In this document: positions 1 through 64,000 of the stretch, piece by piece | Position numbering within the stretch: position 1 is the stretch's first letter | Layout of the letters: each line of letters starts with the position of its first letter | Origin: a virus | Virus record (IMG/VR): IMGVR_UViG_3300006065_000007 | Location: 20,459-84,458 of that record | DNA: 64,000 nt | Direction: 5' to 3' (one strand) | The notes under the pieces: model-generated | The model's input: only the letters and a program-made list of their open reading frames with translations | The model's database searches: none | What the model was told of the DNA's origin: nothing | Translations under genes and position numbers: made by a program

Positions 1-420
1 AATTGAACGAGGTACATTACCTTTTTCTTGTTGATCTAAGACTTTATTCATAAAGTCAGTTGCTTGTTCTATATAATCGAATCTATCGTTAAAAATAAAA
101 TCACCTTTCCATTCACCATTTTCATTTTGACTTGCCGGTAAACCAAGTTCAACAGCATGTGACCATGACCATTTTTTTTCTGTAATAATAAAAACAGGTA
201 AATGTCCTTTTTTAATTGCGTCTACTGCAGCTAAAACTAAAGCATTTGTTTTACCTGTATTACTATGTCCCAAAAACATATTGATTGACCCCATTGCTGG
301 TCCAGGTAATCCACATGCATTATTAAATGCATCACCACAATAATAATATTCTAATTCTTTATATTTTGTTCTTGAAGAAAATTCTTCAATATAGTTAAAT
401 TCTTTTTTCTTTATAACCAT
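1..420 (-). CDS. uvsX: RecA/UvsX-like recombinase, N-terminal part (runs off the window start; absent from ORF track)
   Basis: Manual translation from ATG at 420: MVIKKKEFNYIEEF...PAMGSINMFLGHSNTGKTNALVLAAVDAIKKGHLPVFIITEKKWSWSHAVELG; Walker A GHSNTGKT; lies next to SSB. Confidence 0.85.
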   Translation of the reverse strand, partial: MVIKKKEFNYIEEFSSRTKYKELEYYYCGDAFNNACGLPGPAMGSINMFLGHSNTGKTNALVLAAVDAIKKGHLPVFIITEKKWSWSHAVELGLPASQNENGEWKGDFIFNDRFDYIEQATDFMNKVLDQQEKGNVPRSI

Positions 421-456
421 AATCTTTATTATGTTGTTTTATTATTATTAAAAAAA

Positions 457-493
457 AAGTATGAGTATGAATAGTTCATCCACACTCATACTT
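457..493 (-). terminator. Rho-independent terminator after SSB
   Basis: AAGTATGAGT...ACTCATACTT stem followed by a T run on the minus strand. Confidence 0.7.
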
Positions 494-499
494 TATAAT

Positions 500-1348
500 T
501 TAGAACGGTAAATCATCATCAGGTTCATCATCAACCTGTGGATCTTCTACTTCCGGAGTGTTTCTATTTGATGTCATTGTAGACTCTTCTTCTTCTTGTG
601 AAGAAGAAACCCATTTTTTATCGGTATCATTCCATTTTGGTTCTTCACCTCTGGCTACGATATCAAGGTAATCTTCACCTTTTCTAGAATAAACATCTGA
701 CCAAACTAAATCGTCATTCACCCATTCATCAACTACACTTTTATCTGTATGTAGTACGCCTGGATCTTCAGGTATAATAGAATTAATTGTAGTATATTCT
801 TTACCATTACCTGACTTAGTTAATGATAAAGTCAAAATTAGATCTCTACCTTTTTCAACATCAGTAATATCTCCTTTATTTCTAAAAATAGGAAATATTT
901 TATCTAAAACACCTTCACTTTTTGTGTTGTGTTTAAATCTCCAGAATTTCGGACCATCTTGTTCATTATCACGATCAATTAGTTTTACAATATAAAACTT
1001 ACGTGAACGATAAGTTTTTGATAATTCTTTATCTTCAGGTTTTCCGGTTAAAACTAATTCATCATAAATTTCGTTTAATGGTGATCTTTTACCATCTTGT
1101 GCCGGGTCATACAGTTTTAACCATTTACCTCCAACTTGGATTTCATGGAATTTAACTTCAACAAATGGTGATGAACCATCTTTAGTGGGAAGAATACGAA
1201 TTCTTCTTTCGCCTTCACGTGTACCTTTAGGTAATATGGTTGTAAAATATTTTTTCAACCTTTCTTCTTGTGAAACTTTGTTAGTGTTGCCGCTTGCGGC
1301 GTTTTTGTTTTTTTCGTACTGTGCAAGTACTGATTCAATTGTATTCAT
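500..1348 (-). CDS. gp32-like single-stranded DNA-binding protein
   Basis: RIRILP...PF.EV.FH...C/YDP-type motifs, KFWRF, GRDL, acidic tail ending DDDLPF. Confidence 0.85.
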   Translation of the reverse strand: MNTIESVLAQYEKNKNAASGNTNKVSQEERLKKYFTTILPKGTREGERRIRILPTKDGSSPFVEVKFHEIQVGGKWLKLYDPAQDGKRSPLNEIYDELVLTGKPEDKELSKTYRSRKFYIVKLIDRDNEQDGPKFWRFKHNTKSEGVLDKIFPIFRNKGDITDVEKGRDLILTLSLTKSGNGKEYTTINSIIPEDPGVLHTDKSVVDEWVNDDLVWSDVYSRKGEDYLDIVARGEEPKWNDTDKKWVSSSQEEEESTMTSNRNTPEVEDPQVDDEPDDDLPF

Positions 1349-1383
1349 ATATTAAAAAATTAATGTTTATAAACAAAATATAC

Positions 1384-1423
1384 AAAAAAAAAGTCAGATA
1401 ACAAAACCTGACTTGTTTTTTTT
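1384..1423. terminator. Bidirectional terminator
   Basis: A run-AAGTCAG...CTGACTT-T run. Confidence 0.6.
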
Positions 1424-1438
1424 ATGAAATAAATGGCA

Positions 1439-1825
1439 TTATTCTAGTGTTAATAAATAAGAAAGTTTATTTATTTCTATTAACATTTCGTCTCTAATAG
1501 CTAATAAATCAACATCTTCTTTTTCTAATTTATTTGATAAATCTATTAAAAAAGTTTGTGTTTCTTTTATAAAAGAACTTAAATTTAAATCAGATATATT
1601 TTTTATTTTTAAATTTTCATCATTTAAACTAAATCTACCATATTTACCCATAGATACTTCTATAAAGTTATCTATTAGGTCATCAAATTTTTCATATACA
1701 TTACCAAATGCTATATGTCTTGAATAACCTTTTGTTTGCCAATGTAAAACTTTTAATTGATTTTGTAATTCAAGAAAAAATTTAACATTAGAACTTAGTT
1801 GGGTTAAACTCTTGGTCATTTTCAT
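1439..1825 (-). CDS. Ferritin/Dps-like four-helix bundle protein (DUF5856-like)
   Basis: LHWQTKGYSRHIAFGNVYEKFDDLIDNFIE and RDEML..INKL.YLLTLE match the Dps-like HW..H..Y..D..D..E pattern. Confidence 0.75.
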   Translation of the reverse strand: MKMTKSLTQLSSNVKFFLELQNQLKVLHWQTKGYSRHIAFGNVYEKFDDLIDNFIEVSMGKYGRFSLNDENLKIKNISDLNLSSFIKETQTFLIDLSNKLEKEDVDLLAIRDEMLIEINKLSYLLTLE

Positions 1826-2444
1826 AAGGATTAAAAGATGTACTTATTTCTCTTTTGGAATAGTTTTCAACATCGTCTTTAGTTAAAACATATTCATTTT
1901 TTCCTGACATTCTCATTTCACCTTGTTTTTGATTAAAAAAATCAGATGGTTTTTGATTAAATGGATATGAATCTAATGATCTCATTTCTAATTTTTCAAC
2001 AGGTGTTTGAGGTTTTATTTGTTGAATTTGTGAACCTAATTGATCTATTTTTTGAATAACATTATCCATTTCACTTAATTTAGATTCTAAATCACCTAAT
2101 TTAGTAAAAATATCATTCATTTTATTAGTTACATCAGGATTTTCAGTTTTTGATGTTTCAAGCTGTTTTTTAATGTTTTTAGTCATGTTAACTAAATCAG
2201 TAATATCAATTTCTTCAGTTGTATCATCTGATGTAGGTTCAGCAATTTCTGGTTCAGCTTGTGGTTCTGTACCCTGTTGTACTGGAACAGGTTGAGCACC
2301 TGGTTCTAATGGTACTTCAGCATCAGGTACAGGTGGTAATGCATTAGGATCAGCAGGTTCCTCTTGTTCTATTATAAATTTATCTAAATAACGATTTATC
2401 GATTTATAACGATTTAATTCTTCTAACAAATTTTTCTTTTCCAT
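1788..2444 (-). CDS. Hypothetical acidic/coiled-coil protein, probable virion head protein
   Basis: 218 aa ORF, N-terminal NLLEELNRYK motif, Pro/Glu-rich linker, coiled coil. Confidence 0.55.
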   Translation of the reverse strand: MEKKNLLEELNRYKSINRYLDKFIIEQEEPADPNALPPVPDAEVPLEPGAQPVPVQQGTEPQAEPEIAEPTSDDTTEEIDITDLVNMTKNIKKQLETSKTENPDVTNKMNDIFTKLGDLESKLSEMDNVIQKIDQLGSQIQQIKPQTPVEKLEMRSLDSYPFNQKPSDFFNQKQGEMRMSGKNEYVLTKDDVENYSKREISTSFNPYENDQEFNPTKF

Positions 2445-2446
2445 TT

Positions 2447-2641
2447 TTATTCGGTTAATAATAATCTACCATCTTCGGTAATATATTTTTTATTTACTCT
2501 TTCAATAATACCATCCTTAGTTGTTATAGTATAACATTCTCCTGTTTTACTATCACAAACTTTTTTTTCGTTATTGTTTTCAGGTTTAACATCGACATCT
2601 TCCCCTAAAAATTGATTTAATTTTACATTTAATGTATACAT
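2447..2641 (-). CDS. Small hypothetical protein (likely start MYTLNVKL at 2641)
   Basis: ORF with CDSKTGECY; GATATTTATA motif 22 nt upstream of this start. Confidence 0.6.
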   Translation of the reverse strand: MYTLNVKLNQFLGEDVDVKPENNNEKKVCDSKTGECYTITTKDGIIERVNKKYITEDGRLLLTE

Positions 2642-2690
2642 AATTTTTTTTGTTTTTATTAATATAAATATCAAGAAATTTAGTAAATAC

Positions 2691-5600
2691 TTAAATACCT
2701 AATCTAAAATAGATAATATCACCATCTCTAATTTCTAATGTTTTCATTATAAACTTAGATAACGCAATACCATATCCTTTTAGATAAGGACCAACACCAA
2801 TTGGTCCACTATAATCTTCGTCTGGTTCAGTAGAATCAAATTCAGTTATAATACTAAATTTCTTTTCATTTAAAGGATTTATAAAATGGGTTGTACTATA
2901 TGTTTCAATTAATGTTTTTATATTATTATCGTTAATTTTAAACTTAGTTACGTAATAAGTGGAATTAATGGGAAAATCATTTTCTAAATTTAATTTTTCA
3001 ATTTCTTTTATTTTACCCCAACTGATTGATTTATTTAAATATTTTGATACTATTCTCATAATATAATCATCAGGTAATACATAAAGTCTACTATTAGTAC
3101 TCATTTCAACCACTTTAGTTTTTAACCATTTTTCACCTTTATAATTTATCATTTCAATATCTGATTCACCATCATAACCATTATATGGAATAAAATAATC
3201 CGTTATACCAATTTCATTAACAGGTCTTTCATCTTCATTTGCAGGTAAAGTTTTATTATATTCACCTGTAGTTCCATCCGGTAATTGTTTATTTCCTGTT
3301 GTATCTTCAATTTTTGAGTTTTCTTCGTGTACTTTTATTTCCGCTCTTTTTAATAATTTATCAAATAAAGAACGATAACTAGCCATGAATGAATCTTCAG
3401 GATTTGGTAAAGATATAACAGGTAATCTTGAACCTTTAAATCTTGTTTCAATTCCAGATGTACTAATATTATGGTCAACTTCAGTTATCCAATATGAACC
3501 TTTAAACATTGGTACATTTTTTAAATAAAAAAACATTGTTGGTTGTATCATTACATTACCCATTGCAGATACACTACATTCGTATGAAACTGAACGATAT
3601 ATATCAAATAACCCAATATCAATTTGTGATGTACTAAATCCTGATTGTTGATTACCTAACCTTTCTAATACATAAAATGATTCACTTGTATTTTTAACAC
3701 TATTTTGATCTAATTCGAACCCCTTAAATATATTTTGGTTTTGATCACCGAAACTAACTTCAAATGCAACTACTTTATTTGATTTTGAAAAATCAGTCTG
3801 TCTAAATACTTCTGGTGCTATAATAACAGGATTATTATTTTGATTACTAATATCATAACTATCATCCTTGAATTTATTATATTTTTTATTTACATCCGTT
3901 AAATCTAAATGTTTTGATGTATGACCGACATATTGTAATACTACTTTTGGTGATGATTCTTGATAATCAACTTCAAGAAAAGTTCCAAATATATTGCTAG
4001 CAACTGTTTTAGATGGTGTTATTTTACTTTTATTATTAAAATTAGTACCATAAAAATTAACATAAGCGGGTAATGTTCTTATATCGAAACCAGTATCTTT
4101 AATTAATAAATTCAATAAACTATATAAATTCATATTTTGTCTATTTTTATCATTACTGATTTCAATTAATTTTTCCATATCCAAATATACCATATCACCA
4201 ATATCTCTATTAGCTTTATCTAAAAATAAAAATTCTTCCATTAATGTTCTTTGTCCTATGGAATTACCAGCAATCCATTTATCGTTAAATGATTTAAATG
4301 TATTATAAATTTCTAACTTTAACGGATCATCATTATACCCATAATTTTTCGTATTAACAGGTATTACTTCATCTAATTTAAGTGTGTTGAACTTAGGTAT
4401 TAAAATATTTAAAAAGTGATTTAAACGTTGTGTTTGTCCTTGTGCTGAAGAAAATCTATCTGATGTTTTAGTAATAATATTATTTCTGAGATATATTATA
4501 AAATTTTCCCTGTTATTACTAAAACCCTCTTTAACATATCCAGCATAAATAAAAATCAATGGTCTAAACAATTTAATGTTTTCTTCTGACATCTGAATAT
4601 TATTTACAATGAAAAAATCTCGATAATATAAATCCAAATCTTCACCTAAATAAAGTTCAATTAGATCTTCGTTCATAATAATATCAAATGGGTTAACATT
4701 AAAATTTTCCACATCAGTATTCGTAAATCCACCTAGAACGTAGTTATCAATTTCCTTTGGATTAGATATGGTTAATTTCATTAAGTTATCATTACTAATA
4801 ATATCGTTTGTAATTTTTTTTAAATTAAATGTTTGGTCATTTTTTATATCTCTTATTACAAAATCTAAATCTGAACCATGTGTTTCTTTTTTATCTGTTG
4901 AAACAATGTCTTTTAATATTCCTTGAAATGTATGATACATTACATTATAAGGTTTATATTCACTTTCTTCTTTTATAACTTCGGTTGCAAAATCCAAAAA
5001 TATATTTTCAAACAAGTTTAATATGTCCGGTTTAAACGTACCTATTAAGTCGATAATTTTTTTATTATTATCATCGATAGAATAAAGATTACCTAAATCT
5101 TTAAAATATTGGTTATATAATGGAAATGTTTCACCACTATATGTTAGTGACTCATTAATATCTTCATCATCAACACCCCATAAAATTCTATAATTATCTT
5201 GTTCTGAATCTTCATAATTAGATAAGTTATTATATTGTACAAAACCGTTACTAGGTAATAATGTATATCTATTATCATCCGTATTAAACTTAGAATTATC
5301 TACATATGTTGTCCACGCAACACCATCTACCATTTCTTTATAAAAAACCTTAGTAACATCGTTAACTATTGAATTATCAAAACTATCTGGCATATTATTT
5401 ATATTAAAATAAGTATAATCGTTGACAATTTGGTGGAAAATAGCTTGATAAAATGGGTTAATACCTATATTTGTTTTATCTGTTCTTTTCGCTGTATATG
5501 AATTTATTAATGTAAATTCAGTATTTCCTAATGAGTTATCAAAAAATACATTACCATTTATTGGACTTGTAACATCTTCTATAATATCTACACCTTCTAA

Positions 5601-8348
5601 AATAAATTTTTTATATCTATGATAAATAGACCCCCACTTTAAAATTAAATGATAAGGTATAAAATGTGTTGCACCAATTTCTCTGAATAGTGATGACATT
5701 AATATCGATTTTCCTTCAAAGTTTAATTTATCGTCTAAATCTTTAAATGGTAAAGAATTTAAAAATAAGTAAGCAGAACCAACATATTTTCCTATTATTA
5801 TTTCTTTATTAAAATCTTTCAATAATTGATTGTGAAAATATGGTGTATTTAAAATGTGTCGTTTTAAACCATTAATATTTAATCTATTGTTAAATAAATT
5901 TTCGGAAAATTCTTCTTTAACCCACATTTTTCCATCTATTGGTGATGTTATAAAACCATCAATAGTATTAACTTTTAAAAAGTTTTGGGTGTTTAAATCG
6001 TTTTTAGTAAAGGTTGTTTGATTTAAATACGTTAAATATGTTGATGATGAAAATGGATAAATTCTACTTCTGTATTCTTCCGCAACATATGTTCTTAGGT
6101 TTTCACTCAATGATATATATGAATTATCATTATTAATAGTGTTATCTGAATTCTTATTATATTCAATAATTTTAAAATCAGTATTTAACGATTCCTCTAT
6201 ATATGGTACTGTAGGTAATTGATCTAAAAAATAGGGATATCTTTCGAATGGTGAAAAACCAGACATATTTTTTAATAATGATGATAAATCTTTAATAGAA
6301 TTTTTTAAAATAGATACTATTTCATAGTCATCCATTATTTGGTTTTTAATATTTTCAAACTCTACTAACGCTAATTCAGTTAATGTTTTAATATTAAATG
6401 AATCTACTGTTGTTATATACTTTGCTCGTTCATAAATTTCATATAAAATAGAAGAAATTGTTTTATTAAAATACGGAACAACATCATTTAAATATGTTAA
6501 AGTACTAATATGTTTTTTACTTGTAATATCACTATCAGATTCAAAAACAAAAGTTACTATATCATTTTCACCTTCTTTATCTGACAAGGGATCTACTCTA
6601 AAAGTACTAACATCTATGTATTCTTCAACAAAACCTACTTCAGGCCATAAAGAAATATTATCAGAATTTAATCTGTTAATCATTTTTAAACTACCTGGAT
6701 AAACCAAAACATTTTGTTTATCTCCAGATACAGGTAATTTTATTTCAGGCCAAGGATAAATCGGATAATCGGTACTTTCATCAGAAAACCCTATAATACG
6801 TTTTCTTCTTTTTTCACCGTTTTGAAATGCATTATAATGTACATCCTTTAATAGTCTAATATATGTGTCTGCATTTGCTAAAATAACACCAACAATGTTT
6901 CTAATTGTTGGTTCAAACCCTATACCAATATCATTGTTTTTAATGATATTATTCATTTCACGTTGAATTTCTTCAACTATTACTTTATTTTGTTCAACAA
7001 AATCTTTTCGAACATCACCTAAACGTTTAAATATCTCATCTATATTAACACCAATTCTACCACCAGGACCATTTACCGTGTAAAAATCTCTTATTTCCTT
7101 AAATTTGTTAAACGATATTGGTTTTGATTGAATTTTTTTATCTGTTTTTTTATCTTTAGACGTACCAAACGTTTGATTACCTTCAAGTTTATTGATATTT
7201 TCTTTAAACCAATATTCAAGTGTTCCATTATTGGTTGCGCCTGTAACTATATTCAAACTTGTTTTATCAGTAATCAATTCATAAAATAATGAAGGCGTAT
7301 TTGTAGGTGATAATGTAAATGTTTCGTTAGGACTTAAATTTCTTTTTCTCCATTCAAGAATTATATTTTCAAATTCACTTAATTGTTTTTCAAATTCCGT
7401 GATTCCAGCTAAAGTTTTATAATCTACAACTTCGTTAAAAATTTTATCTTGTAATATTTTATTTAATCTTTTTGCAATAACAAACAATTCCCTTAATGTT
7501 CTAACAGGGAAATCTTTTGGTAATAAACCTTTTTGTTTATATTCGTTATAAACCGATTTTAAAATAACATAACCTTTACTTGTTTTCTTTAATTTTTTTT
7601 CTCGTTGACCTGTTTTTTCATTTATTATTGAATCTTCGTTCTGTTCAATTTTATATAAATAAGGTGCATTTAAAATTCCATAAAATGGTATGTCAGCCAT
7701 ATAAGCATATGTTGACCCAACAAAAGTGGTATCTATTTCAAAATTACCATTACTTGAATTTAATTTACTTTTAAAACTTGTTAAATGTAGTCTATATTTA
7801 ATTGCTTTACCATAATAACCTTTTACTGTTAAATAAAATATTGGCCAAGGTAAATGAAAAAAAGCGGCGTATGGTGAATTTTCTGGTGATTCAAATAATG
7901 TTTTACCCCTTACATCAACAAATTTAATATTAACTCTAGGAATAAAATTAGTTCCCCTAATCATAATATCAATACTTTCTATACCAAAACTTTGACTTGA
8001 TAATTCTTCTTGTGAAAATATATTATTTTTAGGTTCGTTCTTATTTTTACTTTCTGGAAATGAATTAAAAGTATCAGTCCAAGTAGCATCAAAATCACCA
8101 CCATTATTGTTTCTCATCATGTTAAATACACCTTTAGCAATACTTGTCATTGATGTTTTATCACCATCTGAAATTAATGTAGTTCTAGGAATTAAATCAG
8201 CTTCCAAATTAACATACATAACTAATTCTTCTTGTGATACGTTTCTTTGTTCTACATAACCATCAGAAACAACACTATTTGGATCAATATAAATTAAATT
8301 ATTTTGATCTACTTTTACTAAAATATCATTTGTTTTATTTCTCGCCAT
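2691..8348 (-). CDS. Large baseplate/tail hub-associated structural protein
   Basis: 1885 aa, within the baseplate module; conserved-looking blocks FGIESIDI..VNIKFVDVRG and VAFEVSFGDQNQNIFK..GNVMIQPTMFFYL. Confidence 0.6.
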   Translation of the reverse strand: MARNKTNDILVKVDQNNLIYIDPNSVVSDGYVEQRNVSQEELVMYVNLEADLIPRTTLISDGDKTSMTSIAKGVFNMMRNNNGGDFDATWTDTFNSFPESKNKNEPKNNIFSQEELSSQSFGIESIDIMIRGTNFIPRVNIKFVDVRGKTLFESPENSPYAAFFHLPWPIFYLTVKGYYGKAIKYRLHLTSFKSKLNSSNGNFEIDTTFVGSTYAYMADIPFYGILNAPYLYKIEQNEDSIINEKTGQREKKLKKTSKGYVILKSVYNEYKQKGLLPKDFPVRTLRELFVIAKRLNKILQDKIFNEVVDYKTLAGITEFEKQLSEFENIILEWRKRNLSPNETFTLSPTNTPSLFYELITDKTSLNIVTGATNNGTLEYWFKENINKLEGNQTFGTSKDKKTDKKIQSKPISFNKFKEIRDFYTVNGPGGRIGVNIDEIFKRLGDVRKDFVEQNKVIVEEIQREMNNIIKNNDIGIGFEPTIRNIVGVILANADTYIRLLKDVHYNAFQNGEKRRKRIIGFSDESTDYPIYPWPEIKLPVSGDKQNVLVYPGSLKMINRLNSDNISLWPEVGFVEEYIDVSTFRVDPLSDKEGENDIVTFVFESDSDITSKKHISTLTYLNDVVPYFNKTISSILYEIYERAKYITTVDSFNIKTLTELALVEFENIKNQIMDDYEIVSILKNSIKDLSSLLKNMSGFSPFERYPYFLDQLPTVPYIEESLNTDFKIIEYNKNSDNTINNDNSYISLSENLRTYVAEEYRSRIYPFSSSTYLTYLNQTTFTKNDLNTQNFLKVNTIDGFITSPIDGKMWVKEEFSENLFNNRLNINGLKRHILNTPYFHNQLLKDFNKEIIIGKYVGSAYLFLNSLPFKDLDDKLNFEGKSILMSSLFREIGATHFIPYHLILKWGSIYHRYKKFILEGVDIIEDVTSPINGNVFFDNSLGNTEFTLINSYTAKRTDKTNIGINPFYQAIFHQIVNDYTYFNINNMPDSFDNSIVNDVTKVFYKEMVDGVAWTTYVDNSKFNTDDNRYTLLPSNGFVQYNNLSNYEDSEQDNYRILWGVDDEDINESLTYSGETFPLYNQYFKDLGNLYSIDDNNKKIIDLIGTFKPDILNLFENIFLDFATEVIKEESEYKPYNVMYHTFQGILKDIVSTDKKETHGSDLDFVIRDIKNDQTFNLKKITNDIISNDNLMKLTISNPKEIDNYVLGGFTNTDVENFNVNPFDIIMNEDLIELYLGEDLDLYYRDFFIVNNIQMSEENIKLFRPLIFIYAGYVKEGFSNNRENFIIYLRNNIITKTSDRFSSAQGQTQRLNHFLNILIPKFNTLKLDEVIPVNTKNYGYNDDPLKLEIYNTFKSFNDKWIAGNSIGQRTLMEEFLFLDKANRDIGDMVYLDMEKLIEISNDKNRQNMNLYSLLNLLIKDTGFDIRTLPAYVNFYGTNFNNKSKITPSKTVASNIFGTFLEVDYQESSPKVVLQYVGHTSKHLDLTDVNKKYNKFKDDSYDISNQNNNPVIIAPEVFRQTDFSKSNKVVAFEVSFGDQNQNIFKGFELDQNSVKNTSESFYVLERLGNQQSGFSTSQIDIGLFDIYRSVSYECSVSAMGNVMIQPTMFFYLKNVPMFKGSYWITEVDHNISTSGIETRFKGSRLPVISLPNPEDSFMASYRSLFDKLLKRAEIKVHEENSKIEDTTGNKQLPDGTTGEYNKTLPANEDERPVNEIGITDYFIPYNGYDGESDIEMINYKGEKWLKTKVVEMSTNSRLYVLPDDYIMRIVSKYLNKSISWGKIKEIEKLNLENDFPINSTYYVTKFKINDNNIKTLIETYSTTHFINPLNEKKFSIITEFDSTEPDEDYSGPIGVGPYLKGYGIALSKFIMKTLEIRDGDIIYFRLGI

Positions 8349-8661
8349 AATATAAACTATATAGTTCTACATTTCTTCTATAATCTTGTAATGTAGATAT
8401 TAACGGAATAGGTACTCTTATTAAAAAATTATCGGGTATTTCGAATTCAATACTACCACATAGAGGATTAGCCAATAAAATTAACCACCCAAAAAATGGT
8501 GTATTATAATATTCTTGAGATATTTTATCCAATCTATCTTTCCCTTTTTTATATTGAAAATACTTGTCCGTTGATTTTATTGGAATTTGAATACCCGGAA
8601 CTATTCTAAAATCTCCGTCTTCCTCAAAAAACTGATATCTATTAAAATATTGATTGTTCAT
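8335..8661 (-). CDS. LysM-like baseplate wedge/tail X protein
   Basis: KGKDRLDKISQEYYNTPFFGWLILLANP is the typical LysM-like tail X/gp53-type pattern. Confidence 0.75.
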   Translation of the reverse strand: MNNQYFNRYQFFEEDGDFRIVPGIQIPIKSTDKYFQYKKGKDRLDKISQEYYNTPFFGWLILLANPLCGSIEFEIPDNFLIRVPIPLISTLQDYRRNVELYSLYYGEK

Positions 8662-11600
8662 GGTTTATAATAATTTAATTTAGTTCCAACATTAACTTTT
8701 GTTGAATTTATTAATTTTAATTTTTCAATCTGATCTGGTGTAAGTATATTACTATTTTCTACAAAAACATATGATAAATCACTATAATTTATTCTATTTG
8801 GAAATTTACTTAGTTTTGGTGATATAATAACACCCGGTTTAAGATACTTATCTAATCGTCTACTTATTTTATTTATTGTTTTATCATCGAAAATAATTGG
8901 ATCAGTTTCTCTATATAATTTTAAAATATCTTGTTTTTTATCTTTTAATAAAATAGATAAAAATTCCAATAACTGTTCATCTGTAATTGTTGATGTGGGA
9001 CTACCAAATATAAAACTTTCATCATCTATAAAATCTGTTAATTTAGAATGATTATTTTCTATATAACTAATACAATCTTTATAATTAGAATAAAAATTAA
9101 TATTATTAAAACCCATTAAAAAACCACTAATAGCATTTTCGTTTTCATCCAATTTTGCGTCCTGATTTGTTTCCACTATAAAATTGATTCTATCTAAATT
9201 ATTTATCAATTGATTTCTTGTTGATTCTAACGATTTTAAATTTGGTAGATTACTCATATTATCTATTATAGTAGAAATTGTTTCTCTAACATATTTTTTA
9301 AGAATAATTTCAGATTTAGTTAATTTTGTTGTATTTAAATCTTTATCTAAACCAAATAAATTAGTTATATTTGTGTTATCTATTTTTTCAATCATTAATC
9401 TTTTGAAATAATCTACTATTGTTGGTAAATGATTAAATTTATTATATACACCTATTAATTCTAATGAATTTACGTTATTTATAACATCATATTGATAAAC
9501 CGTTCTATATTTTGGTGAAAAGAAAATAGATGAAATTTTAGGACCATAAGTTTCATAACTATATTTTAAAACATCAACATAGGTATTAAAATATTGTTTT
9601 GTTGTTGAAAATATTTCACCAACCAGTGAACCATATGATAATATAATATCATTTGGTTCTGCTTCTGGTAATGTTTTATTATTAATTTCACCAATAAAAA
9701 TACCGGTAAATAATATATTTGATTCTTCAGCTCTTGGTATTGTTGGTGGATTAACATTTCTACCAAGTTCTTCTAAAAATTCTTTACTAAACACACGTTT
9801 ATTAAAATCTGTTCTATCTTCCGTTGCTATAGAACGATAATCGTACATTTCCGTATTAGCATAAAAATTAGAAGATAACGCGTTTTGTAATCTTTCTACT
9901 GGTTTTTCTAAACCATGACCACCAATGAAACTAACTTGTATTTGTACATTTGCTATCATTGGTTGAATACCAATACCTTCTGGATTTAAATCCCAAGGTG
10001 AATCATCATATGATATATCTACGTTTTTAACTACTATTTTTGAATGGAAAAAATCACCTATTCTTAATACACAAATAGGCGGCGGACCAAACGTAGTATT
10101 TCTACTATCTAAATCACTAACATCACTAATACCTTTTATTGGGATAGTATCTCCAGGTCTTAAACATTGTAATAAAAATGTTAATCTACTATTTAAACCT
10201 TCAGGTGTCATTGAGTGAAATGCAGGATGAAAATATCTAAATTTTTCTTTCAAAGAATTAAATACAATTGGTGAATCTTCTTCTAATTTTTTAAAATAAT
10301 AACATTCAGATAATGTCTTCATTATTATTTTTTTAATTTCATCTTGTGGTGGTTTACGTTTTATTTGATCCTTTTCAACTATAATATTAACTTTAGGGTA
10401 TAGTGGATTTAATACTGTATTTTCTGCTGATGTACCTGAAGCATTTACGGTTTGTTCATGTGTTCTAAATTCATCTGTAATATCTTTAAGAGTATATCCT
10501 ATAGCAAATTCAGTTGATCTACAATAAAACATATCAGGTGCGGTAACTCTTAATTCAGGTGTAAAATAATTACTATTTGAACAATCTAAATTTGCTTTTT
10601 CACTTTTTCTAAATTCACCTGAATTTTTTACCACATCAAATATCACTTCACCATCCGAATCGTAACCCAATTCTTTAAAAGATATTGGCGGTAAATCTTC
10701 AAAATTAACATTACTGTTGTCTGTTATAGTACTCGGCCATCTAAAACTAGCACCATTTCCACCTAAACTAAGTTTATTTAAAACATATTTTAAAACACTA
10801 TCAGTTCTTCTATATGATAATCTCAAATTATATTCACCTGTATTTGGTGACGATGCACTAGATGAAACAATAATTCTAATTGTTTTAATTTTTTTATTTT
10901 CTAATAATGTTTTTATTTCTGTTAATTCATTTTCTAAAATAGTAAAAGATGATTGTAATTCACTAAACCCTGATTCTATTTGATTTACTATACGTGTTTT
11001 TGTTGAACCACTATTTATTTCATCAAATACTTCACTTCCAGTTAATAATAATAAATCTTTTCTTTTATTTTCAGTATTTGGCATATTAAACAAATCGTCT
11101 ATACCCTTTTCTAGTTTTTCTATAAAGGTTGGTTTAAATGTCATATAATCTGAATATAATATATCATATGGTTCGTTACTATAATATGGATTTGTGCTTT
11201 TTGGTACATCATTATTAAAATAAAGTACTAAATTTGCTCCCATCTTAAATGATGAACTTTCTGATTTAGAATTTGTTGTTGTTTCTTCGGGTAAAAAACT
11301 ATCTTTAACAGGTAAAAATTCTGTTTTATATCTTTCAACAGTTATTGGGTCAGTACCACCTTCTAAATAAGATATAATAGCTTCCAAATCAGTTTGTGTC
11401 AATGTCGGATATTTTCGTATCAAATCGTATAAATTAACATTTTCACAACCAGCAAAAAATGCGTTAATATAATTATTTGATTCTTCATCAGACATTTTTT
11501 CAAAATGTTTTCGAACTAATAAATTTAATACACTCGGATGGTCAACAATTACTTTAAATGAAATAGTACCATTTCTAGCAGAATTTTTATAAGTATAAAT

Positions 11601-13403
11601 TGGTTCTGGCCTACCTAAAAATGTGTTTGATTCCCATTCTGCACTATTTTGTTCTGATACTTTTAAATCATATGGTGGAAACCACATTACTCTACCACCA
11701 TTATTTCCTCTTTCACAATATGGTAAATCGTTATATGTATAACCTGGAACATTTGATGTTTTCCACGCTAGATTTTCAATTGAAAACATGTATTTTTTTG
11801 CATAAAAACCATTTGGTCCTTCTTTCATATTAGTTGAACTATTGTCAAATGAACCATTACCGTTAGAATTTGGATAAATATTAATATTATAAGGTGTAGA
11901 TAATACTGAACTTTCAAATTCTCTTATATTTTTTCCATTTTTTTGTAAATTACTGTTGTGTGTGTATGCATTATCTTTTGTCCAAACTCTACAGAATTCT
12001 ACACCACTTTCTTCACCTGTAAATTTATCCACATATTTAATAGCAGAACCTCTAGATAACATAAGATCACCTTCTTTAAAAACCCTACTGGTTTGATCTA
12101 TTACATTTGCTATATGTGATCTCATTTCTTTACCATTCGTTGGTAAAAATTCTAATAATTCTTGTGTTTTACCTATAATTGAATCTTCTCTAAACCCAAA
12201 GTTTGTAGATAATGTTTCTTGAAAATCAGGACTATCAACAAATTTATTTTTTGATTTTGAACTTATCCATGTTAAATTACCACTTAATTTACCACCTTCA
12301 CTATAATTAACATCTTTTTTTAATAATCTAGTTTGAACTGAATCAAACATAAGACTTAAATAATAATTACTTCTAACTGGTACATCATTAAAATCATTCA
12401 TGGCATATTTAACATCATTACCTCTATCGTCACCAATATAAGCAATACTATTAGGTGCTTCTAAACCTAATACATTTTTAATGTTCATACCTAAATTATC
12501 AACAAAATTGAAAATTTTAGAAGAATTTTGACTTCTAGCTGTAGTAGTGTAATTAGGAGCATACTTAGAATATGATAAATTATCATATAATATTTGTTTT
12601 TGACCTTCACCTAAATATTCAATAAAAAGATCTGAAGGTTTTCTATCTAATTTAGGTCTTCGTTGAATACCAAGTAATGAACCTAAAGAACCAGTTATAT
12701 CTTGAAATAAGGCACCAACTTCTGTATTTGCTGTTGGTCTAAAATTTACAGGATTACGAGGATCTGATAAATAATCGCCCGGAATTTCTGACCAAGGAAA
12801 TGTTACACCTGCAACAGTTTGTAAAAAATCAAAACCTTTACCAACTAAAGTTTTTGCAACAGTAATTTTAGTATTAAATTCAATAAGAGGTTCTTTACCT
12901 GTTACAATGTTTATTGCGGTAGTTGTATTTCCACCTAAAGCATCAAGAACTCTTAACTTCCCAGCTGTTGCTCTATATAAATTTTGACCTAACCTACTAA
13001 AAACAGGACCATTACGATCATTTTTTATATATGATGAACTAAACTTAAATAATTCAGATTCATCTTCATAATTAGACGAAGAAAATACACTAACTAATGT
13101 TCGGTCATTTGTACTTCTAAAATATGGGTATAAATTTAAGTTTGCACGTCTAGGTATGTTTTCAAAATAATCAATAACCAAATAATCTAATGGTTTATAA
13201 ATATTAGTACCTTTTGTCAATGTTAAACTATTATCCCTTTCTATTGTAACATCACCTTGATCAATATTTGGAAATGTATTCAAATTACTAACCATATAAT
13301 CATTGGCAGTAAAAGTTTGTGGACCATTAGGTACTGATAATGTTTTACCTAAAATGTAGTTTCTAAAATTCTTTGTTGATTCAAAATCTAAATATGTTGA
13401 CAT
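8658..13403 (-). CDS. Large baseplate protein with an internal OmpA-like domain
   Basis: 1581 aa; tube-like blocks (FPPYDLKVSE, LRIGDFFHSKIV); VLYFNND...SASSPNTGEYNLRLSYRRTDSV resembles OmpA_C. Confidence 0.6.
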   Translation of the reverse strand: MSTYLDFESTKNFRNYILGKTLSVPNGPQTFTANDYMVSNLNTFPNIDQGDVTIERDNSLTLTKGTNIYKPLDYLVIDYFENIPRRANLNLYPYFRSTNDRTLVSVFSSSNYEDESELFKFSSSYIKNDRNGPVFSRLGQNLYRATAGKLRVLDALGGNTTTAINIVTGKEPLIEFNTKITVAKTLVGKGFDFLQTVAGVTFPWSEIPGDYLSDPRNPVNFRPTANTEVGALFQDITGSLGSLLGIQRRPKLDRKPSDLFIEYLGEGQKQILYDNLSYSKYAPNYTTTARSQNSSKIFNFVDNLGMNIKNVLGLEAPNSIAYIGDDRGNDVKYAMNDFNDVPVRSNYYLSLMFDSVQTRLLKKDVNYSEGGKLSGNLTWISSKSKNKFVDSPDFQETLSTNFGFREDSIIGKTQELLEFLPTNGKEMRSHIANVIDQTSRVFKEGDLMLSRGSAIKYVDKFTGEESGVEFCRVWTKDNAYTHNSNLQKNGKNIREFESSVLSTPYNINIYPNSNGNGSFDNSSTNMKEGPNGFYAKKYMFSIENLAWKTSNVPGYTYNDLPYCERGNNGGRVMWFPPYDLKVSEQNSAEWESNTFLGRPEPIYTYKNSARNGTISFKVIVDHPSVLNLLVRKHFEKMSDEESNNYINAFFAGCENVNLYDLIRKYPTLTQTDLEAIISYLEGGTDPITVERYKTEFLPVKDSFLPEETTTNSKSESSSFKMGANLVLYFNNDVPKSTNPYYSNEPYDILYSDYMTFKPTFIEKLEKGIDDLFNMPNTENKRKDLLLLTGSEVFDEINSGSTKTRIVNQIESGFSELQSSFTILENELTEIKTLLENKKIKTIRIIVSSSASSPNTGEYNLRLSYRRTDSVLKYVLNKLSLGGNGASFRWPSTITDNSNVNFEDLPPISFKELGYDSDGEVIFDVVKNSGEFRKSEKANLDCSNSNYFTPELRVTAPDMFYCRSTEFAIGYTLKDITDEFRTHEQTVNASGTSAENTVLNPLYPKVNIIVEKDQIKRKPPQDEIKKIIMKTLSECYYFKKLEEDSPIVFNSLKEKFRYFHPAFHSMTPEGLNSRLTFLLQCLRPGDTIPIKGISDVSDLDSRNTTFGPPPICVLRIGDFFHSKIVVKNVDISYDDSPWDLNPEGIGIQPMIANVQIQVSFIGGHGLEKPVERLQNALSSNFYANTEMYDYRSIATEDRTDFNKRVFSKEFLEELGRNVNPPTIPRAEESNILFTGIFIGEINNKTLPEAEPNDIILSYGSLVGEIFSTTKQYFNTYVDVLKYSYETYGPKISSIFFSPKYRTVYQYDVINNVNSLELIGVYNKFNHLPTIVDYFKRLMIEKIDNTNITNLFGLDKDLNTTKLTKSEIILKKYVRETISTIIDNMSNLPNLKSLESTRNQLINNLDRINFIVETNQDAKLDENENAISGFLMGFNNINFYSNYKDCISYIENNHSKLTDFIDDESFIFGSPTSTITDEQLLEFLSILLKDKKQDILKLYRETDPIIFDDKTINKISRRLDKYLKPGVIISPKLSKFPNRINYSDLSYVFVENSNILTPDQIEKLKLINSTKVNVGTKLNYYKP

Positions 13404-13440
13404 TACATTCTTTTAACAATAAATAGATTAATAATAATTT

Positions 13441-13761
13441 TCAAATAAAAGGATTGTTATTAAATTCTAAAAACATTAATGTTTCTTCAATTTTTTTACA
13501 ATCTGTTAAAAATAAAACTTCATCCTTTATAGATAAATTAAACCATTCACCCTCTTTTTTTAAATGTGAATACTTTCTATGTAAACTTTTTTCAACCTTA
13601 TTTGAATATTCACTTAAATAAGTTTCAACAATTCTTAATTGAAAAGGATTTCCTGTTTGTAATTCTTTTAAACGTTTTTGTGGGTCTTTAGCAATTCCTA
13701 TTTTGTAAAGACCATTATCATCATCTTTTATTAAATATGTGTACCTTTTTTTAATTAGCAT
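13441..13761 (-). CDS. GIY-YIG/T5orf172-like protein
   Basis: YTYLI..YKIGIAKDPQKRLKELQTGNP...EKSLHRKY...GEWF. Confidence 0.8.
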   Translation of the reverse strand: MLIKKRYTYLIKDDDNGLYKIGIAKDPQKRLKELQTGNPFQLRIVETYLSEYSNKVEKSLHRKYSHLKKEGEWFNLSIKDEVLFLTDCKKIEETLMFLEFNNNPFI

Positions 13762-15637
13762 TAGTATATGCCCTTGCTTCTTTTTCTTCTATTAATGTCA
13801 TTATATCTGAGTCTCTTGCAACAGCTCTCCAAAGTGAATCAATCATATTACCTGACGGTTTATGTATCATTTCTATTGTTACATGTTTGGTTTCAGATGT
13901 TGTAGTTGTTGGTGTTGTATTAGACTGGGTTGTTATTTGTTTGTTATTTACTGGTAAAGTAGATGGTACTATCGGTTGTGATATACCGAATACTTCTTTT
14001 AATTCGACTATACCATCACTAATTAATTTCATACCAAAATCAGAAGATTGAACAAGTAAATTAGCACCTTGATTAAACAAATCCCTAGTAAATTTAGTTA
14101 TGTTATTTTGATCAACACCCATACCTTTTAAAATTTCTGACATATCACTAGCGGCTGTTACTTTAGCTTTTGCAGCAATAAATGTTACATCTCGATTTAT
14201 ATTTTCAATCAACCCAACTTGTTTTAATATAATATCTTCAGAACTCATCTTTTTAAAAGCATCTTTTTGTTCTTTTAAAATATCATATTGTTTTTGACTT
14301 AAATCTATTAAAGGAATTTCTTTTTTACCATCAAATACTTCACCAAATTGTTTTTGTAACGTTTCAGGTATAGTAATAGTCATTTTACCATCTTTCATTT
14401 GAGAAAGATTAGTTAAAAATTCTTTATCGTCTTCATCTATATCTCGAATTCCAGATAACATTAAATCATAAGATGCTGATGTTCTTTGTGCTGATTGAAC
14501 AGCTAAATTTGATAATTCACCCAATGACATACCTAATTGTTCTGACATTGCACGTGCTCTTCTTAAATCTGCACCAATTATTTTAAATGTTCCTGATTTT
14601 TGTTCAAATGTTACTAAACTTTCTGCACTTTTTACAATAGCATCTTGTAATCCTTCAACATTGTTAGTTGCCATCCACATCATCTTTATTGGGTCATTAA
14701 AATCACCTAATGCACCACCAATAACTTGTAATTCTGAAGCTAATGATAATGCTTTATCTGGATCCATTACCTTTTCTGCTAAATCTAAAGTTCGGGTTAA
14801 GTCAAAACGTAAAGATTGTGCTTGTCTTGTCATTTTACTTAAACCTTCAATACCATTTTTAAAACCATATTGATTTACTTTTTCTAAATTATCTACTATT
14901 GTTTTAACAGTCGTTTTAGCATTTAAACCTAATCCTAATGTTCTTAAACCTACACCTTCAATAACTTTCATAGCGTCGGATGCACCCATAGAAACTTTTT
15001 GAAATTCTTCTAATGATTCAACACCAACATTTAAATTATCAAAAAATGCTCTACTTTGTATCGCTAAATTTTCAATCGTTTCTGTACTCAATAATTTAAA
15101 CCTACCCGAACTTTTAATTAATGTTGCCATTGATTCTGATAATTCTTCAAAACTATAACCAATTTGTTCAGCAACGGGTAAAGCTTCCATTATTTCTCGT
15201 CTCCATGCTCTAGATAATTCACCAGTTAATGATGTTTCTTCATTAATTTTTCTATGTAAGTCAAATTCTTGTTGCATTTGTTCTAAAATCTGACTTTTAA
15301 AAAAATCACCTATTCTTTTACCAATAGAAGGTCCATCTTCACCTTGATTTCTAAACACATCAACAATATCAGTTAAATTTATTTTTTCAGGGCTTGATTG
15401 GTATGAACTTTGTGCTTTTAACATCTGTGTTATAAAAGGTTCTGATGAATTAAAAGTTGTTCTTTTTTTTGGATTTTTACCTGATTTCCATTCATCAAAT
15501 TTTGATTCTAAATAAGGTACATCAACATCGTCAGCATCAACACCTAACGAAACTTCACGTTGAATTGCAGATATAACAAAGTTTCGTTTATTGTTTCTAT
15601 TATTACTAAAAATATTATATAATGATTCTATATCCAT
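13751..15637 (-). CDS. Tape measure-like tail protein
   Basis: 628 aa, helical, LQVIGGALGDFNDPIKMM-type block; downstream of tube and chaperone genes. Confidence 0.7.
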   Translation of the reverse strand: MDIESLYNIFSNNRNNKRNFVISAIQREVSLGVDADDVDVPYLESKFDEWKSGKNPKKRTTFNSSEPFITQMLKAQSSYQSSPEKINLTDIVDVFRNQGEDGPSIGKRIGDFFKSQILEQMQQEFDLHRKINEETSLTGELSRAWRREIMEALPVAEQIGYSFEELSESMATLIKSSGRFKLLSTETIENLAIQSRAFFDNLNVGVESLEEFQKVSMGASDAMKVIEGVGLRTLGLGLNAKTTVKTIVDNLEKVNQYGFKNGIEGLSKMTRQAQSLRFDLTRTLDLAEKVMDPDKALSLASELQVIGGALGDFNDPIKMMWMATNNVEGLQDAIVKSAESLVTFEQKSGTFKIIGADLRRARAMSEQLGMSLGELSNLAVQSAQRTSASYDLMLSGIRDIDEDDKEFLTNLSQMKDGKMTITIPETLQKQFGEVFDGKKEIPLIDLSQKQYDILKEQKDAFKKMSSEDIILKQVGLIENINRDVTFIAAKAKVTAASDMSEILKGMGVDQNNITKFTRDLFNQGANLLVQSSDFGMKLISDGIVELKEVFGISQPIVPSTLPVNNKQITTQSNTTPTTTTSETKHVTIEMIHKPSGNMIDSLWRAVARDSDIMTLIEEKEARAYTNAN

Positions 15638-15657
15638 AATATATAATAATAAATATA

Positions 15658-15798
15658 TTATTTAGAATTTTCTAATTCAATAATATATTGAACAAAATAT
15701 CTTCTTTCATAAACAGGCATACTCATTATATCACCATATGAGAATCCTCTTTTTATTAAAAATAAAATTTCATCTAATTGTCCTTTTTTATATTCCAT
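15658..15798 (-). CDS. 46 aa GT-type tail chaperone extension ORF (absent from track), in the +1 frame of the upstream gene
   Basis: MEYKKGQLDEILFLIKRGFSYGDIMSMPVYERRYFVQYIIELENSK; overlaps the upstream stop; fills the gap before the tape measure gene. Confidence 0.7.
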   Translation of the reverse strand: MEYKKGQLDEILFLIKRGFSYGDIMSMPVYERRYFVQYIIELENSK

Positions 15799-16537
15799 AG
15801 AAAGGACGAAAAAACTCAACCCCGAGTCCAACTTCAATTTGGACTGTATCTCCGGACGGGGTAATTACTTGTTGTGTTAAATCTAATCCAGGTTTATTTT
15901 GTTTAATATATTTTCTAAAATCTTGTGAATCTTTAATAGGTAATCTTTCAATAAAATTTCTTATATTCATTGAATCTTTATTTCCTTCTATTGATTTTAT
16001 CATAAATTCTAATTCTTTGGTTACCACAGGTGCAACACCAAGACCATTCCAACTTTCTTTTATTTTTTCAATTTCCATTTCTTGTTTTTTTGTTAAAAAC
16101 TTAAATGTAATATTTACTTTACTAAGTTCAAAATAATATGGGTATTCACCATTAACATCTGGTGTTAACGTAAAATCTTTAACTTTTAAAGTTGATAAAT
16201 CAATAACACAAGGAAAAAATTTTTTTGTTTTTGGGTCTAAAACTTTCATGTTATATGAAGGACCCCAAGCAGTGTTTCTTAAAAATATTAAAATAGCCTG
16301 TCTATCTTCTTCTACAATATCCTCTATTAATAAATCCTTATCAATAACTTTTCTTCTTAATAATTCATCAATCACAGTATTAGATTGAATTAAATTTGAT
16401 GATGATAAAATATTTTCATCTGAAGCAGTTAAATATGCTATTTTAACAGATTTTTTGTTATTGGTGTAATGAATACCTTTACTTGGTAACTCTACAACAT
16501 CATAAGCAATCGTTGGGTCAATTCTATATTCTTCCAT
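15788..16537 (-). CDS. Tail assembly chaperone / T4 gp26-like baseplate hub assembly protein
   Basis: YDVVELPSKGIHY...TASDENIL...GVEFFRP; lies between tube and tape measure. Confidence 0.7.
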   Translation of the reverse strand: MEEYRIDPTIAYDVVELPSKGIHYTNNKKSVKIAYLTASDENILSSSNLIQSNTVIDELLRRKVIDKDLLIEDIVEEDRQAILIFLRNTAWGPSYNMKVLDPKTKKFFPCVIDLSTLKVKDFTLTPDVNGEYPYYFELSKVNITFKFLTKKQEMEIEKIKESWNGLGVAPVVTKELEFMIKSIEGNKDSMNIRNFIERLPIKDSQDFRKYIKQNKPGLDLTQQVITPSGDTVQIEVGLGVEFFRPFYGI

Positions 16538-16761
16538 AATTTTATTTTTTATTTATTTATAAATATTATAAATAAAAATTACTGAAATTAATTTAAATAG
16601 TAAATAGATTAAACGTTATATTTCCATCTTATACTATATATTACAAACAAAAATTTCCATACCTTTATTTTTATATAAAAATACGGAAATTTAAATATAT
16701 TGTATATGAATAGATGTGATTTATTTACATTTTGTATAACTTTATGATTATTAACGAAATA

Positions 16762-17250
16762 TTAATACACCAGAATACAACGATCCATACGTAAATTACA
16801 AGTAATATTAGCTATAGCATCATTACTATAATCTAATTCACCAAAATTAAGACCTGTTATAAACGTTCCCACCAAAATCCATTTTTCTACAACAACACCT
16901 GATGGATCTAACATTTCAATTTCAATATCTTTTTTATACCCAGCAGCGTAACCCATTCTACCAGTAACGGATTCAGCATGTAATCTGAACCACTCCATTA
17001 GAGCTTGTGACGCTGAAGGACCAATTGGGTCTTTAAATGTTACAGTTATTTCTTCCCATACGAATCTTCCAGCAACATATGTTGATGTATTCAAAAATGG
17101 AATTTCAACCGGATTTATTTTAGGGTTCGGTCTTGATGCTGATGTAACAAACCATTCGTTAATTCCTAATGATGAAGGGAATCTTATAATAAATCGGTTT
17201 ACTCTTTTCGGTTCAAATGGAACCGGCATTTTCATTAATAGATCTGCCAT
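16762..17250 (-). CDS. gp19: Tail tube protein (gp19-like)
   Basis: FEPKRVNRF...YVAGRFVWEEITVTFKDPI...W.L.G.F....FGELDYS; follows sheath. Confidence 0.9.
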   Translation of the reverse strand: MADLLMKMPVPFEPKRVNRFIIRFPSSLGINEWFVTSASRPNPKINPVEIPFLNTSTYVAGRFVWEEITVTFKDPIGPSASQALMEWFRLHAESVTGRMGYAAGYKKDIEIEMLDPSGVVVEKWILVGTFITGLNFGELDYSNDAIANITCNLRMDRCILVY

Positions 17251-17378
17251 TGTATTTTTTCTTTATTAATATTGTTTATTTCTTTACTATAAATATATCA
17301 ATATATAAAAAATATTTTTTTTTTGAAATAAACTTGTTTTTTTCATTTTTTTTGTTTAAATTTTTGGACCCAGTATAT

Positions 17379-17477
17379 ATATCTAGTATATCTAGTATAT
17401 CTAGTATATCTAGTATATCTAGTATATCTAGTATATCTAGTATATCTAGTATATCTAGTATATCTAGTATATCTAGT
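17379..17477. repeat. Tandem array, 11 x ATATCTAGT
   Basis: CTAG at 17383, 17392 ... 17473 with exact 9 bp period. Confidence 0.95.
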
Positions 17478-17490
17478 ATATTTAAAAAAG

Positions 17491-17574
17491 GGACCAATTA
17501 TTTCTAGAAATATTAAAAGGACCTATTATTTCTAGAAATAAAATTAATTTTAATTATATTATACTAGTATAATA
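17491..17574. repeat. CTAG-centred palindromes: 2 x GGACC..TATTTCTAGAAATA (28 bp period) and TATTATACTAGTATAATA
   Basis: Perfect palindromes at 17499-17512, 17527-17540 and 17557-17574. Confidence 0.9.
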
Positions 17575-17585
17575 CTGGGTGTTTG

Positions 17586-19115
17586 TTAACATTTTAATTC
17601 AAATTTCATTGAACCACAATCCCATATTCTATCATAACCATTTTCTTGTATTATTTCCCATTCACTTTTTGTTTTATCAAAACCTTCTTTAATTAATACA
17701 TCTTTTCTAAATTGAAATCTATGTTTTCTATCAGAAAAATTACTACTATGTACATACCAATAATTAGGTGGTGTAATTCCAATAAAAGTAAAACCATTTT
17801 TAAAATAAACAGTACTTTCATAATTTATTCCAGACCATCTAATATCTGCAAATGTTAATATCAATCGTGGTGAATATTTTTTTATAAAGTAAGATAAAAG
17901 TTTAGAAAATGATCCAATTACATTTGTATTTAATTTATTACTAAATCTTAATAATTCATATTCATTTTCAATTTTTGTTTTATTTCCCAATGAATTTCTC
18001 TTTTTTCCAAATGTCATCACGGAAACTAGTTCATTATTATAAAATAACCCAAAACGATATTTATCAACCGAATCTCCTTGAATATGGTTAATAATATTAA
18101 ATGTTTTAGACTCTTTTTTTGTTATTTCTTTTATTGAACACTTTCTAGCATATATCCTATTAGTATTAAGGTTCAACATGTTTGAAATTCTGGAAAAAAC
18201 AATATTTTGTTTATTTTTAATTTCATCCTCAAAAATATGAATTAGTTTAATACCTTTTTCATTAGCAAGTTTTGTTTTATCAATATGGTAATTTTTATCT
18301 TTTAAACCATATATTTCTGAATGAAAATAATTACCATTAATTTCAAACCCTATTGATTTTTCATCTAATAATAAGTCAATTTCTTTTCCGTTTAATTTTG
18401 TTCTATTATTATTAGTATGTACTATATTTTTTTCATTTAGGAAATCTTTTAATATTTGTTCTATACTTGAATTTTTAGTTATAGGATTACATTTTCTACA
18501 TATTGGTATTTTGCCAGAACCTAATAATGTACTACTGAATGTATTATTACAATTTAAACATTTAAAATTATAACTTTTAGATGTATTACCTAACTTATTT
18601 TGTTCATATTCATCTAAAAGAATTAAGTTATGATTTTTTAATTTTTCTAGTAATATTGGTATTTGTTTATTTTTTAACGTTGTTTTTAATTTATCAACAA
18701 AATTATTTACATGCATAGGATGTTTTTGACCATATTTTTTTAAAAAAGATTCTTTCATTTTTTTTTGACCTTCTTTTGTTTTTAATATAGAATCCACACC
18801 ATATTTTTTAAAAATAGATTCTTTTGATTTTTTTATTCTTTTTTCTTTATTAATAGGATTTAAATTCCATTGACTTCTACATTTATCAGAGCATAACTTG
18901 TTTTTTAGTTTTTTTCGTATATTAAATTGTTCTCCGCAATTAACACATTGTCTATTTTCGTAAAAATCGTCTTGTTTGGGTTTACCTTTTATTCCACTAT
19001 CAATGTAACATTTCTGATTACAATATTTTTTATTTCTGAATTTATATTCAGTTTCAAATGTTTTTTTACATGATTGACAAATTAAATTTATTTTCATAAT
19101 AATATGTTTTATCAT
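17586..19115 (-). CDS. Free-standing homing-endonuclease-like protein (Zn fingers + Hef/Vsr-like nuclease) fused to a Mom-like GNAT domain; likely start 19097
   Basis: CxxC..CxxxC repeats, KYGV repeats, EIDLLL..GFEINGNYFHS nuclease motif, then IYARKC..NHIQG..GLFYNNELVSVMTFG..YELLRF. Confidence 0.7.
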   Translation of the reverse strand: MIKHIIMKINLICQSCKKTFETEYKFRNKKYCNQKCYIDSGIKGKPKQDDFYENRQCVNCGEQFNIRKKLKNKLCSDKCRSQWNLNPINKEKRIKKSKESIFKKYGVDSILKTKEGQKKMKESFLKKYGQKHPMHVNNFVDKLKTTLKNKQIPILLEKLKNHNLILLDEYEQNKLGNTSKSYNFKCLNCNNTFSSTLLGSGKIPICRKCNPITKNSSIEQILKDFLNEKNIVHTNNNRTKLNGKEIDLLLDEKSIGFEINGNYFHSEIYGLKDKNYHIDKTKLANEKGIKLIHIFEDEIKNKQNIVFSRISNMLNLNTNRIYARKCSIKEITKKESKTFNIINHIQGDSVDKYRFGLFYNNELVSVMTFGKKRNSLGNKTKIENEYELLRFSNKLNTNVIGSFSKLLSYFIKKYSPRLILTFADIRWSGINYESTVYFKNGFTFIGITPPNYWYVHSSNFSDRKHRFQFRKDVLIKEGFDKTKSEWEIIQENGYDRIWDCGSMKFELKC

Positions 19116-19154
19116 AAATATAAGGAAAAATTAAAATAAAACCAACCCGAAAAT

Positions 19155-19184
19155 AAAAACAACTACAATTGTGTAGTTGTTTTT
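19155..19184. terminator. Bidirectional terminator after sheath gene
   Basis: AAAAACAACTACA-ATTG-TGTAGTTGTTTTT. Confidence 0.8.
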
Positions 19185-19212
19185 AAAATATTGATTTTTA
19201 ATTTTTAATTTA

Positions 19213-22032
19213 TTAAACGTTTTCAAATGATGCACCGGTAGGTGTAATTATAAATTCAACATCTATAAATTCTAAGGAACGAGTAGGTTTAATATATATT
19301 TTACCCCTCAAAGTATTAGCATCGATATCTTCTGGATCATTTGATACTACAACTCTAAAATCGTAAAGTCCTCTTTCTTTTTTAATTGAATCCAATATTG
19401 GATTAACCAATCTTAAAAATTCATTTCTAACTTGTTCATCATTCTGTTCAAACAATAATCTTACTGCAACAGCAGAAATAAGTTTTCTTGTTCTTAACAG
19501 TAATCTACGAACATTTATTCTATCGAGTGCTGATTCTCTGATTTGTAGTGTTTTGTTACCCCAAATAATAGTACCTGTATCGGCAAAAGTTGCAATTGGG
19601 TTAATTCTATTTTTATATAATTCATCCCTTTCTTCTAGAGTTAGTTTTTTAAATGCTTTAATTGATTTAACTAAACCTCTAGAATAACCAGCTACTGCAA
19701 ACCAAGGATATGAAACATTATCGGTTAAAGCAATATTTCTTACTACTTCACCAGTAGGTGATACATATAATTGTGCAGAATTATCGTTATCCCTAACTTG
19801 TATCCAAGGCCAGTATGTTGCCGAATAGTTACTATCAAGATTAGCTAAATCCAATTCATTTACAACTTCAGATGATGTAGTAACATTAGGTGAATTTATA
19901 ATATAAATTGAATCTGCTCTATCATTTTCTATCATGTCAATAGTTTGTGATACTAATGAAGCTTGATCACGGAAATTAATACCGGGTGTTGCAAAAATAT
20001 TTATATCAACAGCTTCTGGATTTGAAAAAGTTTCAATACCTTGTAAATATGAATAATAATCAGAATTACCATAATTTGGATTAAAAACACCTCCGTTCTC
20101 TGTAGTACCTGAAATATATTGTTTTTGACCAAAGATATAACCATCACTATTAGTTCTAACTTTTCTATAAACATCCCAACCATCAAAACCACCAGCAACT
20201 GCAAATGTAAATTTACGATATGAAATAGAATTCAATTTTCCTTTATCTGAACCTTCTAAGTCATAAGGTGTTGTATCAAACATAAAACCAGTTGCGGTTG
20301 CAGAATTAACAATTGTAGAAGCATTTTTTGATAAATGAAAACCTGTTGTTAATTTAGTAGTATCTTTTCCTTTATATCCAAATAAACTGTTATCATAACC
20401 AACAGAAGATGACATACCTAAAGAAACACGTCTTGGTTTATCTTCCATTGAAGATAAAACTGGTTCACCAGTAATCATATTAATTTTACCAGTTTCTTGT
20501 CCTGCGTTATAATATTCAGTTTTATATTCAATACCACCCAATATTGTTCCGTCTAATTCTTTAGTCAAATAACCTTTAAAACCAGCTGGAATTACATCTA
20601 CTGGATGATTTTCTTCCATTGATAGAATAATATATTTAGAACGTAATTCATATTCACCATCAAGTGTACCAATTTTTCTACCAATATAACTAGGTAAACT
20701 AGGATTCATTGAACATCTTGAAAATTTTTCTAAAACAACCATATTTTCATCAGTATCATTGAAATCACGAACTAAAACATCAAATTCTAATTGTTCAAGA
20801 TCAATATTTAAAATAGTAATTTTAACTTGATAATTAGCTGAATTACCATCTGAAATTGTTGATACTTCAAATAAATCAGAAACACTATCACCACGAACTT
20901 CAGAAACTACCATAGGTGATGTTGCTTTAAAAATATGATATAAGTTAGATGATGTACTTCCATCTAATAAAAAATCTTGTTGATCAAAATGATAAACTGG
21001 ACTAACACTTAATCCTCTTATTAAACCTTTTTCATACAATGATTTTAATACTTTTGGATAAACTTCAAAAACATAAAGAGGAAATGAACTTATATCTTTA
21101 TCATAAGGTTCAGTACCAAAAACTTTAGTAATATATTTTGGCGAACTAGGATTTAATGAACAATTATATGTTATTGATTGTTTTAGAAGTAAAGTAAAAT
21201 CATCTAGTGGGTTGGTTTCAATTGATGTTGAACCTGTTATTTGTACATCTGGTTGTGTAGTTATTTCAAGATTCAAGGTTTCACCTGAATATTGACCTCT
21301 AGATCTAAGAGTAACTACACAAATATTACCATATTCATTTTCTGTGCCATCATATGAATATCTAGTTATGTCAAAATCAACACCATTATAAATAAATAGA
21401 AATGAATAAACTTTACCTGTTACACTATCATAAAATGTATTTTTCCATAATTCTTCATTTGAAACGATTGGACTAGAAAGTTGATTTCCAGTTAAACCAC
21501 TAATATATTCTTCAGGAACTAAACCAATAGTAAACCAATTATCAGTAATATAAGTTTTACCAGTATCAGTTATATAGTCATATATAGTTTGACCATTAGT
21601 AGCTGTTTTACCTGTTAAATATAAAACCTCATCACTATTAATTGATAATCCTGATTCTTCAATATAAGTTTCAACATCTAATATATTTATACCGGCAAGT
21701 GTTTTAACACCATATGTTGTTCCACATTTAAATCCTGTTAAACCTAATACTCTTGTTACAAACAATTGATTAGATTCTTGTAAATAGGATTTTGCAACAT
21801 ATGGTAATTCATATTTTGGGTTACCGTTTCCATCCTTTTCAGGTGATGTAGTACCGAAAAATGTTCTAAATTCGTCGAAATTTGTTATTAATACGGGTTC
21901 AAATGCAGGACCTTTTAATGTTTCACCTACTAAACCCAATGTTGTTACCCCAACGCTTTGAGCAACAAATGTTAAATCTTTTTCTGATGTATATACACCA
22001 GGTGATACAAATACTTTGTTTGAGTTTGCCAT
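19213..22032 (-). CDS. gp18: Tail sheath protein (gp18-like)
   Basis: VSPGVYTSEKDL..GETLKGPAFEP, YWPW, PWFAVAGYSRG, LYKNRINPI, WGNKTLQ, LDRINVRRLL. Confidence 0.95.
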   Translation of the reverse strand: MANSNKVFVSPGVYTSEKDLTFVAQSVGVTTLGLVGETLKGPAFEPVLITNFDEFRTFFGTTSPEKDGNGNPKYELPYVAKSYLQESNQLFVTRVLGLTGFKCGTTYGVKTLAGINILDVETYIEESGLSINSDEVLYLTGKTATNGQTIYDYITDTGKTYITDNWFTIGLVPEEYISGLTGNQLSSPIVSNEELWKNTFYDSVTGKVYSFLFIYNGVDFDITRYSYDGTENEYGNICVVTLRSRGQYSGETLNLEITTQPDVQITGSTSIETNPLDDFTLLLKQSITYNCSLNPSSPKYITKVFGTEPYDKDISSFPLYVFEVYPKVLKSLYEKGLIRGLSVSPVYHFDQQDFLLDGSTSSNLYHIFKATSPMVVSEVRGDSVSDLFEVSTISDGNSANYQVKITILNIDLEQLEFDVLVRDFNDTDENMVVLEKFSRCSMNPSLPSYIGRKIGTLDGEYELRSKYIILSMEENHPVDVIPAGFKGYLTKELDGTILGGIEYKTEYYNAGQETGKINMITGEPVLSSMEDKPRRVSLGMSSSVGYDNSLFGYKGKDTTKLTTGFHLSKNASTIVNSATATGFMFDTTPYDLEGSDKGKLNSISYRKFTFAVAGGFDGWDVYRKVRTNSDGYIFGQKQYISGTTENGGVFNPNYGNSDYYSYLQGIETFSNPEAVDINIFATPGINFRDQASLVSQTIDMIENDRADSIYIINSPNVTTSSEVVNELDLANLDSNYSATYWPWIQVRDNDNSAQLYVSPTGEVVRNIALTDNVSYPWFAVAGYSRGLVKSIKAFKKLTLEERDELYKNRINPIATFADTGTIIWGNKTLQIRESALDRINVRRLLLRTRKLISAVAVRLLFEQNDEQVRNEFLRLVNPILDSIKKERGLYDFRVVVSNDPEDIDANTLRGKIYIKPTRSLEFIDVEFIITPTGASFENV

Positions 22033-22153
22033 TGACTTTATTTTTTTTAAATTTTATTCTTTTTAATAAATATCTTTGTTTTTATCAAAGATTTATGTAT
22101 ATTTAATAATAAAGATAAGTAAATATACTAAAAGATATAAAAAGATAAAACCC

Positions 22154-22309
22154 ATGAAAAATACCTTTAAAAATGTGAAAATTAGTGAAAAACACCATAA
22201 TTTATTAAAAAACCATTGTGATAAAAACGGTATAAAAATTTATAAAATTTTAGAAAAGTTAATTGAAGATTTTATAAAACCGAAAAAAAGGGATTTATAT
22301 GGTGAATAG
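22154..22309 (+). CDS. Small ribbon-helix-helix-like DNA-binding protein (likely start 22154)
   Basis: MKNTFKNVKISEKHHNLLKNHCDKNGIKIYKILEKLIEDF: beta strand-helix-helix pattern. Confidence 0.6.
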   Translation: MKNTFKNVKISEKHHNLLKNHCDKNGIKIYKILEKLIEDFIKPKKRDLYGE

Positions 22310-22310
22310 A

Positions 22311-23546
22311 TTAATATAAATAAGTTATACCTATAACTGAATTTACAACAGGGGGGTATAAGTATTGTATATTATTATCATCTAATTTAATATAACCAAC
22401 ACCTTCCTCTTCAATTAAACCATTTGTTTCTACATGTATTATATCTATTATTGGTTTTTGAAGTGTAAATATTAAAGATAAACCATCATAGGTAAAATAT
22501 TCGTTTTTTAAATTTAAAATTCTACCATTTTCATCAATAAAAATTAAATTTTTAGGGTTAGAATAATAAACAACGGTAATTCTATCGTTTATCAATGGTG
22601 GATTTGTAAATGTTATATTACTAGTTCCTGATATATGATAATAATCTACACCTTTTTGTAAAATAAGACCATTTAATGCTACATAAAACAAATAACTTAT
22701 TGATTCACCAACACTAAAAATAGTTTTTTCACCATCACCTACAAAAGTAACAGTACTTATTTTAATACTTTTCGGTTCAACTTTCTTTGTATAAGGTTTT
22801 GTATCAACAAATTCTGTTAATAATATTGTTCTATTTATAGCTGGTTTAACTTCAAATTCTTCTTCATCTAATAAAAAACCTAGCATTGTAAACTCATAAT
22901 TTTGCATATAAAATTTACGTCCGTCTATTGTATCTATTGGTGAATTATCTGAAATTCTATCTAGAACTATTGGTATATAATGACCTTTAACTGTTGTATA
23001 TGATTGTCTTGAAGAAAATTTTTGAAGGACAATTTTATTAAATCTATTTAGATCTCTAAATTTTTGACAAACAATAGTAATATCATAACTTATATCAACC
23101 GCAACTGGTTGTGGAATTTTATATATATCAGCGCCCATTTTATTACCATCCCAATTTAAAACTGATTGATAATAAAATGTTTTTCTGTCAGGAATAGTTC
23201 TTTGTACCATAGGGTTAGTACCTGGTTGAACATCGGGTTTTCTTATTACTGCAATAAAAGGTAATTTAATATTTCCGTCTTCATCAGAAAAAGACCAATT
23301 ACTTGATATTTCACCCCATCTTTGGATAGTTAATATTTTTTTTATTACTGGAATTTGTTCACCATCAGAAACAACCTTTAAATTATCGGAAACATAATTT
23401 AACATACCAAAATCCAAATCATCATGTAAAACAGAATCAGGAAGATTTGTATCAGATTTTGTTATTTTATCCAATAATTCTTGTCTTCTATCTGTTAATT
23501 CTTTTTGTGAATAAACATTAATATTATTTTTTCTTTTATAAATCAT
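22311..23546 (-). CDS. Tail terminator/completion protein (gp15-like) with C-terminal beta repeats
   Basis: IPQPVAVDISYDITI, YTTVKGHYIPIVLD, FTMLGFLLDEEEF; between neck and sheath. Confidence 0.65.
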   Translation of the reverse strand: MIYKRKNNINVYSQKELTDRRQELLDKITKSDTNLPDSVLHDDLDFGMLNYVSDNLKVVSDGEQIPVIKKILTIQRWGEISSNWSFSDEDGNIKLPFIAVIRKPDVQPGTNPMVQRTIPDRKTFYYQSVLNWDGNKMGADIYKIPQPVAVDISYDITIVCQKFRDLNRFNKIVLQKFSSRQSYTTVKGHYIPIVLDRISDNSPIDTIDGRKFYMQNYEFTMLGFLLDEEEFEVKPAINRTILLTEFVDTKPYTKKVEPKSIKISTVTFVGDGEKTIFSVGESISYLFYVALNGLILQKGVDYYHISGTSNITFTNPPLINDRITVVYYSNPKNLIFIDENGRILNLKNEYFTYDGLSLIFTLQKPIIDIIHVETNGLIEEEGVGYIKLDDNNIQYLYPPVVNSVIGITYLY

Positions 23547-24064
23547 TTTAAATTTCCGCTAAATTCTGTTTCTTGTGATGGTGCACAAGTTATTGTTCTA
23601 TATGATGGTTTATACCCAAAATGTAAGTGTTTATTATCAGATGTGACTTTTCCATCATTAGTTACCGTATAATATCTTATTCTACCTTCGGATTGAGCAT
23701 AACCAATAAAATCACCAAACTTTATATCTATTTTTAATTCTTCAAGATGTTTAATATAAACTGAAATTATTAAATTTCCTGGTTCTAAATATCTAACTAA
23801 ACCATTTTTATAAGTTTTATTTTCTGGTTCAACAACTCTAACTAAACCTTTAAATTCAACTGGTGGTAAAAATTTTATTTCATCTTTTCCAACCTCACCA
23901 TAAACATCATCATTATCAGTTGTTATTGTATTTACCCTAAATAAAACTAAAGTCATGTTTAAATCACCATGTAAATATTCTTCTCCCATTTGTAAATGTA
24001 ATTCAAAATCGTTGTTTGAAAAGAATTTAGAAAGTCTTGTTATTGGAAGTTTATTTTCAGCCAT
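23543..24064 (-). CDS. Head closure/neck protein (gp14-like); likely start MAENK at 24064
   Basis: DDVYGE...LISVY..HLEEL..DI..GDFIGY; position in neck module. Confidence 0.6.
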   Translation of the reverse strand: MAENKLPITRLSKFFSNNDFELHLQMGEEYLHGDLNMTLVLFRVNTITTDNDDVYGEVGKDEIKFLPPVEFKGLVRVVEPENKTYKNGLVRYLEPGNLIISVYIKHLEELKIDIKFGDFIGYAQSEGRIRYYTVTNDGKVTSDNKHLHFGYKPSYRTITCAPSQETEFSGNLK

Positions 24065-25091
24065 TATTTTTAAATATTTTATGAAAAGTTTCAATTAAAC
24101 TAAAATTTTGTTTATTATTTTCATTTATAAAGTGTTGTAACGTGTCATACACACCTATTTTTTGTAAATATTTATCACCATTTTCCATGTAATAATTATA
24201 CATATTATATACACTACCATCACTTAATACCACAACCGCACGTTTTTTACTTGATGCTGATTTATTATTATTAAATACTATAATTGGGTAACCCCTATAT
24301 GTATATGTATCCCATTGATGACTACTTGTAACAAAACACCATTGAGCAAAACAACCAAGTTGTGACATAGCATAAAAAGATTTAACTAAAACAGCAATAA
24401 TATTATTTTTTTTATAAATTACTTCAGCTTCATCTTTACCAAGTTCATCAACCTTTTCAATAATATCATCAACTGTTGATTCGTCTGATAAATAATGTAT
24501 TGTTGTATTTTGTAATCTTTCAACAACTTTATCGAAAGTATTAAATTCATTTGAAAAAATTTTTTTAAAAACTTTTTCTTTTTTTTCATCGCTTAATTGT
24601 TCAATAAGTTTCATCGAATCTAATATTAAGTTTACATTAGATTCGAGTGCTCTAAATTCGTATTCATTACGTTCTTTTCTAATATCAGTTTTTAAATTAC
24701 GTAAAAAGATACTTGGTAATAACTTCAACTTTTTAATAATTCTTTTTCTTGTATTTAATCTATTTAACGTATCTAATGGATGACCAAATTTTGTATTTGC
24801 ATATAGATCAGATAATGGAAAAACATTTTTATCATATTCTAATAAATTCTCATAAAATTCATTTAAAATTTTCAAATCATGTGAATTTATTTCTTTTCTT
24901 GTTACCATTTCGGGGTTATAAAGATTAGCTAAATATTTATAAACATCTGCCACAATCTTAGTATATGAATCACCATTTGTAATTGAATCAATAATTTTCA
25001 CATCTTTTTCATTAAAAATACCGGTTTTAACATATGTTTTTAACATTTGTTCTCGATGTTCAATTATATTATAAATTTCAGACAATTTCAT
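24057..25091 (-). CDS. Hypothetical protein with W-C motif (likely start MKLSEIYNIIEH at 25091)
   Basis: AMSQLGCFAQWCF..WDTY; the 25091 start removes the overlap with the helicase and follows a TATTTATT motif. Confidence 0.55.
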   Translation of the reverse strand: MKLSEIYNIIEHREQMLKTYVKTGIFNEKDVKIIDSITNGDSYTKIVADVYKYLANLYNPEMVTRKEINSHDLKILNEFYENLLEYDKNVFPLSDLYANTKFGHPLDTLNRLNTRKRIIKKLKLLPSIFLRNLKTDIRKERNEYEFRALESNVNLILDSMKLIEQLSDEKKEKVFKKIFSNEFNTFDKVVERLQNTTIHYLSDESTVDDIIEKVDELGKDEAEVIYKKNNIIAVLVKSFYAMSQLGCFAQWCFVTSSHQWDTYTYRGYPIIVFNNNKSASSKKRAVVVLSDGSVYNMYNYYMENGDKYLQKIGVYDTLQHFINENNKQNFSLIETFHKIFKNNG

Positions 25092-25141
25092 ACATAATAA
25101 ATACTTTAATGTATAAATATAATTCTTTATATTTAATATGT

Positions 25142-27997
25142 ATGAAAAAGAAAATTCCTGAAGTAGAAGCAAGAAATATATTAGAAAATTATACAGGTTC
25201 AAATAATCAACTTTTAGAATGGAAGACAAAATTATCAACACAAAAATATTTTAAATTAACAAGACCACAATCTGATTATATTTTAAAATATCATTTGCTT
25301 ACACCTAAAGTTGCTCGAAAATACATTAATATTGTTGCTAGTTTTGGTGATAAAATCATGGAAGACAGATTATTACCAAAACCACCTAATAAAATTTGGG
25401 TGGAAAAAATATTATGTGATTCTGATAAAGCATTTCACATATGGGGTAAAATTTTAGAAAACGAAAGAATGTATGCTATGTGGATACCTAAATCATCTAT
25501 TCTATATGATGAAAAAGTTTTAACAAGAAAAATAGATTATTCCGTATATTCACATAGACCTCCTATGGAACATCAAAAAGTAGGTGTTGAAAAACTATTA
25601 GCTAATAATAAATTTATTTTAGCGGACGAGATGGGGTTAGGGAAATCCTTGAAAGTCAATACTTTAGTATATACACCATATGGAAAAAGGAAAATAGGTA
25701 ATTTAAAAAAGGGTGATAAAGTAATTGGTTCTGATGGTAAATCGTATAATGTTACTGGTTTTTTTCCACAAGGAATGTTAAAAACATATAAGATAACTTT
25801 TAATGATGGTTATTCAATTATTTGTAGTGGTAATCATTTATGGAAAGTATTATCACGAAATTTTGGAAAAAATACTAATAATAATAGATTAGAAAAAGAA
25901 ATTGTTTTAACAACTGAACAAATGTTAAATGAAAATTTAATTTTAGAAACAAAAGGGGTAGGATGTAATGAAGATAAAACTTATAAATTTAAAACATTTT
26001 ATAAAGAAAAAAACGGAAATTTAAAATGGCAAATACCTGTTGTTGAACCTATTGAATTTTTTGAAAATAATGTTTTACCAATTGATCCATATTTACTTGG
26101 ATTATCATTAGGTGTTGGATATATTAAGGAAAATAGTGTAAGATTCGTTATACATAAAGATGATTTTGATGAGATTTTTTCTTCATTTAATATTAAAGAG
26201 AATAAACAACATAATAATGTAAGAAATGGGTTTGTTACAATAAAAGATCATTTAATAGATTTAAAATTAAATAATAAACATTCTTGGGACAAATTTATAC
26301 CTGAAATTTATAAACTATCATCAATAGAAAATAGATTATCGATTTTACAAGGTTTAATGGATAGTGATGGTACAATAAATAAATCAAGTAAAAATAATAA
26401 TTTTAATGGAACTGAATATTGTACAGTATCAAAACAATTATCAGATGATGTTGCTGAAATAGTACATAGTTTAGGAGGTATAGTTAGAATAAAAACACGA
26501 ATACCTAAATATACATATAAAGGTGAAAAAAAAGAGGGTAGAAAAACCTATAGATTAAACATAAAATTACCAGAAGGTATGAATCCATTTAGATTAAAAA
26601 GAAAGTTTAATTTATATAACACACCTAAAAAATATAAAATAGGTAGATATATTAAAAACATTGAACCTTATGGTGAACATGAATGTGTTTGTATTTCTGT
26701 GGACTCACCTGATAGATTATATGTTGCTGAACATGGTATTGTTACACATAATACTACAATTGCCACAATAGCCGCGTTAGAAACTGGCGTTAAAAAAATA
26801 TTAATAATATGTCCAGCATCGCTAAAAATTAATTGGAAACGAGAAATAGAAAATTATAGTAATAGAAGAATATTAATTGTAGAAGGTGGAAAATGGGGTT
26901 CTACATTTGATTTTTATATCATTAATTATGATATTTTAAAAAATTATCATTCATTAGAAAAAGATGATGAAAAAAACAATATTTTAATTAAAGAAAAATT
27001 CGATTTAGCTATTGTAGATGAAGCACATTACATTTCAAATACTAGTGCTTTAAGAACACGATTATTAAATGATATTCTTGATAAAATACCTAAAGTATGG
27101 TTATTAACAGGAACACCTATGACATCTAGACCTATAAATTATTACAATTTACTAAAAATAGTCGAAGCACCAATAACATTAAATTGGGAATCTTATGTAA
27201 AAAGATATTGTAAAGGTTTTAAATTTAAAGTTAATGATCGTAAAGTATGGAGTACAAAAGGTGCAACAAATTTAAATGAACTAAGAGAAAAAACAAAAAA
27301 TATAATTCTAAGAAGATTAAAAAAAGATGTTCTTGATTTACCTGAAAAAATAATAACACCTGTTTTTTTAGAATTACATAATGGTCAATATGACCATGAA
27401 TTAGAAGAATTCATTAAAATTTCTTATGAAGAAAAAGGTGAAGAAAGTATTAGTATTACATTGAGTAGACTAATGAAAATTAGACAAATTATTGCAATGG
27501 AAAAATTACAATATACATATGAATTAATAGATTCCTTTTTAGAAGAAGAAAAAAAAGTAATTGTTTTCACAAATTTTACATCTACTTTAAATATGTTACA
27601 TGAAAAATACCCTAAAAATTCTGTTGTTTTAGATGGTAAAATGACAAAAGAAAAAAGACAACAAAGTATTGATAAATTTCAGAATGACCCTAAAATTCAA
27701 ATTTTTATCGGTAATTTAATTGCCGCAGGTTCAGGTATTAATTTAACTGAAGCAGAAGGTGTTATTATGAATGATTTATGTTTTGTTCCTGGAAATCACT
27801 CACAAGGTGAAGATAGAGCACATAGATATGGTCAAAAAAATAGTGTTTTAGTTTATTATCCTGTTTTTGAAAATACAATTGAAATGATTATTTACAATAT
27901 TATACTAAAAAAGAAAAATGATATTGATCAGGTTATGGGTGATGGTGAATATTCAGAAGGTTTTGGTAAAGAATTATTAAATGAAATTTTAAAATAA
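25142..27997 (+). CDS. SNF2/SMARCAL1(HARP)-like helicase with intein; likely start 25142
   Basis: LADEMGLGK[intein]TT, IICPASLKINWKRE, IVDEAH, LTGTPM, LRRLK, GSGINLTEA, QGEDRAHRYGQ. Confidence 0.9.
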   Translation: MKKKIPEVEARNILENYTGSNNQLLEWKTKLSTQKYFKLTRPQSDYILKYHLLTPKVARKYINIVASFGDKIMEDRLLPKPPNKIWVEKILCDSDKAFHIWGKILENERMYAMWIPKSSILYDEKVLTRKIDYSVYSHRPPMEHQKVGVEKLLANNKFILADEMGLGKSLKVNTLVYTPYGKRKIGNLKKGDKVIGSDGKSYNVTGFFPQGMLKTYKITFNDGYSIICSGNHLWKVLSRNFGKNTNNNRLEKEIVLTTEQMLNENLILETKGVGCNEDKTYKFKTFYKEKNGNLKWQIPVVEPIEFFENNVLPIDPYLLGLSLGVGYIKENSVRFVIHKDDFDEIFSSFNIKENKQHNNVRNGFVTIKDHLIDLKLNNKHSWDKFIPEIYKLSSIENRLSILQGLMDSDGTINKSSKNNNFNGTEYCTVSKQLSDDVAEIVHSLGGIVRIKTRIPKYTYKGEKKEGRKTYRLNIKLPEGMNPFRLKRKFNLYNTPKKYKIGRYIKNIEPYGEHECVCISVDSPDRLYVAEHGIVTHNTTIATIAALETGVKKILIICPASLKINWKREIENYSNRRILIVEGGKWGSTFDFYIINYDILKNYHSLEKDDEKNNILIKEKFDLAIVDEAHYISNTSALRTRLLNDILDKIPKVWLLTGTPMTSRPINYYNLLKIVEAPITLNWESYVKRYCKGFKFKVNDRKVWSTKGATNLNELREKTKNIILRRLKKDVLDLPEKIITPVFLELHNGQYDHELEEFIKISYEEKGEESISITLSRLMKIRQIIAMEKLQYTYELIDSFLEEEKKVIVFTNFTSTLNMLHEKYPKNSVVLDGKMTKEKRQQSIDKFQNDPKIQIFIGNLIAAGSGINLTEAEGVIMNDLCFVPGNHSQGEDRAHRYGQKNSVLVYYPVFENTIEMIIYNIILKKKNDIDQVMGDGEYSEGFGKELLNEILK
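25646..26752 (+). mobile_element. 369 aa intein with LAGLIDADG homing endonuclease in helicase Walker A
   Basis: Starts SLKVNTLVYTP, has LQGLMDSDG, ends GIVTHN with +1 Thr; excision restores GLGKTT. Confidence 0.92.
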
Positions 27998-28969
27998 AAA
28001 TTGTTTTTTTAATTTTACTAAACTTTCATTTAATTCATCAATAAAACTTTCATCATTAAAATCTACTAAATTAATGTTTATATTATTTTCTGATATTATT
28101 ATATAATTTTTTTCTTCAGTATTTGTTAAAGTAACATCCATTCCATTTTTTAGGGATAAAGTACTGATTTCATTTATAGTTTCTGCTAATTTCATTTCAA
28201 ATGTTTCGTTAAATAATATAAAAGATTTTTTTATTTTTAGTATTCTATTAATTTTTTCTATATTTGGTATATTTTTAAAAATAACACTACTGGTCTCATA
28301 TGAGTTCCATTTTACATTAGAATAAATATAATAATCACAATTATCATAGTCTAAACCATTAACTGAGCCTTTTATTTTACAATAATCATCTGTTTCTGAA
28401 ATAACTCTACCTGATTTAACTTGAAATGTTTTAACATTATCATTATCTAAAATTAATTTAACATCTATACCATTAAAATCATCATTGTCACCGACATTGA
28501 AACCATATTTAATTTCTTTTATATTTGAAAATGTTCTTTTTATTGATTCAATTGATATTATTAAAGTTATATTACCATTAAACCATGATTGTTTTAAAAT
28601 ACTTTTAACTTTATTAAATTTTTGTGGGTTATCATTAGTAAAATAGGTTCTAAAATTTTCTTTTATAAACTGACCAATTTTTTCAGAATAAGATCTAAAA
28701 TATAAAGGATTATTAATATTTTTAAAAATATTGTGGTTTTTATCCATCATTTCAAACATAATATATTCAATAAAAGATGAATTAGTATTAGCTCTATTAT
28801 ATAAACTATGCCAATTATTATATTCGTCTAAAATACCATATTTATTATTTTGTTTACAATATCCCCACATATTTAGTTTTTTAAATTCTTCTTCAAGGGC
28901 GATATCTATCTGTGTTCTAACTTTCCATTTAAAATTAGACTCCATTAATTCATTAATATTAAACTCCAT
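27989..28969 (-). CDS. Hypothetical protein, putative PD-(D/E)xK nuclease
   Basis: DDFNGIDVKL...TFQVKS matches a D...QxK restriction-fold motif. Confidence 0.5.
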   Translation of the reverse strand: MEFNINELMESNFKWKVRTQIDIALEEEFKKLNMWGYCKQNNKYGILDEYNNWHSLYNRANTNSSFIEYIMFEMMDKNHNIFKNINNPLYFRSYSEKIGQFIKENFRTYFTNDNPQKFNKVKSILKQSWFNGNITLIISIESIKRTFSNIKEIKYGFNVGDNDDFNGIDVKLILDNDNVKTFQVKSGRVISETDDYCKIKGSVNGLDYDNCDYYIYSNVKWNSYETSSVIFKNIPNIEKINRILKIKKSFILFNETFEMKLAETINEISTLSLKNGMDVTLTNTEEKNYIIISENNININLVDFNDESFIDELNESLVKLKKQFLF

Positions 28970-28995
28970 AATATTAAATTTACTAAAATTTATTC

Positions 28996-29022
28996 AAAAA
29001 AAAAACCTTTTCAGGTTTTTTT
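28996..29022. terminator. Terminator
   Basis: A10-CCT-TTTC-AGG-T7. Confidence 0.5.
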
Positions 29023-29905
29023 AAATAGATGTTACTTTTTTACTTGGTAATGGTGATAAATTTATATTTTCACGTGGTGGTGATGAATATCTTGGTATTC
29101 CTAATTTATCTAAAATTTCTCCATACATTTTTGCATCTATACCAACATTTGGATTAACATTAAACCCTATGTTTTTTAATGCATTTAATGTAACATTTCC
29201 AAAATACCCTTTTTGTTGTTGTACAGGTAACCCAAGACCCTTTTGTATTCTAGCTATAGAATTTCCAACATCATATGGTTTTAGTGGAAATTGATCATTT
29301 TTTCTCCATTGTGTTTGTTGAGGTTGTTGTGTTTGTTGAGGTTGTTGTGTTTGTTGAGGTTGTTGTGTTTGTTGAGGTTGTTCAGTACTTGGTGTTTCAA
29401 TATTAGGTAATTGTTCTACTGTTTTTTTACCTATTAAAAAATAATAATAAAATCCTGCTCTTGTAGTTTTATAATGTTTACCACCTTTATTCAAGTTTAT
29501 TTTATAATTTAAAAGGTTTAAATATCTTTGTTTAGCATCATTAATTATTTTAACGTCATAAACATTCGGATTCAAAAATATATTTGATATTTCTTCTCTT
29601 TTTATTAAATTACTTGTATCTGGAAATTTTATTTTTTCAAAAAGTTTATCATATATTTCATATGCAGCTTTTTTATTATTTCCAAAAGGTAATGAAGTAA
29701 AAGTATCATCTTGAACATATGAAACATTATTTTTTTTTGGATTTTCATTTTGTAATTGAAATTTATCAAACACGTTCATACTAGAACCTTCTCTTGTAAA
29801 TGAACCATCTTTAATTCTATGTTTATCTAATGATTGTTCATTAATTATTTTTTCTATCATATCAACAAATTGTGATTCTGTTAAATGTATTTTTTTCTTA
29901 GACAT
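29021..29905 (-). CDS. Virion-type protein with C-terminal peptidoglycan-binding-like domain
   Basis: N-terminal IHLTESQF..IINEQ; PLKPYDVGNSIARIQKGL..GYFGNVTLNAL resembles PG_binding_1. Confidence 0.55.
   Translation of the reverse strand: MSKKKIHLTESQFVDMIEKIINEQSLDKHRIKDGSFTREGSSMNVFDKFQLQNENPKKNNVSYVQDDTFTSLPFGNNKKAAYEIYDKLFEKIKFPDTSNLIKREEISNIFLNPNVYDVKIINDAKQRYLNLLNYKINLNKGGKHYKTTRAGFYYYFLIGKKTVEQLPNIETPSTEQPQQTQQPQQTQQPQQTQQPQQTQWRKNDQFPLKPYDVGNSIARIQKGLGLPVQQQKGYFGNVTLNALKNIGFNVNPNVGIDAKMYGEILDKLGIPRYSSPPRENINLSPLPSKKVTSI
29309..29380. repeat. 4 x 18 bp tandem repeat encoding QPQQTQ
   Basis: TTGTGTTTGTTGAGGTTG four times. Confidence 0.9.
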
Positions 29906-29972
29906 AATTATAGATTAGATTTTTTATATAAATATATAATTAAAACTATTTATATAAAAAAACAATTAATTT

Positions 29973-31088
29973 ATGTCAGAAATAATATCAATATCACAAA
30001 AAAATAAACTTTTTACACAAGTTTTGCATATTTTAGGTATGCCTGTTCGTGGAGTAGAATTAACTGAAGAACAATTAATGACATTTTTGGACTTATCTAT
30101 TTCAGAATATGAACAATATGTTAGTGATTGGTTAATTGAATCACAATGGTCAGCATTAATTGGTATAGATGTAGATAATCAATCATTATCTAGAGCATTT
30201 ACAACTAGAAGTTTTGATTATGAAACACAGTACACATATTCATATTCCAAAATAGTAGGTTTACAAGCTGGTGGTCCATATGAACTTAAAAAAGATTTTT
30301 TTGAATTAAAACAAAATGAACAAAACTATGTTATACCCGCAGGAAGGGAAATAAACGAGTTATTGTGGTTTACTAGAGCTGAACTATCAGATTCAATTGT
30401 AGACCCATTTTTAGGTGGTTTTGGTGGATTAGGTGGTGTAGGATTCGGTGGTGTTGGTGGTTTTGCACAAGTAGGAGCATCAGGGTCATATTTTATGTTA
30501 CCAGCATTTGACTTATTATTAAGGATGCAAGATAGAAACTTAAAAAATAGATTAATAGGTGGTGAATTAACTTATAGAATAACTGCAGGACCAAATGGAA
30601 CAAAAATTGTTCATTTATATAATACGCCAGGTGGTAGATTTGATTTTGGTTCAATTAGAAACAATAACTTTAAAGTATGGTATTGGTATTATGAAACAAC
30701 AGATAGGGATGATTGTTTGGAACAAAATAAAGATATAGTAAAATTACCATCTGATATTGAAACCGAAATATTATCTTGGGAAAAGTTAAATAAACCTTCA
30801 CAGAATTGGGTTAGAAAATATTTAATTGCTTATAGTAAAGAAGGTTTAGCCAGAATATGGGGAAAATTCTCGGGTGATTTACAAGTTCCAGACAGTAACA
30901 TTAAATTAGATTACCAATCATTACTAACAGAAGCTAAAGACGAAAAAAGTAAATTAATAGAAGAACTTATGCAACGATTAGAAAGATTAAGACCTGATAA
31001 GATGTTAGAAAGAAAAGCAAATGAAGCAGAAAATTTAAATAAATCGTTAAAATATAGACCATTTATTGCACCTTATAACGTAATATAA
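29973..31088 (+). CDS. Neck protein (gp13-like)
   Basis: ILGMPVRGVELTEEQL, WVRKYLIAYSKEGLARIWGKFSGDLQVP. Confidence 0.7.
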   Translation: MSEIISISQKNKLFTQVLHILGMPVRGVELTEEQLMTFLDLSISEYEQYVSDWLIESQWSALIGIDVDNQSLSRAFTTRSFDYETQYTYSYSKIVGLQAGGPYELKKDFFELKQNEQNYVIPAGREINELLWFTRAELSDSIVDPFLGGFGGLGGVGFGGVGGFAQVGASGSYFMLPAFDLLLRMQDRNLKNRLIGGELTYRITAGPNGTKIVHLYNTPGGRFDFGSIRNNNFKVWYWYYETTDRDDCLEQNKDIVKLPSDIETEILSWEKLNKPSQNWVRKYLIAYSKEGLARIWGKFSGDLQVPDSNIKLDYQSLLTEAKDEKSKLIEELMQRLERLRPDKMLERKANEAENLNKSLKYRPFIAPYNVI

Positions 31089-31128
31089 AAAAAACATCTT
31101 TATATTACGTTATAAAGATGTTTTTTTT
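31087..31128. terminator. Bidirectional terminator between convergent neck and PolB genes
   Basis: A8-CATCTTTATA-ttacgt-TATAAAGATG-T8 perfect stem. Confidence 0.9.
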
Positions 31129-34055
31129 TAATCTTCCATCGCAAATAAATCCACAATTGAAAAATCATTACCATTAGTTTCTATAATTTCTTCATCATCA
31201 TAGTTTTTTACACTATTTTCTTTTAAAGAAACTACATTAGTATTAAATTCTACCCAATACTGATCAACATGCTTTATGGAATCATCCACATACATGTAAA
31301 ATGGATCAACTTGTACTTTATTCCAAAACAAAACCTCACTTTCTGATAGTGTCATCACTTCATTAAAATCATCTTGACCACTTTCTTTTAACGGATAACC
31401 ACTAACTAATTCACATTGATGTTTTGTAAAAAATTGTCTTTCATCTGGGTTTTCTATTATTATATTATCTCTAATTTCTGGATTAAATACAACTAATAAG
31501 GGTTCTATTCGTTTATTAAAATTTGACAAATATTTAGTAACATTATAATCACCTAACATATCAGGATTAGATGTAATTTCAGATTCAGGAATCATATAAC
31601 AATTTATTTCGATAATACTTTCTTTTGGTGGTAATTTACCATGTATTTTTTTATATTCTAATATTTCTTTTCTGTTATAGTTTTCAACATATTTAGTAAC
31701 TTTTTGTACATCACCAGATGTTTTCTTAGTACCATTATTCACATAATAAATTGTTTCCCCTAAAGTTGCATTATAATTATTTAACAATAATAACTCCATG
31801 TGTGCTTGTCTAGCCATCAATGCTCCTGATTTTGTTGTTTTTTTAATATATTTTTTATATTCACCTACACTTTGTTTAACACGTGATTTATTAGCAATTT
31901 TAGATAATGGTATCTCTTTGTTATAAATTTTTTCAACATAAGAATAATATAATTCAACAAATGATAAACCATCACCATCTAATAGATATTTTAAACCTTC
32001 ATCTAAAAATTCTACTACATATTGTTGTAATTTTTTAGATTTAATCGTGTTTCCTGTTAATTTAATTATTTCTTTTCCTTTTTTATTGATTTTAATGATA
32101 TAGTTTTTTCTTGACACATTAATACATGATGGTGCAAAATAATCAATATCCAATCCCATTTCATTTCTCATAAAAATATCATTAAATTCCGCAACATCTG
32201 CATAAACACCATTATAAGTTTTACCATTCTCAACTAACTCATTTTTTCCTTTACCTATATAATGACGGTCATTAATATCATCTGGTGTTGAAAAATTAAT
32301 CCCGTCAGTGTCCATAACGAGAGGTGTATACCCCTTTTTTGAAAAAAACATAATCATCATTCTAAGTAATTGTCTACCTGTACACGTAATCATTTCACCT
32401 TTATCCATATCACCCCAAGGAAATACTAAAGGTGCTGATAATGAACCGAAGTATGCATTAATAAAGATTTTAATAGGTAATTGTTTTCTATCATACATTT
32501 CAGACAATTCAGAATTAATTTCTTTAAATTCTGCAGCTAAATTTTTATATTTTATTCTATAATCTCTAAAATATTTAAGTAAGGATCTCTGAACATTCAT
32601 AACATCACATTCAGGGAAAACATCATAAACTAACTGAATTGATGGATAAAGTGATGAATAGTCAAATTTAACGATATTTTTTGAATACCCCACTTGTAAT
32701 AATCTTGATAATCCACCTGTTATTGGTCGTTTTTCGTTTTTTAATGGAATTGATAAATTATTTTCATATGACCATGCTAACATTATTAATTTCCATAATG
32801 TTGCTGTACCCATTGTAGATACTCTTTCATATGTAGTTGGTACTAATTTAGAAAGAAGAAATGAAGATTGACTAAAGGAATCGTCAACAACCATAGTTTC
32901 AAATAAGTCATCATCTAGATATTGACCAACAATTTCTTTTCCAGACCATACATTATATTTTCCTGGATATCTATCTAAAAGATTTTCGGTTCCAGGTTCA
33001 TCTATTCTTTTAAATTTTCCTGTTTTGGGGTTAATATAATATTTGATAGGGTCTTTATAAATCGAAGAAATAAATGCACCATCAACATAAACACGATTAG
33101 GTTTTTCTTTACCTAAATATTTCGTTATATACTTCAACCCCCATGATTTTATTTCTGAATTAATTGCTTGTGCTCTTCTAACAGCGTGTGAAATATCTAT
33201 TATATTAAAACCCCAAAGAACAAATTGTGTATAAGGCTCAACCTCACTAGCTAATTTTAAAACACCATCTTTTGTTTTAATACCATCCAAAGTATAAAGT
33301 TGTGTATATTTTTTATAGTTAACTTTATTTATTTCTGCTCGTTTTATAATAAACGGAAAGTCAAAAGATGCTGAATTGTAACCACCAATTATTGTTGGGT
33401 TTACTTCTTTTATTATTTCGAAAAATTTTATAATACAATTACCTTCACCACCTTCATCATATGGACTAATTATTTTTTTAAAACCTCTATTGTCTTTAAT
33501 ACCAATAAGAATAATTTCATCTTTTTCTGGGTCTAAACCTGTTGTTTCGATGTCAAATACTAATCTATGTACATCTGAATAATTTTCTAGACCTTTGAAA
33601 AATCTTTTCTTCTTTTGAATTAAAAATTGTTCAACTGGTGTTAATATTGTAAAATATTTTTTATGTTTTTCACCCCAAGGATCTATACCACCTTGTTTAA
33701 AGAAATTCATTAAATGTGAATATCCTTTTAAACTTTTTACTAAAAATCTTTGTCCTTTTTCTAAACGTTCATTATTATGTGTATCTAAATTTTCTATTAA
33801 AATACCAAATTCAGCCATTTTCTTCTTTTGAAGAGACTTGTTATTTTGATAAAAATCAAGACCTGTTAAATCATTAACCCATAAAAAAGGTACTAATTTA
33901 TCTTCTTTTATTATTTTACCACGAACTGGATCTTGTATTATTTTGAAAATTTTATTTGTTGGATAATCGTATTCTATACCGACTATAAATTCTTCAGGAT
34001 CAGCACCATTTAGAAAATTCTCAATAATTTCTTGTGAAATAAACGTATTATTCAT
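31128..34055 (-). CDS. Family B DNA polymerase
   Basis: Exo I FDIETTG, Exo II YNSASFDFPF, DYSSLYPS, KIFINAYFG, MDTDG. Confidence 0.95.
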   Translation of the reverse strand: MNNTFISQEIIENFLNGADPEEFIVGIEYDYPTNKIFKIIQDPVRGKIIKEDKLVPFLWVNDLTGLDFYQNNKSLQKKKMAEFGILIENLDTHNNERLEKGQRFLVKSLKGYSHLMNFFKQGGIDPWGEKHKKYFTILTPVEQFLIQKKKRFFKGLENYSDVHRLVFDIETTGLDPEKDEIILIGIKDNRGFKKIISPYDEGGEGNCIIKFFEIIKEVNPTIIGGYNSASFDFPFIIKRAEINKVNYKKYTQLYTLDGIKTKDGVLKLASEVEPYTQFVLWGFNIIDISHAVRRAQAINSEIKSWGLKYITKYLGKEKPNRVYVDGAFISSIYKDPIKYYINPKTGKFKRIDEPGTENLLDRYPGKYNVWSGKEIVGQYLDDDLFETMVVDDSFSQSSFLLSKLVPTTYERVSTMGTATLWKLIMLAWSYENNLSIPLKNEKRPITGGLSRLLQVGYSKNIVKFDYSSLYPSIQLVYDVFPECDVMNVQRSLLKYFRDYRIKYKNLAAEFKEINSELSEMYDRKQLPIKIFINAYFGSLSAPLVFPWGDMDKGEMITCTGRQLLRMMIMFFSKKGYTPLVMDTDGINFSTPDDINDRHYIGKGKNELVENGKTYNGVYADVAEFNDIFMRNEMGLDIDYFAPSCINVSRKNYIIKINKKGKEIIKLTGNTIKSKKLQQYVVEFLDEGLKYLLDGDGLSFVELYYSYVEKIYNKEIPLSKIANKSRVKQSVGEYKKYIKKTTKSGALMARQAHMELLLLNNYNATLGETIYYVNNGTKKTSGDVQKVTKYVENYNRKEILEYKKIHGKLPPKESIIEINCYMIPESEITSNPDMLGDYNVTKYLSNFNKRIEPLLVVFNPEIRDNIIIENPDERQFFTKHQCELVSGYPLKESGQDDFNEVMTLSESEVLFWNKVQVDPFYMYVDDSIKHVDQYWVEFNTNVVSLKENSVKNYDDEEIIETNGNDFSIVDLFAMED

Positions 34056-34165
34056 ATTTTAAGTATTAAATGTCTTATTATCATATAAAACAACTTGTTT
34101 TATAGTTTGACTTAAATTAAAATATAAATAATTTTTTTTTAAAATAAAAAAATAATAACAATAAA

Positions 34166-34197
34166 TTTGGTGTTTAAAAAAAAATGTAATATATTTG
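34166..34197 (+). promoter_or_regulatory. Bacteroidota-type primary sigma promoter
   Basis: TTTG (34166-69), 20 nt spacer, TATATTTG (34190-97) matches TTTG-N19..21-TAnnTTTG; 15 nt before ATG 34213. Confidence 0.8.
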
Positions 34198-34212
34198 TAG
34201 AAAATTTCAATA

Positions 34213-34461
34213 ATGAAAAAAGAAGAAGTAATTAGATTAGGAAAATTAATGGGTCTTTCTTTTGATGAAAGAACAAACTATAAAGATTCACTTGAAAAGG
34301 GTAGAGTTGTTTTTGATGGTTGTAATGGACAAAGATTTTTAATTGAAAGTACTTGGACAGATGACGAAATATTTGAAAAAATAGGTAAATCATTAATACT
34401 ATTAGGTAAAAGAATGAAAGCTTATGAAATACATAAAATTCTTTCTATTAATAGTGACTAA
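34213..34461 (+). CDS. Hypothetical protein (82 aa)
   Basis: ORF directly downstream of a host-type promoter. Confidence 0.65.
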   Translation: MKKEEVIRLGKLMGLSFDERTNYKDSLEKGRVVFDGCNGQRFLIESTWTDDEIFEKIGKSLILLGKRMKAYEIHKILSINSD

Positions 34462-34473
34462 AAATATAACACC

Positions 34474-34638
34474 ATGAAAATTATATATTCTAAAGAAATA
34501 TTTGAAGGTTTTACTCACAGATTTAAAGTTGAATTTGATAAAAAAACTAAATTAGGAGCAGATAACTTCAAGCTGGCAACCAGCCCACACTTGCGGTTAT
34601 TGTATGTTGGGCTGGCGTTTAATACTTTATCAAAATGA
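34474..34638 (+). pseudogene. Short ORF (54 aa) probably truncated where it runs into a degenerate att-like site
   Basis: MKIIYSKEIFEGFTHRFKVEFDKKTKLGADN, then composition switches to GC-rich att-like sequence. Confidence 0.35.
34561..34612 (-). other. Degenerate attC-like half site (site 0)
   Basis: GATAAC...CCCACACTTGCGGTTATTGTAT-GTTGGGC; GTTGGGC approximates the complement of GCCCATAAC at 34904 with a 2 nt gap. Confidence 0.4.
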
Positions 34639-34871
34639 GTGAATTTAAGCAGTACAAGCGTACACAAATTGCAGAAATGCGACCTGTAACACAACACGAA
34701 GCAGACAACAAGGATGCTATTTTAGACAATGGTATTTCTGTTTCACAAGCGGATTTAGAAAATGGAAGTCCAAAAATTGGTGATATGATTGCCCGAAACC
34801 CTAAAAACCACAAAGACCAATGGTTGGTGGCTAAACAGTATTTCGAGGATAATTTTGAACCGATGCAGTAA
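34635..34871 (+). CDS. Hypothetical protein (78 aa), cassette-borne, GC-richer than neighbours
   Basis: GDMIARNPKNHKDQWLVAKQYFEDNF; followed by hairpin 34878-34907. Confidence 0.75.
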   Translation: MSEFKQYKRTQIAEMRPVTQHEADNKDAILDNGISVSQADLENGSPKIGDMIARNPKNHKDQWLVAKQYFEDNFEPMQ

Positions 34872-34903
34872 AGTTTCGGGTGAGCGTGGGGTTTCTTACG
34901 CTT

Positions 34904-35001
34904 GCCCATAACGGTTGGGTGTATGAGAAGGTTTGCTTAGATAGACTTTCAAATTACCACAACTGTTGATAGCAAACTTTCTTATACACCTTGTTATAAG
35001 C
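34904..35001 (-). other. attC-like site 1
   Basis: ATAAC-GGTT-GGGTGTATGAGAAGGTTTGC...GCAAACTTTCTTATACACCT-T-GTTATAAGC. Confidence 0.8.
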
Positions 35002-35107
35002 TGGTGTGGATTGTTTAGATAAAACTTAATTAATAACGATAAACTCTTTTTCTTTTTTTTGTGGGAAGGGAAATAATAATTATATTTACAAAATAAAAAG
35101 TAAAATT

Positions 35108-35542
35108 ATGAAAAACAAAATACAACAAAAGATATACGCAATTTACCAATCGTTCTTATCCTACGCTTCAAAACTGCGCATATCTTCATTCGTTGGCGGT
35201 CAGTTTAAAAGAAGACAGAACAAATTCAATTTAGACGATTTAGACACGAATGAAAGAAATAAAATTATGGCAACAATTAAAGAAGTGGCATCAGAATTAG
35301 GGGAAAAAATAATAGACTTAGGTACTAAGGTTGTAATTATTGATGTAATTCAATCAGACATAAATAAGTTAGTTGAAACCAAAACAAAAAAGAAATTATC
35401 GGTAGAAACTAAATTAAAGATAGTTGATGAAATTGAGATATATGTGAAATCAAAAAAACAATTAATAACAGAATCTGAAGATTATGATATATTAATTGAC
35501 TTAGTGAATGAATTAAAAAATAGAATCAAAAATGGAAAATAA
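35108..35542 (+). CDS. Hypothetical protein; native cassette start probably 35267 (MATIKEV), with upstream ATG 35108 reading through att site 4
   Basis: AAAATT-ATG context at both 35108 and 35267; first 30 aa are encoded by the hairpin. Confidence 0.6.
   Translation: MKNKIQQKIYAIYQSFLSYASKLRISSFVGGQFKRRQNKFNLDDLDTNERNKIMATIKEVASELGEKIIDLGTKVVIIDVIQSDINKLVETKTKKKLSVETKLKIVDEIEIYVKSKKQLITESEDYDILIDLVNELKNRIKNGK
35117..35200 (+). other. attC-like site 4 (opposite orientation to sites 1 and 2)
   Basis: AAAATACAAC-AA-AAGATATACGCA...TGCGCATATCTT-CATTC-GTTGGCGGT. Confidence 0.75.
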
Positions 35543-36005
35543 TATACAAGAACAAGTTAATTGTTTGTTAGAACGAGTATCTAATTTAGAAATTATTGGA
35601 TTTGAATTTTATCTTCCATTGGGAATTTCTTTATTAGCGTTAGGTATAACAATATACCATTTCATATTAAAAAGACGATATGAAACCTTTGATAGAATTG
35701 AAAATAATATAGATAATGCAAGAGTATATCTTTTCCAAACAGTATTTGAGTTGTCTAAAAATAGAGATATTGATAATGAGATGAAATTAAAAATTATTAA
35801 TACAGCACAAGAACACCTAAATAATAAGTTTGATGATGCTTGTAGAAAATATAATAAATGTAGAATAGACAGAAAGGAATTTAGACATAAATACCATCAA
35901 GCGATTGTTGATATAGTTAACAACAATAAAGATTCGTTTAACTCTAACTTAACTAAACATGGTAACATATTAGAATATTACCAAAAAGAACATCAACAAA
36001 AATAA
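35532..36005 (+). CDS. Membrane-anchored hypothetical protein (DUF4760-like), cassette-borne
   Basis: One TM segment (FYLPLGISLLALGITIYHFIL), then N.FDDACRKY..RID.KEF...Y helical motif. Confidence 0.55.
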   Translation: MENNIQEQVNCLLERVSNLEIIGFEFYLPLGISLLALGITIYHFILKRRYETFDRIENNIDNARVYLFQTVFELSKNRDIDNEMKLKIINTAQEHLNNKFDDACRKYNKCRIDRKEFRHKYHQAIVDIVNNNKDSFNSNLTKHGNILEYYQKEHQQK

Positions 36006-36013
36006 AAAACCGA

Positions 36014-36152
36014 ACCGCCAACATTGTGTATGTGCAAGTGGGGGTTTGGTGGTAAATTGAAAGGATGATGATTTCTATTGACATTTGTAGTTAAGGAAAG
36101 TGAATTACTATTTAATCCCCACCTGACACATACACAAGGAACGTTGTATTTT
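36014..36152 (+). other. attC-like site 3
   Basis: ACCGCCAAC-A-TTGTGTATGTGCAAGTGGGG...CCCCACCTGACACATACACAA-GGAAC-GTTGTATTTT; begins 8 nt after the ORF stop. Confidence 0.8.
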
Positions 36153-36263
36153 ATTATGAAACATTTTTCATAATTTTAAGTATAAATATTAAAGTGGGTG
36201 GGAAGAAAAAAAGAAAAAGATTCATAAACGAAAATGTTAATAAATAACGATAATAGAACACTT

Positions 36264-36362
36264 GCTTATAACGGTTACGTGTATATTTCAGGTTTGCTTG
36301 TACGAACTTTAAATTATACACAAATGCTGATGCAAACTTGAATATACACGTTGTTATGTGTA
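36264..36362 (-). other. attC-like site 2
   Basis: GCTTATAAC-GGTT-ACGTGTATATTTCAGGTTTGC...GCAAACTTGAATATACACGT-T-GTTATGTGTA; one extrahelical T. Confidence 0.8.
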
Positions 36363-36458
36363 TGTGTGGTTAATTAAGGTAGAATATTTAATAAAAGAAC
36401 TGAACAAAAAATTTAAAAGAAAAGAAGGGTAATATTTTTTTATTTGAGAAATTATCAT

Positions 36459-36466
36459 TACCTTTG
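36459..36466 (+). promoter_or_regulatory. Bacteroidota-type -7 element inside cassette Y
   Basis: TACCTTTG matches TAnnTTTG; no canonically spaced -33 TTTG. Confidence 0.45.
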
Positions 36467-36480
36467 TAGAAAACAATTAA

Positions 36481-36597
36481 AAAGTTAAAATAACAAGAGA
36501 AGATTCTAATAATTATGTAATCACAATGGATTTACGATTTGATAGAATAAACTTGGAGATTGATAAGGGATTAATAACCAAATGTGATATAGGATAA
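36481..36597 (+). pseudogene. 5'-truncated peptidase inhibitor I78/potato inhibitor I-like remnant
   Basis: KVKITREDSNNYVITMDLRFDRINLEIDKGLITKCDIG*; TMD.R.DR.N...D.G.I...IG motif; upstream in-frame stop, no N-terminal ATG. Confidence 0.55.
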
Positions 36598-36615
36598 TCA
36601 TAGTTTTTATTTTAT

Positions 36616-36633
36616 TACACATAACACGTTATA
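36616..36633. other. Terminal minimal core site (attI-like or collapsed att)
   Basis: TACACATAAC-AC-GTTAT; TACACATAAC is the exact complement of GTTATGTGTA of site 2. Confidence 0.55.
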
Positions 36634-36655
36634 TATTAATATTAACTAAAGATTA

Positions 36656-36880
36656 ATGAAAAGGATATCAATAACTTACACTATAAAATATGAACTTAGT
36701 TTTTCATCAAACTATGTGTGGTTAAATAATAATCAATGTTATAATTTGAAAACAGGAAGAACAATAAAACAAACGATTGTTGGTGGAAGTATTGGTTATA
36801 TTATAAATGGTAAATTTAAATCATTAACATATCTTAGAAAGTATTTAGTTAAACCGAAAAAATATGTTTGTCCTTTTTAA
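36656..36880 (+). CDS. Hypothetical basic protein (74 aa)
   Basis: YNLKTGRTIKQTIVGGSIGYIINGKFKSL...CPF; possible nucleic-acid binder. Confidence 0.65.
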   Translation: MKRISITYTIKYELSFSSNYVWLNNNQCYNLKTGRTIKQTIVGGSIGYIINGKFKSLTYLRKYLVKPKKYVCPF

Positions 36881-37245
36881 ATTACATTAATGAACATTTT
36901 TTCCTTTATAGGTAATATTAATTTATTTATAATATCCAAATTTGTATCATTAAATTGTATAGTAATAATACCTTCATATCTACCAATCTTAGATGTATCT
37001 TCCTCAGAAAATTGATAAACAATAAAATATTCATCTGTGACATAATTAAATTTTTTTATTCTAGTAGTTAAATTACAAACACCATTTAAAATTTGATATT
37101 CACCTGTTTTAACGTTAAACATGTCTAATGTTATATCAGAATTTTCTAACATACTATTAAAGGATGATTTATCATTTAAACCATCATCAATTAATTTTAA
37201 TTTAAGTATGGGTTGGTTAGACCCTTTTCTAATAAAAAACTCCAT
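36877..37245 (-). CDS. Structural protein, BppU-N-like (likely start MEFFIRK at 37245)
   Basis: FIRKGSNQPILKLKL...YQFSEEDTSKIGRYEG..LILPI. Confidence 0.5.
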   Translation of the reverse strand: MEFFIRKGSNQPILKLKLIDDGLNDKSSFNSMLENSDITLDMFNVKTGEYQILNGVCNLTTRIKKFNYVTDEYFIVYQFSEEDTSKIGRYEGIITIQFNDTNLDIINKLILPIKEKMFINVI

Positions 37246-37264
37246 ATATATAAATATCAAAGAT

Positions 37265-37306
37265 AAAAAAAGAGGAAAACAAGATTTTAAGTTTTCCTCT
37301 TTTTTT
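37265..37306. terminator. Bidirectional terminator
   Basis: A7-GAGGAAAAC...GTTTTCCTC-T7. Confidence 0.85.
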
Positions 37307-37317
37307 AAAATTAAACA

Positions 37318-37701
37318 CTAAGTTCTTGTTTTTTTCTTTTGAACGTACCAGTCAATTGCTGCGGCAATAAAACGTGTTAATGAATCAAATACCATTAATT
37401 CAGTTTCCTCGTCTACTTTTGGAATATCAATTCTTTTATTAAGTAGGTCAGTTGTTAATCTTCTTACTTCTTCAGTTTTTAACGCAATAGCTGCATCCAC
37501 AATTGGAATAAGGTCATTTTTCCATTCTTCATTTATTTTATCCAAACCGTTGTTATCAGCTGCTTGAATAATCATTTTAAAAAACATTCTATCAAATGTT
37601 TCAATGATTGGATTTTTAAATTTAAAAAAATCATCTAAAATTCGTGCCAAGAAATCTTCTTGTTCAGGTGTTAATATACCCTTTCTGTTTAAATTACTCA
37701 T
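37318..37701 (-). CDS. Hypothetical protein (127 aa)
   Basis: ORF overlapping the putative holin stop. Confidence 0.6.
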   Translation of the reverse strand: MSNLNRKGILTPEQEDFLARILDDFFKFKNPIIETFDRMFFKMIIQAADNNGLDKINEEWKNDLIPIVDAAIALKTEEVRRLTTDLLNKRIDIPKVDEETELMVFDSLTRFIAAAIDWYVQKKKTRT

Positions 37702-37943
37702 AATTCTTCGTTTTTATTTTTATTTATTTGTTTATTATATAATTCTGAACTTCGTTTATATACACCATGTGTAGCTGAACCGTATAATAATATTTCTAAA
37801 ATTTGTTTAATTTCAGAATACGTTCCATCTGGTATAAAATTAGGAAATATAGATTTAATCAAAACCAGTAAAAGCATAGATGATGCTGATATGTATGTTT
37901 TGTTACCATCAATTTTTTTCCAAATTTTTTTTATAAATTCCAT
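37698..37943 (-). CDS. Putative holin (two TM segments; likely start 37943)
   Basis: GNKTYISASSMLLLVLIKSIFP...ILEILLYGSATHG, basic C-terminus. Confidence 0.5.
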   Translation of the reverse strand: MEFIKKIWKKIDGNKTYISASSMLLLVLIKSIFPNFIPDGTYSEIKQILEILLYGSATHGVYKRSSELYNKQINKNKNEEL

Positions 37944-37969
37944 ATATAATATAAATATCACCATTTTTA

Positions 37970-39556
37970 TTAATGGTAATATTCCAATACAACATATCCA
38001 TTTGCACCGACACCAGCAATAAAGTTTGATTTAATACCACCAGAACCGCCACCACCATAATTCAAACCATCATTACCATTGGATGAATTTTTGTTATTAG
38101 CACCATTTCCACCGTCACCACCATATTCAAAAGTACCTATACCACCCGTATTACTTGATGCGTCACCACCATCACCACCAGTTCCAGCAGCACCTCCACC
38201 ACCACCAGCGGTACGATTACTTGAATTTCCACCTGAACCACCTCTATAACGTATGTCTCCAACTGAATCTATTATTGATCCTATACCACCTATACCACCA
38301 TTATCATATGATAAACCACCAGCACCGCCTTTAGCAATTATCGTTGATGTAGAATTAAACCATGAATCACCACCAGAATTACCATTATTTATTGTTCTTG
38401 TCCCACCAGAACCAACAGTAATGGTATATGTTTGATTTGGGATTACTGTTAATGTAGATTTAACATATGAACCGCCAGCACCACCTCCTCCAGCTTGTCC
38501 ATTAGATCCACCCCCATGTCCGCCAGCACCACCACCACCAATACAATGTACAACTACAGATGTTACACCTTCAGGACATATCCATGTTGAATTTGAAGTA
38601 AATCCGGTTATTACTAACATTGCAGATGTCGGACTAACTGTAGGTGTTGGTGTATTGGTTACAGTCGGTGTATATGTTGGTGTTATACTTAATGTTGGTG
38701 TAATGGTTTGTGTTGGTGTATTACTAACCGTTGGTGTAATGGTTTGTGTTGGTGTATTACTAACCGTTGGTGTAATGGTTACCGTTGGTGTATATGTTGG
38801 TGTAACTGTTGTTGTTACTGTTGGTGTAATGGTTACCGTTGGTGTAATGGTTACCGTTGGTGTAATGGTTACTGTTGGTGTAATGGTTACAGTTGGTGTA
38901 ATAGTTTGTGTTGGTGTAGGGGTAGTAGGAATAGACGTACTAGTAACCGTTGGTGTAATAGTTTGTGTTGGTGTATTACTAACCGTTGGTGTAATAGTTT
39001 GTGTTGGTGTATTACTAACCGTTGGTGTAATAGTTTGTGTTGGTGTAGGGGTAGTAGGAATAGACGTACTAGTAACCGTTGGTGTAATGGTTTTAGTTAT
39101 GGTTGGTGTAATAGTCTTGGTTGGTGTATATGTTGGTGTTAATGATTTAGTAGGCGTTAATGTAATGGTTTGAGTTGGGGTTGGTGTGATAAATGGATTT
39201 ATAAACGATGTCCAATAACCATTAGATTCTAACCACGATAATGCTGATAAAATATCGTTAACAGTATAATTAGATAAAACATGAACTAAATTTATAAAAC
39301 TTTGAACTGTTAAATCATCAGTTTTCCAAAACTGTACATTTCCTATGTTACCAATAGGTGTAGGGTGATCTTGTGTTAATACAGGTTGACAAATAATATA
39401 CCCATATTCCTCGTCTGGACCATTCCACCATGTAATATCAGAATCGTTAACAGGTATAATAGTACTATTATCAGCAATAAGTAATTTACCTACATTTTTA
39501 AAATTATTAATTGTTTTTTGTTTTGGGTTAAACCCTACTACTCTACTATATGACAT
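37970..39556 (-). CDS. Tail fibre/appendage-like protein with Thr-Pro mucin-like stalk and Gly-rich C-terminal domain
   Basis: About 185 aa of TPT/VT repeats, then TWICPEGVTSVVVHCIGGGGAGG Gly-rich domain. Confidence 0.7.
   Translation of the reverse strand: MSYSRVVGFNPKQKTINNFKNVGKLLIADNSTIIPVNDSDITWWNGPDEEYGYIICQPVLTQDHPTPIGNIGNVQFWKTDDLTVQSFINLVHVLSNYTVNDILSALSWLESNGYWTSFINPFITPTPTQTITLTPTKSLTPTYTPTKTITPTITKTITPTVTSTSIPTTPTPTQTITPTVSNTPTQTITPTVSNTPTQTITPTVTSTSIPTTPTPTQTITPTVTITPTVTITPTVTITPTVTITPTVTTTVTPTYTPTVTITPTVSNTPTQTITPTVSNTPTQTITPTLSITPTYTPTVTNTPTPTVSPTSAMLVITGFTSNSTWICPEGVTSVVVHCIGGGGAGGHGGGSNGQAGGGGAGGSYVKSTLTVIPNQTYTITVGSGGTRTINNGNSGGDSWFNSTSTIIAKGGAGGLSYDNGGIGGIGSIIDSVGDIRYRGGSGGNSSNRTAGGGGGAAGTGGDGGDASSNTGGIGTFEYGGDGGNGANNKNSSNGNDGLNYGGGGSGGIKSNFIAGVGANGYVVLEYYH
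38640..39190. repeat. Imperfect tandem repeats (18 bp and 36 bp units) encoding TITPTV/SNTPTQ
   Basis: Recurrent GTTGGTGTAATGGTT and GTGTTGGTGTATTACTAACC units. Confidence 0.9.
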
Positions 39557-39574
39557 TTAATGATTAATTTTTAT

Positions 39575-40594
39575 TTAGGATACATTAGATATACAAATTG
39601 ATTTACAATCAACAATATTAAAAATACTTTTTATTTTAGTAATATAATGATGTTTTACATTTAAATAATTTAATGGTTCTTCAAAATATTTAACACTTTT
39701 CATGTTAAATTTAGTAAACCCATTATGTATATTCATAATACCATTTGTACCACCACCCCAAATTTGTACTAACAAATTTTCGGATTCTCTTTTAGATGGT
39801 ATAATTTCCTCCCAATTTTCAAGTTTATAAATTGGATAACCATTTAGATAAATTTTTAAAATACCTAATCTACTATTTTTTTCTTTCAACCATTTTTGAT
39901 TTAACACTTCAATTAATTGATAATTTGGTGTTTCACCTGTTATTACATTTAAAACATTGGAAATAGTATATCCTGTTATCAAATCATTTAAACCCCCCTC
40001 ATTTAATATATCACAATCTTTTAATTCTTTATACCGTTCAAATGTAATAGTTATATTAAAATTTCCTTCATCTATACAAAGTGTTGGTGTCATACCTGTT
40101 TCTATTTCATATGTTGGAGTAAAACCTGAAATTTCATCACAATATAGGGAATATCTTATTGTTTGCCATAAAATTTTCTTGTCTGGCGTAAATGAAAAAC
40201 TAAGATTATTATCAGCATAATTTAAAGGTTCATTTTCATTTTTTATACCCCAATAATAAAAAACATTTGATTCATCCCAAGTGTTATTTTCCTTATCAAA
40301 TACAAAATCCAATGTCCATCCTTTTTCTGTTCTAGGTTTTATAATAAAAACATCACAATCATCTATTACTACTGATTCGTTAATTATAAATTCAAGTGGT
40401 TTATAGTCATTTAATAGACCATTTAAACAAGTAGAATCAAAAATAAGAGATTCATAATTTTTAGGGGTATTAAAATCTAAAATATCAGTATAAATGTCAT
40501 TAACATTTGTTAATTCATAATCATAATATTCTGAATGATCTAACTTAACATTTAATTTATGACCATAAAAGTTAAAAATATTTTGTGTATTCAT
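39575..40594 (-). CDS. Hypothetical structural protein (likely start MNTQNIF at 40594)
   Basis: Late-type motif GATATTTATT just upstream; GWTLDFVF, FYYWG blocks. Confidence 0.55.
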   Translation of the reverse strand: MNTQNIFNFYGHKLNVKLDHSEYYDYELTNVNDIYTDILDFNTPKNYESLIFDSTCLNGLLNDYKPLEFIINESVVIDDCDVFIIKPRTEKGWTLDFVFDKENNTWDESNVFYYWGIKNENEPLNYADNNLSFSFTPDKKILWQTIRYSLYCDEISGFTPTYEIETGMTPTLCIDEGNFNITITFERYKELKDCDILNEGGLNDLITGYTISNVLNVITGETPNYQLIEVLNQKWLKEKNSRLGILKIYLNGYPIYKLENWEEIIPSKRESENLLVQIWGGGTNGIMNIHNGFTKFNMKSVKYFEEPLNYLNVKHHYITKIKSIFNIVDCKSICISNVS

Positions 40595-40646
40595 ATTAAT
40601 AATAAATATCTTTACATTCATTTGATATTTATATTAAAACAAATAA

Positions 40647-41729
40647 ATGGATCACTTTATTAAACAAATAATTGAAGAAAAATTTGCATCAAAGAAACAA
40701 CAAAAGTTTTTCTTTGCGAAAGCAAATGATAAGTCTTTATCTAAGGAAGAAAAAAAGAAATGGTCTAAATGGGCTAATGAGTTTTCTAGTAAAACAAATT
40801 TTAAAAAATTACCTGAAAAAGTGGAAAAAGATGTTGATGAAGATTATACAGTAATGAATACAGATGACGATAATTTTAATAAAGATACATTATATCATTA
40901 TACTGTTATAGCATATATAGACACAAATAAAAGAATTAAAAAACATCTAGATTCAATAGAAGAAGTACAAGATTTTGCAAATAGAATGGTAAAAGAAAAA
41001 TCTGTAGAAGCTTTAGAAATATCACGAATAGATCAAGAAGGAATAAATAAAATTTTATATTATATCTATGATCAAGATAATGATTCGTGGACAAAAGTTA
41101 AAACTTTACCATATAAAGAATTTAACAAATCTGAAGGTGATATTGATGAAGTTGTGGATTATAATGGTAATATAATTAGAGGTACTAAACCTACTGACGC
41201 AAATACAAAAGGTGTTACACAAAAAAGAATGACAGATAGGGTTGTTAAAAGTGGTATGGGTATGATGGGTACATTCGGTATTGCCGGTGGTGGTAATACT
41301 CATAGAACATTAAGATATTGGGCAGAATCAGACATGAGTAAAATGTTAGGGTATGAAAACACATTAGGTGATAATGAAGATTATGAAACAGCAAAGGAAT
41401 ACTTTCAAGATGATTTAGGATTAACACCACAAGAAACAGAAGAAAGATTAGATCAAATGGGTTATGATGAACAATTACCTGATGAAAAAGTTAGATTAGT
41501 TGAAACACCAAAAAAATTTATTGAAGAATATATAGAAAGTTTATTATCTAAAAAAAATAAACCTAACGATATTGTTGAAAAAGATAATGTAGAAAAAAAT
41601 GTTACACCAATAATTAAAAAACAACTTAAAGTTTTATTGAAGACATTAGAAAAAAATAATTTATCTTTAAAAGATGTTTTAAGTCAAATAGAAAACGATG
41701 AACAAAAAACTGACGGAAACGACATATAA
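40647..41729 (+). CDS. Hypothetical, probable internal head protein
   Basis: N-terminal QIIEEKFASKKQQKFFFAK; acidic; late-type motif upstream. Confidence 0.55.
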   Translation: MDHFIKQIIEEKFASKKQQKFFFAKANDKSLSKEEKKKWSKWANEFSSKTNFKKLPEKVEKDVDEDYTVMNTDDDNFNKDTLYHYTVIAYIDTNKRIKKHLDSIEEVQDFANRMVKEKSVEALEISRIDQEGINKILYYIYDQDNDSWTKVKTLPYKEFNKSEGDIDEVVDYNGNIIRGTKPTDANTKGVTQKRMTDRVVKSGMGMMGTFGIAGGGNTHRTLRYWAESDMSKMLGYENTLGDNEDYETAKEYFQDDLGLTPQETEERLDQMGYDEQLPDEKVRLVETPKKFIEEYIESLLSKKNKPNDIVEKDNVEKNVTPIIKKQLKVLLKTLEKNNLSLKDVLSQIENDEQKTDGNDI

Positions 41730-42174
41730 TTTACCAGATGATGTTATTAAACATCTTAATCATTATATCACAGTTTATAAAGGTAATAATGACGGAATAA
41801 AACGTGCACAAAATTTATTAACCAATAAAAAAGTTAATTATGGTGAATTAAAAAGAATTTTACATGATTTGGAATATTCTGATAATCCCGAAAAGTTTAA
41901 TCTTTATGGTGGAGAACCTATGAAAAAATGGGGATGGTCAATATTGGGAAATGAACGTGACTTAATTTTAAAAAATAAAAAAATGTCACAGACTAGTAAA
42001 AATATAACAGGATTAGGTAAAAATCCTTTTAATAAAAAACATACAAAAAAACAATCTTTTTTTTCACCACCTAATTTTTTTAAAAGTAATTCCGATGTTA
42101 ATTCTGTAAGTTCTATATTACCGTCAACTAAACTATTTGAAGAAATAAAAAGAATTAAAAATTTAATGAACTAA
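41698..42174 (+). CDS. Hypothetical protein
   Basis: C-terminal LFEEIKRIKNLM motif shared with other head-type proteins. Confidence 0.55.
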   Translation: MNKKLTETTYNLPDDVIKHLNHYITVYKGNNDGIKRAQNLLTNKKVNYGELKRILHDLEYSDNPEKFNLYGGEPMKKWGWSILGNERDLILKNKKMSQTSKNITGLGKNPFNKKHTKKQSFFSPPNFFKSNSDVNSVSSILPSTKLFEEIKRIKNLMN

Positions 42175-42728
42175 TGGAAAATAATAATATAAAAGAGCTT
42201 GAAATAATATCAAAAGCACAAAGAGAAATACATTTAAGTAAAAATATATATGACCCATTTAAAACATATGGTTCATCACATCCTAACGCTATTTCTGATG
42301 GTGATGAGAAAGGTAAAGGACAAATAGACGATAGTGGTTCTATTGGTTCAAAAACAGATATATTAACAAGAACCGAAAATACTTTAAAAAATCATTATAA
42401 CGAAAATAAAGGTTATGGTGTTACCCATCCTAACGCTATTTCTGATGGTGATGAGAAAGGTAAAGGACAAATAGACGATACTGGATCTGTTGGTTCATCG
42501 ATAGATATTGAAAGAAGAAAATTTAATATGGGAAAAAATTTTTATAATAATAATAACGGATATGGTATCACTCATCCTAACGCTATTTCTGATGGAGATG
42601 AAAAAGGTAAAGGACAAATAGATGATACTGGATCTGTTGGTTCATCAATAGATATCGAAAAAAGAACATTTAATTTAACAAAAAACCCATATAATCAAAA
42701 AAAATCATATCCAGATTTTAATGTTTAA
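42174..42728 (+). CDS. Hypothetical protein with three 49 aa repeats
   Basis: HPNAISDGDEKGKGQIDDxGSxGS three times, 147 nt period (42282, 42429, 42576). Confidence 0.8.
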   Translation: MENNNIKELEIISKAQREIHLSKNIYDPFKTYGSSHPNAISDGDEKGKGQIDDSGSIGSKTDILTRTENTLKNHYNENKGYGVTHPNAISDGDEKGKGQIDDTGSVGSSIDIERRKFNMGKNFYNNNNGYGITHPNAISDGDEKGKGQIDDTGSVGSSIDIEKRTFNLTKNPYNQKKSYPDFNV

Positions 42729-43578
42729 ACTATTAGATACATATACCAATGTAATTTTACTCGAACAAGATCAGAGTAAATTAATGTTATTACGAAAAGC
42801 TATTAATGAGAGAATACCTATTACAATTAATTATAAAGGTCCATCACCAGAAGTTTTATCAGGTGTTAGGTATGATATTGAACCAATCGTATTAGGAAAT
42901 CATTTTAAAAGTGGTAATTTAGTTTTCTGGGCTTATGTATTTAAAGGTACATCTAAAAAAGGTATACCTAATTGGAAAATGTTTAGAGTAGATAGGGTAG
43001 ATACAATTAAATTTAATTTGGGAATTGCACCTTTTGAATTAGACAATATTCCAGGATATCAGAAAGGTAAAGCACCTAATTTGATGAAATCACTAAATCC
43101 TGTACATATATTTTCACCTTACTGGAACAAAAAATGGAAAAAATGGGATAGTGAAATTATTAAAAGAACACCAGAACCAGAAAAAGAACTTAAACCAACA
43201 AAAACAATACCAACACCAGTACAAAAAGATAAATATCCAATTGAAAAACCAGAAATTAGCACGAAAAAATACGATGAAGAAATCTTTTCTATGTTACAAA
43301 ATAAAATTAATAATGTAGATGGTGTTAAAACAATTAATATTAATGATTTTGAAACCGCTGTTAAAAATCTTTATAATAAAAAGGTAGATGAATGGATAAG
43401 TTATCAAAAAATCATTTCTGGTAATGTTAAACCAGGGGAAGGTACAAGAAAAAGATTTGATTCTGAATCTAGAAGTGAGTTAACAAATCTTTTAAATAAA
43501 AATAATATAAAAATAGAAAATATCACAAATAATTTATCAGAAACCATTAAAAGGTTGAAAAAATTGATAACATATTGA
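42721..43578 (+). CDS. WYL-domain protein
   Basis: AINERIPITINY..RYDIEPIVLG..FWAY..WKMFRVDRV. Confidence 0.8.
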   Translation: MFKLLDTYTNVILLEQDQSKLMLLRKAINERIPITINYKGPSPEVLSGVRYDIEPIVLGNHFKSGNLVFWAYVFKGTSKKGIPNWKMFRVDRVDTIKFNLGIAPFELDNIPGYQKGKAPNLMKSLNPVHIFSPYWNKKWKKWDSEIIKRTPEPEKELKPTKTIPTPVQKDKYPIEKPEISTKKYDEEIFSMLQNKINNVDGVKTININDFETAVKNLYNKKVDEWISYQKIISGNVKPGEGTRKRFDSESRSELTNLLNKNNIKIENITNNLSETIKRLKKLITY

Positions 43579-43621
43579 TTTTAAATTTAAAATTTTTTAT
43601 ATTTAACTTAAAAGTAGAATT

Positions 43622-44209
43622 ATGAATACATTAATGGAAAAGTTAGCAATAGCTAAAAAAATAATGGATAAAGTAGATAGTGGGTCATATGAAAAAGGTC
43701 AAATAAATGAAACTATATTACGTAGTGATCCTGAAGAACTTTTAAAACAAAATCTTTCACCATCAGAAAAATCATATGAACATGATCAAACAGAACATTT
43801 AACACCCAATGTTAAACAAATAATTGATGTGGAAAAAATTAAAAATTCAAAGTTACCTGAGGCTATTAAAGAAGCAATGATTAAAAACCCTATACAACAA
43901 TTTCCTTTTAATGAATCTATAGATAAAAAAATTATCGATGGAGCTAAACGACTAATGAATGAAGATACTAAAAAAACTACTACACAACTTAAATCTGTAC
44001 ATAATAACATCAATCAACATCATTTAATAGAACAATTAACACCTGTAATAGAAAATATAGTAAGAAAAACAATAACTGAAATATTAGATACAAAGTTAAA
44101 TCAAATATTAACTGCTCAACAGGTTATGTCTATAAACGAAAATTTGGTTTTAAAAGTTGGTGACTCAATTTTTAAAGGAAAAATAACAGGTGTAAATAAA
44201 CCTAAATAA
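43622..44209 (+). CDS. Hypothetical protein
   Basis: 195 aa ORF, SKLPEAIKEAMIKNPI block. Confidence 0.6.
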   Translation: MNTLMEKLAIAKKIMDKVDSGSYEKGQINETILRSDPEELLKQNLSPSEKSYEHDQTEHLTPNVKQIIDVEKIKNSKLPEAIKEAMIKNPIQQFPFNESIDKKIIDGAKRLMNEDTKKTTTQLKSVHNNINQHHLIEQLTPVIENIVRKTITEILDTKLNQILTAQQVMSINENLVLKVGDSIFKGKITGVNKPK

Positions 44210-44235
44210 TTGTTTCGTTATCTTTTTTTTTTTTT

Positions 44236-44273
44236 AAAAAAATACGATTATTTTTTTAATCGTATTTTTTTTT
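44236..44273. terminator. Terminator
   Basis: A7-TACGATTA-tttttt-TAATCGTA-T run. Confidence 0.8.
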
Positions 44274-44342
44274 ATTTGTTTTTTTATGTATATTTTATAA
44301 CATAAATTAAAAAAATATGTATATTTTATATAATAAAAAGAT

Positions 44343-45575
44343 ATGTCTAAAATTAAAATATTAGCTATTTCACCAGATAATCATGGTGTGGGTAAATATA
44401 GAATAATAAACCCATATACACATTTACAAGAAAATTTTAGTGAAGATTTTCATATTGACATTAAAATGGATGTACCAAATGACGATAATGAGTTTTATAA
44501 CTATGATATTATAGTTTTACATACAGCCATTCATAAAACAGTTTCTTTTCAAGAAAACATTAAAAGAATAGATTGGTTAAAAAGAAACAATAAAATCGTT
44601 GTGGTTGATTTGGACGATTATTGGGATCCAGATAAAAATCATCCTAATTATTTAAATATAATTAAAGCAGGCGTACCTAAAAATAAAATTGAATTAATGA
44701 AAAACGCCTCATTTGTTACAACAACAACACCTATTTTTAGAGATTCAATTATAAAAAAAATAGGTATAAAAAATGTGGTTGTTTTTCCTAATGCAATTGA
44801 TGAAAATGAATTACAATTTAAATCTAATAAAACAAATTCAGATAAAATTAGATTTGGTTGGTTAGGTGGTTCATCACATTTACATGATTTAAATTTATTA
44901 AAATCAGGAATACAAGTAATTTTTGATAATTATATAGAAAAAGTTCAATTCGTCTTATGTGGTTTTGATACTAGAGGTACAATGTCTTTTTTAAACAAAA
45001 AAACAGGAAAAAAAGAAACAAGAAAAATTTTACCACAGGAAACAACTTGGTTTTTGTACGAAAAGTTTTTCACAAACAATTATAAGATAATAGATAAAGA
45101 CTATTTAACATTTTTATTAAGTTTTACTGAATCACCCGATTATGATGATTCTAATAAACCATATAGAAGAATATGGACTAAAGACATAAACAAATATGCT
45201 TATAATTATAATCTTTTCGATGTTTCATTAGCACCACTAGTAAATAATGTATTTAACAATAACAAATCTCAACTAAAAGTAATTGAATCAGGTTTTCATA
45301 AAAAAGCACTAATTGCAAGTGAATGTGAACCATATACGTTAGATTTAATAGGTTTATATGATAAAGGTGGAACAATAAACCCAAAGGGTAATGCGTTATT
45401 TGTACCTGAACATAAATCACATAAATTATGGGGTCAACATATGAAAAGATTAATCGATAATCCTAATATGATTGAAGATTTAGGTAATAAGTTATATGAA
45501 ACTGTTTATCCAAAATATTCTCTTATGACGGTTAATAAACTCAGATCGGAATTTTTTAAAACAATTAACAAATAA
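44343..45575 (+). CDS. GT-B (GT4-like) glycosyltransferase
   Basis: GVGKYRI, DLDDYW, VFPNAID, GWLGGSSHLHDL, DVSLAPL..FNNNKSQLKVIE. Confidence 0.85.
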   Translation: MSKIKILAISPDNHGVGKYRIINPYTHLQENFSEDFHIDIKMDVPNDDNEFYNYDIIVLHTAIHKTVSFQENIKRIDWLKRNNKIVVVDLDDYWDPDKNHPNYLNIIKAGVPKNKIELMKNASFVTTTTPIFRDSIIKKIGIKNVVVFPNAIDENELQFKSNKTNSDKIRFGWLGGSSHLHDLNLLKSGIQVIFDNYIEKVQFVLCGFDTRGTMSFLNKKTGKKETRKILPQETTWFLYEKFFTNNYKIIDKDYLTFLLSFTESPDYDDSNKPYRRIWTKDINKYAYNYNLFDVSLAPLVNNVFNNNKSQLKVIESGFHKKALIASECEPYTLDLIGLYDKGGTINPKGNALFVPEHKSHKLWGQHMKRLIDNPNMIEDLGNKLYETVYPKYSLMTVNKLRSEFFKTINK

Positions 45576-45586
45576 ATATTAAAATT

Positions 45587-45838
45587 ATGTATTATTTAGT
45601 AACAGTCGGGTATGAAACCGAAAATTTAGACAGGGAAGGTAACCCAAGAATTAAAAAAACCAAGTATCTAGTTGAAGCTGAATCAGCTGAAGAAGTCACT
45701 ATCATAGTAGCTAAATATAGATCTGAAGATAGTAGATCTAGTAAAACTATGACAATTAATGAAATGGGAATTGAATGTGTCATAGACACAAGAAACACCC
45801 CACAGTATTACAACTCAAAAAAAAATAATTATGATTAA
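45587..45838 (+). CDS. Small protein, DUF4494-like
   Basis: KKTKYLVEAESAEE motif. Confidence 0.5.
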   Translation: MYYLVTVGYETENLDREGNPRIKKTKYLVEAESAEEVTIIVAKYRSEDSRSSKTMTINEMGIECVIDTRNTPQYYNSKKNNYD

Positions 45839-46406
45839 TGCAGTAAAAATAGAAAAAAATAAAAAAAAGTTCTTAGAAACGTGTAGAAAATACCAAATAT
45901 TTACTGCGGAATTAGAGGGTTTCTTGGGGGAAGATATTTTTCTTTCCCCAGCCTCACCCTCATTAGATATGTATGGGTGTTATCCAGGTGGATTAGTTGA
46001 CCACTTACTTAAAGTTTGTAAATATTCAATTGAAATAAACCACCTATTACCTGAAAATATTAGAGTTAGTGATGAAAAAATAATCAAGGTTGTTTTTTTA
46101 TCTCAAATAGGTAAAACGTTTTTATATAAACCAAACGAAAGTGAATGGCATAAAAAAACATTAGGTAAATTATATAAATATAGGGATGATGAATTAATAG
46201 TTATGTCTGTTGGTGAAAGATCCATATATTATGCAACAAAATATGGTGTTTCTTTTACCGAAGAAGAATACCAAGCAATAATAAATTCGGATAAAGAAGG
46301 TACTGAAAAATCTATACGATGGGTTTCAAAACCTTTAACACATATAATAAAATTAGGCTTTGAAATGGCCGTATTAGAAGAAAAACATGAAATCAAAAAA
46401 AATTGA
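45831..46406 (+). CDS. HD-domain (YhaM-like) protein with degenerate active site
   Basis: YPGGLVDHLLKV present, but canonical LHDIGK appears as LSQIGK. Confidence 0.65.
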   Translation: MINAVKIEKNKKKFLETCRKYQIFTAELEGFLGEDIFLSPASPSLDMYGCYPGGLVDHLLKVCKYSIEINHLLPENIRVSDEKIIKVVFLSQIGKTFLYKPNESEWHKKTLGKLYKYRDDELIVMSVGERSIYYATKYGVSFTEEEYQAIINSDKEGTEKSIRWVSKPLTHIIKLGFEMAVLEEKHEIKKN

Positions 46407-46995
46407 ACAATACATTAAAGAATTCACAGAATTAAACAATCTTATATCAAAAATAGAAGACGATGATGATTTTACTGAAGTTGAAAACATCAATAAAGAA
46501 TTGAATCAGTTATTAGATTCATTAAATAGTGAATTATACTTAACAGATAACAAAGAAAATTCTAATTCTTTACAAGTTAATATAAAATTATTACACGAAA
46601 ATGCAATAATTCCTGAATATTCAAAAGATGGTGATGCTGGAATGGATTTAACAATAACAGATATAAAAGAAGAAACTGAAAATTTAATAGTATATGGTTT
46701 TGGTATCGCTGTTGAAATACCCAAAGGATACGTTGGATTAATATTTTCTCGTTCATCGGTTAGAAGAACGGATTTAATATTATCTAATTGTGTTGGAATT
46801 ATAGATTCTGGATATCGAGGAGAAATTATGGGTTCTTTCAGAAAAACACATCAACATTTGTTAAATAAATATAAAGTGGGTGAAAGAGCAGCACAAATTT
46901 TAATTATACCATATCCTAATATTCAATTTGTTGTAGTTGATGAATTAACAAAAACAGATAGAAATGACGGGGGTTTTGGTCATACGGGTAAATAA
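46387..46995 (+). CDS. dut: Trimeric dUTPase with N-terminal extension
   Basis: GDAGMDL, SRSS, GIIDSGYRGEI, ERAAQILI, RNDGGFGHTG. Confidence 0.95.
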   Translation: MKSKKIEQYIKEFTELNNLISKIEDDDDFTEVENINKELNQLLDSLNSELYLTDNKENSNSLQVNIKLLHENAIIPEYSKDGDAGMDLTITDIKEETENLIVYGFGIAVEIPKGYVGLIFSRSSVRRTDLILSNCVGIIDSGYRGEIMGSFRKTHQHLLNKYKVGERAAQILIIPYPNIQFVVVDELTKTDRNDGGFGHTGK

Positions 46996-47044
46996 GACAT
47001 ATTTATATTAGAAAAATTAATAAAAGTTTTAATAATTAAAAAAA

Positions 47045-47758
47045 TTGACAACTAAAAAAGTTAAAGTAATAGAAGAATCACGTACCCCCCATAAAGAAAG
47101 AATAAGAGAAATTTGTAAAAGACCAAAAGAAAAATTTTTAACCGAATCACAAAGAGAATATTGGGATATTCTAAGTAAAAATCAAATCACATTATGTTTT
47201 GGTCCCGCAGGTGTAGGAAAATCATTTATTGCAATGAAAAGAGCAATAGATTTGTTATGTGATATTGATAATAAATATGATAAAATCATTATCGTTAGAC
47301 CGGCAGTGGAAGCTGAAGAAAAATTAGGTTCATTACCCGGCGATTTGGAAGAAAAATTAGATCCCTATATTTATCCATCTTATTATTTGTTAAATAAAAT
47401 AATAGGAAAAACTGCAAGAGAAAGTTTAAAAAATGAAGGATTTATTGAAATTGCCGCCTTAGCTTACATGAGAGGTTGGAATGTTGATAATAGTATATTA
47501 ATTTTTGAAGAAGCACAAAATGCAACACCTTCTCAAATGAAATTATTATTAACTAGAATTGGATTTAATTCTAAATTTTTTATATCAGGTGACTTAGAAC
47601 AATCGGATAAATATAAGGATAAAGAAAAAACTAAATCAGGATTATATGATGCTAAAGTTAGGTTATCTAATGTTCCAGATATTGGGGTTTTTGAATTCAG
47701 TAATAAAGATATTGTTAGAAACCCAATTATTGGTGAAATATTAAAAAAATACGAATAA
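47045..47758 (+). CDS. phoH: PhoH-family ATPase (TTG start)
   Basis: GPAGVGKS, RPAVE..LGSLPG, AYMRG, FEEAQN, LLTRIG, GDLEQSD, VRNP. Confidence 0.95.
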   Translation: MTTKKVKVIEESRTPHKERIREICKRPKEKFLTESQREYWDILSKNQITLCFGPAGVGKSFIAMKRAIDLLCDIDNKYDKIIIVRPAVEAEEKLGSLPGDLEEKLDPYIYPSYYLLNKIIGKTARESLKNEGFIEIAALAYMRGWNVDNSILIFEEAQNATPSQMKLLLTRIGFNSKFFISGDLEQSDKYKDKEKTKSGLYDAKVRLSNVPDIGVFEFSNKDIVRNPIIGEILKKYE

Positions 47759-47795
47759 GCTTTACTTATAAATTTTTTTATCTTATAATTTATCC

Positions 47796-48449
47796 ATGAA
47801 TATTTACATAAGTATTGATGGTGTTTTAAGGAATATGATACAAAAGTTCGAGTATCATTATGTTGATAATTATTTAAACACAGAAAGTGATGTTCCTGAT
47901 GATTTTGAGTATAACGTTTATTCTCCAATCAGAAATGATGATTTAAATGTGAGTTTTCGTTTTAAATCAAAAGATCAACAGCAAGAGTTTATGTATTTAG
48001 ATTTTGCTCTTGAAATCTTTGGTCATGCGAACACAAGTTATAAAAATGTTTTTATTGAATTAAACGATTTTCTATATAAAAATAGAAAACATAACATTTA
48101 TGTTGTTGGATTAGATGAATTAGGAAAATCTAAACCAGCAACATTGTTTTTTTTATCAAAAAACGGATTTATAGGTAATAATATAAAATTTATATTATCA
48201 GAAAACATTGAAAAAGAATGGAAAAAGGTAGATTTATGGATAACTGATAATTACGATATTATTAAAAAATGTCCTAAAAATAAAAAAGTAATAAAGTTTA
48301 ATACAATATATAACGAACATTTTAAAAATACAATAGAAATAAATAAATTAACAGAAATTAAAGAATTATGGTTAAAATCTTTGGAAAAGAATACTTCATC
48401 GACATTGAAAAAGTTAGTGAAACATGTAAGTTCAATGATTCGAGTGTAG
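47796..48449 (+). CDS. HAD-fold 5'(3')-nucleotidase-like protein
   Basis: ISIDGVLRN, DLWITDN, FNTIYN; first Asp of DxDGV is Ser. Confidence 0.65.
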   Translation: MNIYISIDGVLRNMIQKFEYHYVDNYLNTESDVPDDFEYNVYSPIRNDDLNVSFRFKSKDQQQEFMYLDFALEIFGHANTSYKNVFIELNDFLYKNRKHNIYVVGLDELGKSKPATLFFLSKNGFIGNNIKFILSENIEKEWKKVDLWITDNYDIIKKCPKNKKVIKFNTIYNEHFKNTIEINKLTEIKELWLKSLEKNTSSTLKKLVKHVSSMIRV

Positions 48450-48667
48450 ACGAAAATGGTAACAAAACATATGAAATTAATATTTTCAAATATGAAATTA
48501 TTAAAATGTGTATGGAAAGATTATTAAATGAATATGAAGATGTTGATGAAGAAATGGGTCAATTCTCACAAAAAGACACATCTATATCATTCAGATTAGC
48601 ATTTAATACACTTTTGAAAAATAATATAATAATAGAAATGGAAACAGAAATTGATGAATTATTTTAA
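48368..48667 (+). CDS. Hypothetical protein
   Basis: KYEIIKMCMERLL..FRLAFNTLL; coupled to neighbours. Confidence 0.6.
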   Translation: MVKIFGKEYFIDIEKVSETCKFNDSSVDENGNKTYEINIFKYEIIKMCMERLLNEYEDVDEEMGQFSQKDTSISFRLAFNTLLKNNIIIEMETEIDELF

Positions 48668-48679
48668 AAACAAAAAGTT

Positions 48680-49729
48680 ATGGATAAAGAAAAATTAGAA
48701 ATAATAGAAGAATCTATTAATAAAATTTTAAATCACGAAAATGTGATTTATTTTTTGACGTATGACACTAAAAATAACCCTAGAGCTTCAGTAAAACATA
48801 TCTATGATATGGCGTTATCTTTAAGAAAAAATGGGTTAAATGCTAAAATTTTGGTAGAAGATAAAACATATACAGGTGTCAAGAATTGGTTACCTGAAAT
48901 ATATGATGATATACCCATTGTTTCAATAAAAGATGATAATGTTGAAATTTATATTGAAGATGTTATTGTTGTTCCTGAACATTATTCTAATGTTTTACCA
49001 CAATTAGTAAATGTTAAGGCGGTTAAAGTAATGTTAGTTCAACAAAAAGATTTTATTTTTGAAACTTTATCAATAGGAAGTAGATGGAAAGATTTTGGTT
49101 TTGATAGATGTATTACCACAACGGAAAAAGCAAGAAAATATATTCTTGAATATTTTCCAAATACTTTAACATATGTAATTCCACCATATATAGGGGACAA
49201 TTTTAAACCATATGACAAACAACAAAAACCTTATATAGCCATAAGCTGTAGAGATAGATCAATAAATAGAAAAATAATATCTGAATTTTATTTAAAATAT
49301 CCTCATTTAAGATGGATAACTTTCAGAGATATGGTACAATTAACTTATTTTGAATTTTCAGAAGCATTAAAAGAATGTATGGTTTCGGTTTGGGTTGATG
49401 ATGAAAGTACATTTGGTACTTTCCCCTTAGAATCAATGAAGTGTGGTGTTCCAGTGGTTGGTAAAATACCAAATAATGAACCTGAATGGTTAAGTAACAA
49501 TGGTATGTGGACTGACTCATTAGACAATGTAACAGATATTTTAGCTACTTATGTTTTAGCTTGGATTGAAAGTGTTGAATTAAAAGATGATGTTAAAGAA
49601 ACCATGAGAAATACTGTATTACCCTATAATTCTGAATTACATGAAGAAAAAACAATATCAGTTTTTAATTCATTAATATCTAACAGATTAGAAACAATAA
49701 AAAAATTAAAGGAAAAATACGAAAAATAA
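48680..49729 (+). CDS. GT-B glycosyltransferase-like protein
   Basis: VIVVPE, STFGTFPLESMKCGVPVVG (E..GL..LEAM.CG.PV motif). Confidence 0.8.
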   Translation: MDKEKLEIIEESINKILNHENVIYFLTYDTKNNPRASVKHIYDMALSLRKNGLNAKILVEDKTYTGVKNWLPEIYDDIPIVSIKDDNVEIYIEDVIVVPEHYSNVLPQLVNVKAVKVMLVQQKDFIFETLSIGSRWKDFGFDRCITTTEKARKYILEYFPNTLTYVIPPYIGDNFKPYDKQQKPYIAISCRDRSINRKIISEFYLKYPHLRWITFRDMVQLTYFEFSEALKECMVSVWVDDESTFGTFPLESMKCGVPVVGKIPNNEPEWLSNNGMWTDSLDNVTDILATYVLAWIESVELKDDVKETMRNTVLPYNSELHEEKTISVFNSLISNRLETIKKLKEKYEK

Positions 49730-49736
49730 AAAAATT

Positions 49737-50525
49737 ATGAAAAAAATTACAATTTTATTACCAATACATATTTTAAATGATGATTATGTGACAATGTTAA
49801 AAAACGCATTAACATCTATTGAAGATTTTCATAACGATATTGACTTATTAATTATATGTCCTAAAAATATAATAACTATACTTGAAGATTTTAATTTTGG
49901 TCAAAAGTTAAATGTTAAATTAATAGAAAATACTACAGAAAATTTCGATTTTACAAGTCAAATTAACATTGGAATTGATAACTGTGAAACTGAATGGTTT
50001 TCCATTATGGAAATTGATGATGAATATAAAAAAAATTGGGTTAAACTAATGAATGACTATATGATTGAAAATAATGATGTTGATGTATTTCTTCCTGTTG
50101 TAAAAGATATTAATCAAAATGGTGATTTTTTATCTTTTACCAACGAATCTGTTTGGGCTTATGGGTTTTGTGAAAAACAAGGATATTTAGATAAAGAAGT
50201 TCTATTAGAATTCCAAAATTATCAAACTAGTGGTGGATTATTTAAAACACAAGTAATTAAAGATAATGGTAAACTAAAAAATAACATAAAATTAACCTTT
50301 ATGTATGAGTTTTTACTAAGATTATTACATAATGGAGTTAAAATAATGTCAATTCCCAAAATAGGTTATCAACATGTTAATTTTAGAGAAGATTCATTAT
50401 TTTGGAAATATCAAAATGATGTAGAATTTAAATTATCAGAAAAAGAAATAAAATTTTGGGTTGAAACAGCAAAAAAAGAATATTTTTTCAAAAATAAACG
50501 AGATATAACGTATATGGAAACATAA
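49737..50525 (+). CDS. GT2-family glycosyltransferase
   Basis: ITILLPI, QINIGIDNCETEWFSIMEIDDEY, FLLRLL. Confidence 0.8.
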   Translation: MKKITILLPIHILNDDYVTMLKNALTSIEDFHNDIDLLIICPKNIITILEDFNFGQKLNVKLIENTTENFDFTSQINIGIDNCETEWFSIMEIDDEYKKNWVKLMNDYMIENNDVDVFLPVVKDINQNGDFLSFTNESVWAYGFCEKQGYLDKEVLLEFQNYQTSGGLFKTQVIKDNGKLKNNIKLTFMYEFLLRLLHNGVKIMSIPKIGYQHVNFREDSLFWKYQNDVEFKLSEKEIKFWVETAKKEYFFKNKRDITYMET

Positions 50526-51227
50526 ATGTCTAGAAAAAGAACCCACAAAAATTATTTTGGGGTAGATCAGGAAGAAGCGGTAATAAGATATATAGAATCT
50601 GAATCCGAATATGAAAAAAACAAGATATTCAACGAATATTTACGTGAACCCCTGATTATAATGGTTGAAAGTATTATTCGGCGTTATAAACTTTACAGAA
50701 AAGACTTTGAATTTAACGATTTACATACCGATACAATGTCTTTTCTTATTACAAAGATAAACAAATTTGATTCAACAAAAAATCACAAGGCGTATTCCTA
50801 TTTTGGTACAATATGTAAAAATTATTTAATGGGATCAATTCAAAAAGATACAAAAGAAACTAATAGAAGTGTATCTTATGAAGACATATCATCAAATTTA
50901 GAAGATAATATAGAGAGATCCTATATTATGGATGAAGTAAAACTAGATTACAAGGATATAATATCTAAATTAACAACGGAATTAGAAACTTTTATTTGTG
51001 AAAACGAATTAAATGAAAGTGAAATTAAATTAGGTTATGCCTTGTTAGATATTTTTTCAAATTTCGATAAAATATTTCAAATAGGTGAAGGTAATAAATT
51101 TAATAAAAATCTAATATTACTTTATTTAAGAGAAATGACATCGTTAAGTACTAAAGAAATACGTATGTCATTAAAAAAATTCAAAAAACTTTATAACAAT
51201 ATTCTTATAGATTTTATAAATCTATAA
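50526..51227 (+). CDS. Phage RNA polymerase sigma factor (gp55/sigma70-like)
   Basis: Region 2-like DLHTDTMSFLITKINKFD..KAYSYFGTICKNYL; C-terminal HTH-like segment. Confidence 0.75.
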   Translation: MSRKRTHKNYFGVDQEEAVIRYIESESEYEKNKIFNEYLREPLIIMVESIIRRYKLYRKDFEFNDLHTDTMSFLITKINKFDSTKNHKAYSYFGTICKNYLMGSIQKDTKETNRSVSYEDISSNLEDNIERSYIMDEVKLDYKDIISKLTTELETFICENELNESEIKLGYALLDIFSNFDKIFQIGEGNKFNKNLILLYLREMTSLSTKEIRMSLKKFKKLYNNILIDFINL

Positions 51228-51258
51228 ATAAACTATTTATATATATAAATTTTTTCTT

Positions 51259-51645
51259 ATGGCTAAAAAACAAAATATAACATTAGAGATTGATTCGGCA
51301 TTGTCTTTGATGCAAGAAATATACAATGATATTGTTGAACAAAAAAACATTGCATCTACTATAACAAGAAAAATGTTAACTTTTATGAAAGAACCTGAAG
51401 ATATGAGTATGATTGGACCTGTAATAAAAGAACAACAAAAAATTTTAAATGATTGTACCGAAAAGAAAATATCATTAGTTAAATTACAAGGTGTTTTGTT
51501 AAAACAAACAACTGCGAACGGAAAAACAGGTAGTTTTTCTAAAATAACATTATCTGATGAAGATAAAAAAATATTAGAAGAACTTATGAATGGTAATGAA
51601 GATGAAATGAAAAAATTAATAAATACTGAAAATTATAAAAGTTAA
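51259..51645 (+). CDS. Hypothetical coiled-coil protein
   Basis: 128 aa; late-type motif upstream. Confidence 0.55.
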   Translation: MAKKQNITLEIDSALSLMQEIYNDIVEQKNIASTITRKMLTFMKEPEDMSMIGPVIKEQQKILNDCTEKKISLVKLQGVLLKQTTANGKTGSFSKITLSDEDKKILEELMNGNEDEMKKLINTENYKS

Positions 51646-53537
51646 TGGAAAAAACAAATAAAAATTATGATAAAATTCGTAGTAAAATTGAAGCCATTAA
51701 GAAAATCAATGATCATGGCGATAAGGAAATTGGTGAAGTATATGACCTAATTAGTGATGACTTACCATCTAATAAAGATATTATTCGCAGAAATATTGAT
51801 GATTATAAAAATAAGAATAAATCAAAAAAAACTGAAAATAATGATATATTTGGTAGGTTAATAACCACAGCCGAAAGTTTTTTAGGTTCAAATAATACGG
51901 ACAACATTGATGTTAAAGAAAGTCCGAAATTAAAAAATAGATTAAGAAAGTACGCAAAAGAATCTGCTTCACTAACACTCCATTCTTCGAAACAAATAGT
52001 TATGGATACGGTTAGAAATAATTTATTTGGTGGTGAGGGTGTTTGTGGTGTTGAAAAAAATTTTCCTAATGAACCTTTATTTATTTCACCTAAAGAATTT
52101 GACTTTCTAGATATGTTAACATTATCACCAGATAGTACTACTGGTACTATTATGTATGAAGACGATGAAGACATAGGATTTATTAAAATGAACCGTGAGT
52201 TATACCGTTTATTTGATAACCCATCATCTATTTTTGAATTAAATACATTTGGTGGTGATAAAATTTTTGATATTAATTGGGATGTAGATTTACAAAAATA
52301 TGAAATAAAATTACGAGATAATATACCATATAATGTTTCTGATTTTTTAACTGATTATTATTCTACAATCGAACAACCAAACATAAATAACATTATAAAA
52401 CAAACAATTTTAATGACCATTTATGGTAACGGAACTGAACCAAGATCATTTAATTTAGGGTTAAATAAATTAGATAGATTGTTACGAAAATTATTTTCTA
52501 TTTGTGGTCAAAAACAAAATCCTAAATTACTAAATCAAACCCCAAATAATTTAATAAACGAAGATGATATTGATATTGAAACATATTTTGATTTTGATGA
52601 TGTTGAAGGTATTGATATTGATGATGAAAACATGAGATTCAATAGAGTATTAAAATTCGTTGAATGTGGAAATTTTGAAACTAAACCTAATGTTAACAAT
52701 TTAGAAGATTTTGTCTATTTTACTAGAAAACGTAGAAATATGGATGAAATGGTTAATAATGTTTTAAATAAAGTTTCAAATGATGCTTATGAAGAATCAG
52801 GAAGATTAATTCCACCTATTAACTTTAGAATAGGGTTAAATTTAAAATATCTTTTAAAATTACCACGAGCATTAATATCAGCAATACTATCCCCTAAAAT
52901 GTTATTACCTGTTGTTATTATATTTAAAGCTTTTAAAAAATTAGAAATTAGTGTAACAGAAATTATGAAAAAATTATCTAAACTATTTTTTGACATCATT
53001 AGAAAAATATTTTGGAAATTTATTAAAGAATTTTGGAGATTTATTAAAAAAGATTTGTTAAATTTCATTAAAAAATTAGCTGCTAAAATTTTGAAAAATA
53101 AACTTAAAAGATACAGAATGATTTTAACATCCTTAATTTCATTATTACTAAAATTACTTAAAACAAATATAGGTAGTTGTGATGAGATTTATGGGGCTAT
53201 ATTATCTACCATAAATGGTGCTTTAAGTAATCGTATGAAAATACCTATACCAGGAATTTTACTTGGTTTATCCGATTCTTTACCCGGATATAGTACAGAT
53301 AGAGCGTATATGAATATTGTACAAAAATTAGATGCTTCTGGAATACCTATGGGTGATTTATATGGAAGAGAAAACGATTTTCATTTTGTTATTAAATCTA
53401 TTATAGAAGGTAATACTGAAGAAAGTGATCAAAATTCATATGTTAAAGTTACTAATCAAGAAATTTTTATACCAACACCTGTAGGACCAATAATGATACC
53501 ACCAGGTATTTTAACAAGTAATGGAAAAATATTTTAA
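51645..53537 (+). CDS. Hypothetical structural protein
   Basis: 630 aa; long amphipathic/basic helices; in the baseplate operon. Confidence 0.5.
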   Translation: MEKTNKNYDKIRSKIEAIKKINDHGDKEIGEVYDLISDDLPSNKDIIRRNIDDYKNKNKSKKTENNDIFGRLITTAESFLGSNNTDNIDVKESPKLKNRLRKYAKESASLTLHSSKQIVMDTVRNNLFGGEGVCGVEKNFPNEPLFISPKEFDFLDMLTLSPDSTTGTIMYEDDEDIGFIKMNRELYRLFDNPSSIFELNTFGGDKIFDINWDVDLQKYEIKLRDNIPYNVSDFLTDYYSTIEQPNINNIIKQTILMTIYGNGTEPRSFNLGLNKLDRLLRKLFSICGQKQNPKLLNQTPNNLINEDDIDIETYFDFDDVEGIDIDDENMRFNRVLKFVECGNFETKPNVNNLEDFVYFTRKRRNMDEMVNNVLNKVSNDAYEESGRLIPPINFRIGLNLKYLLKLPRALISAILSPKMLLPVVIIFKAFKKLEISVTEIMKKLSKLFFDIIRKIFWKFIKEFWRFIKKDLLNFIKKLAAKILKNKLKRYRMILTSLISLLLKLLKTNIGSCDEIYGAILSTINGALSNRMKIPIPGILLGLSDSLPGYSTDRAYMNIVQKLDASGIPMGDLYGRENDFHFVIKSIIEGNTEESDQNSYVKVTNQEIFIPTPVGPIMIPPGILTSNGKIF

Positions 53538-53736
53538 AATGGATAAAGATAAAATAATAAACATAGTTGAAAACCACAAAGATAAATCTAATAAAGATTT
53601 ACTTGAAACTAGAGATATTCTAATAAAAGAATATACAAAAACAAAAGAACTAATTATTGATTTAACAAAACATTTAGATGTTATAGAAGATTTTTATGAT
53701 ATAGTTAATAATGAAATTAAAAACAGATTATTATAA
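53521..53736 (+). CDS. Small coiled-coil protein
   Basis: 71 aa, translationally coupled. Confidence 0.55.
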   Translation: MEKYFKMDKDKIINIVENHKDKSNKDLLETRDILIKEYTKTKELIIDLTKHLDVIEDFYDIVNNEIKNRLL

Positions 53737-55244
53737 TGAAAATTATAGATATTGGACAATGTATTGATAATATCGATCCAAAAGGTATAGGTAGAATTAG
53801 ATATAAACCATTTGGCTTATTTACTAGTGAAATTGAAAAATCATTCACATATGAAAAATGGGATAAAAATGATCCATTTGTAGCTATTCCATTTCTACCA
53901 CCACATATTAATATAATACCACAAATTAAACAATCAATAAAAATAATTAAATATGATACCGACAAAAATACACAAAACGTAGAATATATTGCCGGACCAT
54001 ATTCAACACCACATGATTTTGGTTCAGAAACTTTTACCAATCAACATAAACATACAACATATGGGGGTGTTATTGTTAAAGATTTACCAGATTTAATGGA
54101 TGAAAATGGGGTTTTTATTGATAAAAAATCTGTCGGGTCTACAACAAAATTATCCGATATTTCTATTAATGGTAACTATGGATCAGATACAATTTATACC
54201 GAAAATGGTGTTATAATTCGAGGCGGAAAACTAATTTCAAAAGACACTAAAAATAAAAATTTAAAAAAAAGGTTACGAGAAGTACCAATATCATCTGAAA
54301 AAGTTTCTAAAATATCATTGAAAAAATTTTCTAATTCAATGAAAATGGTTGAAGAACGTGAAACACAAATTAAAGTATCTGTTAGTAAAATAAAATATAT
54401 CATAGAATATGAACTTGATGACCTAATTTCACCAAGTGAACTTAAAATTTATGCATATAAAGTTATAAACCCATTTGGTTCTACATTAGATACTAATGTG
54501 TTTAAAGAATCAACTGATGTTGATTTAACAGATACTACAAAATTTAAATTAATTAGGGAAGATGAAAATCCTTATACTATAGTTATTCCTGTTGATGATA
54601 TAAAATCAGCATGTTCTGAAATGAGGGAATTTTTATATGTTACATTAGATGAACGAACACTTAGAGAAATAAATAGTACCTTTCCAAACGAAGATTCACA
54701 TCCTTTCTTTTTTAGACCAACAAAAAGTTTTAGACTTAAACCAACTATAAATGAAACTGAAAAAAATAATAAAAACTATTTTATTTCAAATATTAGTATT
54801 AGAGGTTCAGAAAATGGTTCTTCACTTATTTTCTCAAAGTTATCCGTAAAACCACCTATAATTGAAATTCCTAAAAAAGTAAAAAAATTAAAAATAGAAG
54901 GATTAAAAGATGAACAAACATTTGCTTCTGTTTTATCCGATTATATATGTCTTTTATCCAGTGATGTAAATAAAGGGGAAAATACATTAATTAATTTTAA
55001 AAATTTAGACCCTTATGAATACACACAAGAAGATTATTTAAGTAGAATATTACCTAATACATATTCTATAGTTAGAGGGGAAACGTTAATAAAATTGTTG
55101 TCATTAATGTATGAATATATGATCGGTCATGTTCATAATATAAATAAACCAGGAATATATATCTATGAAAAAGAAAAAGAATTATCTGAAATGATAAATA
55201 GTATGAAAAATATTTTAATTAACCAATCAATTAGAATTAACTAA
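53736..55244 (+). CDS. Baseplate hub/spike protein (gp5/VgrG OB-fold-like)
   Basis: GQCIDNIDPKGIGRIR and PF...P..P....VKII pattern; C-terminal GETL..LL..M......HVH. Confidence 0.6.
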   Translation: MKIIDIGQCIDNIDPKGIGRIRYKPFGLFTSEIEKSFTYEKWDKNDPFVAIPFLPPHINIIPQIKQSIKIIKYDTDKNTQNVEYIAGPYSTPHDFGSETFTNQHKHTTYGGVIVKDLPDLMDENGVFIDKKSVGSTTKLSDISINGNYGSDTIYTENGVIIRGGKLISKDTKNKNLKKRLREVPISSEKVSKISLKKFSNSMKMVEERETQIKVSVSKIKYIIEYELDDLISPSELKIYAYKVINPFGSTLDTNVFKESTDVDLTDTTKFKLIREDENPYTIVIPVDDIKSACSEMREFLYVTLDERTLREINSTFPNEDSHPFFFRPTKSFRLKPTINETEKNNKNYFISNISIRGSENGSSLIFSKLSVKPPIIEIPKKVKKLKIEGLKDEQTFASVLSDYICLLSSDVNKGENTLINFKNLDPYEYTQEDYLSRILPNTYSIVRGETLIKLLSLMYEYMIGHVHNINKPGIYIYEKEKELSEMINSMKNILINQSIRIN

Positions 55245-55263
55245 TATTTATAATATAAAAAAG

Positions 55264-56640
55264 ATGTCATATTTTAGATCATATTTTGAAAAAAACAATA
55301 CACTATTAAAGGATTCCAATATTAATACTGCTAAAAATCCTAATACAGAAATATTTTATGGTAATGGGTTTTCTAAATTTATTTTTAAAATTGATTTAGA
55401 ACCATTAAAAAATAAAATTAATGATGGTACATTTGTATTAAATGAAAACACTAAGCATTATTTAAATTTAACTAATACAATTTTTGGTGATGAAACATTT
55501 CTAGGTAAAAAAAATGGAAAAGGTAGAAATAGAACATCATCTTTTGACTTAATTTTATTTCCCATTACCGAAGACTGGGATGAGGGTGTAGGATACGATT
55601 ATACTCAACCACATGATTACACCATCGGTAGTGAAACGTTCAGCATACGACCTTCTAATTGGAAATACAGACAAAGTAATGTTGAGTGGTCGGAAGAAGG
55701 TATATATGAAACAGTACCTAACGATATAATTAGTATAATTCACTTTGATAATGGAAATGAAAATATTAAAGAAGACATAACTTCATATATTAATGGTATA
55801 TTAAGTGGTTTTACTGAAAGTGGTATAACACAAAATTATGGTATGGGTATAGCTTTTCACCCCAATTATTCAGAAATTATGACCGAAATTGAAGAATCAG
55901 TAGCATTTTTCACAAAATATACACAAACATTTTTTGAACCATATTTAGAATCTGTATTTGATGATGTTATTATCGATAATCGAAATAATTTTACCGCAGA
56001 AATTGAAAATAATTTATATCTTTATGTAATAAAAGATGGAAACTATTATGATTTAGACGAATCACCCATTGTTGATATCTTTGATGAAGTAGGGTTGTTA
56101 GAAACACATACATCATCTAAAGTAAGAAAAGGTATTTATAAAATAACTTTTGATTTAGAAGGTGAACTTTGTACTGGAAAAAGATTTTTTAAAGATGTAT
56201 GGAAACAAATAAAAATAAATGGAAAGAATCTTCCATCTATAACACAAAAATTTATTCCTTATCCTTTGTCTAATGTGTTTAGTATAGGTTCTGATAACAT
56301 GAATTTTGATAGATATGTTTTACAATATCATGGCGTTAAATTGAATGAAAAAATAAAAAGAGGTGAAGTTAGAAAAATAACTGTAATTTTAAAGTCAATA
56401 AACTCTGTTATTCCAATATTAAGTGAACAATTATTTTATAGAATTTATGTTAAAGAAGGAAAAACACAAGTTAATGTCTTTGATTGGACAAAAATGGATA
56501 AAACAAATATTAATTCATTTATGTTAGATACTAGTTATTTAATTCCTAGAGAATATTACATTGAAATTAAATCAATGATAAACAATGAAGAAATTTTTTA
56601 TAAAAATGAAATAAAATTTGAAATTATATCTGAAAAATGA
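55264..56640 (+). CDS. Structural protein (beta-sandwich, DNRLRE-like)
   Basis: FEKNNTL..NTAKNPNTEIFYG, EDWDEGVGYDY, FFTKYTQTFFEPYLE. Confidence 0.55.
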   Translation: MSYFRSYFEKNNTLLKDSNINTAKNPNTEIFYGNGFSKFIFKIDLEPLKNKINDGTFVLNENTKHYLNLTNTIFGDETFLGKKNGKGRNRTSSFDLILFPITEDWDEGVGYDYTQPHDYTIGSETFSIRPSNWKYRQSNVEWSEEGIYETVPNDIISIIHFDNGNENIKEDITSYINGILSGFTESGITQNYGMGIAFHPNYSEIMTEIEESVAFFTKYTQTFFEPYLESVFDDVIIDNRNNFTAEIENNLYLYVIKDGNYYDLDESPIVDIFDEVGLLETHTSSKVRKGIYKITFDLEGELCTGKRFFKDVWKQIKINGKNLPSITQKFIPYPLSNVFSIGSDNMNFDRYVLQYHGVKLNEKIKRGEVRKITVILKSINSVIPILSEQLFYRIYVKEGKTQVNVFDWTKMDKTNINSFMLDTSYLIPREYYIEIKSMINNEEIFYKNEIKFEIISEK

Positions 56641-56955
56641 AAAAAAATAATAATAACAGAAAATCAACTTAAAACACTTTTAAGAAAAAACGAAGAAATT
56701 TATTTCGATAGTTTTAGTGAAGCAGTTCAAAAAGCCAGATCAATAGCATAAAAAAGAGGTTATGAAATAGATGAAGATGATTGGTGGAGAGAAATAAATA
56801 CAGGACAAGGTAGACCTAAAGAAGGTAAAACAACAAGAGCAACAATAGGTTTAACTAAAAATGGGAAACCCCAAAAAAAATCGTTACATATACAAGTTTA
56901 TAATAGGGGTATTGAAGTTAAAAAAAATTATGAACTAAATTTTTATATTAGTTAA
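56637..56955 (+). pseudogene. Disrupted head-type protein gene (A8 frameshift plus premature TAA)
   Basis: ATG 56637, A8 run, then IIITENQLK..YFDSFSEAVQKARSIA*KRGYEIDEDDWW..GRPKEGKT..LHIQVYNRG..YELNFYIS*. Confidence 0.65.
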
Positions 56956-57392
56956 TAAAATTCTACTTCAACACCACATTCTTTTAACATAAGAAACGAT
57001 TTCGTTTGTTGTTCTACCCATTTATCTTTATTTATAGTTGTACATTCTCTTTTACAATATACTTTTTTTATACCCGAATTTATTATTGCCCTAGCACAAT
57101 CACAACAAGGTAAACCCGATGTTAAATAAATTGTAGAATCCATTGTAGATACACCAACTCTAGCTGCATTGTAAATAGCATTTCTTTCTGAGTGTTCAAA
57201 CCAAAAATATTTTTCAGGTCTTTCCTGTCTTTCAGGTTTATTATCATCAAGTCCTCTAGGAAATGAGTTATACCCTGTTGATATTATTTCACCACCTTTT
57301 CCTACTATTACTGAACCAATCTTAGTTGATTCGTCTTTTGATTTTTCTTTTACTACCTCAGCTATTTTTAAAAAATATTCAGTCCAATTCAT
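56952..57392 (-). CDS. dCMP deaminase
   Basis: STGYNSFP, HSERNAIY, PCCDCARAIINSGI. Confidence 0.92.
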   Translation of the reverse strand: MNWTEYFLKIAEVVKEKSKDESTKIGSVIVGKGGEIISTGYNSFPRGLDDNKPERQERPEKYFWFEHSERNAIYNAARVGVSTMDSTIYLTSGLPCCDCARAIINSGIKKVYCKRECTTINKDKWVEQQTKSFLMLKECGVEVEFY

Positions 57393-57834
57393 ATATTAAA
57401 TTAATTTCGTATTTATTATCTATAAAATATGTTTTATGTATTTGAGTAATTTTTTGAATATATAAAGAATCCTCAGCATATCCTATATTGGTTAAAAAAT
57501 AAAAATAATTTCCATCATCATATCTTTTATCTTGCCAATCTTTATAATATATTATACTCTCTTCCCAGTGTTCAAACTTCATATGTCCATTTCTGGTTGT
57601 GAATCCGAATAAATTATTATCATTTAATGCACCACCCGATTTCAAATGACCTGTTTCTAAAATAACTTGACTAAAAACAATTTCAGGGTGTTGTATATCA
57701 TATTCTAAAATTTTATCATATACGTTTTTTATTGTTAATTCTAATTCTTCTATTTCTTCGTTTAAAATTATTAGTTGATTGTATGTTCCAAATGAAAAAG
57801 ATAAAAAAATAATACTAAAAATTAATTTTTTCAT
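57379..57834 (-). CDS. GH73/glucosaminidase-like cell-wall hydrolase with signal peptide
   Basis: MKKLIFSIIFLSFSFG signal; SQVILETG..NNLFG..Y.......GYAED..Y. Confidence 0.7.
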   Translation of the reverse strand: MKKLIFSIIFLSFSFGTYNQLIILNEEIEELELTIKNVYDKILEYDIQHPEIVFSQVILETGHLKSGGALNDNNLFGFTTRNGHMKFEHWEESIIYYKDWQDKRYDDGNYFYFLTNIGYAEDSLYIQKITQIHKTYFIDNKYEINLIYELD

Positions 57835-57924
57835 AGTTTTTTTTTATTTTGATAAATTTAAATTAATTTAGATTAATGTACAAAATTTACAAAAAAATAT
57901 TTTAAATACCAAATTATATAAAAG

Positions 57925-57950
57925 AAAAAGGTGGATTTCTCCACCTTTTT
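57925..57950. terminator. Terminator after major capsid gene
   Basis: AAAAAGGTGGA-TTTC-TCCACCTTTTT. Confidence 0.9.
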
Positions 57951-57969
57951 ACTATAATGTGTTTTACGA

Positions 57970-59700
57970 TTAACGTAATGTGTCGATACCAAATACTTGT
58001 AAACCTGCAACTGTGATAACACCAAAGTAACGGTTATTGACCATTTTCTTAGCGTATCTGGTCATAATACCTTTTATTGGTGTAAAGTTGAATGGGTTAT
58101 ACATAGTTGGAGTTAGTTGTAGTGGCACGTATGGTGCGTAAATATAACCAGCATCCAATAGTGATTTACCTTTATGACCAATCAAAATTTTATTTGATGG
58201 GAAGTAAGGATCACGATATACTTGATAACGTCCAGCTAGAGTACCTACTTTTTCAATACCCATGTTGTATTGATCTTGTTCAGGTGCTGCGTTAGATACG
58301 TGGAAGTATTCTAAGTCGTCGAATACAGCTGATACTTCAGAAGAAACAACAATCCAGTTAGCTCCACCACGTAGAGTTGTTTTATGGATTTGAGCAGACA
58401 TTTGATTAATTTTCATAATCAATGTTTGGTTCCAGTCTTTTTGTGTGTAACCAGCAAAAGCTGAACCGTTATTACCATATCTCCATTCGTTATAGTCCCA
58501 TTTAGTAGACCAAGCAGCACCTTTACGAAGGTCACGTAAAATTTCACGGTCAACTTCTGCTGCAATTTGTTCTGATAATAAAGCTGTTAATTCAGCTTCA
58601 GCATCAATATTATGGAACGCACTAACGTCTTGTGCAAGTTCAGGTGACCAAGTTGCTCTTAATTTTCTTTCGGTAACTGATACAGTCACAGATTGTAAAT
58701 CAAAAGATACTTCACCAATTTGGTCTTCGAATTCAAGGTCTTTATAAACTCTGAATACGAAAGTTATAGCGTCGTCAAAATTAGCTGGTAGTTCAACACC
58801 AGTGAAACCTGATGTAGGTGAATATTCTTGTAAATCAACAAAAATATAGATAGAACCTTCTTCATCACAGATGTCGAAGAATTTTCCACCTGGATTTGGT
58901 GGCCAAGCTGCGGTTGTTTTTTGTCCGTATTCTACAATACCTTTTCCGTATTTTTGTGTTACGATATTGAAGTTTTTAGAAACGCCACTATAAAATAGTT
59001 CAGCACCAGCTAAAAATTCTTCAGTATCCATAATAGCACCGTTAGGTCCGATAAGTTTACCTTGTCCGTCTTTAGCGAAACCAGTTAATTTGATTGTTAA
59101 ACCATTAACAGTTTGTCCAACTAAAGTTGCTGGATTAATAGTTTCTACTTTTCCTTCAGTAAACGCTACAATAGTAGCACCGGTTAGAGTTACTGTACTT
59201 AATGCACCTTTTGAATAATCGAATAATCCTGTTTCAGGTGCGTTACCGTCACCAGATTCGTAGAAACGATCATATAGATTACGTGCTGCTGCATCATAAC
59301 CTGCATCAGATGCGTCGGTATTTCCTGGCATTTTATAAGGTGAATAATGATCACCATTATTTCTATCCTGTATTTTAGGAATGAAATAGAATAGTTTACC
59401 AATTGGTAAATTCATTGCTTGTACCGATACAATATCGTTAGCAAGTAATTTAGAGAATACACGTCTGATTATAGGAAAAACTACAGTTTCGAATGAACCT
59501 GAAGCGTCTGAAACAGCTGCTTCATTGATTAAATACGATGCTTGGTTTTCATATAATTGTGCAATATTGTCTCTTAGATAACCGTCTAATCCCTCTAGGA
59601 ATCCTAGGTCGTCCCATTTTCTGATGGTATCTTCTTTGATAACACGTAAATGTTTTAATCCGATGTTACCAACCATACCTGAATCTAATAATGCTCCCAT
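57970..59700 (-). CDS. gp23: Major capsid protein (gp23-like)
   Basis: FPIIRRVF..VSVQAMNLP, RKLRATWSPELAQD..HNIDAEAELT..LSEQI..EVDREIL, YAPYVPL, F.P.KGIMTRY. Confidence 0.97.
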   Translation of the reverse strand: MGALLDSGMVGNIGLKHLRVIKEDTIRKWDDLGFLEGLDGYLRDNIAQLYENQASYLINEAAVSDASGSFETVVFPIIRRVFSKLLANDIVSVQAMNLPIGKLFYFIPKIQDRNNGDHYSPYKMPGNTDASDAGYDAAARNLYDRFYESGDGNAPETGLFDYSKGALSTVTLTGATIVAFTEGKVETINPATLVGQTVNGLTIKLTGFAKDGQGKLIGPNGAIMDTEEFLAGAELFYSGVSKNFNIVTQKYGKGIVEYGQKTTAAWPPNPGGKFFDICDEEGSIYIFVDLQEYSPTSGFTGVELPANFDDAITFVFRVYKDLEFEDQIGEVSFDLQSVTVSVTERKLRATWSPELAQDVSAFHNIDAEAELTALLSEQIAAEVDREILRDLRKGAAWSTKWDYNEWRYGNNGSAFAGYTQKDWNQTLIMKINQMSAQIHKTTLRGGANWIVVSSEVSAVFDDLEYFHVSNAAPEQDQYNMGIEKVGTLAGRYQVYRDPYFPSNKILIGHKGKSLLDAGYIYAPYVPLQLTPTMYNPFNFTPIKGIMTRYAKKMVNNRYFGVITVAGLQVFGIDTLR

Positions 59701-59727
59701 TGTTTAAATTAATTTTTTTTATAAGGT

Positions 59728-60849
59728 TTATTTTATTTTATTTATTTTACCCATTAACTCTTTCATTCTTTTGAATTGAGGATTTTCATAAGCTTTTGAC
59801 TCTGATAATACCTCTTTAGAACTTGAAGTTTGTGGAGTTGAAGAAATTTTATTTGAAACTGATTCTGTTATTGGTTTTTTATTATCTAATTCAGTTTTAA
59901 TTTGTCCATAAAGATTTTTTGATTCTGTTATGGTTGAAACTGTATCAAATCTCTTCAAAATTTCCAATTTCTCTTGTTTTGTTGTTGTGTGTTCAGTAAA
60001 TAATCTAGTTGCATATGCAAGATTAGCGTTAAATACAGCCACTTCGTTAAGTTTTTCTTTGAAAAGAACTAAAGCTTTTTTATATTCATTATTTTGTTTT
60101 TTCAAAGTTTTAACTTGTTCGTTTAATCCTTGAAGTGCATTAGTGCGACCGGCTTTAAACATTTTTTTCTGTCTTGGACCTCTTACACCATATGCAAGTG
60201 TTCTTGCGGCTTCATCAAATTCTGCTTCAGGTTTTTCATCTTCAGATTTTTCATCTTCTTCTTCTTCACCTAGTTCGATTTCATATACGGTTTCTTCACC
60301 ATCTTCTTCGAAACCTTCACCATCTAAATTAAACATATCTTCTTCTTGTTCATCTAATTTAATAATGAAATCTTCATCGTTTACTGTGAATTCAATTTTG
60401 TTTCCATCTTTTTTAACAACAACACCGTCGTCAGGACTCATAGATTTATAAACTTTGATTACTTCTTCATCAGATGCACCAGTCATGTCTAAAACATCGT
60501 CATCATCTTCTAAATTTTCATCACCTAAATTGTCAAGATCATCGTCGTCTTCAGTTGATTCAGGAACCGATGGTTCATCATCTTCTAATCCGTCTAAACC
60601 TTCAACACTTTCTGGTTCATCATCTTTAACTGTTTCAAGATTTTCATCATCAGGATTTAAATCACCTGTTACATCATCTTCAACATCTGTAGGAATTTCT
60701 TCATCATCCTCTTCTTCTTGTTCTTTTAATAAATCGTTTAGTTCTTGTTTCATTGTTGAAGCAAGTATACCTTTTGCGTTTTGTTTTACTGCTTCTTCAA
60801 GTGTTTCTACTTGAAGCAAAGCTTGTTCTAAAATTGATTTTTTTTTCAT
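59728..60849 (-). CDS. Prohead core/scaffold protein (gp22-like)
   Basis: Very acidic, C-terminal coiled coil (LNEVAVFNANLAY); between protease and MCP. Confidence 0.8.
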   Translation of the reverse strand: MKKKSILEQALLQVETLEEAVKQNAKGILASTMKQELNDLLKEQEEEDDEEIPTDVEDDVTGDLNPDDENLETVKDDEPESVEGLDGLEDDEPSVPESTEDDDDLDNLGDENLEDDDDVLDMTGASDEEVIKVYKSMSPDDGVVVKKDGNKIEFTVNDEDFIIKLDEQEEDMFNLDGEGFEEDGEETVYEIELGEEEEDEKSEDEKPEAEFDEAARTLAYGVRGPRQKKMFKAGRTNALQGLNEQVKTLKKQNNEYKKALVLFKEKLNEVAVFNANLAYATRLFTEHTTTKQEKLEILKRFDTVSTITESKNLYGQIKTELDNKKPITESVSNKISSTPQTSSSKEVLSESKAYENPQFKRMKELMGKINKIK

Positions 60850-60931
60850 TTTAATTCAATTGTTTATGTAATAAATATTATGTTTTTTTTAAAAAAATAA
60901 TTTTTTTTTATTATAAATGAAATAATATCTG

Positions 60932-61624
60932 TTATTTAGATAAAAAATCATCTAATTTTCCCATTAAAGATTTCATTTTACCAACTTCAGCTATATCATT
61001 AGATTCAATCGATTCATCATATTTTTCTTTTTCTGATGGATCCGAGAAGACATATGCTCCGGGTGTTGATGGTGATGACACCAAATCAAAACATATTAAT
61101 TCAAAGTCATCTTGAACAATATTCTGTCCTCTAATATTTTTCAATGAACCTACCCCTCTTGATGAAATACCTAAAGTAGCACCATTCATTATCAACATTG
61201 CCGCTTGATCACCTTTAGTACTAACAATACCCATTTTCCTCCAACCAGGGGATGTATAAAGTTTTATTTTACCCATTAGAACATTTCCTTCCCACCATGT
61301 CTCTAATATAGAGTGTGATACTCTATCTAAATCAATCAATGATGATGAAGGGTGGTTTAATTCGTTTAACGCACCACCTTTTTTTATTAAACTTTGATAA
61401 CGTTCATTTTCTCTTTTTAAAACATTTTCAGTATAAATTCTACCATTTTTGTTTGGTACACCATATTTTTGTAATATAGCATAAAGAATAATGTCTTCTG
61501 AAAAATCCATATTTTTCATTTCTGTTATTATTCTTTGATTATATAAATTATCTGGTGAAACATGACCGGCATCATATTCTATAAGTAACTGCCTTCCATC
61601 CTTAAAAGTAATTTCATTTTTCAT
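60932..61624 (-). CDS. gp21: Prohead protease (gp21-like)
   Basis: NKNGRIY, ALNELNHP, DRVSH, GISSRGVGS, DLVSSPSTPGAY. Confidence 0.92.
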   Translation of the reverse strand: MKNEITFKDGRQLLIEYDAGHVSPDNLYNQRIITEMKNMDFSEDIILYAILQKYGVPNKNGRIYTENVLKRENERYQSLIKKGGALNELNHPSSSLIDLDRVSHSILETWWEGNVLMGKIKLYTSPGWRKMGIVSTKGDQAAMLIMNGATLGISSRGVGSLKNIRGQNIVQDDFELICFDLVSSPSTPGAYVFSDPSEKEKYDESIESNDIAEVGKMKSLMGKLDDFLSK

Positions 61625-61684
61625 AACTAATAAATATCTTAATATAGTTAAATATAACTATTAGGTTTTTAATAAAAAGCAATA

Positions 61685-61722
61685 AAAATCCCCTTATCGG
61701 TTTAAACCGATAAGGGGATTTT
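61685..61722. terminator. 38 bp perfect palindrome (terminator or operator)
   Basis: AAAATCCCCTTATCGGTTT|AAACCGATAAGGGGATTTT. Confidence 0.75.
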
Positions 61723-61751
61723 ATAGGTATTTAAACCGATAAATTATATTT

Positions 61752-62180
61752 TTAATTAATGTCCCTTATTTTATGAAAATTAAAAAGATTTTTATTTATA
61801 AGATATTCATCAATAATTGTTCTTATTATATTTCTAATTAATATTTTTATTTCATTAGTTTTTATATCAAATTGATTATCAACATAAAGAGTGATTTCTA
61901 AATTCATAAAAGATTTTTTATATAATTTAATACCTTTAGTTCTAATATCTAAATCAACAATTGTTTCTTTTTTAAATAGATTAATTTTTTGATCTAAAAA
62001 ATAATGTTTTATTCTTCTTCTTGTTTTTTTTATTATTTCATCATAATCGTCATCATCATCAGGTAAAACCCATGAATTAAATTTTAAAAAAATAGTTTTT
62101 AAATTTACAAAATCAACTGTTCCATATCCAATTTTTATATTTTTGTAATATCCCATTGGAATATATTTTCCTTTTTTCAT
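61752..62180 (-). CDS. Hypothetical protein
   Basis: 142 aa ORF in the head module. Confidence 0.6.
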   Translation of the reverse strand: MKKGKYIPMGYYKNIKIGYGTVDFVNLKTIFLKFNSWVLPDDDDDYDEIIKKTRRRIKHYFLDQKINLFKKETIVDLDIRTKGIKLYKKSFMNLEITLYVDNQFDIKTNEIKILIRNIIRTIIDEYLINKNLFNFHKIRDIN

Positions 62181-62289
62181 TTAAATTTTTCATATTAATA
62201 TTTTTATTGTTTAATAAAAATATAACTAAAAAAAATGAATTTTCAAAAAAAAAGATATGAAAATATATAACTTAATATAAATTATGTAA

Positions 62290-62315
62290 AAATGGGTCTT
62301 AAATAAGACCCATTT
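62290..62315 (-). terminator. Terminator overlapping the stop of the 62299 ORF
   Basis: AAATGGGTCTTA-AA-TAAGACCCATTT. Confidence 0.6.
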
Positions 62316-63042
62316 CTAACTCTGTTAATCTGTATAGATTATATTTGGAAGGGGACATCGAATTCACTTCTTCTTTAACTTTTTTAAGTTTTTGACCCAT
62401 TTCATTGTTAACATTTTCAACCAATAAAGTTTCGATTTTATTTAAAACCGATTCCTTTAAACTTAAAACTTCGTTTTTTAATTCTTGAGGTGTTTTATTA
62501 ATTAAAACTTTAAGTTGTTTTTTTTCATCTTCACTTAATGTATTATCATATAAAACATTAAAGTTATTTGTTAATAAATTATATAATAAAGTTTCGTTTG
62601 TAATAAAAATATCGTCATTTTCTTCAATTGTATCCATCTTATTATTTGTGATATATTCAACTAATTTGTTTTTAGCAATAATTTTTTTATCTACATTAAA
62701 TAAATTATCTTTAATTAATAACATATCTAAGTGTTCATATATTTCATTTCTTTCAACCTCAACGTCTTTAAATCTTTTACTTAATGATTTTATTTTAGGT
62801 AAAAGATTTTCACCTTCTGTCATCAACATTGTACTTATTTCGTTAATATATTTCTCCGCCAATGTTTTATCATCAATATGTTTTTTTTCCATATTTTCAT
62901 AAAAGATATACATAGTTTTAATATCTTTATTTTCTTTCAATAAAGAAATTATTTCTTTAACTTCTGACATATTACGATTAGAATATTCGTCAGTCAGTTT
63001 TTTTAAAATCTTATTTTTTAAAGTTCCAAATGTGTTCATCAT
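62299..63042 (-). CDS. Hypothetical prohead-associated protein
   Basis: 247 aa, immediately downstream of portal. Confidence 0.55.
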   Translation of the reverse strand: MMNTFGTLKNKILKKLTDEYSNRNMSEVKEIISLLKENKDIKTMYIFYENMEKKHIDDKTLAEKYINEISTMLMTEGENLLPKIKSLSKRFKDVEVERNEIYEHLDMLLIKDNLFNVDKKIIAKNKLVEYITNNKMDTIEENDDIFITNETLLYNLLTNNFNVLYDNTLSEDEKKQLKVLINKTPQELKNEVLSLKESVLNKIETLLVENVNNEMGQKLKKVKEEVNSMSPSKYNLYRLTELEMGLI

Positions 63043-64000
63043 TTTAATATTTCTTTTAATTTATTTTCTATTTCATAAATATTCTTTTGTGCTTTATTAA
63101 AATCAAAAAGTTCATTTAAATTTATTTTTTTATCTGAAAATAATAATATTTCACTTTCAGATAATGGTTCGGTAGGTACACCTGCTGCTGGTGGTACTGC
63201 ACCCATACCCATATCAGTACCCATACCCATATGACCACCCATAGCTGACATACCACCTAAATCCATTCCACCTTCAGCTGTTTGTGGTTGTAACATTTCT
63301 AATTTTTGTCTTTCTTCTTCCGGAATACCATATTTTTTATCTACTTCATCAAATACACCTGAACGTTTAATTATCATTTGTGAATTTGTTAATTCAAATC
63401 CAATCGCACGTTCAAGTCTTTGTTGTTGTAAATCAAGTATTATTTCACTATCACTCATACCTAATATATTTTTCTTAGCCCAAGTATGTGACGTTGGTAA
63501 AATACCCATATTTGATTGATCTGAAGTCGCATCCTTATATAATGTGATTTTTTCTTTCCATTGTTCTATTCTTAATAAATCAGATTGTGCAGATGGATTA
63601 GTTAACGAAAGACTAAAATTATTTAATTCATCATCTAAACCTAAAATATAAAGATGAATTATTGCAATTTTATTTAATTCTTGTATTAAAGATTTTTGTA
63701 TTCTATTTATTGTTCTAGAAAATCTTATATCCATTAATGCTAAATTTTTTCCATCACCAACAACCTCTTCAAAACCTAAAAATGCTTTTGGTATTCTAAG
63801 TGCAGCTAATAATTTCTTTTGAATATATTGTATGTCGGCAATTTCACCTAAATTTTGTGCTCCCGGTAAAGTTTCTATTGGACTTGTTTGTGATATATCC
63901 CTAACTGGTATGAAAAAGTCTTGATCAACAGCCATTTGATTATATCTCATATCTACCTGACCATTTCTCTGATCGACAATTTGATCTCGTTTAAATTTAT
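63039..64000 (-). CDS. gp20: Portal protein (gp20-like), C-terminal part; 5' end beyond window
   Basis: Frame open to the edge: KFKRDQIVDQRNGQVDMRYNQMAVDQDFFIPVR..IETLPGAQNLGEIADIQYIQKKL..AL.IP. Confidence 0.92.
   Translation of the reverse strand, partial: KFKRDQIVDQRNGQVDMRYNQMAVDQDFFIPVRDISQTSPIETLPGAQNLGEIADIQYIQKKLLAALRIPKAFLGFEEVVGDGKNLALMDIRFSRTINRIQKSLIQELNKIAIIHLYILGLDDELNNFSLSLTNPSAQSDLLRIEQWKEKITLYKDATSDQSNMGILPTSHTWAKKNILGMSDSEIILDLQQQRLERAIGFELTNSQMIIKRSGVFDEVDKKYGIPEEERQKLEMLQPQTAEGGMDLGGMSAMGGHMGMGTDMGMGAVPPAAGVPTEPLSESEILLFSDKKINLNELFDFNKAQKNIYEIENKLKEILK

Follow-up and report, generated by a model that had tools for sequence, protein, structure and literature searches.

The closest described systems are the tail assembly chaperones of phages lambda (gpG/gpGT) and P2 (gpE/E+E'), which were reportedly treated by Levin et al. 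in 1993, by Christie et al. in 2002, and by Xu, Hendrix and Duda in 2004. Studies of both pairs are cited in PMC7230728 and PMC12859696. In phage T4, gp26 and gp51 are listed as hub assembly chaperones (Leiman et al., PMC3004832, Table 2). According to a summary in PMC10885494, Vladimirov et al. (2022) read this pair as chaperones encoded by a short gene and a longer, fused gene, and in another summary (PMC12846349) the same work also involves poly-T slippery sequences. In our comparison, T4 gp26 (208 aa) consists of the PF12322 domain only and ends ...KEFFELL*, at the position of the shift site considered below, and T4 gp51 (249 aa) consists of PF12322 (residues 1-201) and a 48-aa tail.

In bacteria, a programmed shift in the +1 direction is known from prfB, the gene for RF2, in which the ribosome slips at CUU_UGA with the help of an upstream Shine-Dalgarno-like stimulator. 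On sense codons, we know of few conserved +1 shifts in bacteria and their viruses. An established +1 motif, UUU_CGN, is that of plant amalgaviruses and of influenza A PA-X, where it occurs as UCC_UUU_CGU (PMC5052127); the PA-X work of Firth et al. (2012) is cited in PMC7230728. The HF1 haloviruses have two coding sequences between the tube and tape measure genes, for which a +1 shift at a conserved TTT-CGC has been proposed (PMC7230728). Here we describe a gene in an uncultured phage, and a large set of relatives, in which a programmed +1 ribosomal frameshift in a gp26/gp51-type chaperone gene very probably yields a short and a long chaperone, as judged from comparative sequence data.

Results

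Gene order in the tail module

The source contig, a phage genome, is 136,948 bp long and has a G+C content of 27%; the window is the whole stretch of 64,000 nucleotides of it that was analysed. The tail genes of the window all lie on the (-) strand, in the order tail sheath, homing endonuclease, tail tube, 249-aa gene, short overlapping ORF and 628-aa gene:

19213-22032 (-), tail sheath gene
17586-19115 (-), homing endonuclease, 509 aa (phrog_3339, E 1e-109), with a weak Mom-like match at its C-terminus
16762-17250 (-), tail tube gene, gp19-like (phrog_4542 'tail tube protein', E 7e-26; PF06841 at its cut-off), directly upstream of the 249-aa gene
15788-16537 (-), short form (TAC-N), a gp26-like hub/tail assembly chaperone ORF of 249 aa from the ORF list, ending ...GVEFFRPFYGI*
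13751-15637 (-), presumed tape measure gene of 628 aa, directly downstream, named solely from its position and size

The two neighbours of the 249-aa gene are not known equally well. The upstream tube gene is identified by profile. The 628-aa gene has no match in Pfam, PHROG or NCBIfam and no BLAST similarity to the tape measure protein of phage immuto or to T4 gp29, so that its 'tape measure' label rests on position and size. The original prediction of a tail chaperone located before the tape measure gene is thus borne out as far as a PF12322 (T4 gp26/gp51) protein following the tube gene is concerned, and its second half is a positional assignment. The window, Flavobacterium phage immuto and Microcystis phage Mel-JY01 all have, in this order, a sheath gene, a tube gene, a PF12322 gene, a small +1 ORF and a tape measure gene (presumed in the window); in the annotations of the latter two phages, the PF12322 gene and the small ORF are listed apart, as 'baseplate hub subunit' or 'hypothetical'.

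Some further features of the module were observed. The homing endonuclease gene (17586-19115) is an insertion between the sheath and tube genes, which adjoin in relatives. A T5orf172/GIY-YIG-like gene of 106 aa (13441-13761, (-)) overlaps the final 11 nt of the presumed tape measure gene; like the endonuclease, it resembles a selfish element inserted into the tail module, and it is the second of its kind there. The presumed tape measure ATG is preceded at 5-12 nt (window 15638-15657), in every locus of the window's clade (L003-L052), by a short motif, (C)TATTTAT (cf. TATTTATA near starts), which may be a promoter-like or start-context element.

Identity and structure of the 249-aa protein

The 249-aa protein scores 24.9 bits against PF12322 (T4_baseplate; T4 gp26/gp51), only just above the gathering cut-off of 24.5, and matches phrog_150 'baseplate hub' with E 1.3e-8. 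Relatives linked to it score much higher against PF12322 (P0249, 71 bits; the short paralogue of L166, 63 bits). It has approximately 2000 homologues, and those in GenBank are named 'baseplate hub subunit'. A nucleotide search of the 2 kb around the shift site against a phage collection gave no match. The CxxC pairs of relatives and of T4 have been lost in the window's clade.

Structure models were of good quality both for the 249-aa protein (pLDDT 87, pTM 0.79) and for P0249, a natural long form described below (pLDDT 93, pTM 0.88), in which the extension is modelled as three helices (residues 227-243, 250-254 and 258-281), all at high confidence. Foldseek against the PDB returned nothing at E <= 0.001, with the HK97 chaperone 2ob9 at E 0.9. 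An exhaustive structure aligner returned the same top three for both models, namely 3fgx_B, the HK97 tail assembly chaperone 2ob9_B and the prophage protein YqbN 3klu_A, all as weak matches (Z 4.6-5.6, rmsd 3.3-4.2, 77-89 residues aligned). The modelled structure of the PF12322 protein is therefore compatible with a chaperone fold in a weak but repeatable manner that proves nothing. These chaperone-like structures match opposite halves of the two models, C-terminal (residues 125-223) in one and N-terminal (1-96) in the other. The fold may therefore be present twice in the protein, the PF12322 domain being an internal duplication around a zinc-ribbon-like insert.

Overlapping frames and the probable shift site

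The 249-aa gene ends GTT GAG TTT TTT CGT CCT TTC TAT GGA ATA TAA, and on re-reading the sequence this end and the slip site at 15814-15806 proved to be exactly as originally described. The features at the junction are:

15865-15867 (-), TAA, the nearest upstream stop in the +1 frame, read from the sequence
15806-15814 (-), shift site UUU_UUU_CGU, both TTT codons being invariant in the clade
15788-15808 (-), dual-coding overlap, read as R-P-F-Y-G-I-stop in the 0 frame and V-L-S-M-E-Y-K in the +1 frame
15796-15798 (-), ATG in the +1 frame, a candidate independent start, judged not to be the conserved route
15658-15807 (-), +1-frame C-terminal extension of 49 codons and a stop, giving in a modelled fusion the 292-aa long form (TAC-NC)

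The 0-frame stop TAA is at 15790-15788. The +1 frame is open from 15864 to its stop at 15660-15658, includes the ATG at 15798 and encodes ...SFFVLSMEYKKGQLDEILFLIKRGFSYGDIMSMPVYERRYF..., as had been predicted. The prediction that the -1 frame stops early also agrees with the sequence: this frame is open only from 25 nt ahead of the 0-frame stop to 14 nt beyond it. The extension would replace the 6-residue 0-frame tail, with predicted products of 249 aa (short) and 292 aa (long). An open +1 frame of at least 40 codons past the stop is found for 24 of the 109 ORFs of the genome, mostly through an overlapping next gene; openness alone is therefore no evidence, and significance has to come from comparative data.

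An in-frame TTT_TTT_CGN occurs only once among the ORFs of at least 150 aa in the genome. Codon use per 1000 is 4.9 for CGU, 2.8 for CGA and 0.5 for CGC, compared with 24.5 for AGA, and the phage tRNA genes include tRNA-Phe and tRNA-Trp and lack tRNA-Arg. Ten tRNA genes are clustered at 98612-102630 of the phage's own genome, outside the window, among them Phe(GAA), Trp(CCA) and two unusually long genes (Lys, 88 nt; one Met, 84 nt).

Neither RNAalifold on 11 sequences nor a single-sequence fold revealed RNA structure at the site beyond that of shuffled sequences (z-score 0.73, no covariation), and no Shine-Dalgarno-like element is conserved across clades. A local hairpin in the window, GUCCUUU...AAAGGAC, was discarded as it is broken in L050-L052.

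Conservation of both frames across relatives

Loci of four clades were fetched from IMG/VR and other collections and every junction was analysed by script, giving 99 unique junctions. A long extension is present at 93 of these, and at all 93, in all four clades, the conserved peptide (FF.L..EY...L.EI...GF...D...MP...R.Y) is encoded in the +1 frame. Between the upstream +1 stop and a point 10 codons past FF, 69 of the 93 are devoid of a start codon (ATG, GTG or TTG). Two lineages have a +1-frame TAG close to the 5´ side of the U-run: in L003-L005, it is found two codons before the run and 26 nt before the 0-frame stop, and in L144-L152 it precedes that stop by 20 nt. This confines the frame change to the 20-26 nt that hold the U-rich site.

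The pattern of variation changes accordingly along the gene. In the window's clade, nucleotide entropy averaged by 0-frame codon position is 0.37/0.23/0.86 over the 100 codons that precede the site and 0.93/0.50/0.28 from 14 to 50 codons downstream, so that beyond the site the wobble position is that of the +1 frame. The 61 sequences of the marine clade switch in the same way. The second frame thus overlaps the end of the first, lacks a conserved start of its own and is conserved as a protein.

The conservation of the slip motif at the nucleotide level, put forward originally as a check, is found at synonymous positions. Both TTT codons of the site are invariant in 20-21 unique sequences of the window's clade, as is TTT_TTT_CGN as a whole, and Phe codons further upstream are 76% TTT and 24% TTC. 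Hence UUU_CGN is in frame, is kept where synonymous change is possible and places a little-used codon in the A site. The 0-frame tail RPFYG[IL] is likewise kept in the clade. Its CCT and TTC codons are invariant, and CGN, TAY and GGN vary at the third position only, from which it follows that the short product is also under selection. Purifying selection acts on both tails.

Two observations on other sites deserve mention. In the A+T-rich L059 clade, all 61 unique sequences have CGA as the Arg codon that immediately precedes UUU_UUU_UGG, a synonymous-site conservation that is unexplained by the coding frames. L169 (about 1500-1790) and L170 read GAT_TTC_TTC_TGG_CCC and have no UUU_Y; their +1 frame extends some 17 codons further and is followed by a second FFG(I)TLEYK motif. 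If any shift site exists in these two, CCC_G is the candidate.

Natural fusions, paralogues and split genes

An extension profile built from alignment A1 was searched against 1.84 billion representative proteins and gave 273 hits, mostly small ORFs called separately. In four proteins of 288-308 aa (P0172, P0221, P0240 and P0249), the PF12322 domain and the extension are joined in a single frame. These fusions came solely from the profile search; a word-based search for in-frame fusions in close relatives gave none. The contigs of two of them, P0172 and P0249, were fetched, and in both the long gene is located immediately behind a short PF12322 paralogue that ends ...FFWPDA* or ...FMWPNVS*, a tail shared with the 0-frame products. 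The point at which the short and long paralogues diverge is exactly behind FF, where the short continues W-P and the long G-L, which is TGGCCT read in two frames. A different arrangement is seen in L154 and L160, where the extension is a separate, ATG-started gene in another frame with about 20 extra N-terminal residues. The upstream gene here has TTC_TTG or TTC_CTT, and UUU_Y is gone. Loci that need a shift thus have the slippery site, and those that can do without one lack it.

These arrangements bear on the possibility that two separate proteins are made and no fusion, the small ORF being translated alone, either as a 46-aa peptide from ATG 15798, which was the alternative named in the original prediction, or from a TTG further upstream; termination at TAA 15790-15788 might be coupled to such a start. 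The ATG lies 8 nt before the 0-frame stop, TTG codons are present upstream in the +1 frame of the window phage, and L154 and L160 demonstrate that the small domain does exist unfused. The missing Shine-Dalgarno site says little in this respect, since the host probably belongs to the Bacteroidota and does not use such sites. However, just 5 of the 16 unique sequences in the window's clade retain ATG 15798, the others having ACG or GGG; the TTG is TAG, TGG or TCG in relatives, this TAG being the one that closes the +1 frame in L003-L005; and three sequences of the clade are among the junctions without any start, even though the peptide is conserved from FF on. With no conserved start codon, independent initiation fails the conservation test, and the natural in-frame fusions also speak against it. 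We consider separate translation very improbable.

The extension was further compared with the tail of T4 gp51. The extension HMM against T4 gp51 alone gave a non-significant match (E 5.6), and hhalign of a profile of 92 gp51 tails with the extension profile gave E 1e-4 and a probability of 58% over 36 columns. On these profile comparisons, it is likely but not firm that the gp51 tail and the extension are homologous. The T4 gp51 homologues (P0274-P0365) have a precomputed Pfam family, PF28602, beside PF12322, and this family may describe the gp51 tail.

Direction and mechanism of the probable shift

The site differs between clades. It reads GAG_UUU_UUU_CGN in the window's clade and CGA_UUU_UUU_UGG in the marine clade, one sequence of which has UUU_UUA_UGG. 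Other variants are GGY_UUC_UUU_UGG, AGC_UUU_CUU_UGG in immuto, AAC_UUU_UUU_UGG in Mel-JY01 and AAC_UUU_CUA in a 484-kb uncultured phage. Going by these sequences, +1 re-pairing of the P-site tRNA-Phe, from UUU to UUY, is the sole event that fits every site; in immuto, a prfB-like slip from CUU to UUU is also possible.

The original prediction had left the long form to either a +1 or a -2 shift. In a -2 slip, tRNA-Phe would move back two bases within UUUUUU, and the product would contain one extra Phe (EFFFVLS...). The same frame is reached, re-pairing on UUU is perfect in GAG_UUU_UUU_CGU and CGA_UUU_UUU_UGG, and within the window's clade alone -2 fits as well as +1. It does so only for clades with six or seven U, however. 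In GGY_UUC_UUU_UGG, a -2 move lands on UCU, with a +1-frame TAG directly 5´, and at AGC_UUU_CUU_UGG, AAC_UUU_CUA and UUU_UUA_UGG, re-pairing is possible at +1 only. Moreover, the short and long paralogues part exactly after FF with no added residue. A shift is thus supported as predicted and +1 accommodates all clades; that -2 is the direction used seems to us very unlikely.

The T-runs also raise the possibility of transcriptional slippage, by which RNA polymerase would drop one U in the T6 run such that some mRNAs encode the long form in frame. Runs of T6-T7 are found in the two largest clades, but such lengths are short for efficient polymerase slippage, and other clades keep the arrangement with TTTT only (TTC_TTT_TGG) or with interrupted runs (TTTCTTT, TTTCTA, TTTTTA). 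Because of these four-U and interrupted runs, polymerase slippage is unlikely in the clades concerned, and for the locus as a whole we regard it as a very unlikely explanation. Finally, that one gene has been broken by assembly error or recent mutation is hardly credible and is already contradicted by the conservation data: the error-ridden L060 and L168 illustrate how loss of one T from the run creates an apparent in-frame fusion, but approximately 100 unique sequences from many samples retain the 0-frame stop together with its conserved tail and the +1 extension, and the best 120 of about 2000 homologues are all 248-250 aa. The in-frame fusions on L060 (1490-2400) and L168 were discarded as assembly errors, these contigs being full of frame breaks; they are most likely due to homopolymer sequencing error, and apparent fusions of this kind need checking.

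Under the preferred reading, a programmed +1 ribosomal frameshift, the majority of ribosomes would stay in frame and produce the 249-aa short form ending RPFYGI. Some would slip with tRNA-Phe (anticodon GAA) in the P site on the second UUU and CGU in the A site. The tRNA on UUU 15811-15809 would re-pair with UUC 15810-15808, GUC 15807-15805 would be read next, and translation would run to 15658, giving 292 aa that comprise residues 1-243 and 49 new residues starting VLSMEYKK. CGU, an Arg codon used five times less than AGA in the phage, would fit a slow A site. It is only moderately rare, and since other clades carry UGG, CUU or CUA after UUU, the clades have no 'hungry' A-site codon in common. 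If the two forms act as lambda G/GT and T4 gp26/gp51 do, the tape measure protein would be coated by the short form, and the small helical domain added in the long form would serve to recruit a further tail or hub component. We infer the ribosomal nature of the slip and its efficiency, as well as the roles of the two forms, which are modelled on the same lambda and T4 pairs.

Discussion

The locus shares with the lambda and P2 chaperones its position between the tube gene and what is here a presumed tape measure gene, two overlapping frames, a second frame without a start and a conserved slippery site. As in these phages, there would be a short major and a long minor product, predicted here from sequence. 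The differences concern direction and proportions. The predicted shift goes forward, +1 on UUU_Y, where theirs is -1 on XXXYYYZ, and the site falls outside the canonical -1 class. The common part is approximately 240 aa (PF12322) compared with about 100-140 aa, the added part is just 49 aa, and the match of the window protein to chaperone structures is weak, with Z about 5. With respect to T4, the difference is one of gene organization: T4 has two genes on opposite strands, away from the tube gene, whereas the window has one gene and a predicted frameshift.

Other known +1 systems resemble the site in different ways. The HF1 haloviruses have what is apparently the same gene position, and the same shift direction and TTT_CGN motif, and both cases are predictions only. 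They are, however, archaeal viruses, most clades of the present family use UUU_UGG and not UUU_CGN, and the likeness described is one of position and motif. PA-X and the amalgaviruses share the re-pairing of P-site tRNA-Phe from UUU to UUC before a little-used CGN, with no requirement for RNA structure, but depend on eukaryotic ribosomes and concern unrelated genes, and they cannot be members of the family. The likeness to prfB lies in the +1 slip of a P-site tRNA onto a U-rich codon, and the CUU_UGG of immuto resembles CUU_UGA. Here, in contrast, the A site holds CGU or UGG and not a stop codon, the position of the 0-frame stop varies and no Shine-Dalgarno-like element is conserved, which sets the site apart from the prfB type. 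Shine-Dalgarno-like sites are also absent from the genes of this phage in general.

A search of the literature, in which Vladimirov et al. (2022) is represented by summaries, gave no report of PF12322 genes with a +1 shift. The finding does not amount to a new kind of system: it has the logic of lambda G/GT within the T4 gp26/gp51 family, takes the less common +1 direction and is apparently unannotated. One possibility that we put forward tentatively, and do not favour, is that the window belongs to a very large family of +1 shift sites on sense codons, unannotated to date, with UUU_Y followed by UGG or CGN and then CCU, in phages of Bacteroidota-type hosts that lack Shine-Dalgarno sites, and with no need of RNA structure or a stop codon. 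The stimulator in such a family might be the nascent ...V-x-F-F peptide or the subsequent Trp/Arg-Pro codons.

In conclusion, hundreds of phage and metagenome records, including immuto and Mel-JY01, list a 'baseplate hub subunit' and a small hypothetical ORF where the evidence points to one gene with two products. This extends the rule of short and long tail chaperones to the T4 gp26/gp51 family, in which one need appears to be met in three ways: by +1 frameshift, by gene duplication with tandem short and long paralogues, and by gene split. A broad family with natural site variants (UUU_CGN, UUU_UGG and CUU_UGG) would be useful test material for recoding. If the large +1 family is real, it would show in nature how +1 shifting evolves and gives way to other arrangements, with three interchangeable solutions to compare.

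Follow-up and report, generated by a model that had tools for sequence, protein, structure and literature searches.

Integrons have been regarded as bacterial, and more recently archaeal, devices that are defined by IntI. In the XerCD-dependent integration of the CTX phage and of IMEX, a Xer-type recombinase acts on a hairpin of single-stranded phage DNA and one strand is exchanged. Clusters of attC sites are also in print for virulent phages, in which 17 cases were found with integron tools and were taken to be pieces of bacterial integrons that phages carry (Qi et al. 2023, PMC9892861). Small orphan genes in the hyperplastic regions of large virulent T4-type phages, known as PeSL cassettes, are bounded by conserved stem-loops and are gained and lost as modules between close relatives (PMC2839356, PMC4122927).

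The phage arrays described here resemble each of these systems in part. They are like integrons in being arrays of mostly single-gene, mostly orphan cassettes, for which sedentary chromosomal integrons with homogeneous attC sites offer a comparison. Also integron-like are the AAC...GTT imperfect hairpins with unpaired spacer bases, the complementary cassette end boxes, the specific folded strand, and a hairpin-less primary site by a tyrosine recombinase gene whose reading direction is away from the array. The likeness to CTX and IMEX, a Xer-type enzyme on a folded hairpin, is an analogy only: CTX inserts a whole phage genome at a host dif site with host enzymes, whereas here a phage-encoded enzyme would shuffle small units within a phage genome, and no dif-like 28-bp site is evident, although none was sought. 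The PeSL cassettes share the orphan gene content, stem-loop bounds and modular turnover. PeSL, however, are promoter-terminator motifs swapped by homologous recombination (PMC2839356, PMC4122927), and the arrays here differ in their AAC-fixed breakpoints, a flank rule of circle integration and an attached recombinase gene.

The window is a 64,000-nucleotide stretch of a 136,948-bp IMG/VR phage record that is estimated to be 44% complete (CheckV). The hairpins and box matches reported for it are confirmed, and the segment 34904–36655 is most probably a mobile gene-cassette array produced by site-specific recombination, without a nearby recombinase gene. The original prediction had named four hairpins. 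All four exist, but two of them, at 36014–36152 and 35116–35200, are inverted and lie on the minus strand, and the latter is weak. Strand folding had been proposed as a check; when RNA and DNA folds were compared with shuffles, s1 and s2 were found to fold on the plus strand, and s3 and V on the minus strand. Site s1 (34904–35001, plus strand) comprises the 5' box GCCCATAAC, a GGTT spacer, a covarying stem with the loop motif TCAAATTACCACAA, TT and the 3' box GTTATAAGC. Its fold energy is -46.8 kcal/mol as plus-strand RNA (z -5.5) and -18.5 as plus-strand DNA (z -4.3). It heads cassette X. The site is supported by these folds, by the match to the family covariance model R1 (E 2e-26) and by near-identical hairpins in many IMG/VR contigs. 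Site s2 (36264–36362, plus strand; 5' box GCTTATAAC, 3' box GTTATGTGTA) heads cassette Y and is a paralogue of s1 with ~75% identity; it folds at -36.4 as plus-strand RNA (z -4.4) and at -16.5 as plus-strand DNA (z -4.1), and matches R1 with E 7e-24. Site s3 (36014–36152, minus strand) is a long-form member of the family, with an R1 match on the minus strand (E 1.3e-7), the family loop motif TCAATTTACCACC on that strand and a minus-strand DNA fold of -18.6 (z -3.0).

The fourth site, V (s1b; 35116–35200), reads ACCGCCAAC-GAATG-stem...stem-TT-GTTGTATTTT on the minus strand. As plus-strand RNA it is no different from shuffles (z -0.8); as minus-strand DNA it reaches -13.4 (z -4.3), a value attained by none of 200 shuffles. 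Since V is missed by R1, it is graded as a weak or secondary site. The sites have the attC-type design of an imperfect hairpin with outer AAC...GTT boxes, inner paired boxes and unpaired spacer bases. They differ from integron attC sites in their conserved loop motifs and in carrying the bulge on the 5' arm. No Rfam family matched the 64-kb window at the gathering score, and a scan of 34000–37000 gave only sub-threshold, chance hairpin-like matches; a tRNA scan found nothing.

Pairing of 9–10 bp between the core boxes at far segment ends, as claimed in the original prediction, is exact in the sequence: GTTATAAGC (34993–35001) is complementary to GCTTATAAC (36264–36272), GTTATGTGTA (36353–36362) to TACACATAAC (36616–36625), and GTTGGCGGT (35192–35200) to ACCGCCAAC (36014–36022). 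A further pairing that had been overlooked, between GTTGTATTTT (36143–36152) and AAAATACAAC (35116–35125), closes a nested unit, W, and brings the cassette signature of the window to four box matches, each of 9–10 bp. Cassette bounds follow the unit rule taken from relatives, a hairpin plus its downstream body cut after AA. By this rule cassette X occupies 34912–36271 on the plus strand, beginning at the C of the s1 AAC and ending at the AA of the s2 AAC (bounds GTTATAAGC and GCTTATAAC), and cassette Y the following 353 nt, 36272–36624, on the same strand (bounds GTTATGTGTA and TACACATAAC). Cassette X holds unit W (35193–36143), which is inverted on the minus strand, sits in site V and consists of s3 and a body with two plus-strand ORFs. 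The flanks of W match each other, GTTGGCGGT pairing with ACCGCCAAC and AAAATACAAC with GTTGTATTTT, which is the product expected from a circle integrating into a lone site. The box bounds predicted for X, Y and W are exact, with the inversion and the fourth closure as additions for W. A possible further cassette, Z (~34566–34911), was rejected because no complement of the s1 5' box lies upstream and the hairpin at 34555–34630 is not significant (z -1.3).

The first ORF of unit W (35108–35542, plus strand, 144 aa) has a start region that overlaps site V, with its first ~28–31 codons within the site; an in-frame ATG at 35267 may be the true start. The second gene (35532–36005, plus strand) encodes 157 aa, and neither ORF has a family match. 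Cassette Y contains no ORF of at least 60 aa. The ORFs in Z and Y had been described as antisense to their att sites. Location on the folding strand is not restricted to these but applies to all cassette ORFs, with the hairpin first and the gene second in the unit. The two ORFs of unit W run antisense to the sites of that unit, a minority pattern.

Cassette Y ends in a hairpin-less, attI-like terminal site at 36616–36655 on the plus strand, TACACATAAC-ACGTTATATATTAATATTAAC..., with its left half contributed by the cassette and its right half by the backbone. The same backbone sequence also ends a second array (array 2) outside the window in the same genome, in which 5/5 links show a 9–10 bp match between a 3' box and the 5' box of the site that follows; an exact search of IMG/VR for it found none. 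A 74-aa ORF (36656–36880, plus strand) follows the terminal site of the window, at the position of the recombinase gene in relatives, and a homologue with 55% identity follows a terminal site in phage contig L130. The 74-aa ORF and the 77-aa ORF after the other terminal site of this genome are mutually unrelated and have no Pfam match. An integrase had not been seen in the 64 kb, and no tyrosine recombinase (PF00589) occurs in the whole 136,948-bp record either. With a terminal site present and no recombinase in 137 kb, the window array is CALIN-like. Its four sites and terminal site, together with at least seven sites in array 2, meet the CALIN definition, provided that the sites count as attC-type. 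A blastn search of 33000–38000 against 50,697 phage records gave no match. An IS1595-family transposase and a TnpB-like gene are also present in this genome.

The hairpins are members of a site family that is conserved, covaries and is present on hundreds of IMG/VR phage contigs, and near-identical hairpins recur within and between phage genomes. Stem pairing is kept in 98.6% of alignment cells with compensatory changes in 15/20 variable pairs, and the covariation score was reached by no shuffle (0/500). Near-fixed G.U/G.T pairs occur at three stem positions, and the sense strand gives the better fold for both RNA and DNA. In 134/261 strict sites, a reverse complement to the 10-nt 3' box is found no more than 3 kb downstream, compared with 9/261 in the upstream control, which shows on family sites elsewhere that the core-box matches exceed chance; in just 4/261 strict sites is the 3' box complementary to the site's own 5' box. 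Among 207 units, 75% have a sense ORF that covers 60% of the unit or more; an antisense ORF does so in 6%. The 176 cassette proteins fall into 160 clusters. When homologous cassette bodies on different contigs were compared, most pairs had kept the upstream hairpin (identity 0.87–1.0) but not the downstream one (0.55–0.71). Polaribacter phage P12002L has sites of this family beside DNA methyltransferase genes.

The last element of the arrays in relatives is a TAAC-TATnATATAT site without a hairpin, ~50 nt upstream of a recombinase gene. The encoded protein, a Xer-like tyrosine recombinase of ~266 aa with PF00589 and PF13495 domains, is the commonest neighbor of the arrays (29 loci). Its best NCBIfam match is XerA_Arch (NF040815; 172–213 bits, cut-off 220), and it is collinear with the XerA structure 4a8e. 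It aligns only to residues 17–182 and 265–308 of VchIntIA, leaving ~48 residues of VchIntIA 183–264 without a counterpart, and scores 149–158 bits against TIGR02249 (cut-off 265). An IntI-type enzyme with the I2 insertion, which had been proposed as a search target, is thus not what accompanies these arrays. In 24/25 loci every strict site lies upstream of the recombinase gene on the same strand. A search seeded by the recombinase alone recovered same-strand sites upstream in 49/55 loci, with mean numbers of 4.0 sites upstream on the same strand, 0.07 on the opposite strand and 0.16/0.13 downstream; 171/221 of these sites chain, and the terminal motif is present in at least 45/55 loci. That the recombinase performs the exchange is inferred from gene neighborhood only, and so is its catalysis. 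The terminal site qualifies as an attI-like primary site, being hairpin-less and beside the recombinase gene, and the cultured phage variants described below differ exactly there.

The Polaribacter phages Freya_1 to Freya_10 encode a related recombinase (37% identical) in the same layout as in the IMG/VR arrays, and the differences among them are whole cassettes with cuts exactly after AAC. A 4,942-bp, 12-ORF array in Freya_10 is absent from Freya_1: the junction in Freya_1 reads TTTACAAC/ACCCCTATAAC, and those in Freya_10 read TTTACAAC/hairpin and TGCTAAC/ACCCCTATAAC. Freya_9 lacks exactly the last 307-bp unit, Freya_6 has a different unit after the same AAC, and Freya_8 is shorter by exactly one 902-bp unit. 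The phage Danklef has 37% of the array in common at 97% identity. Absence of gain and loss at the AAC boundary had been named beforehand as a refutation, and the cultured relatives swap whole units exactly there. It should be mentioned that R1 gave only E 0.05 or worse on Freya_10 and Ingeline_1, so the gain and loss evidence stems from a sister family with the same architecture. Insertion/deletion pairs among the IMG/VR loci yielded one event, which was not at a site; in the pair L125/L155 the difference lies at ordinary gene boundaries. Logan contigs (assembled, not raw reads) of the source hot-spring metagenome and of one lake metagenome were also compared with positions 33800–37200. Similarity breaks at 34907–34910 and 34999–35003, the edges of s1, indicating that this hairpin recurs in other contexts. 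Neither a circular cassette nor an empty-site junction was seen in the assembled contigs of the source metagenome, and the joints in the lake run, with sides of just 20–30 nt, were not trusted.

These comparisons support the reading of the original prediction that a tyrosine-recombinase cassette system is at work, through the flank rule in array 2 and the family, the recombinase beside the arrays of relatives and the gain and loss at AAC in the Freya phages. In this reading, a unit starts with the C of the conserved AAC, followed by a hairpin of ~88 or 124 nt whose folding strand is the gene-sense strand, a 3' box (GTTA and 6 variable nt) and usually one small gene, and ends with the complement of the 3' box and TAA. 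A free cassette is inferred to be a circle, in which the two boxes may pair and lengthen the hairpin stem. The comparative data show that units enter the array by a crossover after the AA of AAC, 5' of the hairpin, at the hairpin-less terminal site xxxxxxTAAC/TATnATATAT, so that the newest unit adjoins this site. With the crossover 5' of the hairpin on the gene-sense strand, the genes point toward the primary site and the recombinase gene. The putative enzyme is the ~266-aa Xer-like tyrosine recombinase encoded ~50 nt past the terminal site in relatives, and by analogy with integrons and the CTX phage, one strand of a folded single strand would be exchanged. Because the recombinase gene is absent from this phage fragment, both of its arrays would be either served in trans or frozen. 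Unit W is read as a two-gene cassette that integrated inverted into the weak secondary site inside cassette X. Several observations do not favor the mobile-array reading: the G.U pairs on the sense strand suit a function in RNA no less than one in DNA, some ORFs start within hairpin loops, the incomplete record contains no recombinase gene, and unit W has its ORFs antisense to its sites.

Alternatively, the hairpins could be ordinary integron attC sites (CALIN) that came from bacterial integrons and are moved by a host IntI, as Qi et al. proposed. The AAC...GTT imperfect-hairpin design and the cassette flank rule agree with this, and IntI1 recombined 5/6 phage-borne attC sites in their assays, which included P12002L_attC1, a short-form member of the family described here (PMC9892861). 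That site, however, was predicted by HattCI only and is the sole tested one whose IntI1 junction was left unverified (PMC9892861). Moreover, the neighboring recombinase lacks the IntI insertion and falls below the TIGR02249 cut-off, the hairpin heads the unit rather than trailing the gene, with the crossover 5' of the hairpin on the gene-sense strand, and true sites occur almost only on phage-like contigs. We therefore consider a bacterial integron origin unlikely. The position of the hairpins between co-oriented genes, together with near-fixed G.U pairs that restrict the fold to the mRNA-sense strand, conserved loop motifs and ORF start codons inside the hairpin loops of A2 and E in array 2, would suit elements that act only in the transcript, in processing, termination or translation control, with the cassette-like flanks as a by-product. 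An additional RNA role remains possible. As the sole explanation it is very unlikely, leaving unexplained why boxes match the next site and not their own (134 versus 4 of 261), why arrays have a fixed end beside a recombinase gene and why isolates differ by whole AAC-cut units; there is also no Rfam family match.

Homologous recombination between repeated intergenic hairpins, as for the T4-type PeSL cassettes, would need no dedicated recombinase and could draw on the near-identical hairpins that recur both in single phage genomes and across them; mini-circles flanked by PeSL have been described for T4-like phages (PMC2839356). Such exchange predicts breakpoints scattered in the hairpin and sites that keep their own flanks, yet the breakpoints observed are always directly after AAC, the flanks pair with the neighboring site, and in Freya_9 and Freya_6 the same AAC serves for the exchange of units whose large hairpins are unrelated or missing. 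We assign it a similarly low likelihood to that of a pure RNA function. Automatic tools would score the long inverted arms as MITEs, viral MITEs have been reported in Flavobacterium phages (PMC11602168), and the IS1595-family transposase and TnpB-like gene of this genome could be thought to fit. Target-site duplications are missing, though, and the flanks are inverted complements of the neighboring site's flank rather than direct repeats. The arms covary to keep pairing, including G.U, and are not a fixed transposase-binding sequence, and the sites have a uniform orientation tied to a tyrosine recombinase gene; a MITE reading is thus extremely unlikely.

The site-specific cassette system differs from integrons in several respects. 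Its recombinase has 266 aa, is Xer-like and lacks the IntI-specific insertion. Its hairpin heads the unit and is cut after the AA of AAC, 5' of the hairpin on the coding strand; the integron layout of a gene followed by attC, genes pointing away from attI and a G/TT crossover 3' of the hairpin is absent. The arm nearest the cut holds the bulged bases, conserved motifs occur in the loop, and the carriers are Bacteroidota phages. Compared with the CALINs of Qi et al., the arrays of this genome are the same kind of object and likewise lack a nearby recombinase, whereas the system as a whole is phage-borne, has a recombinase and a terminal site of its own and occurs on hundreds of contigs. The original prediction had left novelty undecided: phage attC clusters had already been published (PMC9892861), but we found no publication that covers a recombinase of the phage itself, the terminal site or the reversed design of the units.

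With only slightly better than even confidence, we propose for Bacteroidota phages, virulent and jumbo phages among them, an integron analogue of their own, in which a short Xer-type recombinase without the IntI domain uses sense-strand hairpins, cuts after the AA of AAC on the 5' side and inserts units beside its own gene. A very large pool of orphan genes would thereby be circulated between unrelated phages, as a viral counterpart of the bacterial integron stores of anti-phage defenses, and the IntI-specific domain would not be required for single-strand hairpin recombination. Integron logic, with folded-hairpin cassettes stacked at a primary site beside a tyrosine recombinase, appears here in phages with another enzyme and a mirrored unit design. 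Should the Xer-like enzyme prove to be the catalyst, this would show how Xer recombinases that lack the IntI insertion can give rise to hairpin recombination, and a large share of the orphan-gene hypervariable regions in Bacteroidota phages would be accounted for. It would also give a direct handle on phage accessory and counter-defense genes, since recognizable sites delimit them. The Freya phages already provide a cultured test system.

In a scan of genome contigs, pattern matches in the inspected chromosomal contigs of Chitinophagaceae and Flavobacterium were discarded as chance matches inside protein-coding genes. Most true sites were on small contigs of phage-like character, of which many had been binned to Bacteroidota genomes; two larger Bacteroidota contigs (L255 and L258) also had such sites. 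The cassette cargo includes DNA methyltransferases and proteins that share the N-terminal tag MxDLRKFIATTIREYLNE, which may target them to the capsid for injection.

The record (136,948 bp, estimated by CheckV to be 44% complete) derives from a hot-spring metagenome according to the public runs, and the window, with a G+C content of ~25%, corresponds to its bases 20459-84458. The array in the window, array 1, sits within a short island of + strand genes, bordered on one side by a family B DNA polymerase gene (31128-34055, - strand) and on the other by a block of - strand genes. All four hairpins proposed here in the original prediction as cassette recombination sites are real, with the qualification that s1b (35116-35200) is weak. 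Sites s1 (34904-35001) and s2 (36264-36362) are paralogues with ~75% identity, and their + strand folds stand out from shuffles both as RNA (z of -5.5 and -4.4, respectively) and as DNA (z of -4.3 and -4.1). Site s3 (36014-36152) belongs to the same family on the - strand, where it has the family loop motif and is matched by the covariance model with an E value of 1.3e-7. The weak site s1b has no significance against shuffles as a + strand fold and gives no match with the covariance model; as - strand DNA, it has a z of -4.3. The complementary 9-10-mers reported for these sites were checked in the sequence and are exact. A nested unit, W, is closed by a further complementary pair, GTTGTATTTT (36143) and AAAATACAAC (35116).

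The consensus of the site family opens with TAAC-GGTT-NNNN-RTAT (5') and closes with ATAY-NNN-TTGTTA (3'), with a core length of 88 or ~124 nt and a common loop motif, TCAAnTTACCACAA, to which the longer form adds CCACTGAA. Among the matches listed, a two-anchor pattern occurs in more than 118 IMG/VR stretches for each size class. Across 43 diverse short-form sites, the stem is paired in 98.6% of cells and 15 of the 20 variable stem pairs have compensatory changes, a degree of pairing that neither shuffles nor slid registers approach. G.U is nearly fixed at three stem positions, which implies that the fold is specific to the strand also bearing the genes. An RNA role of the hairpins is not excluded.

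The 3' box, GTTA plus 6 nt, was searched for its exact reverse complement within 3 kb of 261 strict sites. The complement was found downstream of 134 of these sites, at a median distance of 278 nt, versus 9 in the upstream control. The mirror test placed the complement of the 5' box upstream in 95 sites and downstream in 7, and self-complementary boxes occur in only 4. This rule delimits 207 distinct units, with a median length of 276 nt. In 75% of the units, a sense ORF covers 60% or more of the length, versus 6% for antisense, and their 176 proteins fall into 160 clusters. These units are single-gene, mostly orphan cassettes. Unrelated cassette proteins have a common N-terminal head, M(K/E)(D)L(R/K)KFI(A/K)TTIREYLNE(Q), encoded at record positions 105251-105763 (L002:2221-2733, outside the window) and at many IMG/VR loci, e.g. 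L219, L104, L057 and L215. L-x-E is the type of site cut by T4-like prohead proteases. Since the head ends in such a site, it may, judging from sequence, be a capsid-targeting tag for injected proteins.

Based on site order and box matches, the predicted cassettes X (34912-36271, headed by s1) and Y (36272-36624, headed by s2) and unit W (35193-36143) are retained, while no support was found for a further cassette, Z. Cassette Y is followed by the terminal site (36616-36655), an attI-like array end without a hairpin. Unit W lies inside X and carries s3 and two genes. Both s3 and s1b are inverted inside X and their boxes close on one another, the - strand order being AAAATACAAC, s3, GTTGGCGGT, body, ACCGCCAAC, s1b and GTTGTATTTT. 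This is the expected product of circle integration into s1b: a circle with s3 and the two genes would have entered this lone weak site to give unit W. The W genes are antisense to their own site, yet co-directional with the rest of the island owing to the inverted insertion. A 74-aa ORF (36656-36880) lies directly after the terminal site, a place occupied in other phages by a recombinase gene. Its homologue on an unrelated phage contig (L130:5241-5459, 55% identity) also directly follows a terminal site, indicating that recombinase-less array ends recur. The arrays in this genome may themselves no longer be active, persisting as relics.

Screening the full record for stable local folds revealed array 2 outside the window, at record positions 103290-105860, with hairpin sites in the order hp0, A, A2, B, C and D before a hairpin-less end. 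From A through A2, B, C and D to the end, each of the five links has a 3' box matching the next 5' box over 9-10 bp, and the backbone sequence ending this array is that ending array 1 (ACATAAC-ACGTTATATATTAAYATTAACTAAAGATTAA). The same rule in two independent arrays of one genome excludes chance. Downstream of array 2, half sites that lack the 3' arm (TAAC-GGTT-GGGTATATG...) occur just past stop codons at record positions 106156, 106585 and 106923. A lone site, E (record 106302-106424), is self-complementary, with an ORF start within its loop.

When all ORFs of at least 120 aa around the sites were clustered, the commonest neighbour was a tyrosine recombinase of ~266 aa (29 loci) with Phage_integrase and SAM-like domains. 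The curated family that it matches best is XerA_Arch ('tyrosine recombinase/integron integrase'), with scores of 172-213 bits that fall just short of the cut-off of 220; integron-integrase models match it solely in two pieces. It is collinear with archaeal XerA, and its alignment with VchIntIA (2a3v) is limited to residues 17-182 and 265-308, leaving no counterpart to the IntI-specific insert region. All strict sites lie upstream of the recombinase gene on the same strand in 24 of 25 loci, and the hairpin-less array end is found ~50 nt before the start codon. The left half of the terminal site (xxxxxxTAAC) is complementary to the 3' box of the preceding site, and the right half (TATnATATAT...) is conserved. 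A reverse search seeded with the recombinase alone, which avoids selection bias, found relatives encoded on more than 412 IMG/VR stretches. Upstream sequence of 1.5 kb or more was available at 55 loci, and in 49 of these, AAC...GTT hairpins precede the gene on its own strand (mean 4.0 per locus, maximum 11), compared to means of 0.07 for the opposite strand and 0.16/0.13 for the downstream side. At the recombinase-seeded loci, 171 of 221 sites chain. That the recombinase acts on the arrays rests on this neighbourhood link only, without an enzymatic test.

By itself, the complementarity rule is compatible with a cut 5' or 3' of the hairpin. In the absence of any circle or raw reads, three observations place the putative crossover on the 5' side, on the gene-sense strand after the AA of AAC. 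In every array, the final unit closes with a 5'-type box that adjoins the terminal site without an intervening hairpin; homologous cassette bodies across contigs, in the few pairs available, retain the hairpin upstream of them but not the one downstream; and natural variants have their breakpoints at the crossover position. Among isolated phages, the nearest recombinases are at 41% for Cellulophaga phage Ingeline and at 37% for the Polaribacter phages Freya and Danklef. The variants are seen in the cultured Freya phages, ten isolates with genomes of 43,978 to 48,920 bp. Freya_1 and Freya_10 are the same as far as ...TTGTTTACAAC, which in Freya_1 runs directly into ACCCCTATAAC... and then the recombinase gene. 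Freya_10 instead has a hairpin at this point and a 4,942-bp array with 12 small ORFs, whose end, ...TTGTTGCTAAC, adjoins the same ACCCCTATAAC. Freya_9 differs by the absence of exactly one unit, the last (307 bp), Freya_6 carries another unit behind the same TTGTTACCAAC, and Freya_8 is exactly 902 bp shorter than Freya_10, the span between two consecutive AAC points. Danklef, a phage of another host strain, has 37% of the array in common at 97% identity. Freya sites have the same architecture as the window family (xxxxxxAAC, a 2-4 nt spacer, a 13-17 bp stem, loop, returning stem and GTTxxxxxx), and the window-family covariance model does not detect them. They thus form a sister family, bearing on the mechanism and not on the window's own copies. 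Relatives without gain or loss at AAC would have spoken against the original prediction; the Freya variants do break there, within this sister family only. The Freya paper mentions the integrase only as a hint of temperate lifestyle (PMC8776804).

A pattern scan of 185,579 species genomes returned 47 stretches. The Chitinophagaceae and Flavobacterium chromosomal matches that were inspected lie inside coding genes and were dismissed as chance. Most true sites occur on small contigs of phage-like character, many of which are binned to Bacteroidota genomes; two larger Bacteroidota contigs also have them. This distribution and the Flavobacteriia hosts of the cultured relatives point to phages of Bacteroidota as carriers. 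No paper was found, in full-text searches of open-access and bioRxiv articles only, on the phage-encoded Xer-like recombinase, the terminal site, the hairpin-first unit, the family breadth or the Freya cassette polymorphism. Using integron tools, Qi et al. (2023) reported 17 integrase-less attC clusters in phages, with IntI1 recombining 5 of 6 phage sites (PMC9892861). Polaribacter phage P12002L, one of the phages of that study, has window-family sites beside methyltransferase genes (model matches with E of 1e-10 to 4e-5), and the P12002L_attC1 oligonucleotide of Qi et al., the sole tested phage site without a verified junction (PMC9892861), is a short-form family member. AttC-like sites in virulent phages are therefore already published.

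Outside the window, the G+C-rich record segment 111958-113932 (L226:4959-6933) resembles an insertion sequence within the phage DNA, with a gene for an IS1595-family DDE transposase (PF12762) and an ORF of 343 aa without a family match. It adjoins an inverted hairpin site (111562-111726) and two DNA methyltransferase genes. On the basis of the fold scan alone, stable folds at record ~98500-102400 resemble a tRNA gene cluster, and a TnpB-like zinc-ribbon coding stretch lies near 99676-99809, where the DNA would encode a QTCPKCNH motif. Within the window, a 528-aa gene (37970-39556, - strand; local G+C 41%) has the glycine-rich domain PF21722. Its repeated motif AACCGTTGGTGTAA (38660-39087) resembles the 5' box of the hairpin sites but is coding repeat DNA. 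At 17364-17498 of the window, 11 tandem copies of ATATCTAGT give a long palindromic fold.

Follow-up and report, generated by a model that had tools for sequence, protein, structure and literature searches.

Layout of the locus

The window analysed here is the whole stretch of 64,000 nucleotides at positions 20459–84458 of a 136,948-nt IMG/VR virus record, which has a G+C content of about 25% and an estimated completeness of about 44% (CheckV). A family B DNA polymerase gene and large structural genes lie within it, and a BLAST search with positions 34000–37300 returned no match among 50,697 phage records. When the whole window was scanned for folded structures, four long hairpins stood out between 34.9 and 36.7 kb, all of them built to one plan: an outer box of the form NNNNAAC and GTTNNNN, a spacer that differs in length between the arms (5 nt against 1–2 nt), an inner stem of 11–20 bp and a variable loop. 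The features of the region are listed below in order of position; a slash within a sequence marks a crossover point or junction.

31128–34055, family B DNA polymerase gene
~34905–35001, plus strand, phage array site 1: R″ ..CCCATAAC, 5-nt spacer GGTTG, long L stem, R′ GTTATAAGC
34996–35107, plus strand, left arm of cassette X: TTTG at 35058–35061, TATATTTA at 35081–35088
35108–35192, plus strand, left part of the docking hairpin: ATG at 35108, outer R″ AAAATACAAC at 35117–35126, crossover G at 35192
35129–35140 and 35175–35186, plus strand, inner stem of the docking hairpin: L″ AAGATATACGCA and L′ TGCGCATATCTT
35108–35542, plus strand, ORF1, 144 aa, read from the docking ATG through the junction (..ISSF/VGGQFK..)
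35193–36143, plus strand, cassette W, 951 nt: starts TTGGCGGTCAGTTTAAA, ends ..CACAAGGAACG, at the breaks in homology to contigs L012 and L011
35532–36005, plus strand, ORF2, 157 aa: N-terminal hydrophobic helix, then a helical domain
36015–36143, plus strand, W's own site: R″ CCGCCAAC at 36015–36022, 1-nt spacer, L″ TTGTGTATGTG..
36144–36152, plus strand, right part of the docking hairpin: TTGTATTTT, completing the outer R′ GTTGTATTTT at 36143–36152
36153–36272, plus strand, right arm of X: small hairpin at ~36152–36176; ends GCTTATAAC, complementary to the start of X
~36262–36362, plus strand, phage array site 2, in the polarity of site 1: R′ GTTATGTGT, matched by ACACATAAC at 36617

Cassette W runs from TTGGCGG (35193) to GGAACG (36143). 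Its removal joins 35117–35192 to 36144–36152 as one hairpin (−14.0 kcal/mol) with a perfect 10-bp outer box, AAAATACAAC pairing with GTTGTATTTT, and with spacers of AA on one side and CATTC (35187–35191) on the other; a sequence-only reading of this region had proposed exactly that, and both its coordinates and its words are confirmed. W ends with a site of its own, the 3′ portion of which consists of the variable loop, L′ (..CACATACACAA), the 5-nt spacer GGAAC and then G. Were W circularised, a perfect 8-bp box of GTTGGCGG and CCGCCAAC would be restored. GTTGGCGG, CCGCCAAC and AAAATACAAC occur once each in the 64-kb window, and GTTGTATTTT twice. Among the words of the window that start with GTT, only 2 of 1368 10-mers and 1 of 1368 8-mers match those required at the junctions, and a chance origin of the junction words is unlikely.

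Two plus-strand ORFs had been ascribed to W. ORF2 is indeed complete within it, but ORF1 starts upstream, in the docking hairpin, so that W contains most of it and not the whole; an internal ATG of ORF1 at 35267 would give 91 aa. W's own site does follow ORF2, although its R″ box begins 9 nt after the stop codon and not 8 nt as had been stated, and the layout described as that of a classical bacterial cassette is found relative to the Bacteroidota family presented below and holds for that family only. ORF1 is predicted to be helical, with no family match, and neither W protein obtained a usable match in Pfam, NCBIfam, PHROG or PADLOC. For ORF2 a protein atlas returned an Abi-like cluster at 0.90 and DUF4760 at 0.89, values that are language-model leads only. 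The earlier label 'DUF4760-like' corresponds to the second of these leads, and Pfam gives no match for it. Homologues of ORF2 (66–91% identity) lie on short metagenome contigs; no relatives of it were found in bacterial species genomes or in the other viral contigs searched, nor were W's genes found in 185,579 bacterial species genomes.

Sites 1 and 2, which flank this arrangement, fold with −18.3 kcal/mol (z −4.3) and −18.8 kcal/mol (z −4.2), respectively. Both carry the 5-nt spacer on the 5′ arm of the plus strand, and the docking and W sites carry it on the 3′ arm, so sites 1 and 2 are inverted relative to the docking site and to W's own site, as the sequence-only reading had it when it described them as facing the other way. 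Because site 1 and site 2 are linked through GTTATAAGC and GCTTATAAC, each of which occurs once in the window, the stretch between them is one cassette, X, which contains W. The arms of X form an imperfect inverted repeat (score 88 vs 46.9 ± 7.7 for shuffles), and its left arm holds the motifs TTTG and TATATTTA, which we take to be promoter motifs from what is established about Bacteroidetes promoters. Relatives identified through PolB include G001, a complete phage of 310,542 nt with terminal repeats and arrays of very similar sites, including near-identical copies of site 1, some of them about 90% identical. In G001 a recombinase is present and X is absent. No terminator-like sites were found between 34400 and 36800, where the hairpins have no T tails, and Rfam gave only sub-threshold matches to miRNA-like hairpins.

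W and the docking hairpin in other genomes

Homologues of W are present in the contigs L012 and L011, with 78% protein and 82–83% DNA identity. The L012 homology covers window positions 35191–36146 and the L011 homology ends at 36146, with unrelated flanks beyond. In both contigs similarity begins at ..CG/TTGGTGGTCAGTTTAAAG, preceded by an unrelated, G+C-richer hairpin, and stops at ..CACAAGGAACG/TTGG.., after which comes an unrelated cassette encoding a type II DNA methyltransferase. Homology breaks exactly at both of the predicted junctions, 35192/35193 and 36143/36144, and the proposal of a cassette within a cassette is borne out by these independent contigs. In L013, two additional ORFs separate W's two genes from a similar box. 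L010 carries W genes that are 91% identical but a different 3′ hairpin core, and exchange other than a simple G/TT crossover must therefore also occur. W's 5′ end is common to many cassettes in metagenomes and Bacteroidota genomes, and the core of its hairpin also lies behind unrelated genes in L054, L065, L025 and L096. L113 was considered as an instance of the L096 cargo in an array context and was rejected, sharing only a 55-nt leader.

The 18-mer with which W starts occurs in Bacteroidota genomes. Chromosomal arrays of Shiella, Flavobacterium, Algoriphagus and others contain W's 5′ end and hairpin, and their ORFs run in the polarity of W, in agreement with the earlier description of W as a bacterial-type cassette. 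In Flavobacterium sp. W21 an ORF with an Xer/IntI-like C-terminal half is followed by at least 15 cassettes, in each of which an ORF precedes a site where the short spacer comes first and the 5-nt spacer adjoins G/TT. Shiella aurantiaca has the same layout adjoining its recombinase, and at a second locus, beside dapF, a cassette that combines W's leader with W's hairpin. Two phage hairpins are 87–89% identical to stretches of bacterial chromosome: window positions 35998–36145 match the Shiella aurantiaca chromosome (L138) with 87% identity over 148 nt, and a site of the phage's second array matches a Bacteroidales genome (1.17-Mb contig) with 89% identity over 141 nt. An alignment of 27 bacterial sites shows AAC and CGTT without variation, and the cargo of the bacterial arrays includes defence-like genes. 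The assignment of a putative host among the Bacteroidota rests on the shared sites and the promoter-like motifs.

Relatives of the docking hairpin were found by scanning metagenomes for W's first 18 bases and viral contigs for the docking stem. Seven further contigs, at least six of them phage-like, have a homologous hairpin before G/TTGGCGGTCAG.., followed by different cargo (L166/L167, a 178-kb viral contig, L096, L124, L046, L044, L114 and L010). The left arm of X is conserved in L166/L167, L044 and L114; where flanks are present it precedes the hairpin with its TTTG and TAnnTTTG motifs in L166, L044 and L114. TAnnTTTG motifs also lie upstream of the ATG in L124 and L096. In L096 the right arm of X follows the cargo and is about 85% identical, within a match to window positions 35998–36273. 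Both junctions are available in four cases, with cargos of 951, 767, 1035 and 911 nt, and in each of them the flanks refold into one hairpin. The outer box of L096, AAAACACAAC with GTTGTGTTTT, has changed on both sides with pairing kept, a compensatory change, and those of L010 and L114 measure 13 bp, of a different sequence, and 8 bp, respectively. In these four independent cases, removal of the insert restores a complete site and the ends of the insert close into a box. To judge from its conservation, the internal site is a platform of putative promoter, ATG and hairpin, not an accidental target.

The reading frame is preserved along with the hairpin. In all eight docking contexts an ATG lies 57–93 nt upstream of the junction and is in frame with GTT GGC GGT CAG, and the open frame crosses the junction and runs on in the cargo ORF, over 90 to 209 codons in contigs that are long enough. 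Docking lengths are 85, 70 and 58 nt, each of which preserves the frame, and between the cargos of L096 and L044 the segment that separates the junction from the first internal Met shows conservation at the protein level. We infer that X would supply both promoter and start codon for a docked cargo.

Site polarity, the neighbour rule and the recombinase

Site polarity was assessed with a model, R1, built from 27 bacterial sites in ORF orientation; the RNAalifold consensus of these sites is without base pairs, so R1 scores sequence only. R1 matches W's site on the plus strand at 36017–36147 (58.8 bits), and it matches the W-type sites in L012 and L096 on the ORF strand also. The sites of phage arrays are matched on the strand opposite to the ORFs, which upholds the claim that W lies in the opposite orientation. 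When 41 phage loci were oriented by their recombinase gene, 21 of them contained R1 matches, and every one of the 43 matches lay on the strand opposite to the recombinase and upstream of its gene. Across 19 phage loci, 94% of array ORF residues (9937/10517) are on the recombinase strand. The phage arrays, as far as their sequences tell, have the geometry of a regular integron, with recombinase and sites on opposite strands, each pointing outwards, and with the genes running against the sites. ORFs are co-oriented with site polarity in bacterial arrays and in W, and not in phage arrays. Since W and the docking hairpin both have host polarity, the genes of W run in the direction of the phage genes. 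A second array of this phage lies outside the window at genome positions 103.3–106.4 kb and consists of small plus-strand ORFs, each followed by a site. It includes (L001, 10579–10710) a site of bacterial polarity after a restriction-modification-like gene pair, with no recognisable cassette start.

A match between R′ of one site and R″ of the next is a signature of integron cassettes. The present sites obey such a neighbour rule: the seven variable bases after GTT in site n fit the complement of the next site's box far better than they fit the box of their own site or other boxes. Between R′ of site 1 and R″ of site 2, 6 of the 7 variable positions match, and the score for site 2 is 7/7. Pooled over phage arrays the value is 5.92/7 (n = 12) versus 3.42 (n = 62; Mann-Whitney p = 1.5e-7), and in the Flavobacterium array it is 6.33/7 versus 2.33. 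Sites 1 and 2 were missed by a search that demanded a match between each site's own boxes. As regards extrahelical bases, the sites display the 5-nt versus 1–2-nt spacer and small bulges, with no assignable T-N6-G pattern.

No match to the tyrosine recombinase family PF00589 was found in the window's own 137-kb record. In G001 a 268-aa recombinase is encoded about 370 nt downstream of the array on the ORF strand; it matches Phage_integrase and Phage_int_SAM_4 in Pfam and XerA in NCBIfam (179 bits). Against TIGR02249, 'integron integrase', the G001 enzyme scores 157 bits in two stretches and the Flavobacterium enzyme 215 bits, both below the cut-off of 265 bits. The G001 recombinase aligns with VchIntIA (2A3V) at VchIntIA residues 45–180 and 262–308, and has 33 residues where VchIntIA has 81, about 48 fewer. 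The alpha-I2 and beta-4,5 elements of IntI contact the extrahelical bases of attC (PMC3053210); the IntI-specific additional domain is absent from the G001 enzyme. Relatives of this recombinase with 54–100% identity are present in about 40 viral contigs of up to 362 kb, and the recombinase adjoins arrays in G001, Flavobacterium and Shiella.

Origin of the nested arrangement and relation to known systems

The reading that we prefer, and to which we assign a probability of roughly three in four, is that W is a cassette of host polarity that was recombined at G/TT into the inverted site of X by an Xer/IntI-like recombinase acting on folded strands, and that is expressed by X. W would be a discrete mobile cassette of an integron-like system common to Bacteroidota and their large phages, in which the sites are hairpins of about 85–130 nt and the bases after G/TT, as in integrons, belong to the next cassette. 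X holds one complete site turned the other way, with promoter-like motifs and a start codon before that site. Circular W may have recombined with the folded docking hairpin through an Xer/IntI-like tyrosine recombinase, presumably of the kind whose gene adjoins arrays in complete relatives and two bacterial isolates; the contig studied here, 44% complete, has no such gene. Transcription of W probably begins at the promoter of X and translation of its first ORF at X's start codon, which would make ORF1 a fusion that spans the junction. Phage competition or exclusion might be served by the cargo, which comprises a small helical protein and a membrane-anchored, possibly Abi-like one. For the mobility of the cassettes the evidence is comparative: the same cassette occurs in different contexts, and different cargos occur in one site. 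It appears that genes are exchanged between phages and hosts by way of a common system of recombination sites.

The docking sites seen are occupied in 8 of 8 cases. The empty junction ..ATCTTCATTCG/TTGTATTTT, which the sequence-only reading had proposed to look for, was never observed: IMG/VR held no match to it, either exact or as a degenerate pattern, and no joint of 35192 to 36144 was present in assembled contigs of four runs, where the only joints were those of ~35209 to 36001 with other cargo replacing W. No excised W circle was seen in assembled contigs. In Logan contigs from lake metagenomes the docking site and W's two ends are found at depth, but not W's interior, and the contigs run on into other sequence at 35220. 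The hairpin cores beside X differ between copies on both sides and give no indication of which box was cut.

This constant occupancy would be expected if cargos were swapped by homologous recombination, with a double crossover in conserved flanks, namely the 17–27-nt 5′ leader TTGGCGGTCAGTTTAAA.. and the common 3′ hairpin, so that docking sites were never empty and no site-specific insertion took place in the phage. Unrelated cargos are indeed flanked by the same 5′ leader and often by the same 3′ hairpin core, and in L010 another hairpin core accompanies genes that are 91% identical. There is also a precedent in PeSLs, promoter-plus-stem-loop motifs that flank small variable genes in plastic regions of T4-type phages and are thought to work, as promoter-terminator motifs, through homologous recombination (PMC2839356, PMC4122927). 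The halves of the outer box, however, lie 767–1035 nt apart and stay complementary in four versions, one with a compensatory change, and an exchange of flanks neither needs nor maintains such complementarity. L114 and L010 use other 3′ cores, the rule relating R′(n) to R″(n+1) holds throughout the phage and bacterial arrays, and a dedicated recombinase stands beside arrays in 21 of the 41 phage recombinase loci. The motifs at this locus resemble PeSLs in flanking small variable genes in large phages and in their presumed role in shuffling; they differ in having no terminator-like tails, in obeying the integron neighbour rule and in the link between recombinase and arrays, and the pairing of a terminator stem-loop with an early promoter was not found. 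On balance we regard homologous recombination as an unlikely origin of the arrangement.

A second alternative reverses the partition, making the docking core and the ORFs (~35126–36021) the mobile unit, inserted at AA/C of a resident W-type site with the crossover adjoining the short spacer. Complementarity of the boxes by itself fits both partitions, and L010 agrees with the window in its genes and in docking-like sequence upstream, but has a different downstream core. In L011 and L012, by contrast, W is accompanied by the downstream core but not by the docking core; the arms and promoter of X stay with the docking core while the cargo changes; and in bacteria the W-type leader always follows a G/TT that adjoins the 5-nt spacer. 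The reversed partition is accordingly rated as improbable. A reading without any mobile element, in which small phage genes of an ordinary kind are accompanied by fortuitous palindromes or by transcription terminators in an AT-rich genome with many hairpins, is scarcely credible: the box words (GTTGTATTTT excepted) each occur only once in the window, the region yielded neither terminator-like sites nor an Rfam family, and the boundaries recur exactly in unrelated contexts.

Beyond the insertion of W into X by recombination at G/TT, a wider proposal can be made, for and against which we see the odds as even: a clade of Bacteroidota jumbo phages would possess its own complete integron-like platform, with an Xer/IntI-like recombinase that has no IntI domain and arrays whose genes all run against site polarity, plus a mobile adapter (promoter, start codon and inverted site) that takes up cassettes of host chromosomal arrays in frame and brings about their expression. 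Provided that the recombination does take place, one cassette pool would be common to phage and host. The phage would have direct use of the host's stock of cassettes, defence-type genes among them, and the host of the phage's, and gene flow of defence and counter-defence functions between phage and host would become directly testable. The recombinase would represent a natural integron-like enzyme that works without the extrahelical-base module of IntI, and X would be a natural 'adapter' that solves the orientation problem.

Integrons are viewed as bacterial gene-capture devices, and to our knowledge reports of them in phages are limited to stray attC clusters and hitch-hiking host integrons. 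The likeness to integrons extends to several features of the present system: arrays of small genes are split by imperfect-palindrome sites with conserved AAC...GTT; the crossover is at G/TT, with the following bases part of the next cassette; beside the array is the gene for a tyrosine recombinase of the Xer/IntI clade; and in the phages the recombinase and the sites are on opposite strands and face outwards, as in regular integrons. Imperfect inverted repeats of the form R″/L″...L′/R′ with AAC and GTT are found, as is complementarity between R′(n) and R″(n+1). Four differences stand against this. The recombinase is about 48 residues shorter at the IntI-specific module and scores below the TIGR02249 cut-off, the asymmetry seen in the sites is that of the 5-nt versus 1–2-nt spacer, as against the T-N6-G extrahelical bases of integrons, the ORFs of the phage arrays all run against site polarity, and further cassettes are received by a dedicated inverted site that lies within a cassette. 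Bacteroidota are among the bacteria that have integrons (PMC8618304).

In their survey, Qi et al. (2023; PMC9892861) described attC clusters in 17 phages, reported clusters without an integrase from virulent phages, including one of Polaribacter (Bacteroidota) whose attC sites diverge in direction, and showed that phage attC sites recombined with attI1 under IntI1; the complete integrons were host integron fragments in temperate phages. An array-linked recombinase of a phage clade, inverted ORFs, and a docking or nested cassette form no part of that survey. Nor did we find in the literature any description of an array-linked phage-clade recombinase, of genes systematically inverted with respect to their sites, or of a docking or a nested cassette. 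The ORF-11 platform at attI1 of class 1 integrons offers a parallel for the expression of docked cargo, as a start codon upstream of the recombination site can drive translation of a cassette there (PMC8876359; PMC4670013). The platform start codon likewise lies upstream of the recombination site in X, but here the ATG and promoter motifs are in a mobile cassette and not beside the integrase, and the frame, as predicted from the contigs, crosses a whole hairpin site and is open in 8 of 8 contexts. The IntI-specific insertion is not fully conserved in a subgroup of integron-like recombinases (Smyshlyaev et al., 2021; PMC8138268). No arrays or sites were described there for the members without the insertion, whereas the insertion-less enzymes reported here are encoded beside arrays, in many phage contigs as well as two bacterial isolates.

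Minimal sites at the array ends and the linked recombinases

Both arrays of this phage, the one in the window and the second one in L001, another stretch of the same record, terminate in a minimal site, xxxxATAAC-AC-GTTAT, which is without a hairpin body:

Window 36616-36690, minimal site at the array end
L001 4835-4905, minimal site at the array end

The roughly 60 nt that lie 3′ of the minimal site are almost the same at the two array ends, and are followed in each case by unrelated small ORFs. Possible readings are a common leader or a primary site of attI type. For G001 (L007), a related complete phage, the final array junction ahead of the recombinase gene, TTGGTTATAAC|TATATT.., also lacks a hairpin; this junction possibly corresponds to attI. 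Directly 3′ of this recombinase gene lies a SIR2-family gene (Pfam 7e-34; region L007 11474-13024). Two bacterial loci carry array-linked recombinases in longer open frames:

L163 7269-9023, open frame of 584 aa
L165 6253-7680, open frame of 475 aa

If these frames are real, the bacterial enzymes have an N-terminal extension of 200–300 residues, a region that gave no family match in either frame, whereas the phage recombinase lacks this putative extension.

Cassette ends and repeated elements in the phage

Cassette X, the phage cassette between sites 1 and 2, has imperfect terminal inverted repeats (window 34993-35107 vs 36153-36272) that continue the R boxes, the outer boxes of the hairpin sites, outwards. 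The 170/202-aa ‘KKFIATTIREYLNE’ cassette apparently has them too (L001 4140-4250 vs 4765-4845), and in both cases the repeats would form a single long stem if the circle were single-stranded. The ORF-less cassette 3′ of site 2 includes a stretch, window 36375-36445, whose summed depth in lake-metagenome contigs is 1258 to 5625, with far lower values for its neighbours. The abundance of site 1 is comparable, and the stretch looks like a widespread repeated element. A further repeated hairpin family, AAACTTAATTGGCAA ... TTGCCAATTAAGTTT, occurs outside the window at genome 124650, 131839 and 134749. Also outside the window is a site of host polarity:

L001 8588-10710 (genome 109.6-111.7 kb), gene pair, host-polarity site and G+C-rich ORF

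ORFs of 354 and 313 aa, the latter resembling a DNA methyltransferase by eye, precede the site (+ strand; 56.8 bits with R1, a model built from 27 bacterial sites). No cassette start was recognisable in this region; the G+C-rich ORF (0.44) downstream of the site looks transposase-like, again by eye.

Cargo and reading frame of host-type cassettes

Host-type arrays contain very large cassettes (L049, a metagenome contig of 13.4 kb; L136 108-1418). In one array two sites are separated by about 12 kb, with ORFs of up to 1034 aa, and another large cassette has an ORF weakly matching retron-effector and defence ATPases, which fits cassette banks of defence genes. Among the 19 array-context loci with a TTGGCGGTCAG leader, the frame GTT GGC GGT was open and in frame with the ATG of the downstream gene in 10, more than the expected one third, as if many of these cassettes were made so that read-through beginning at a start 5′ of them is tolerated.
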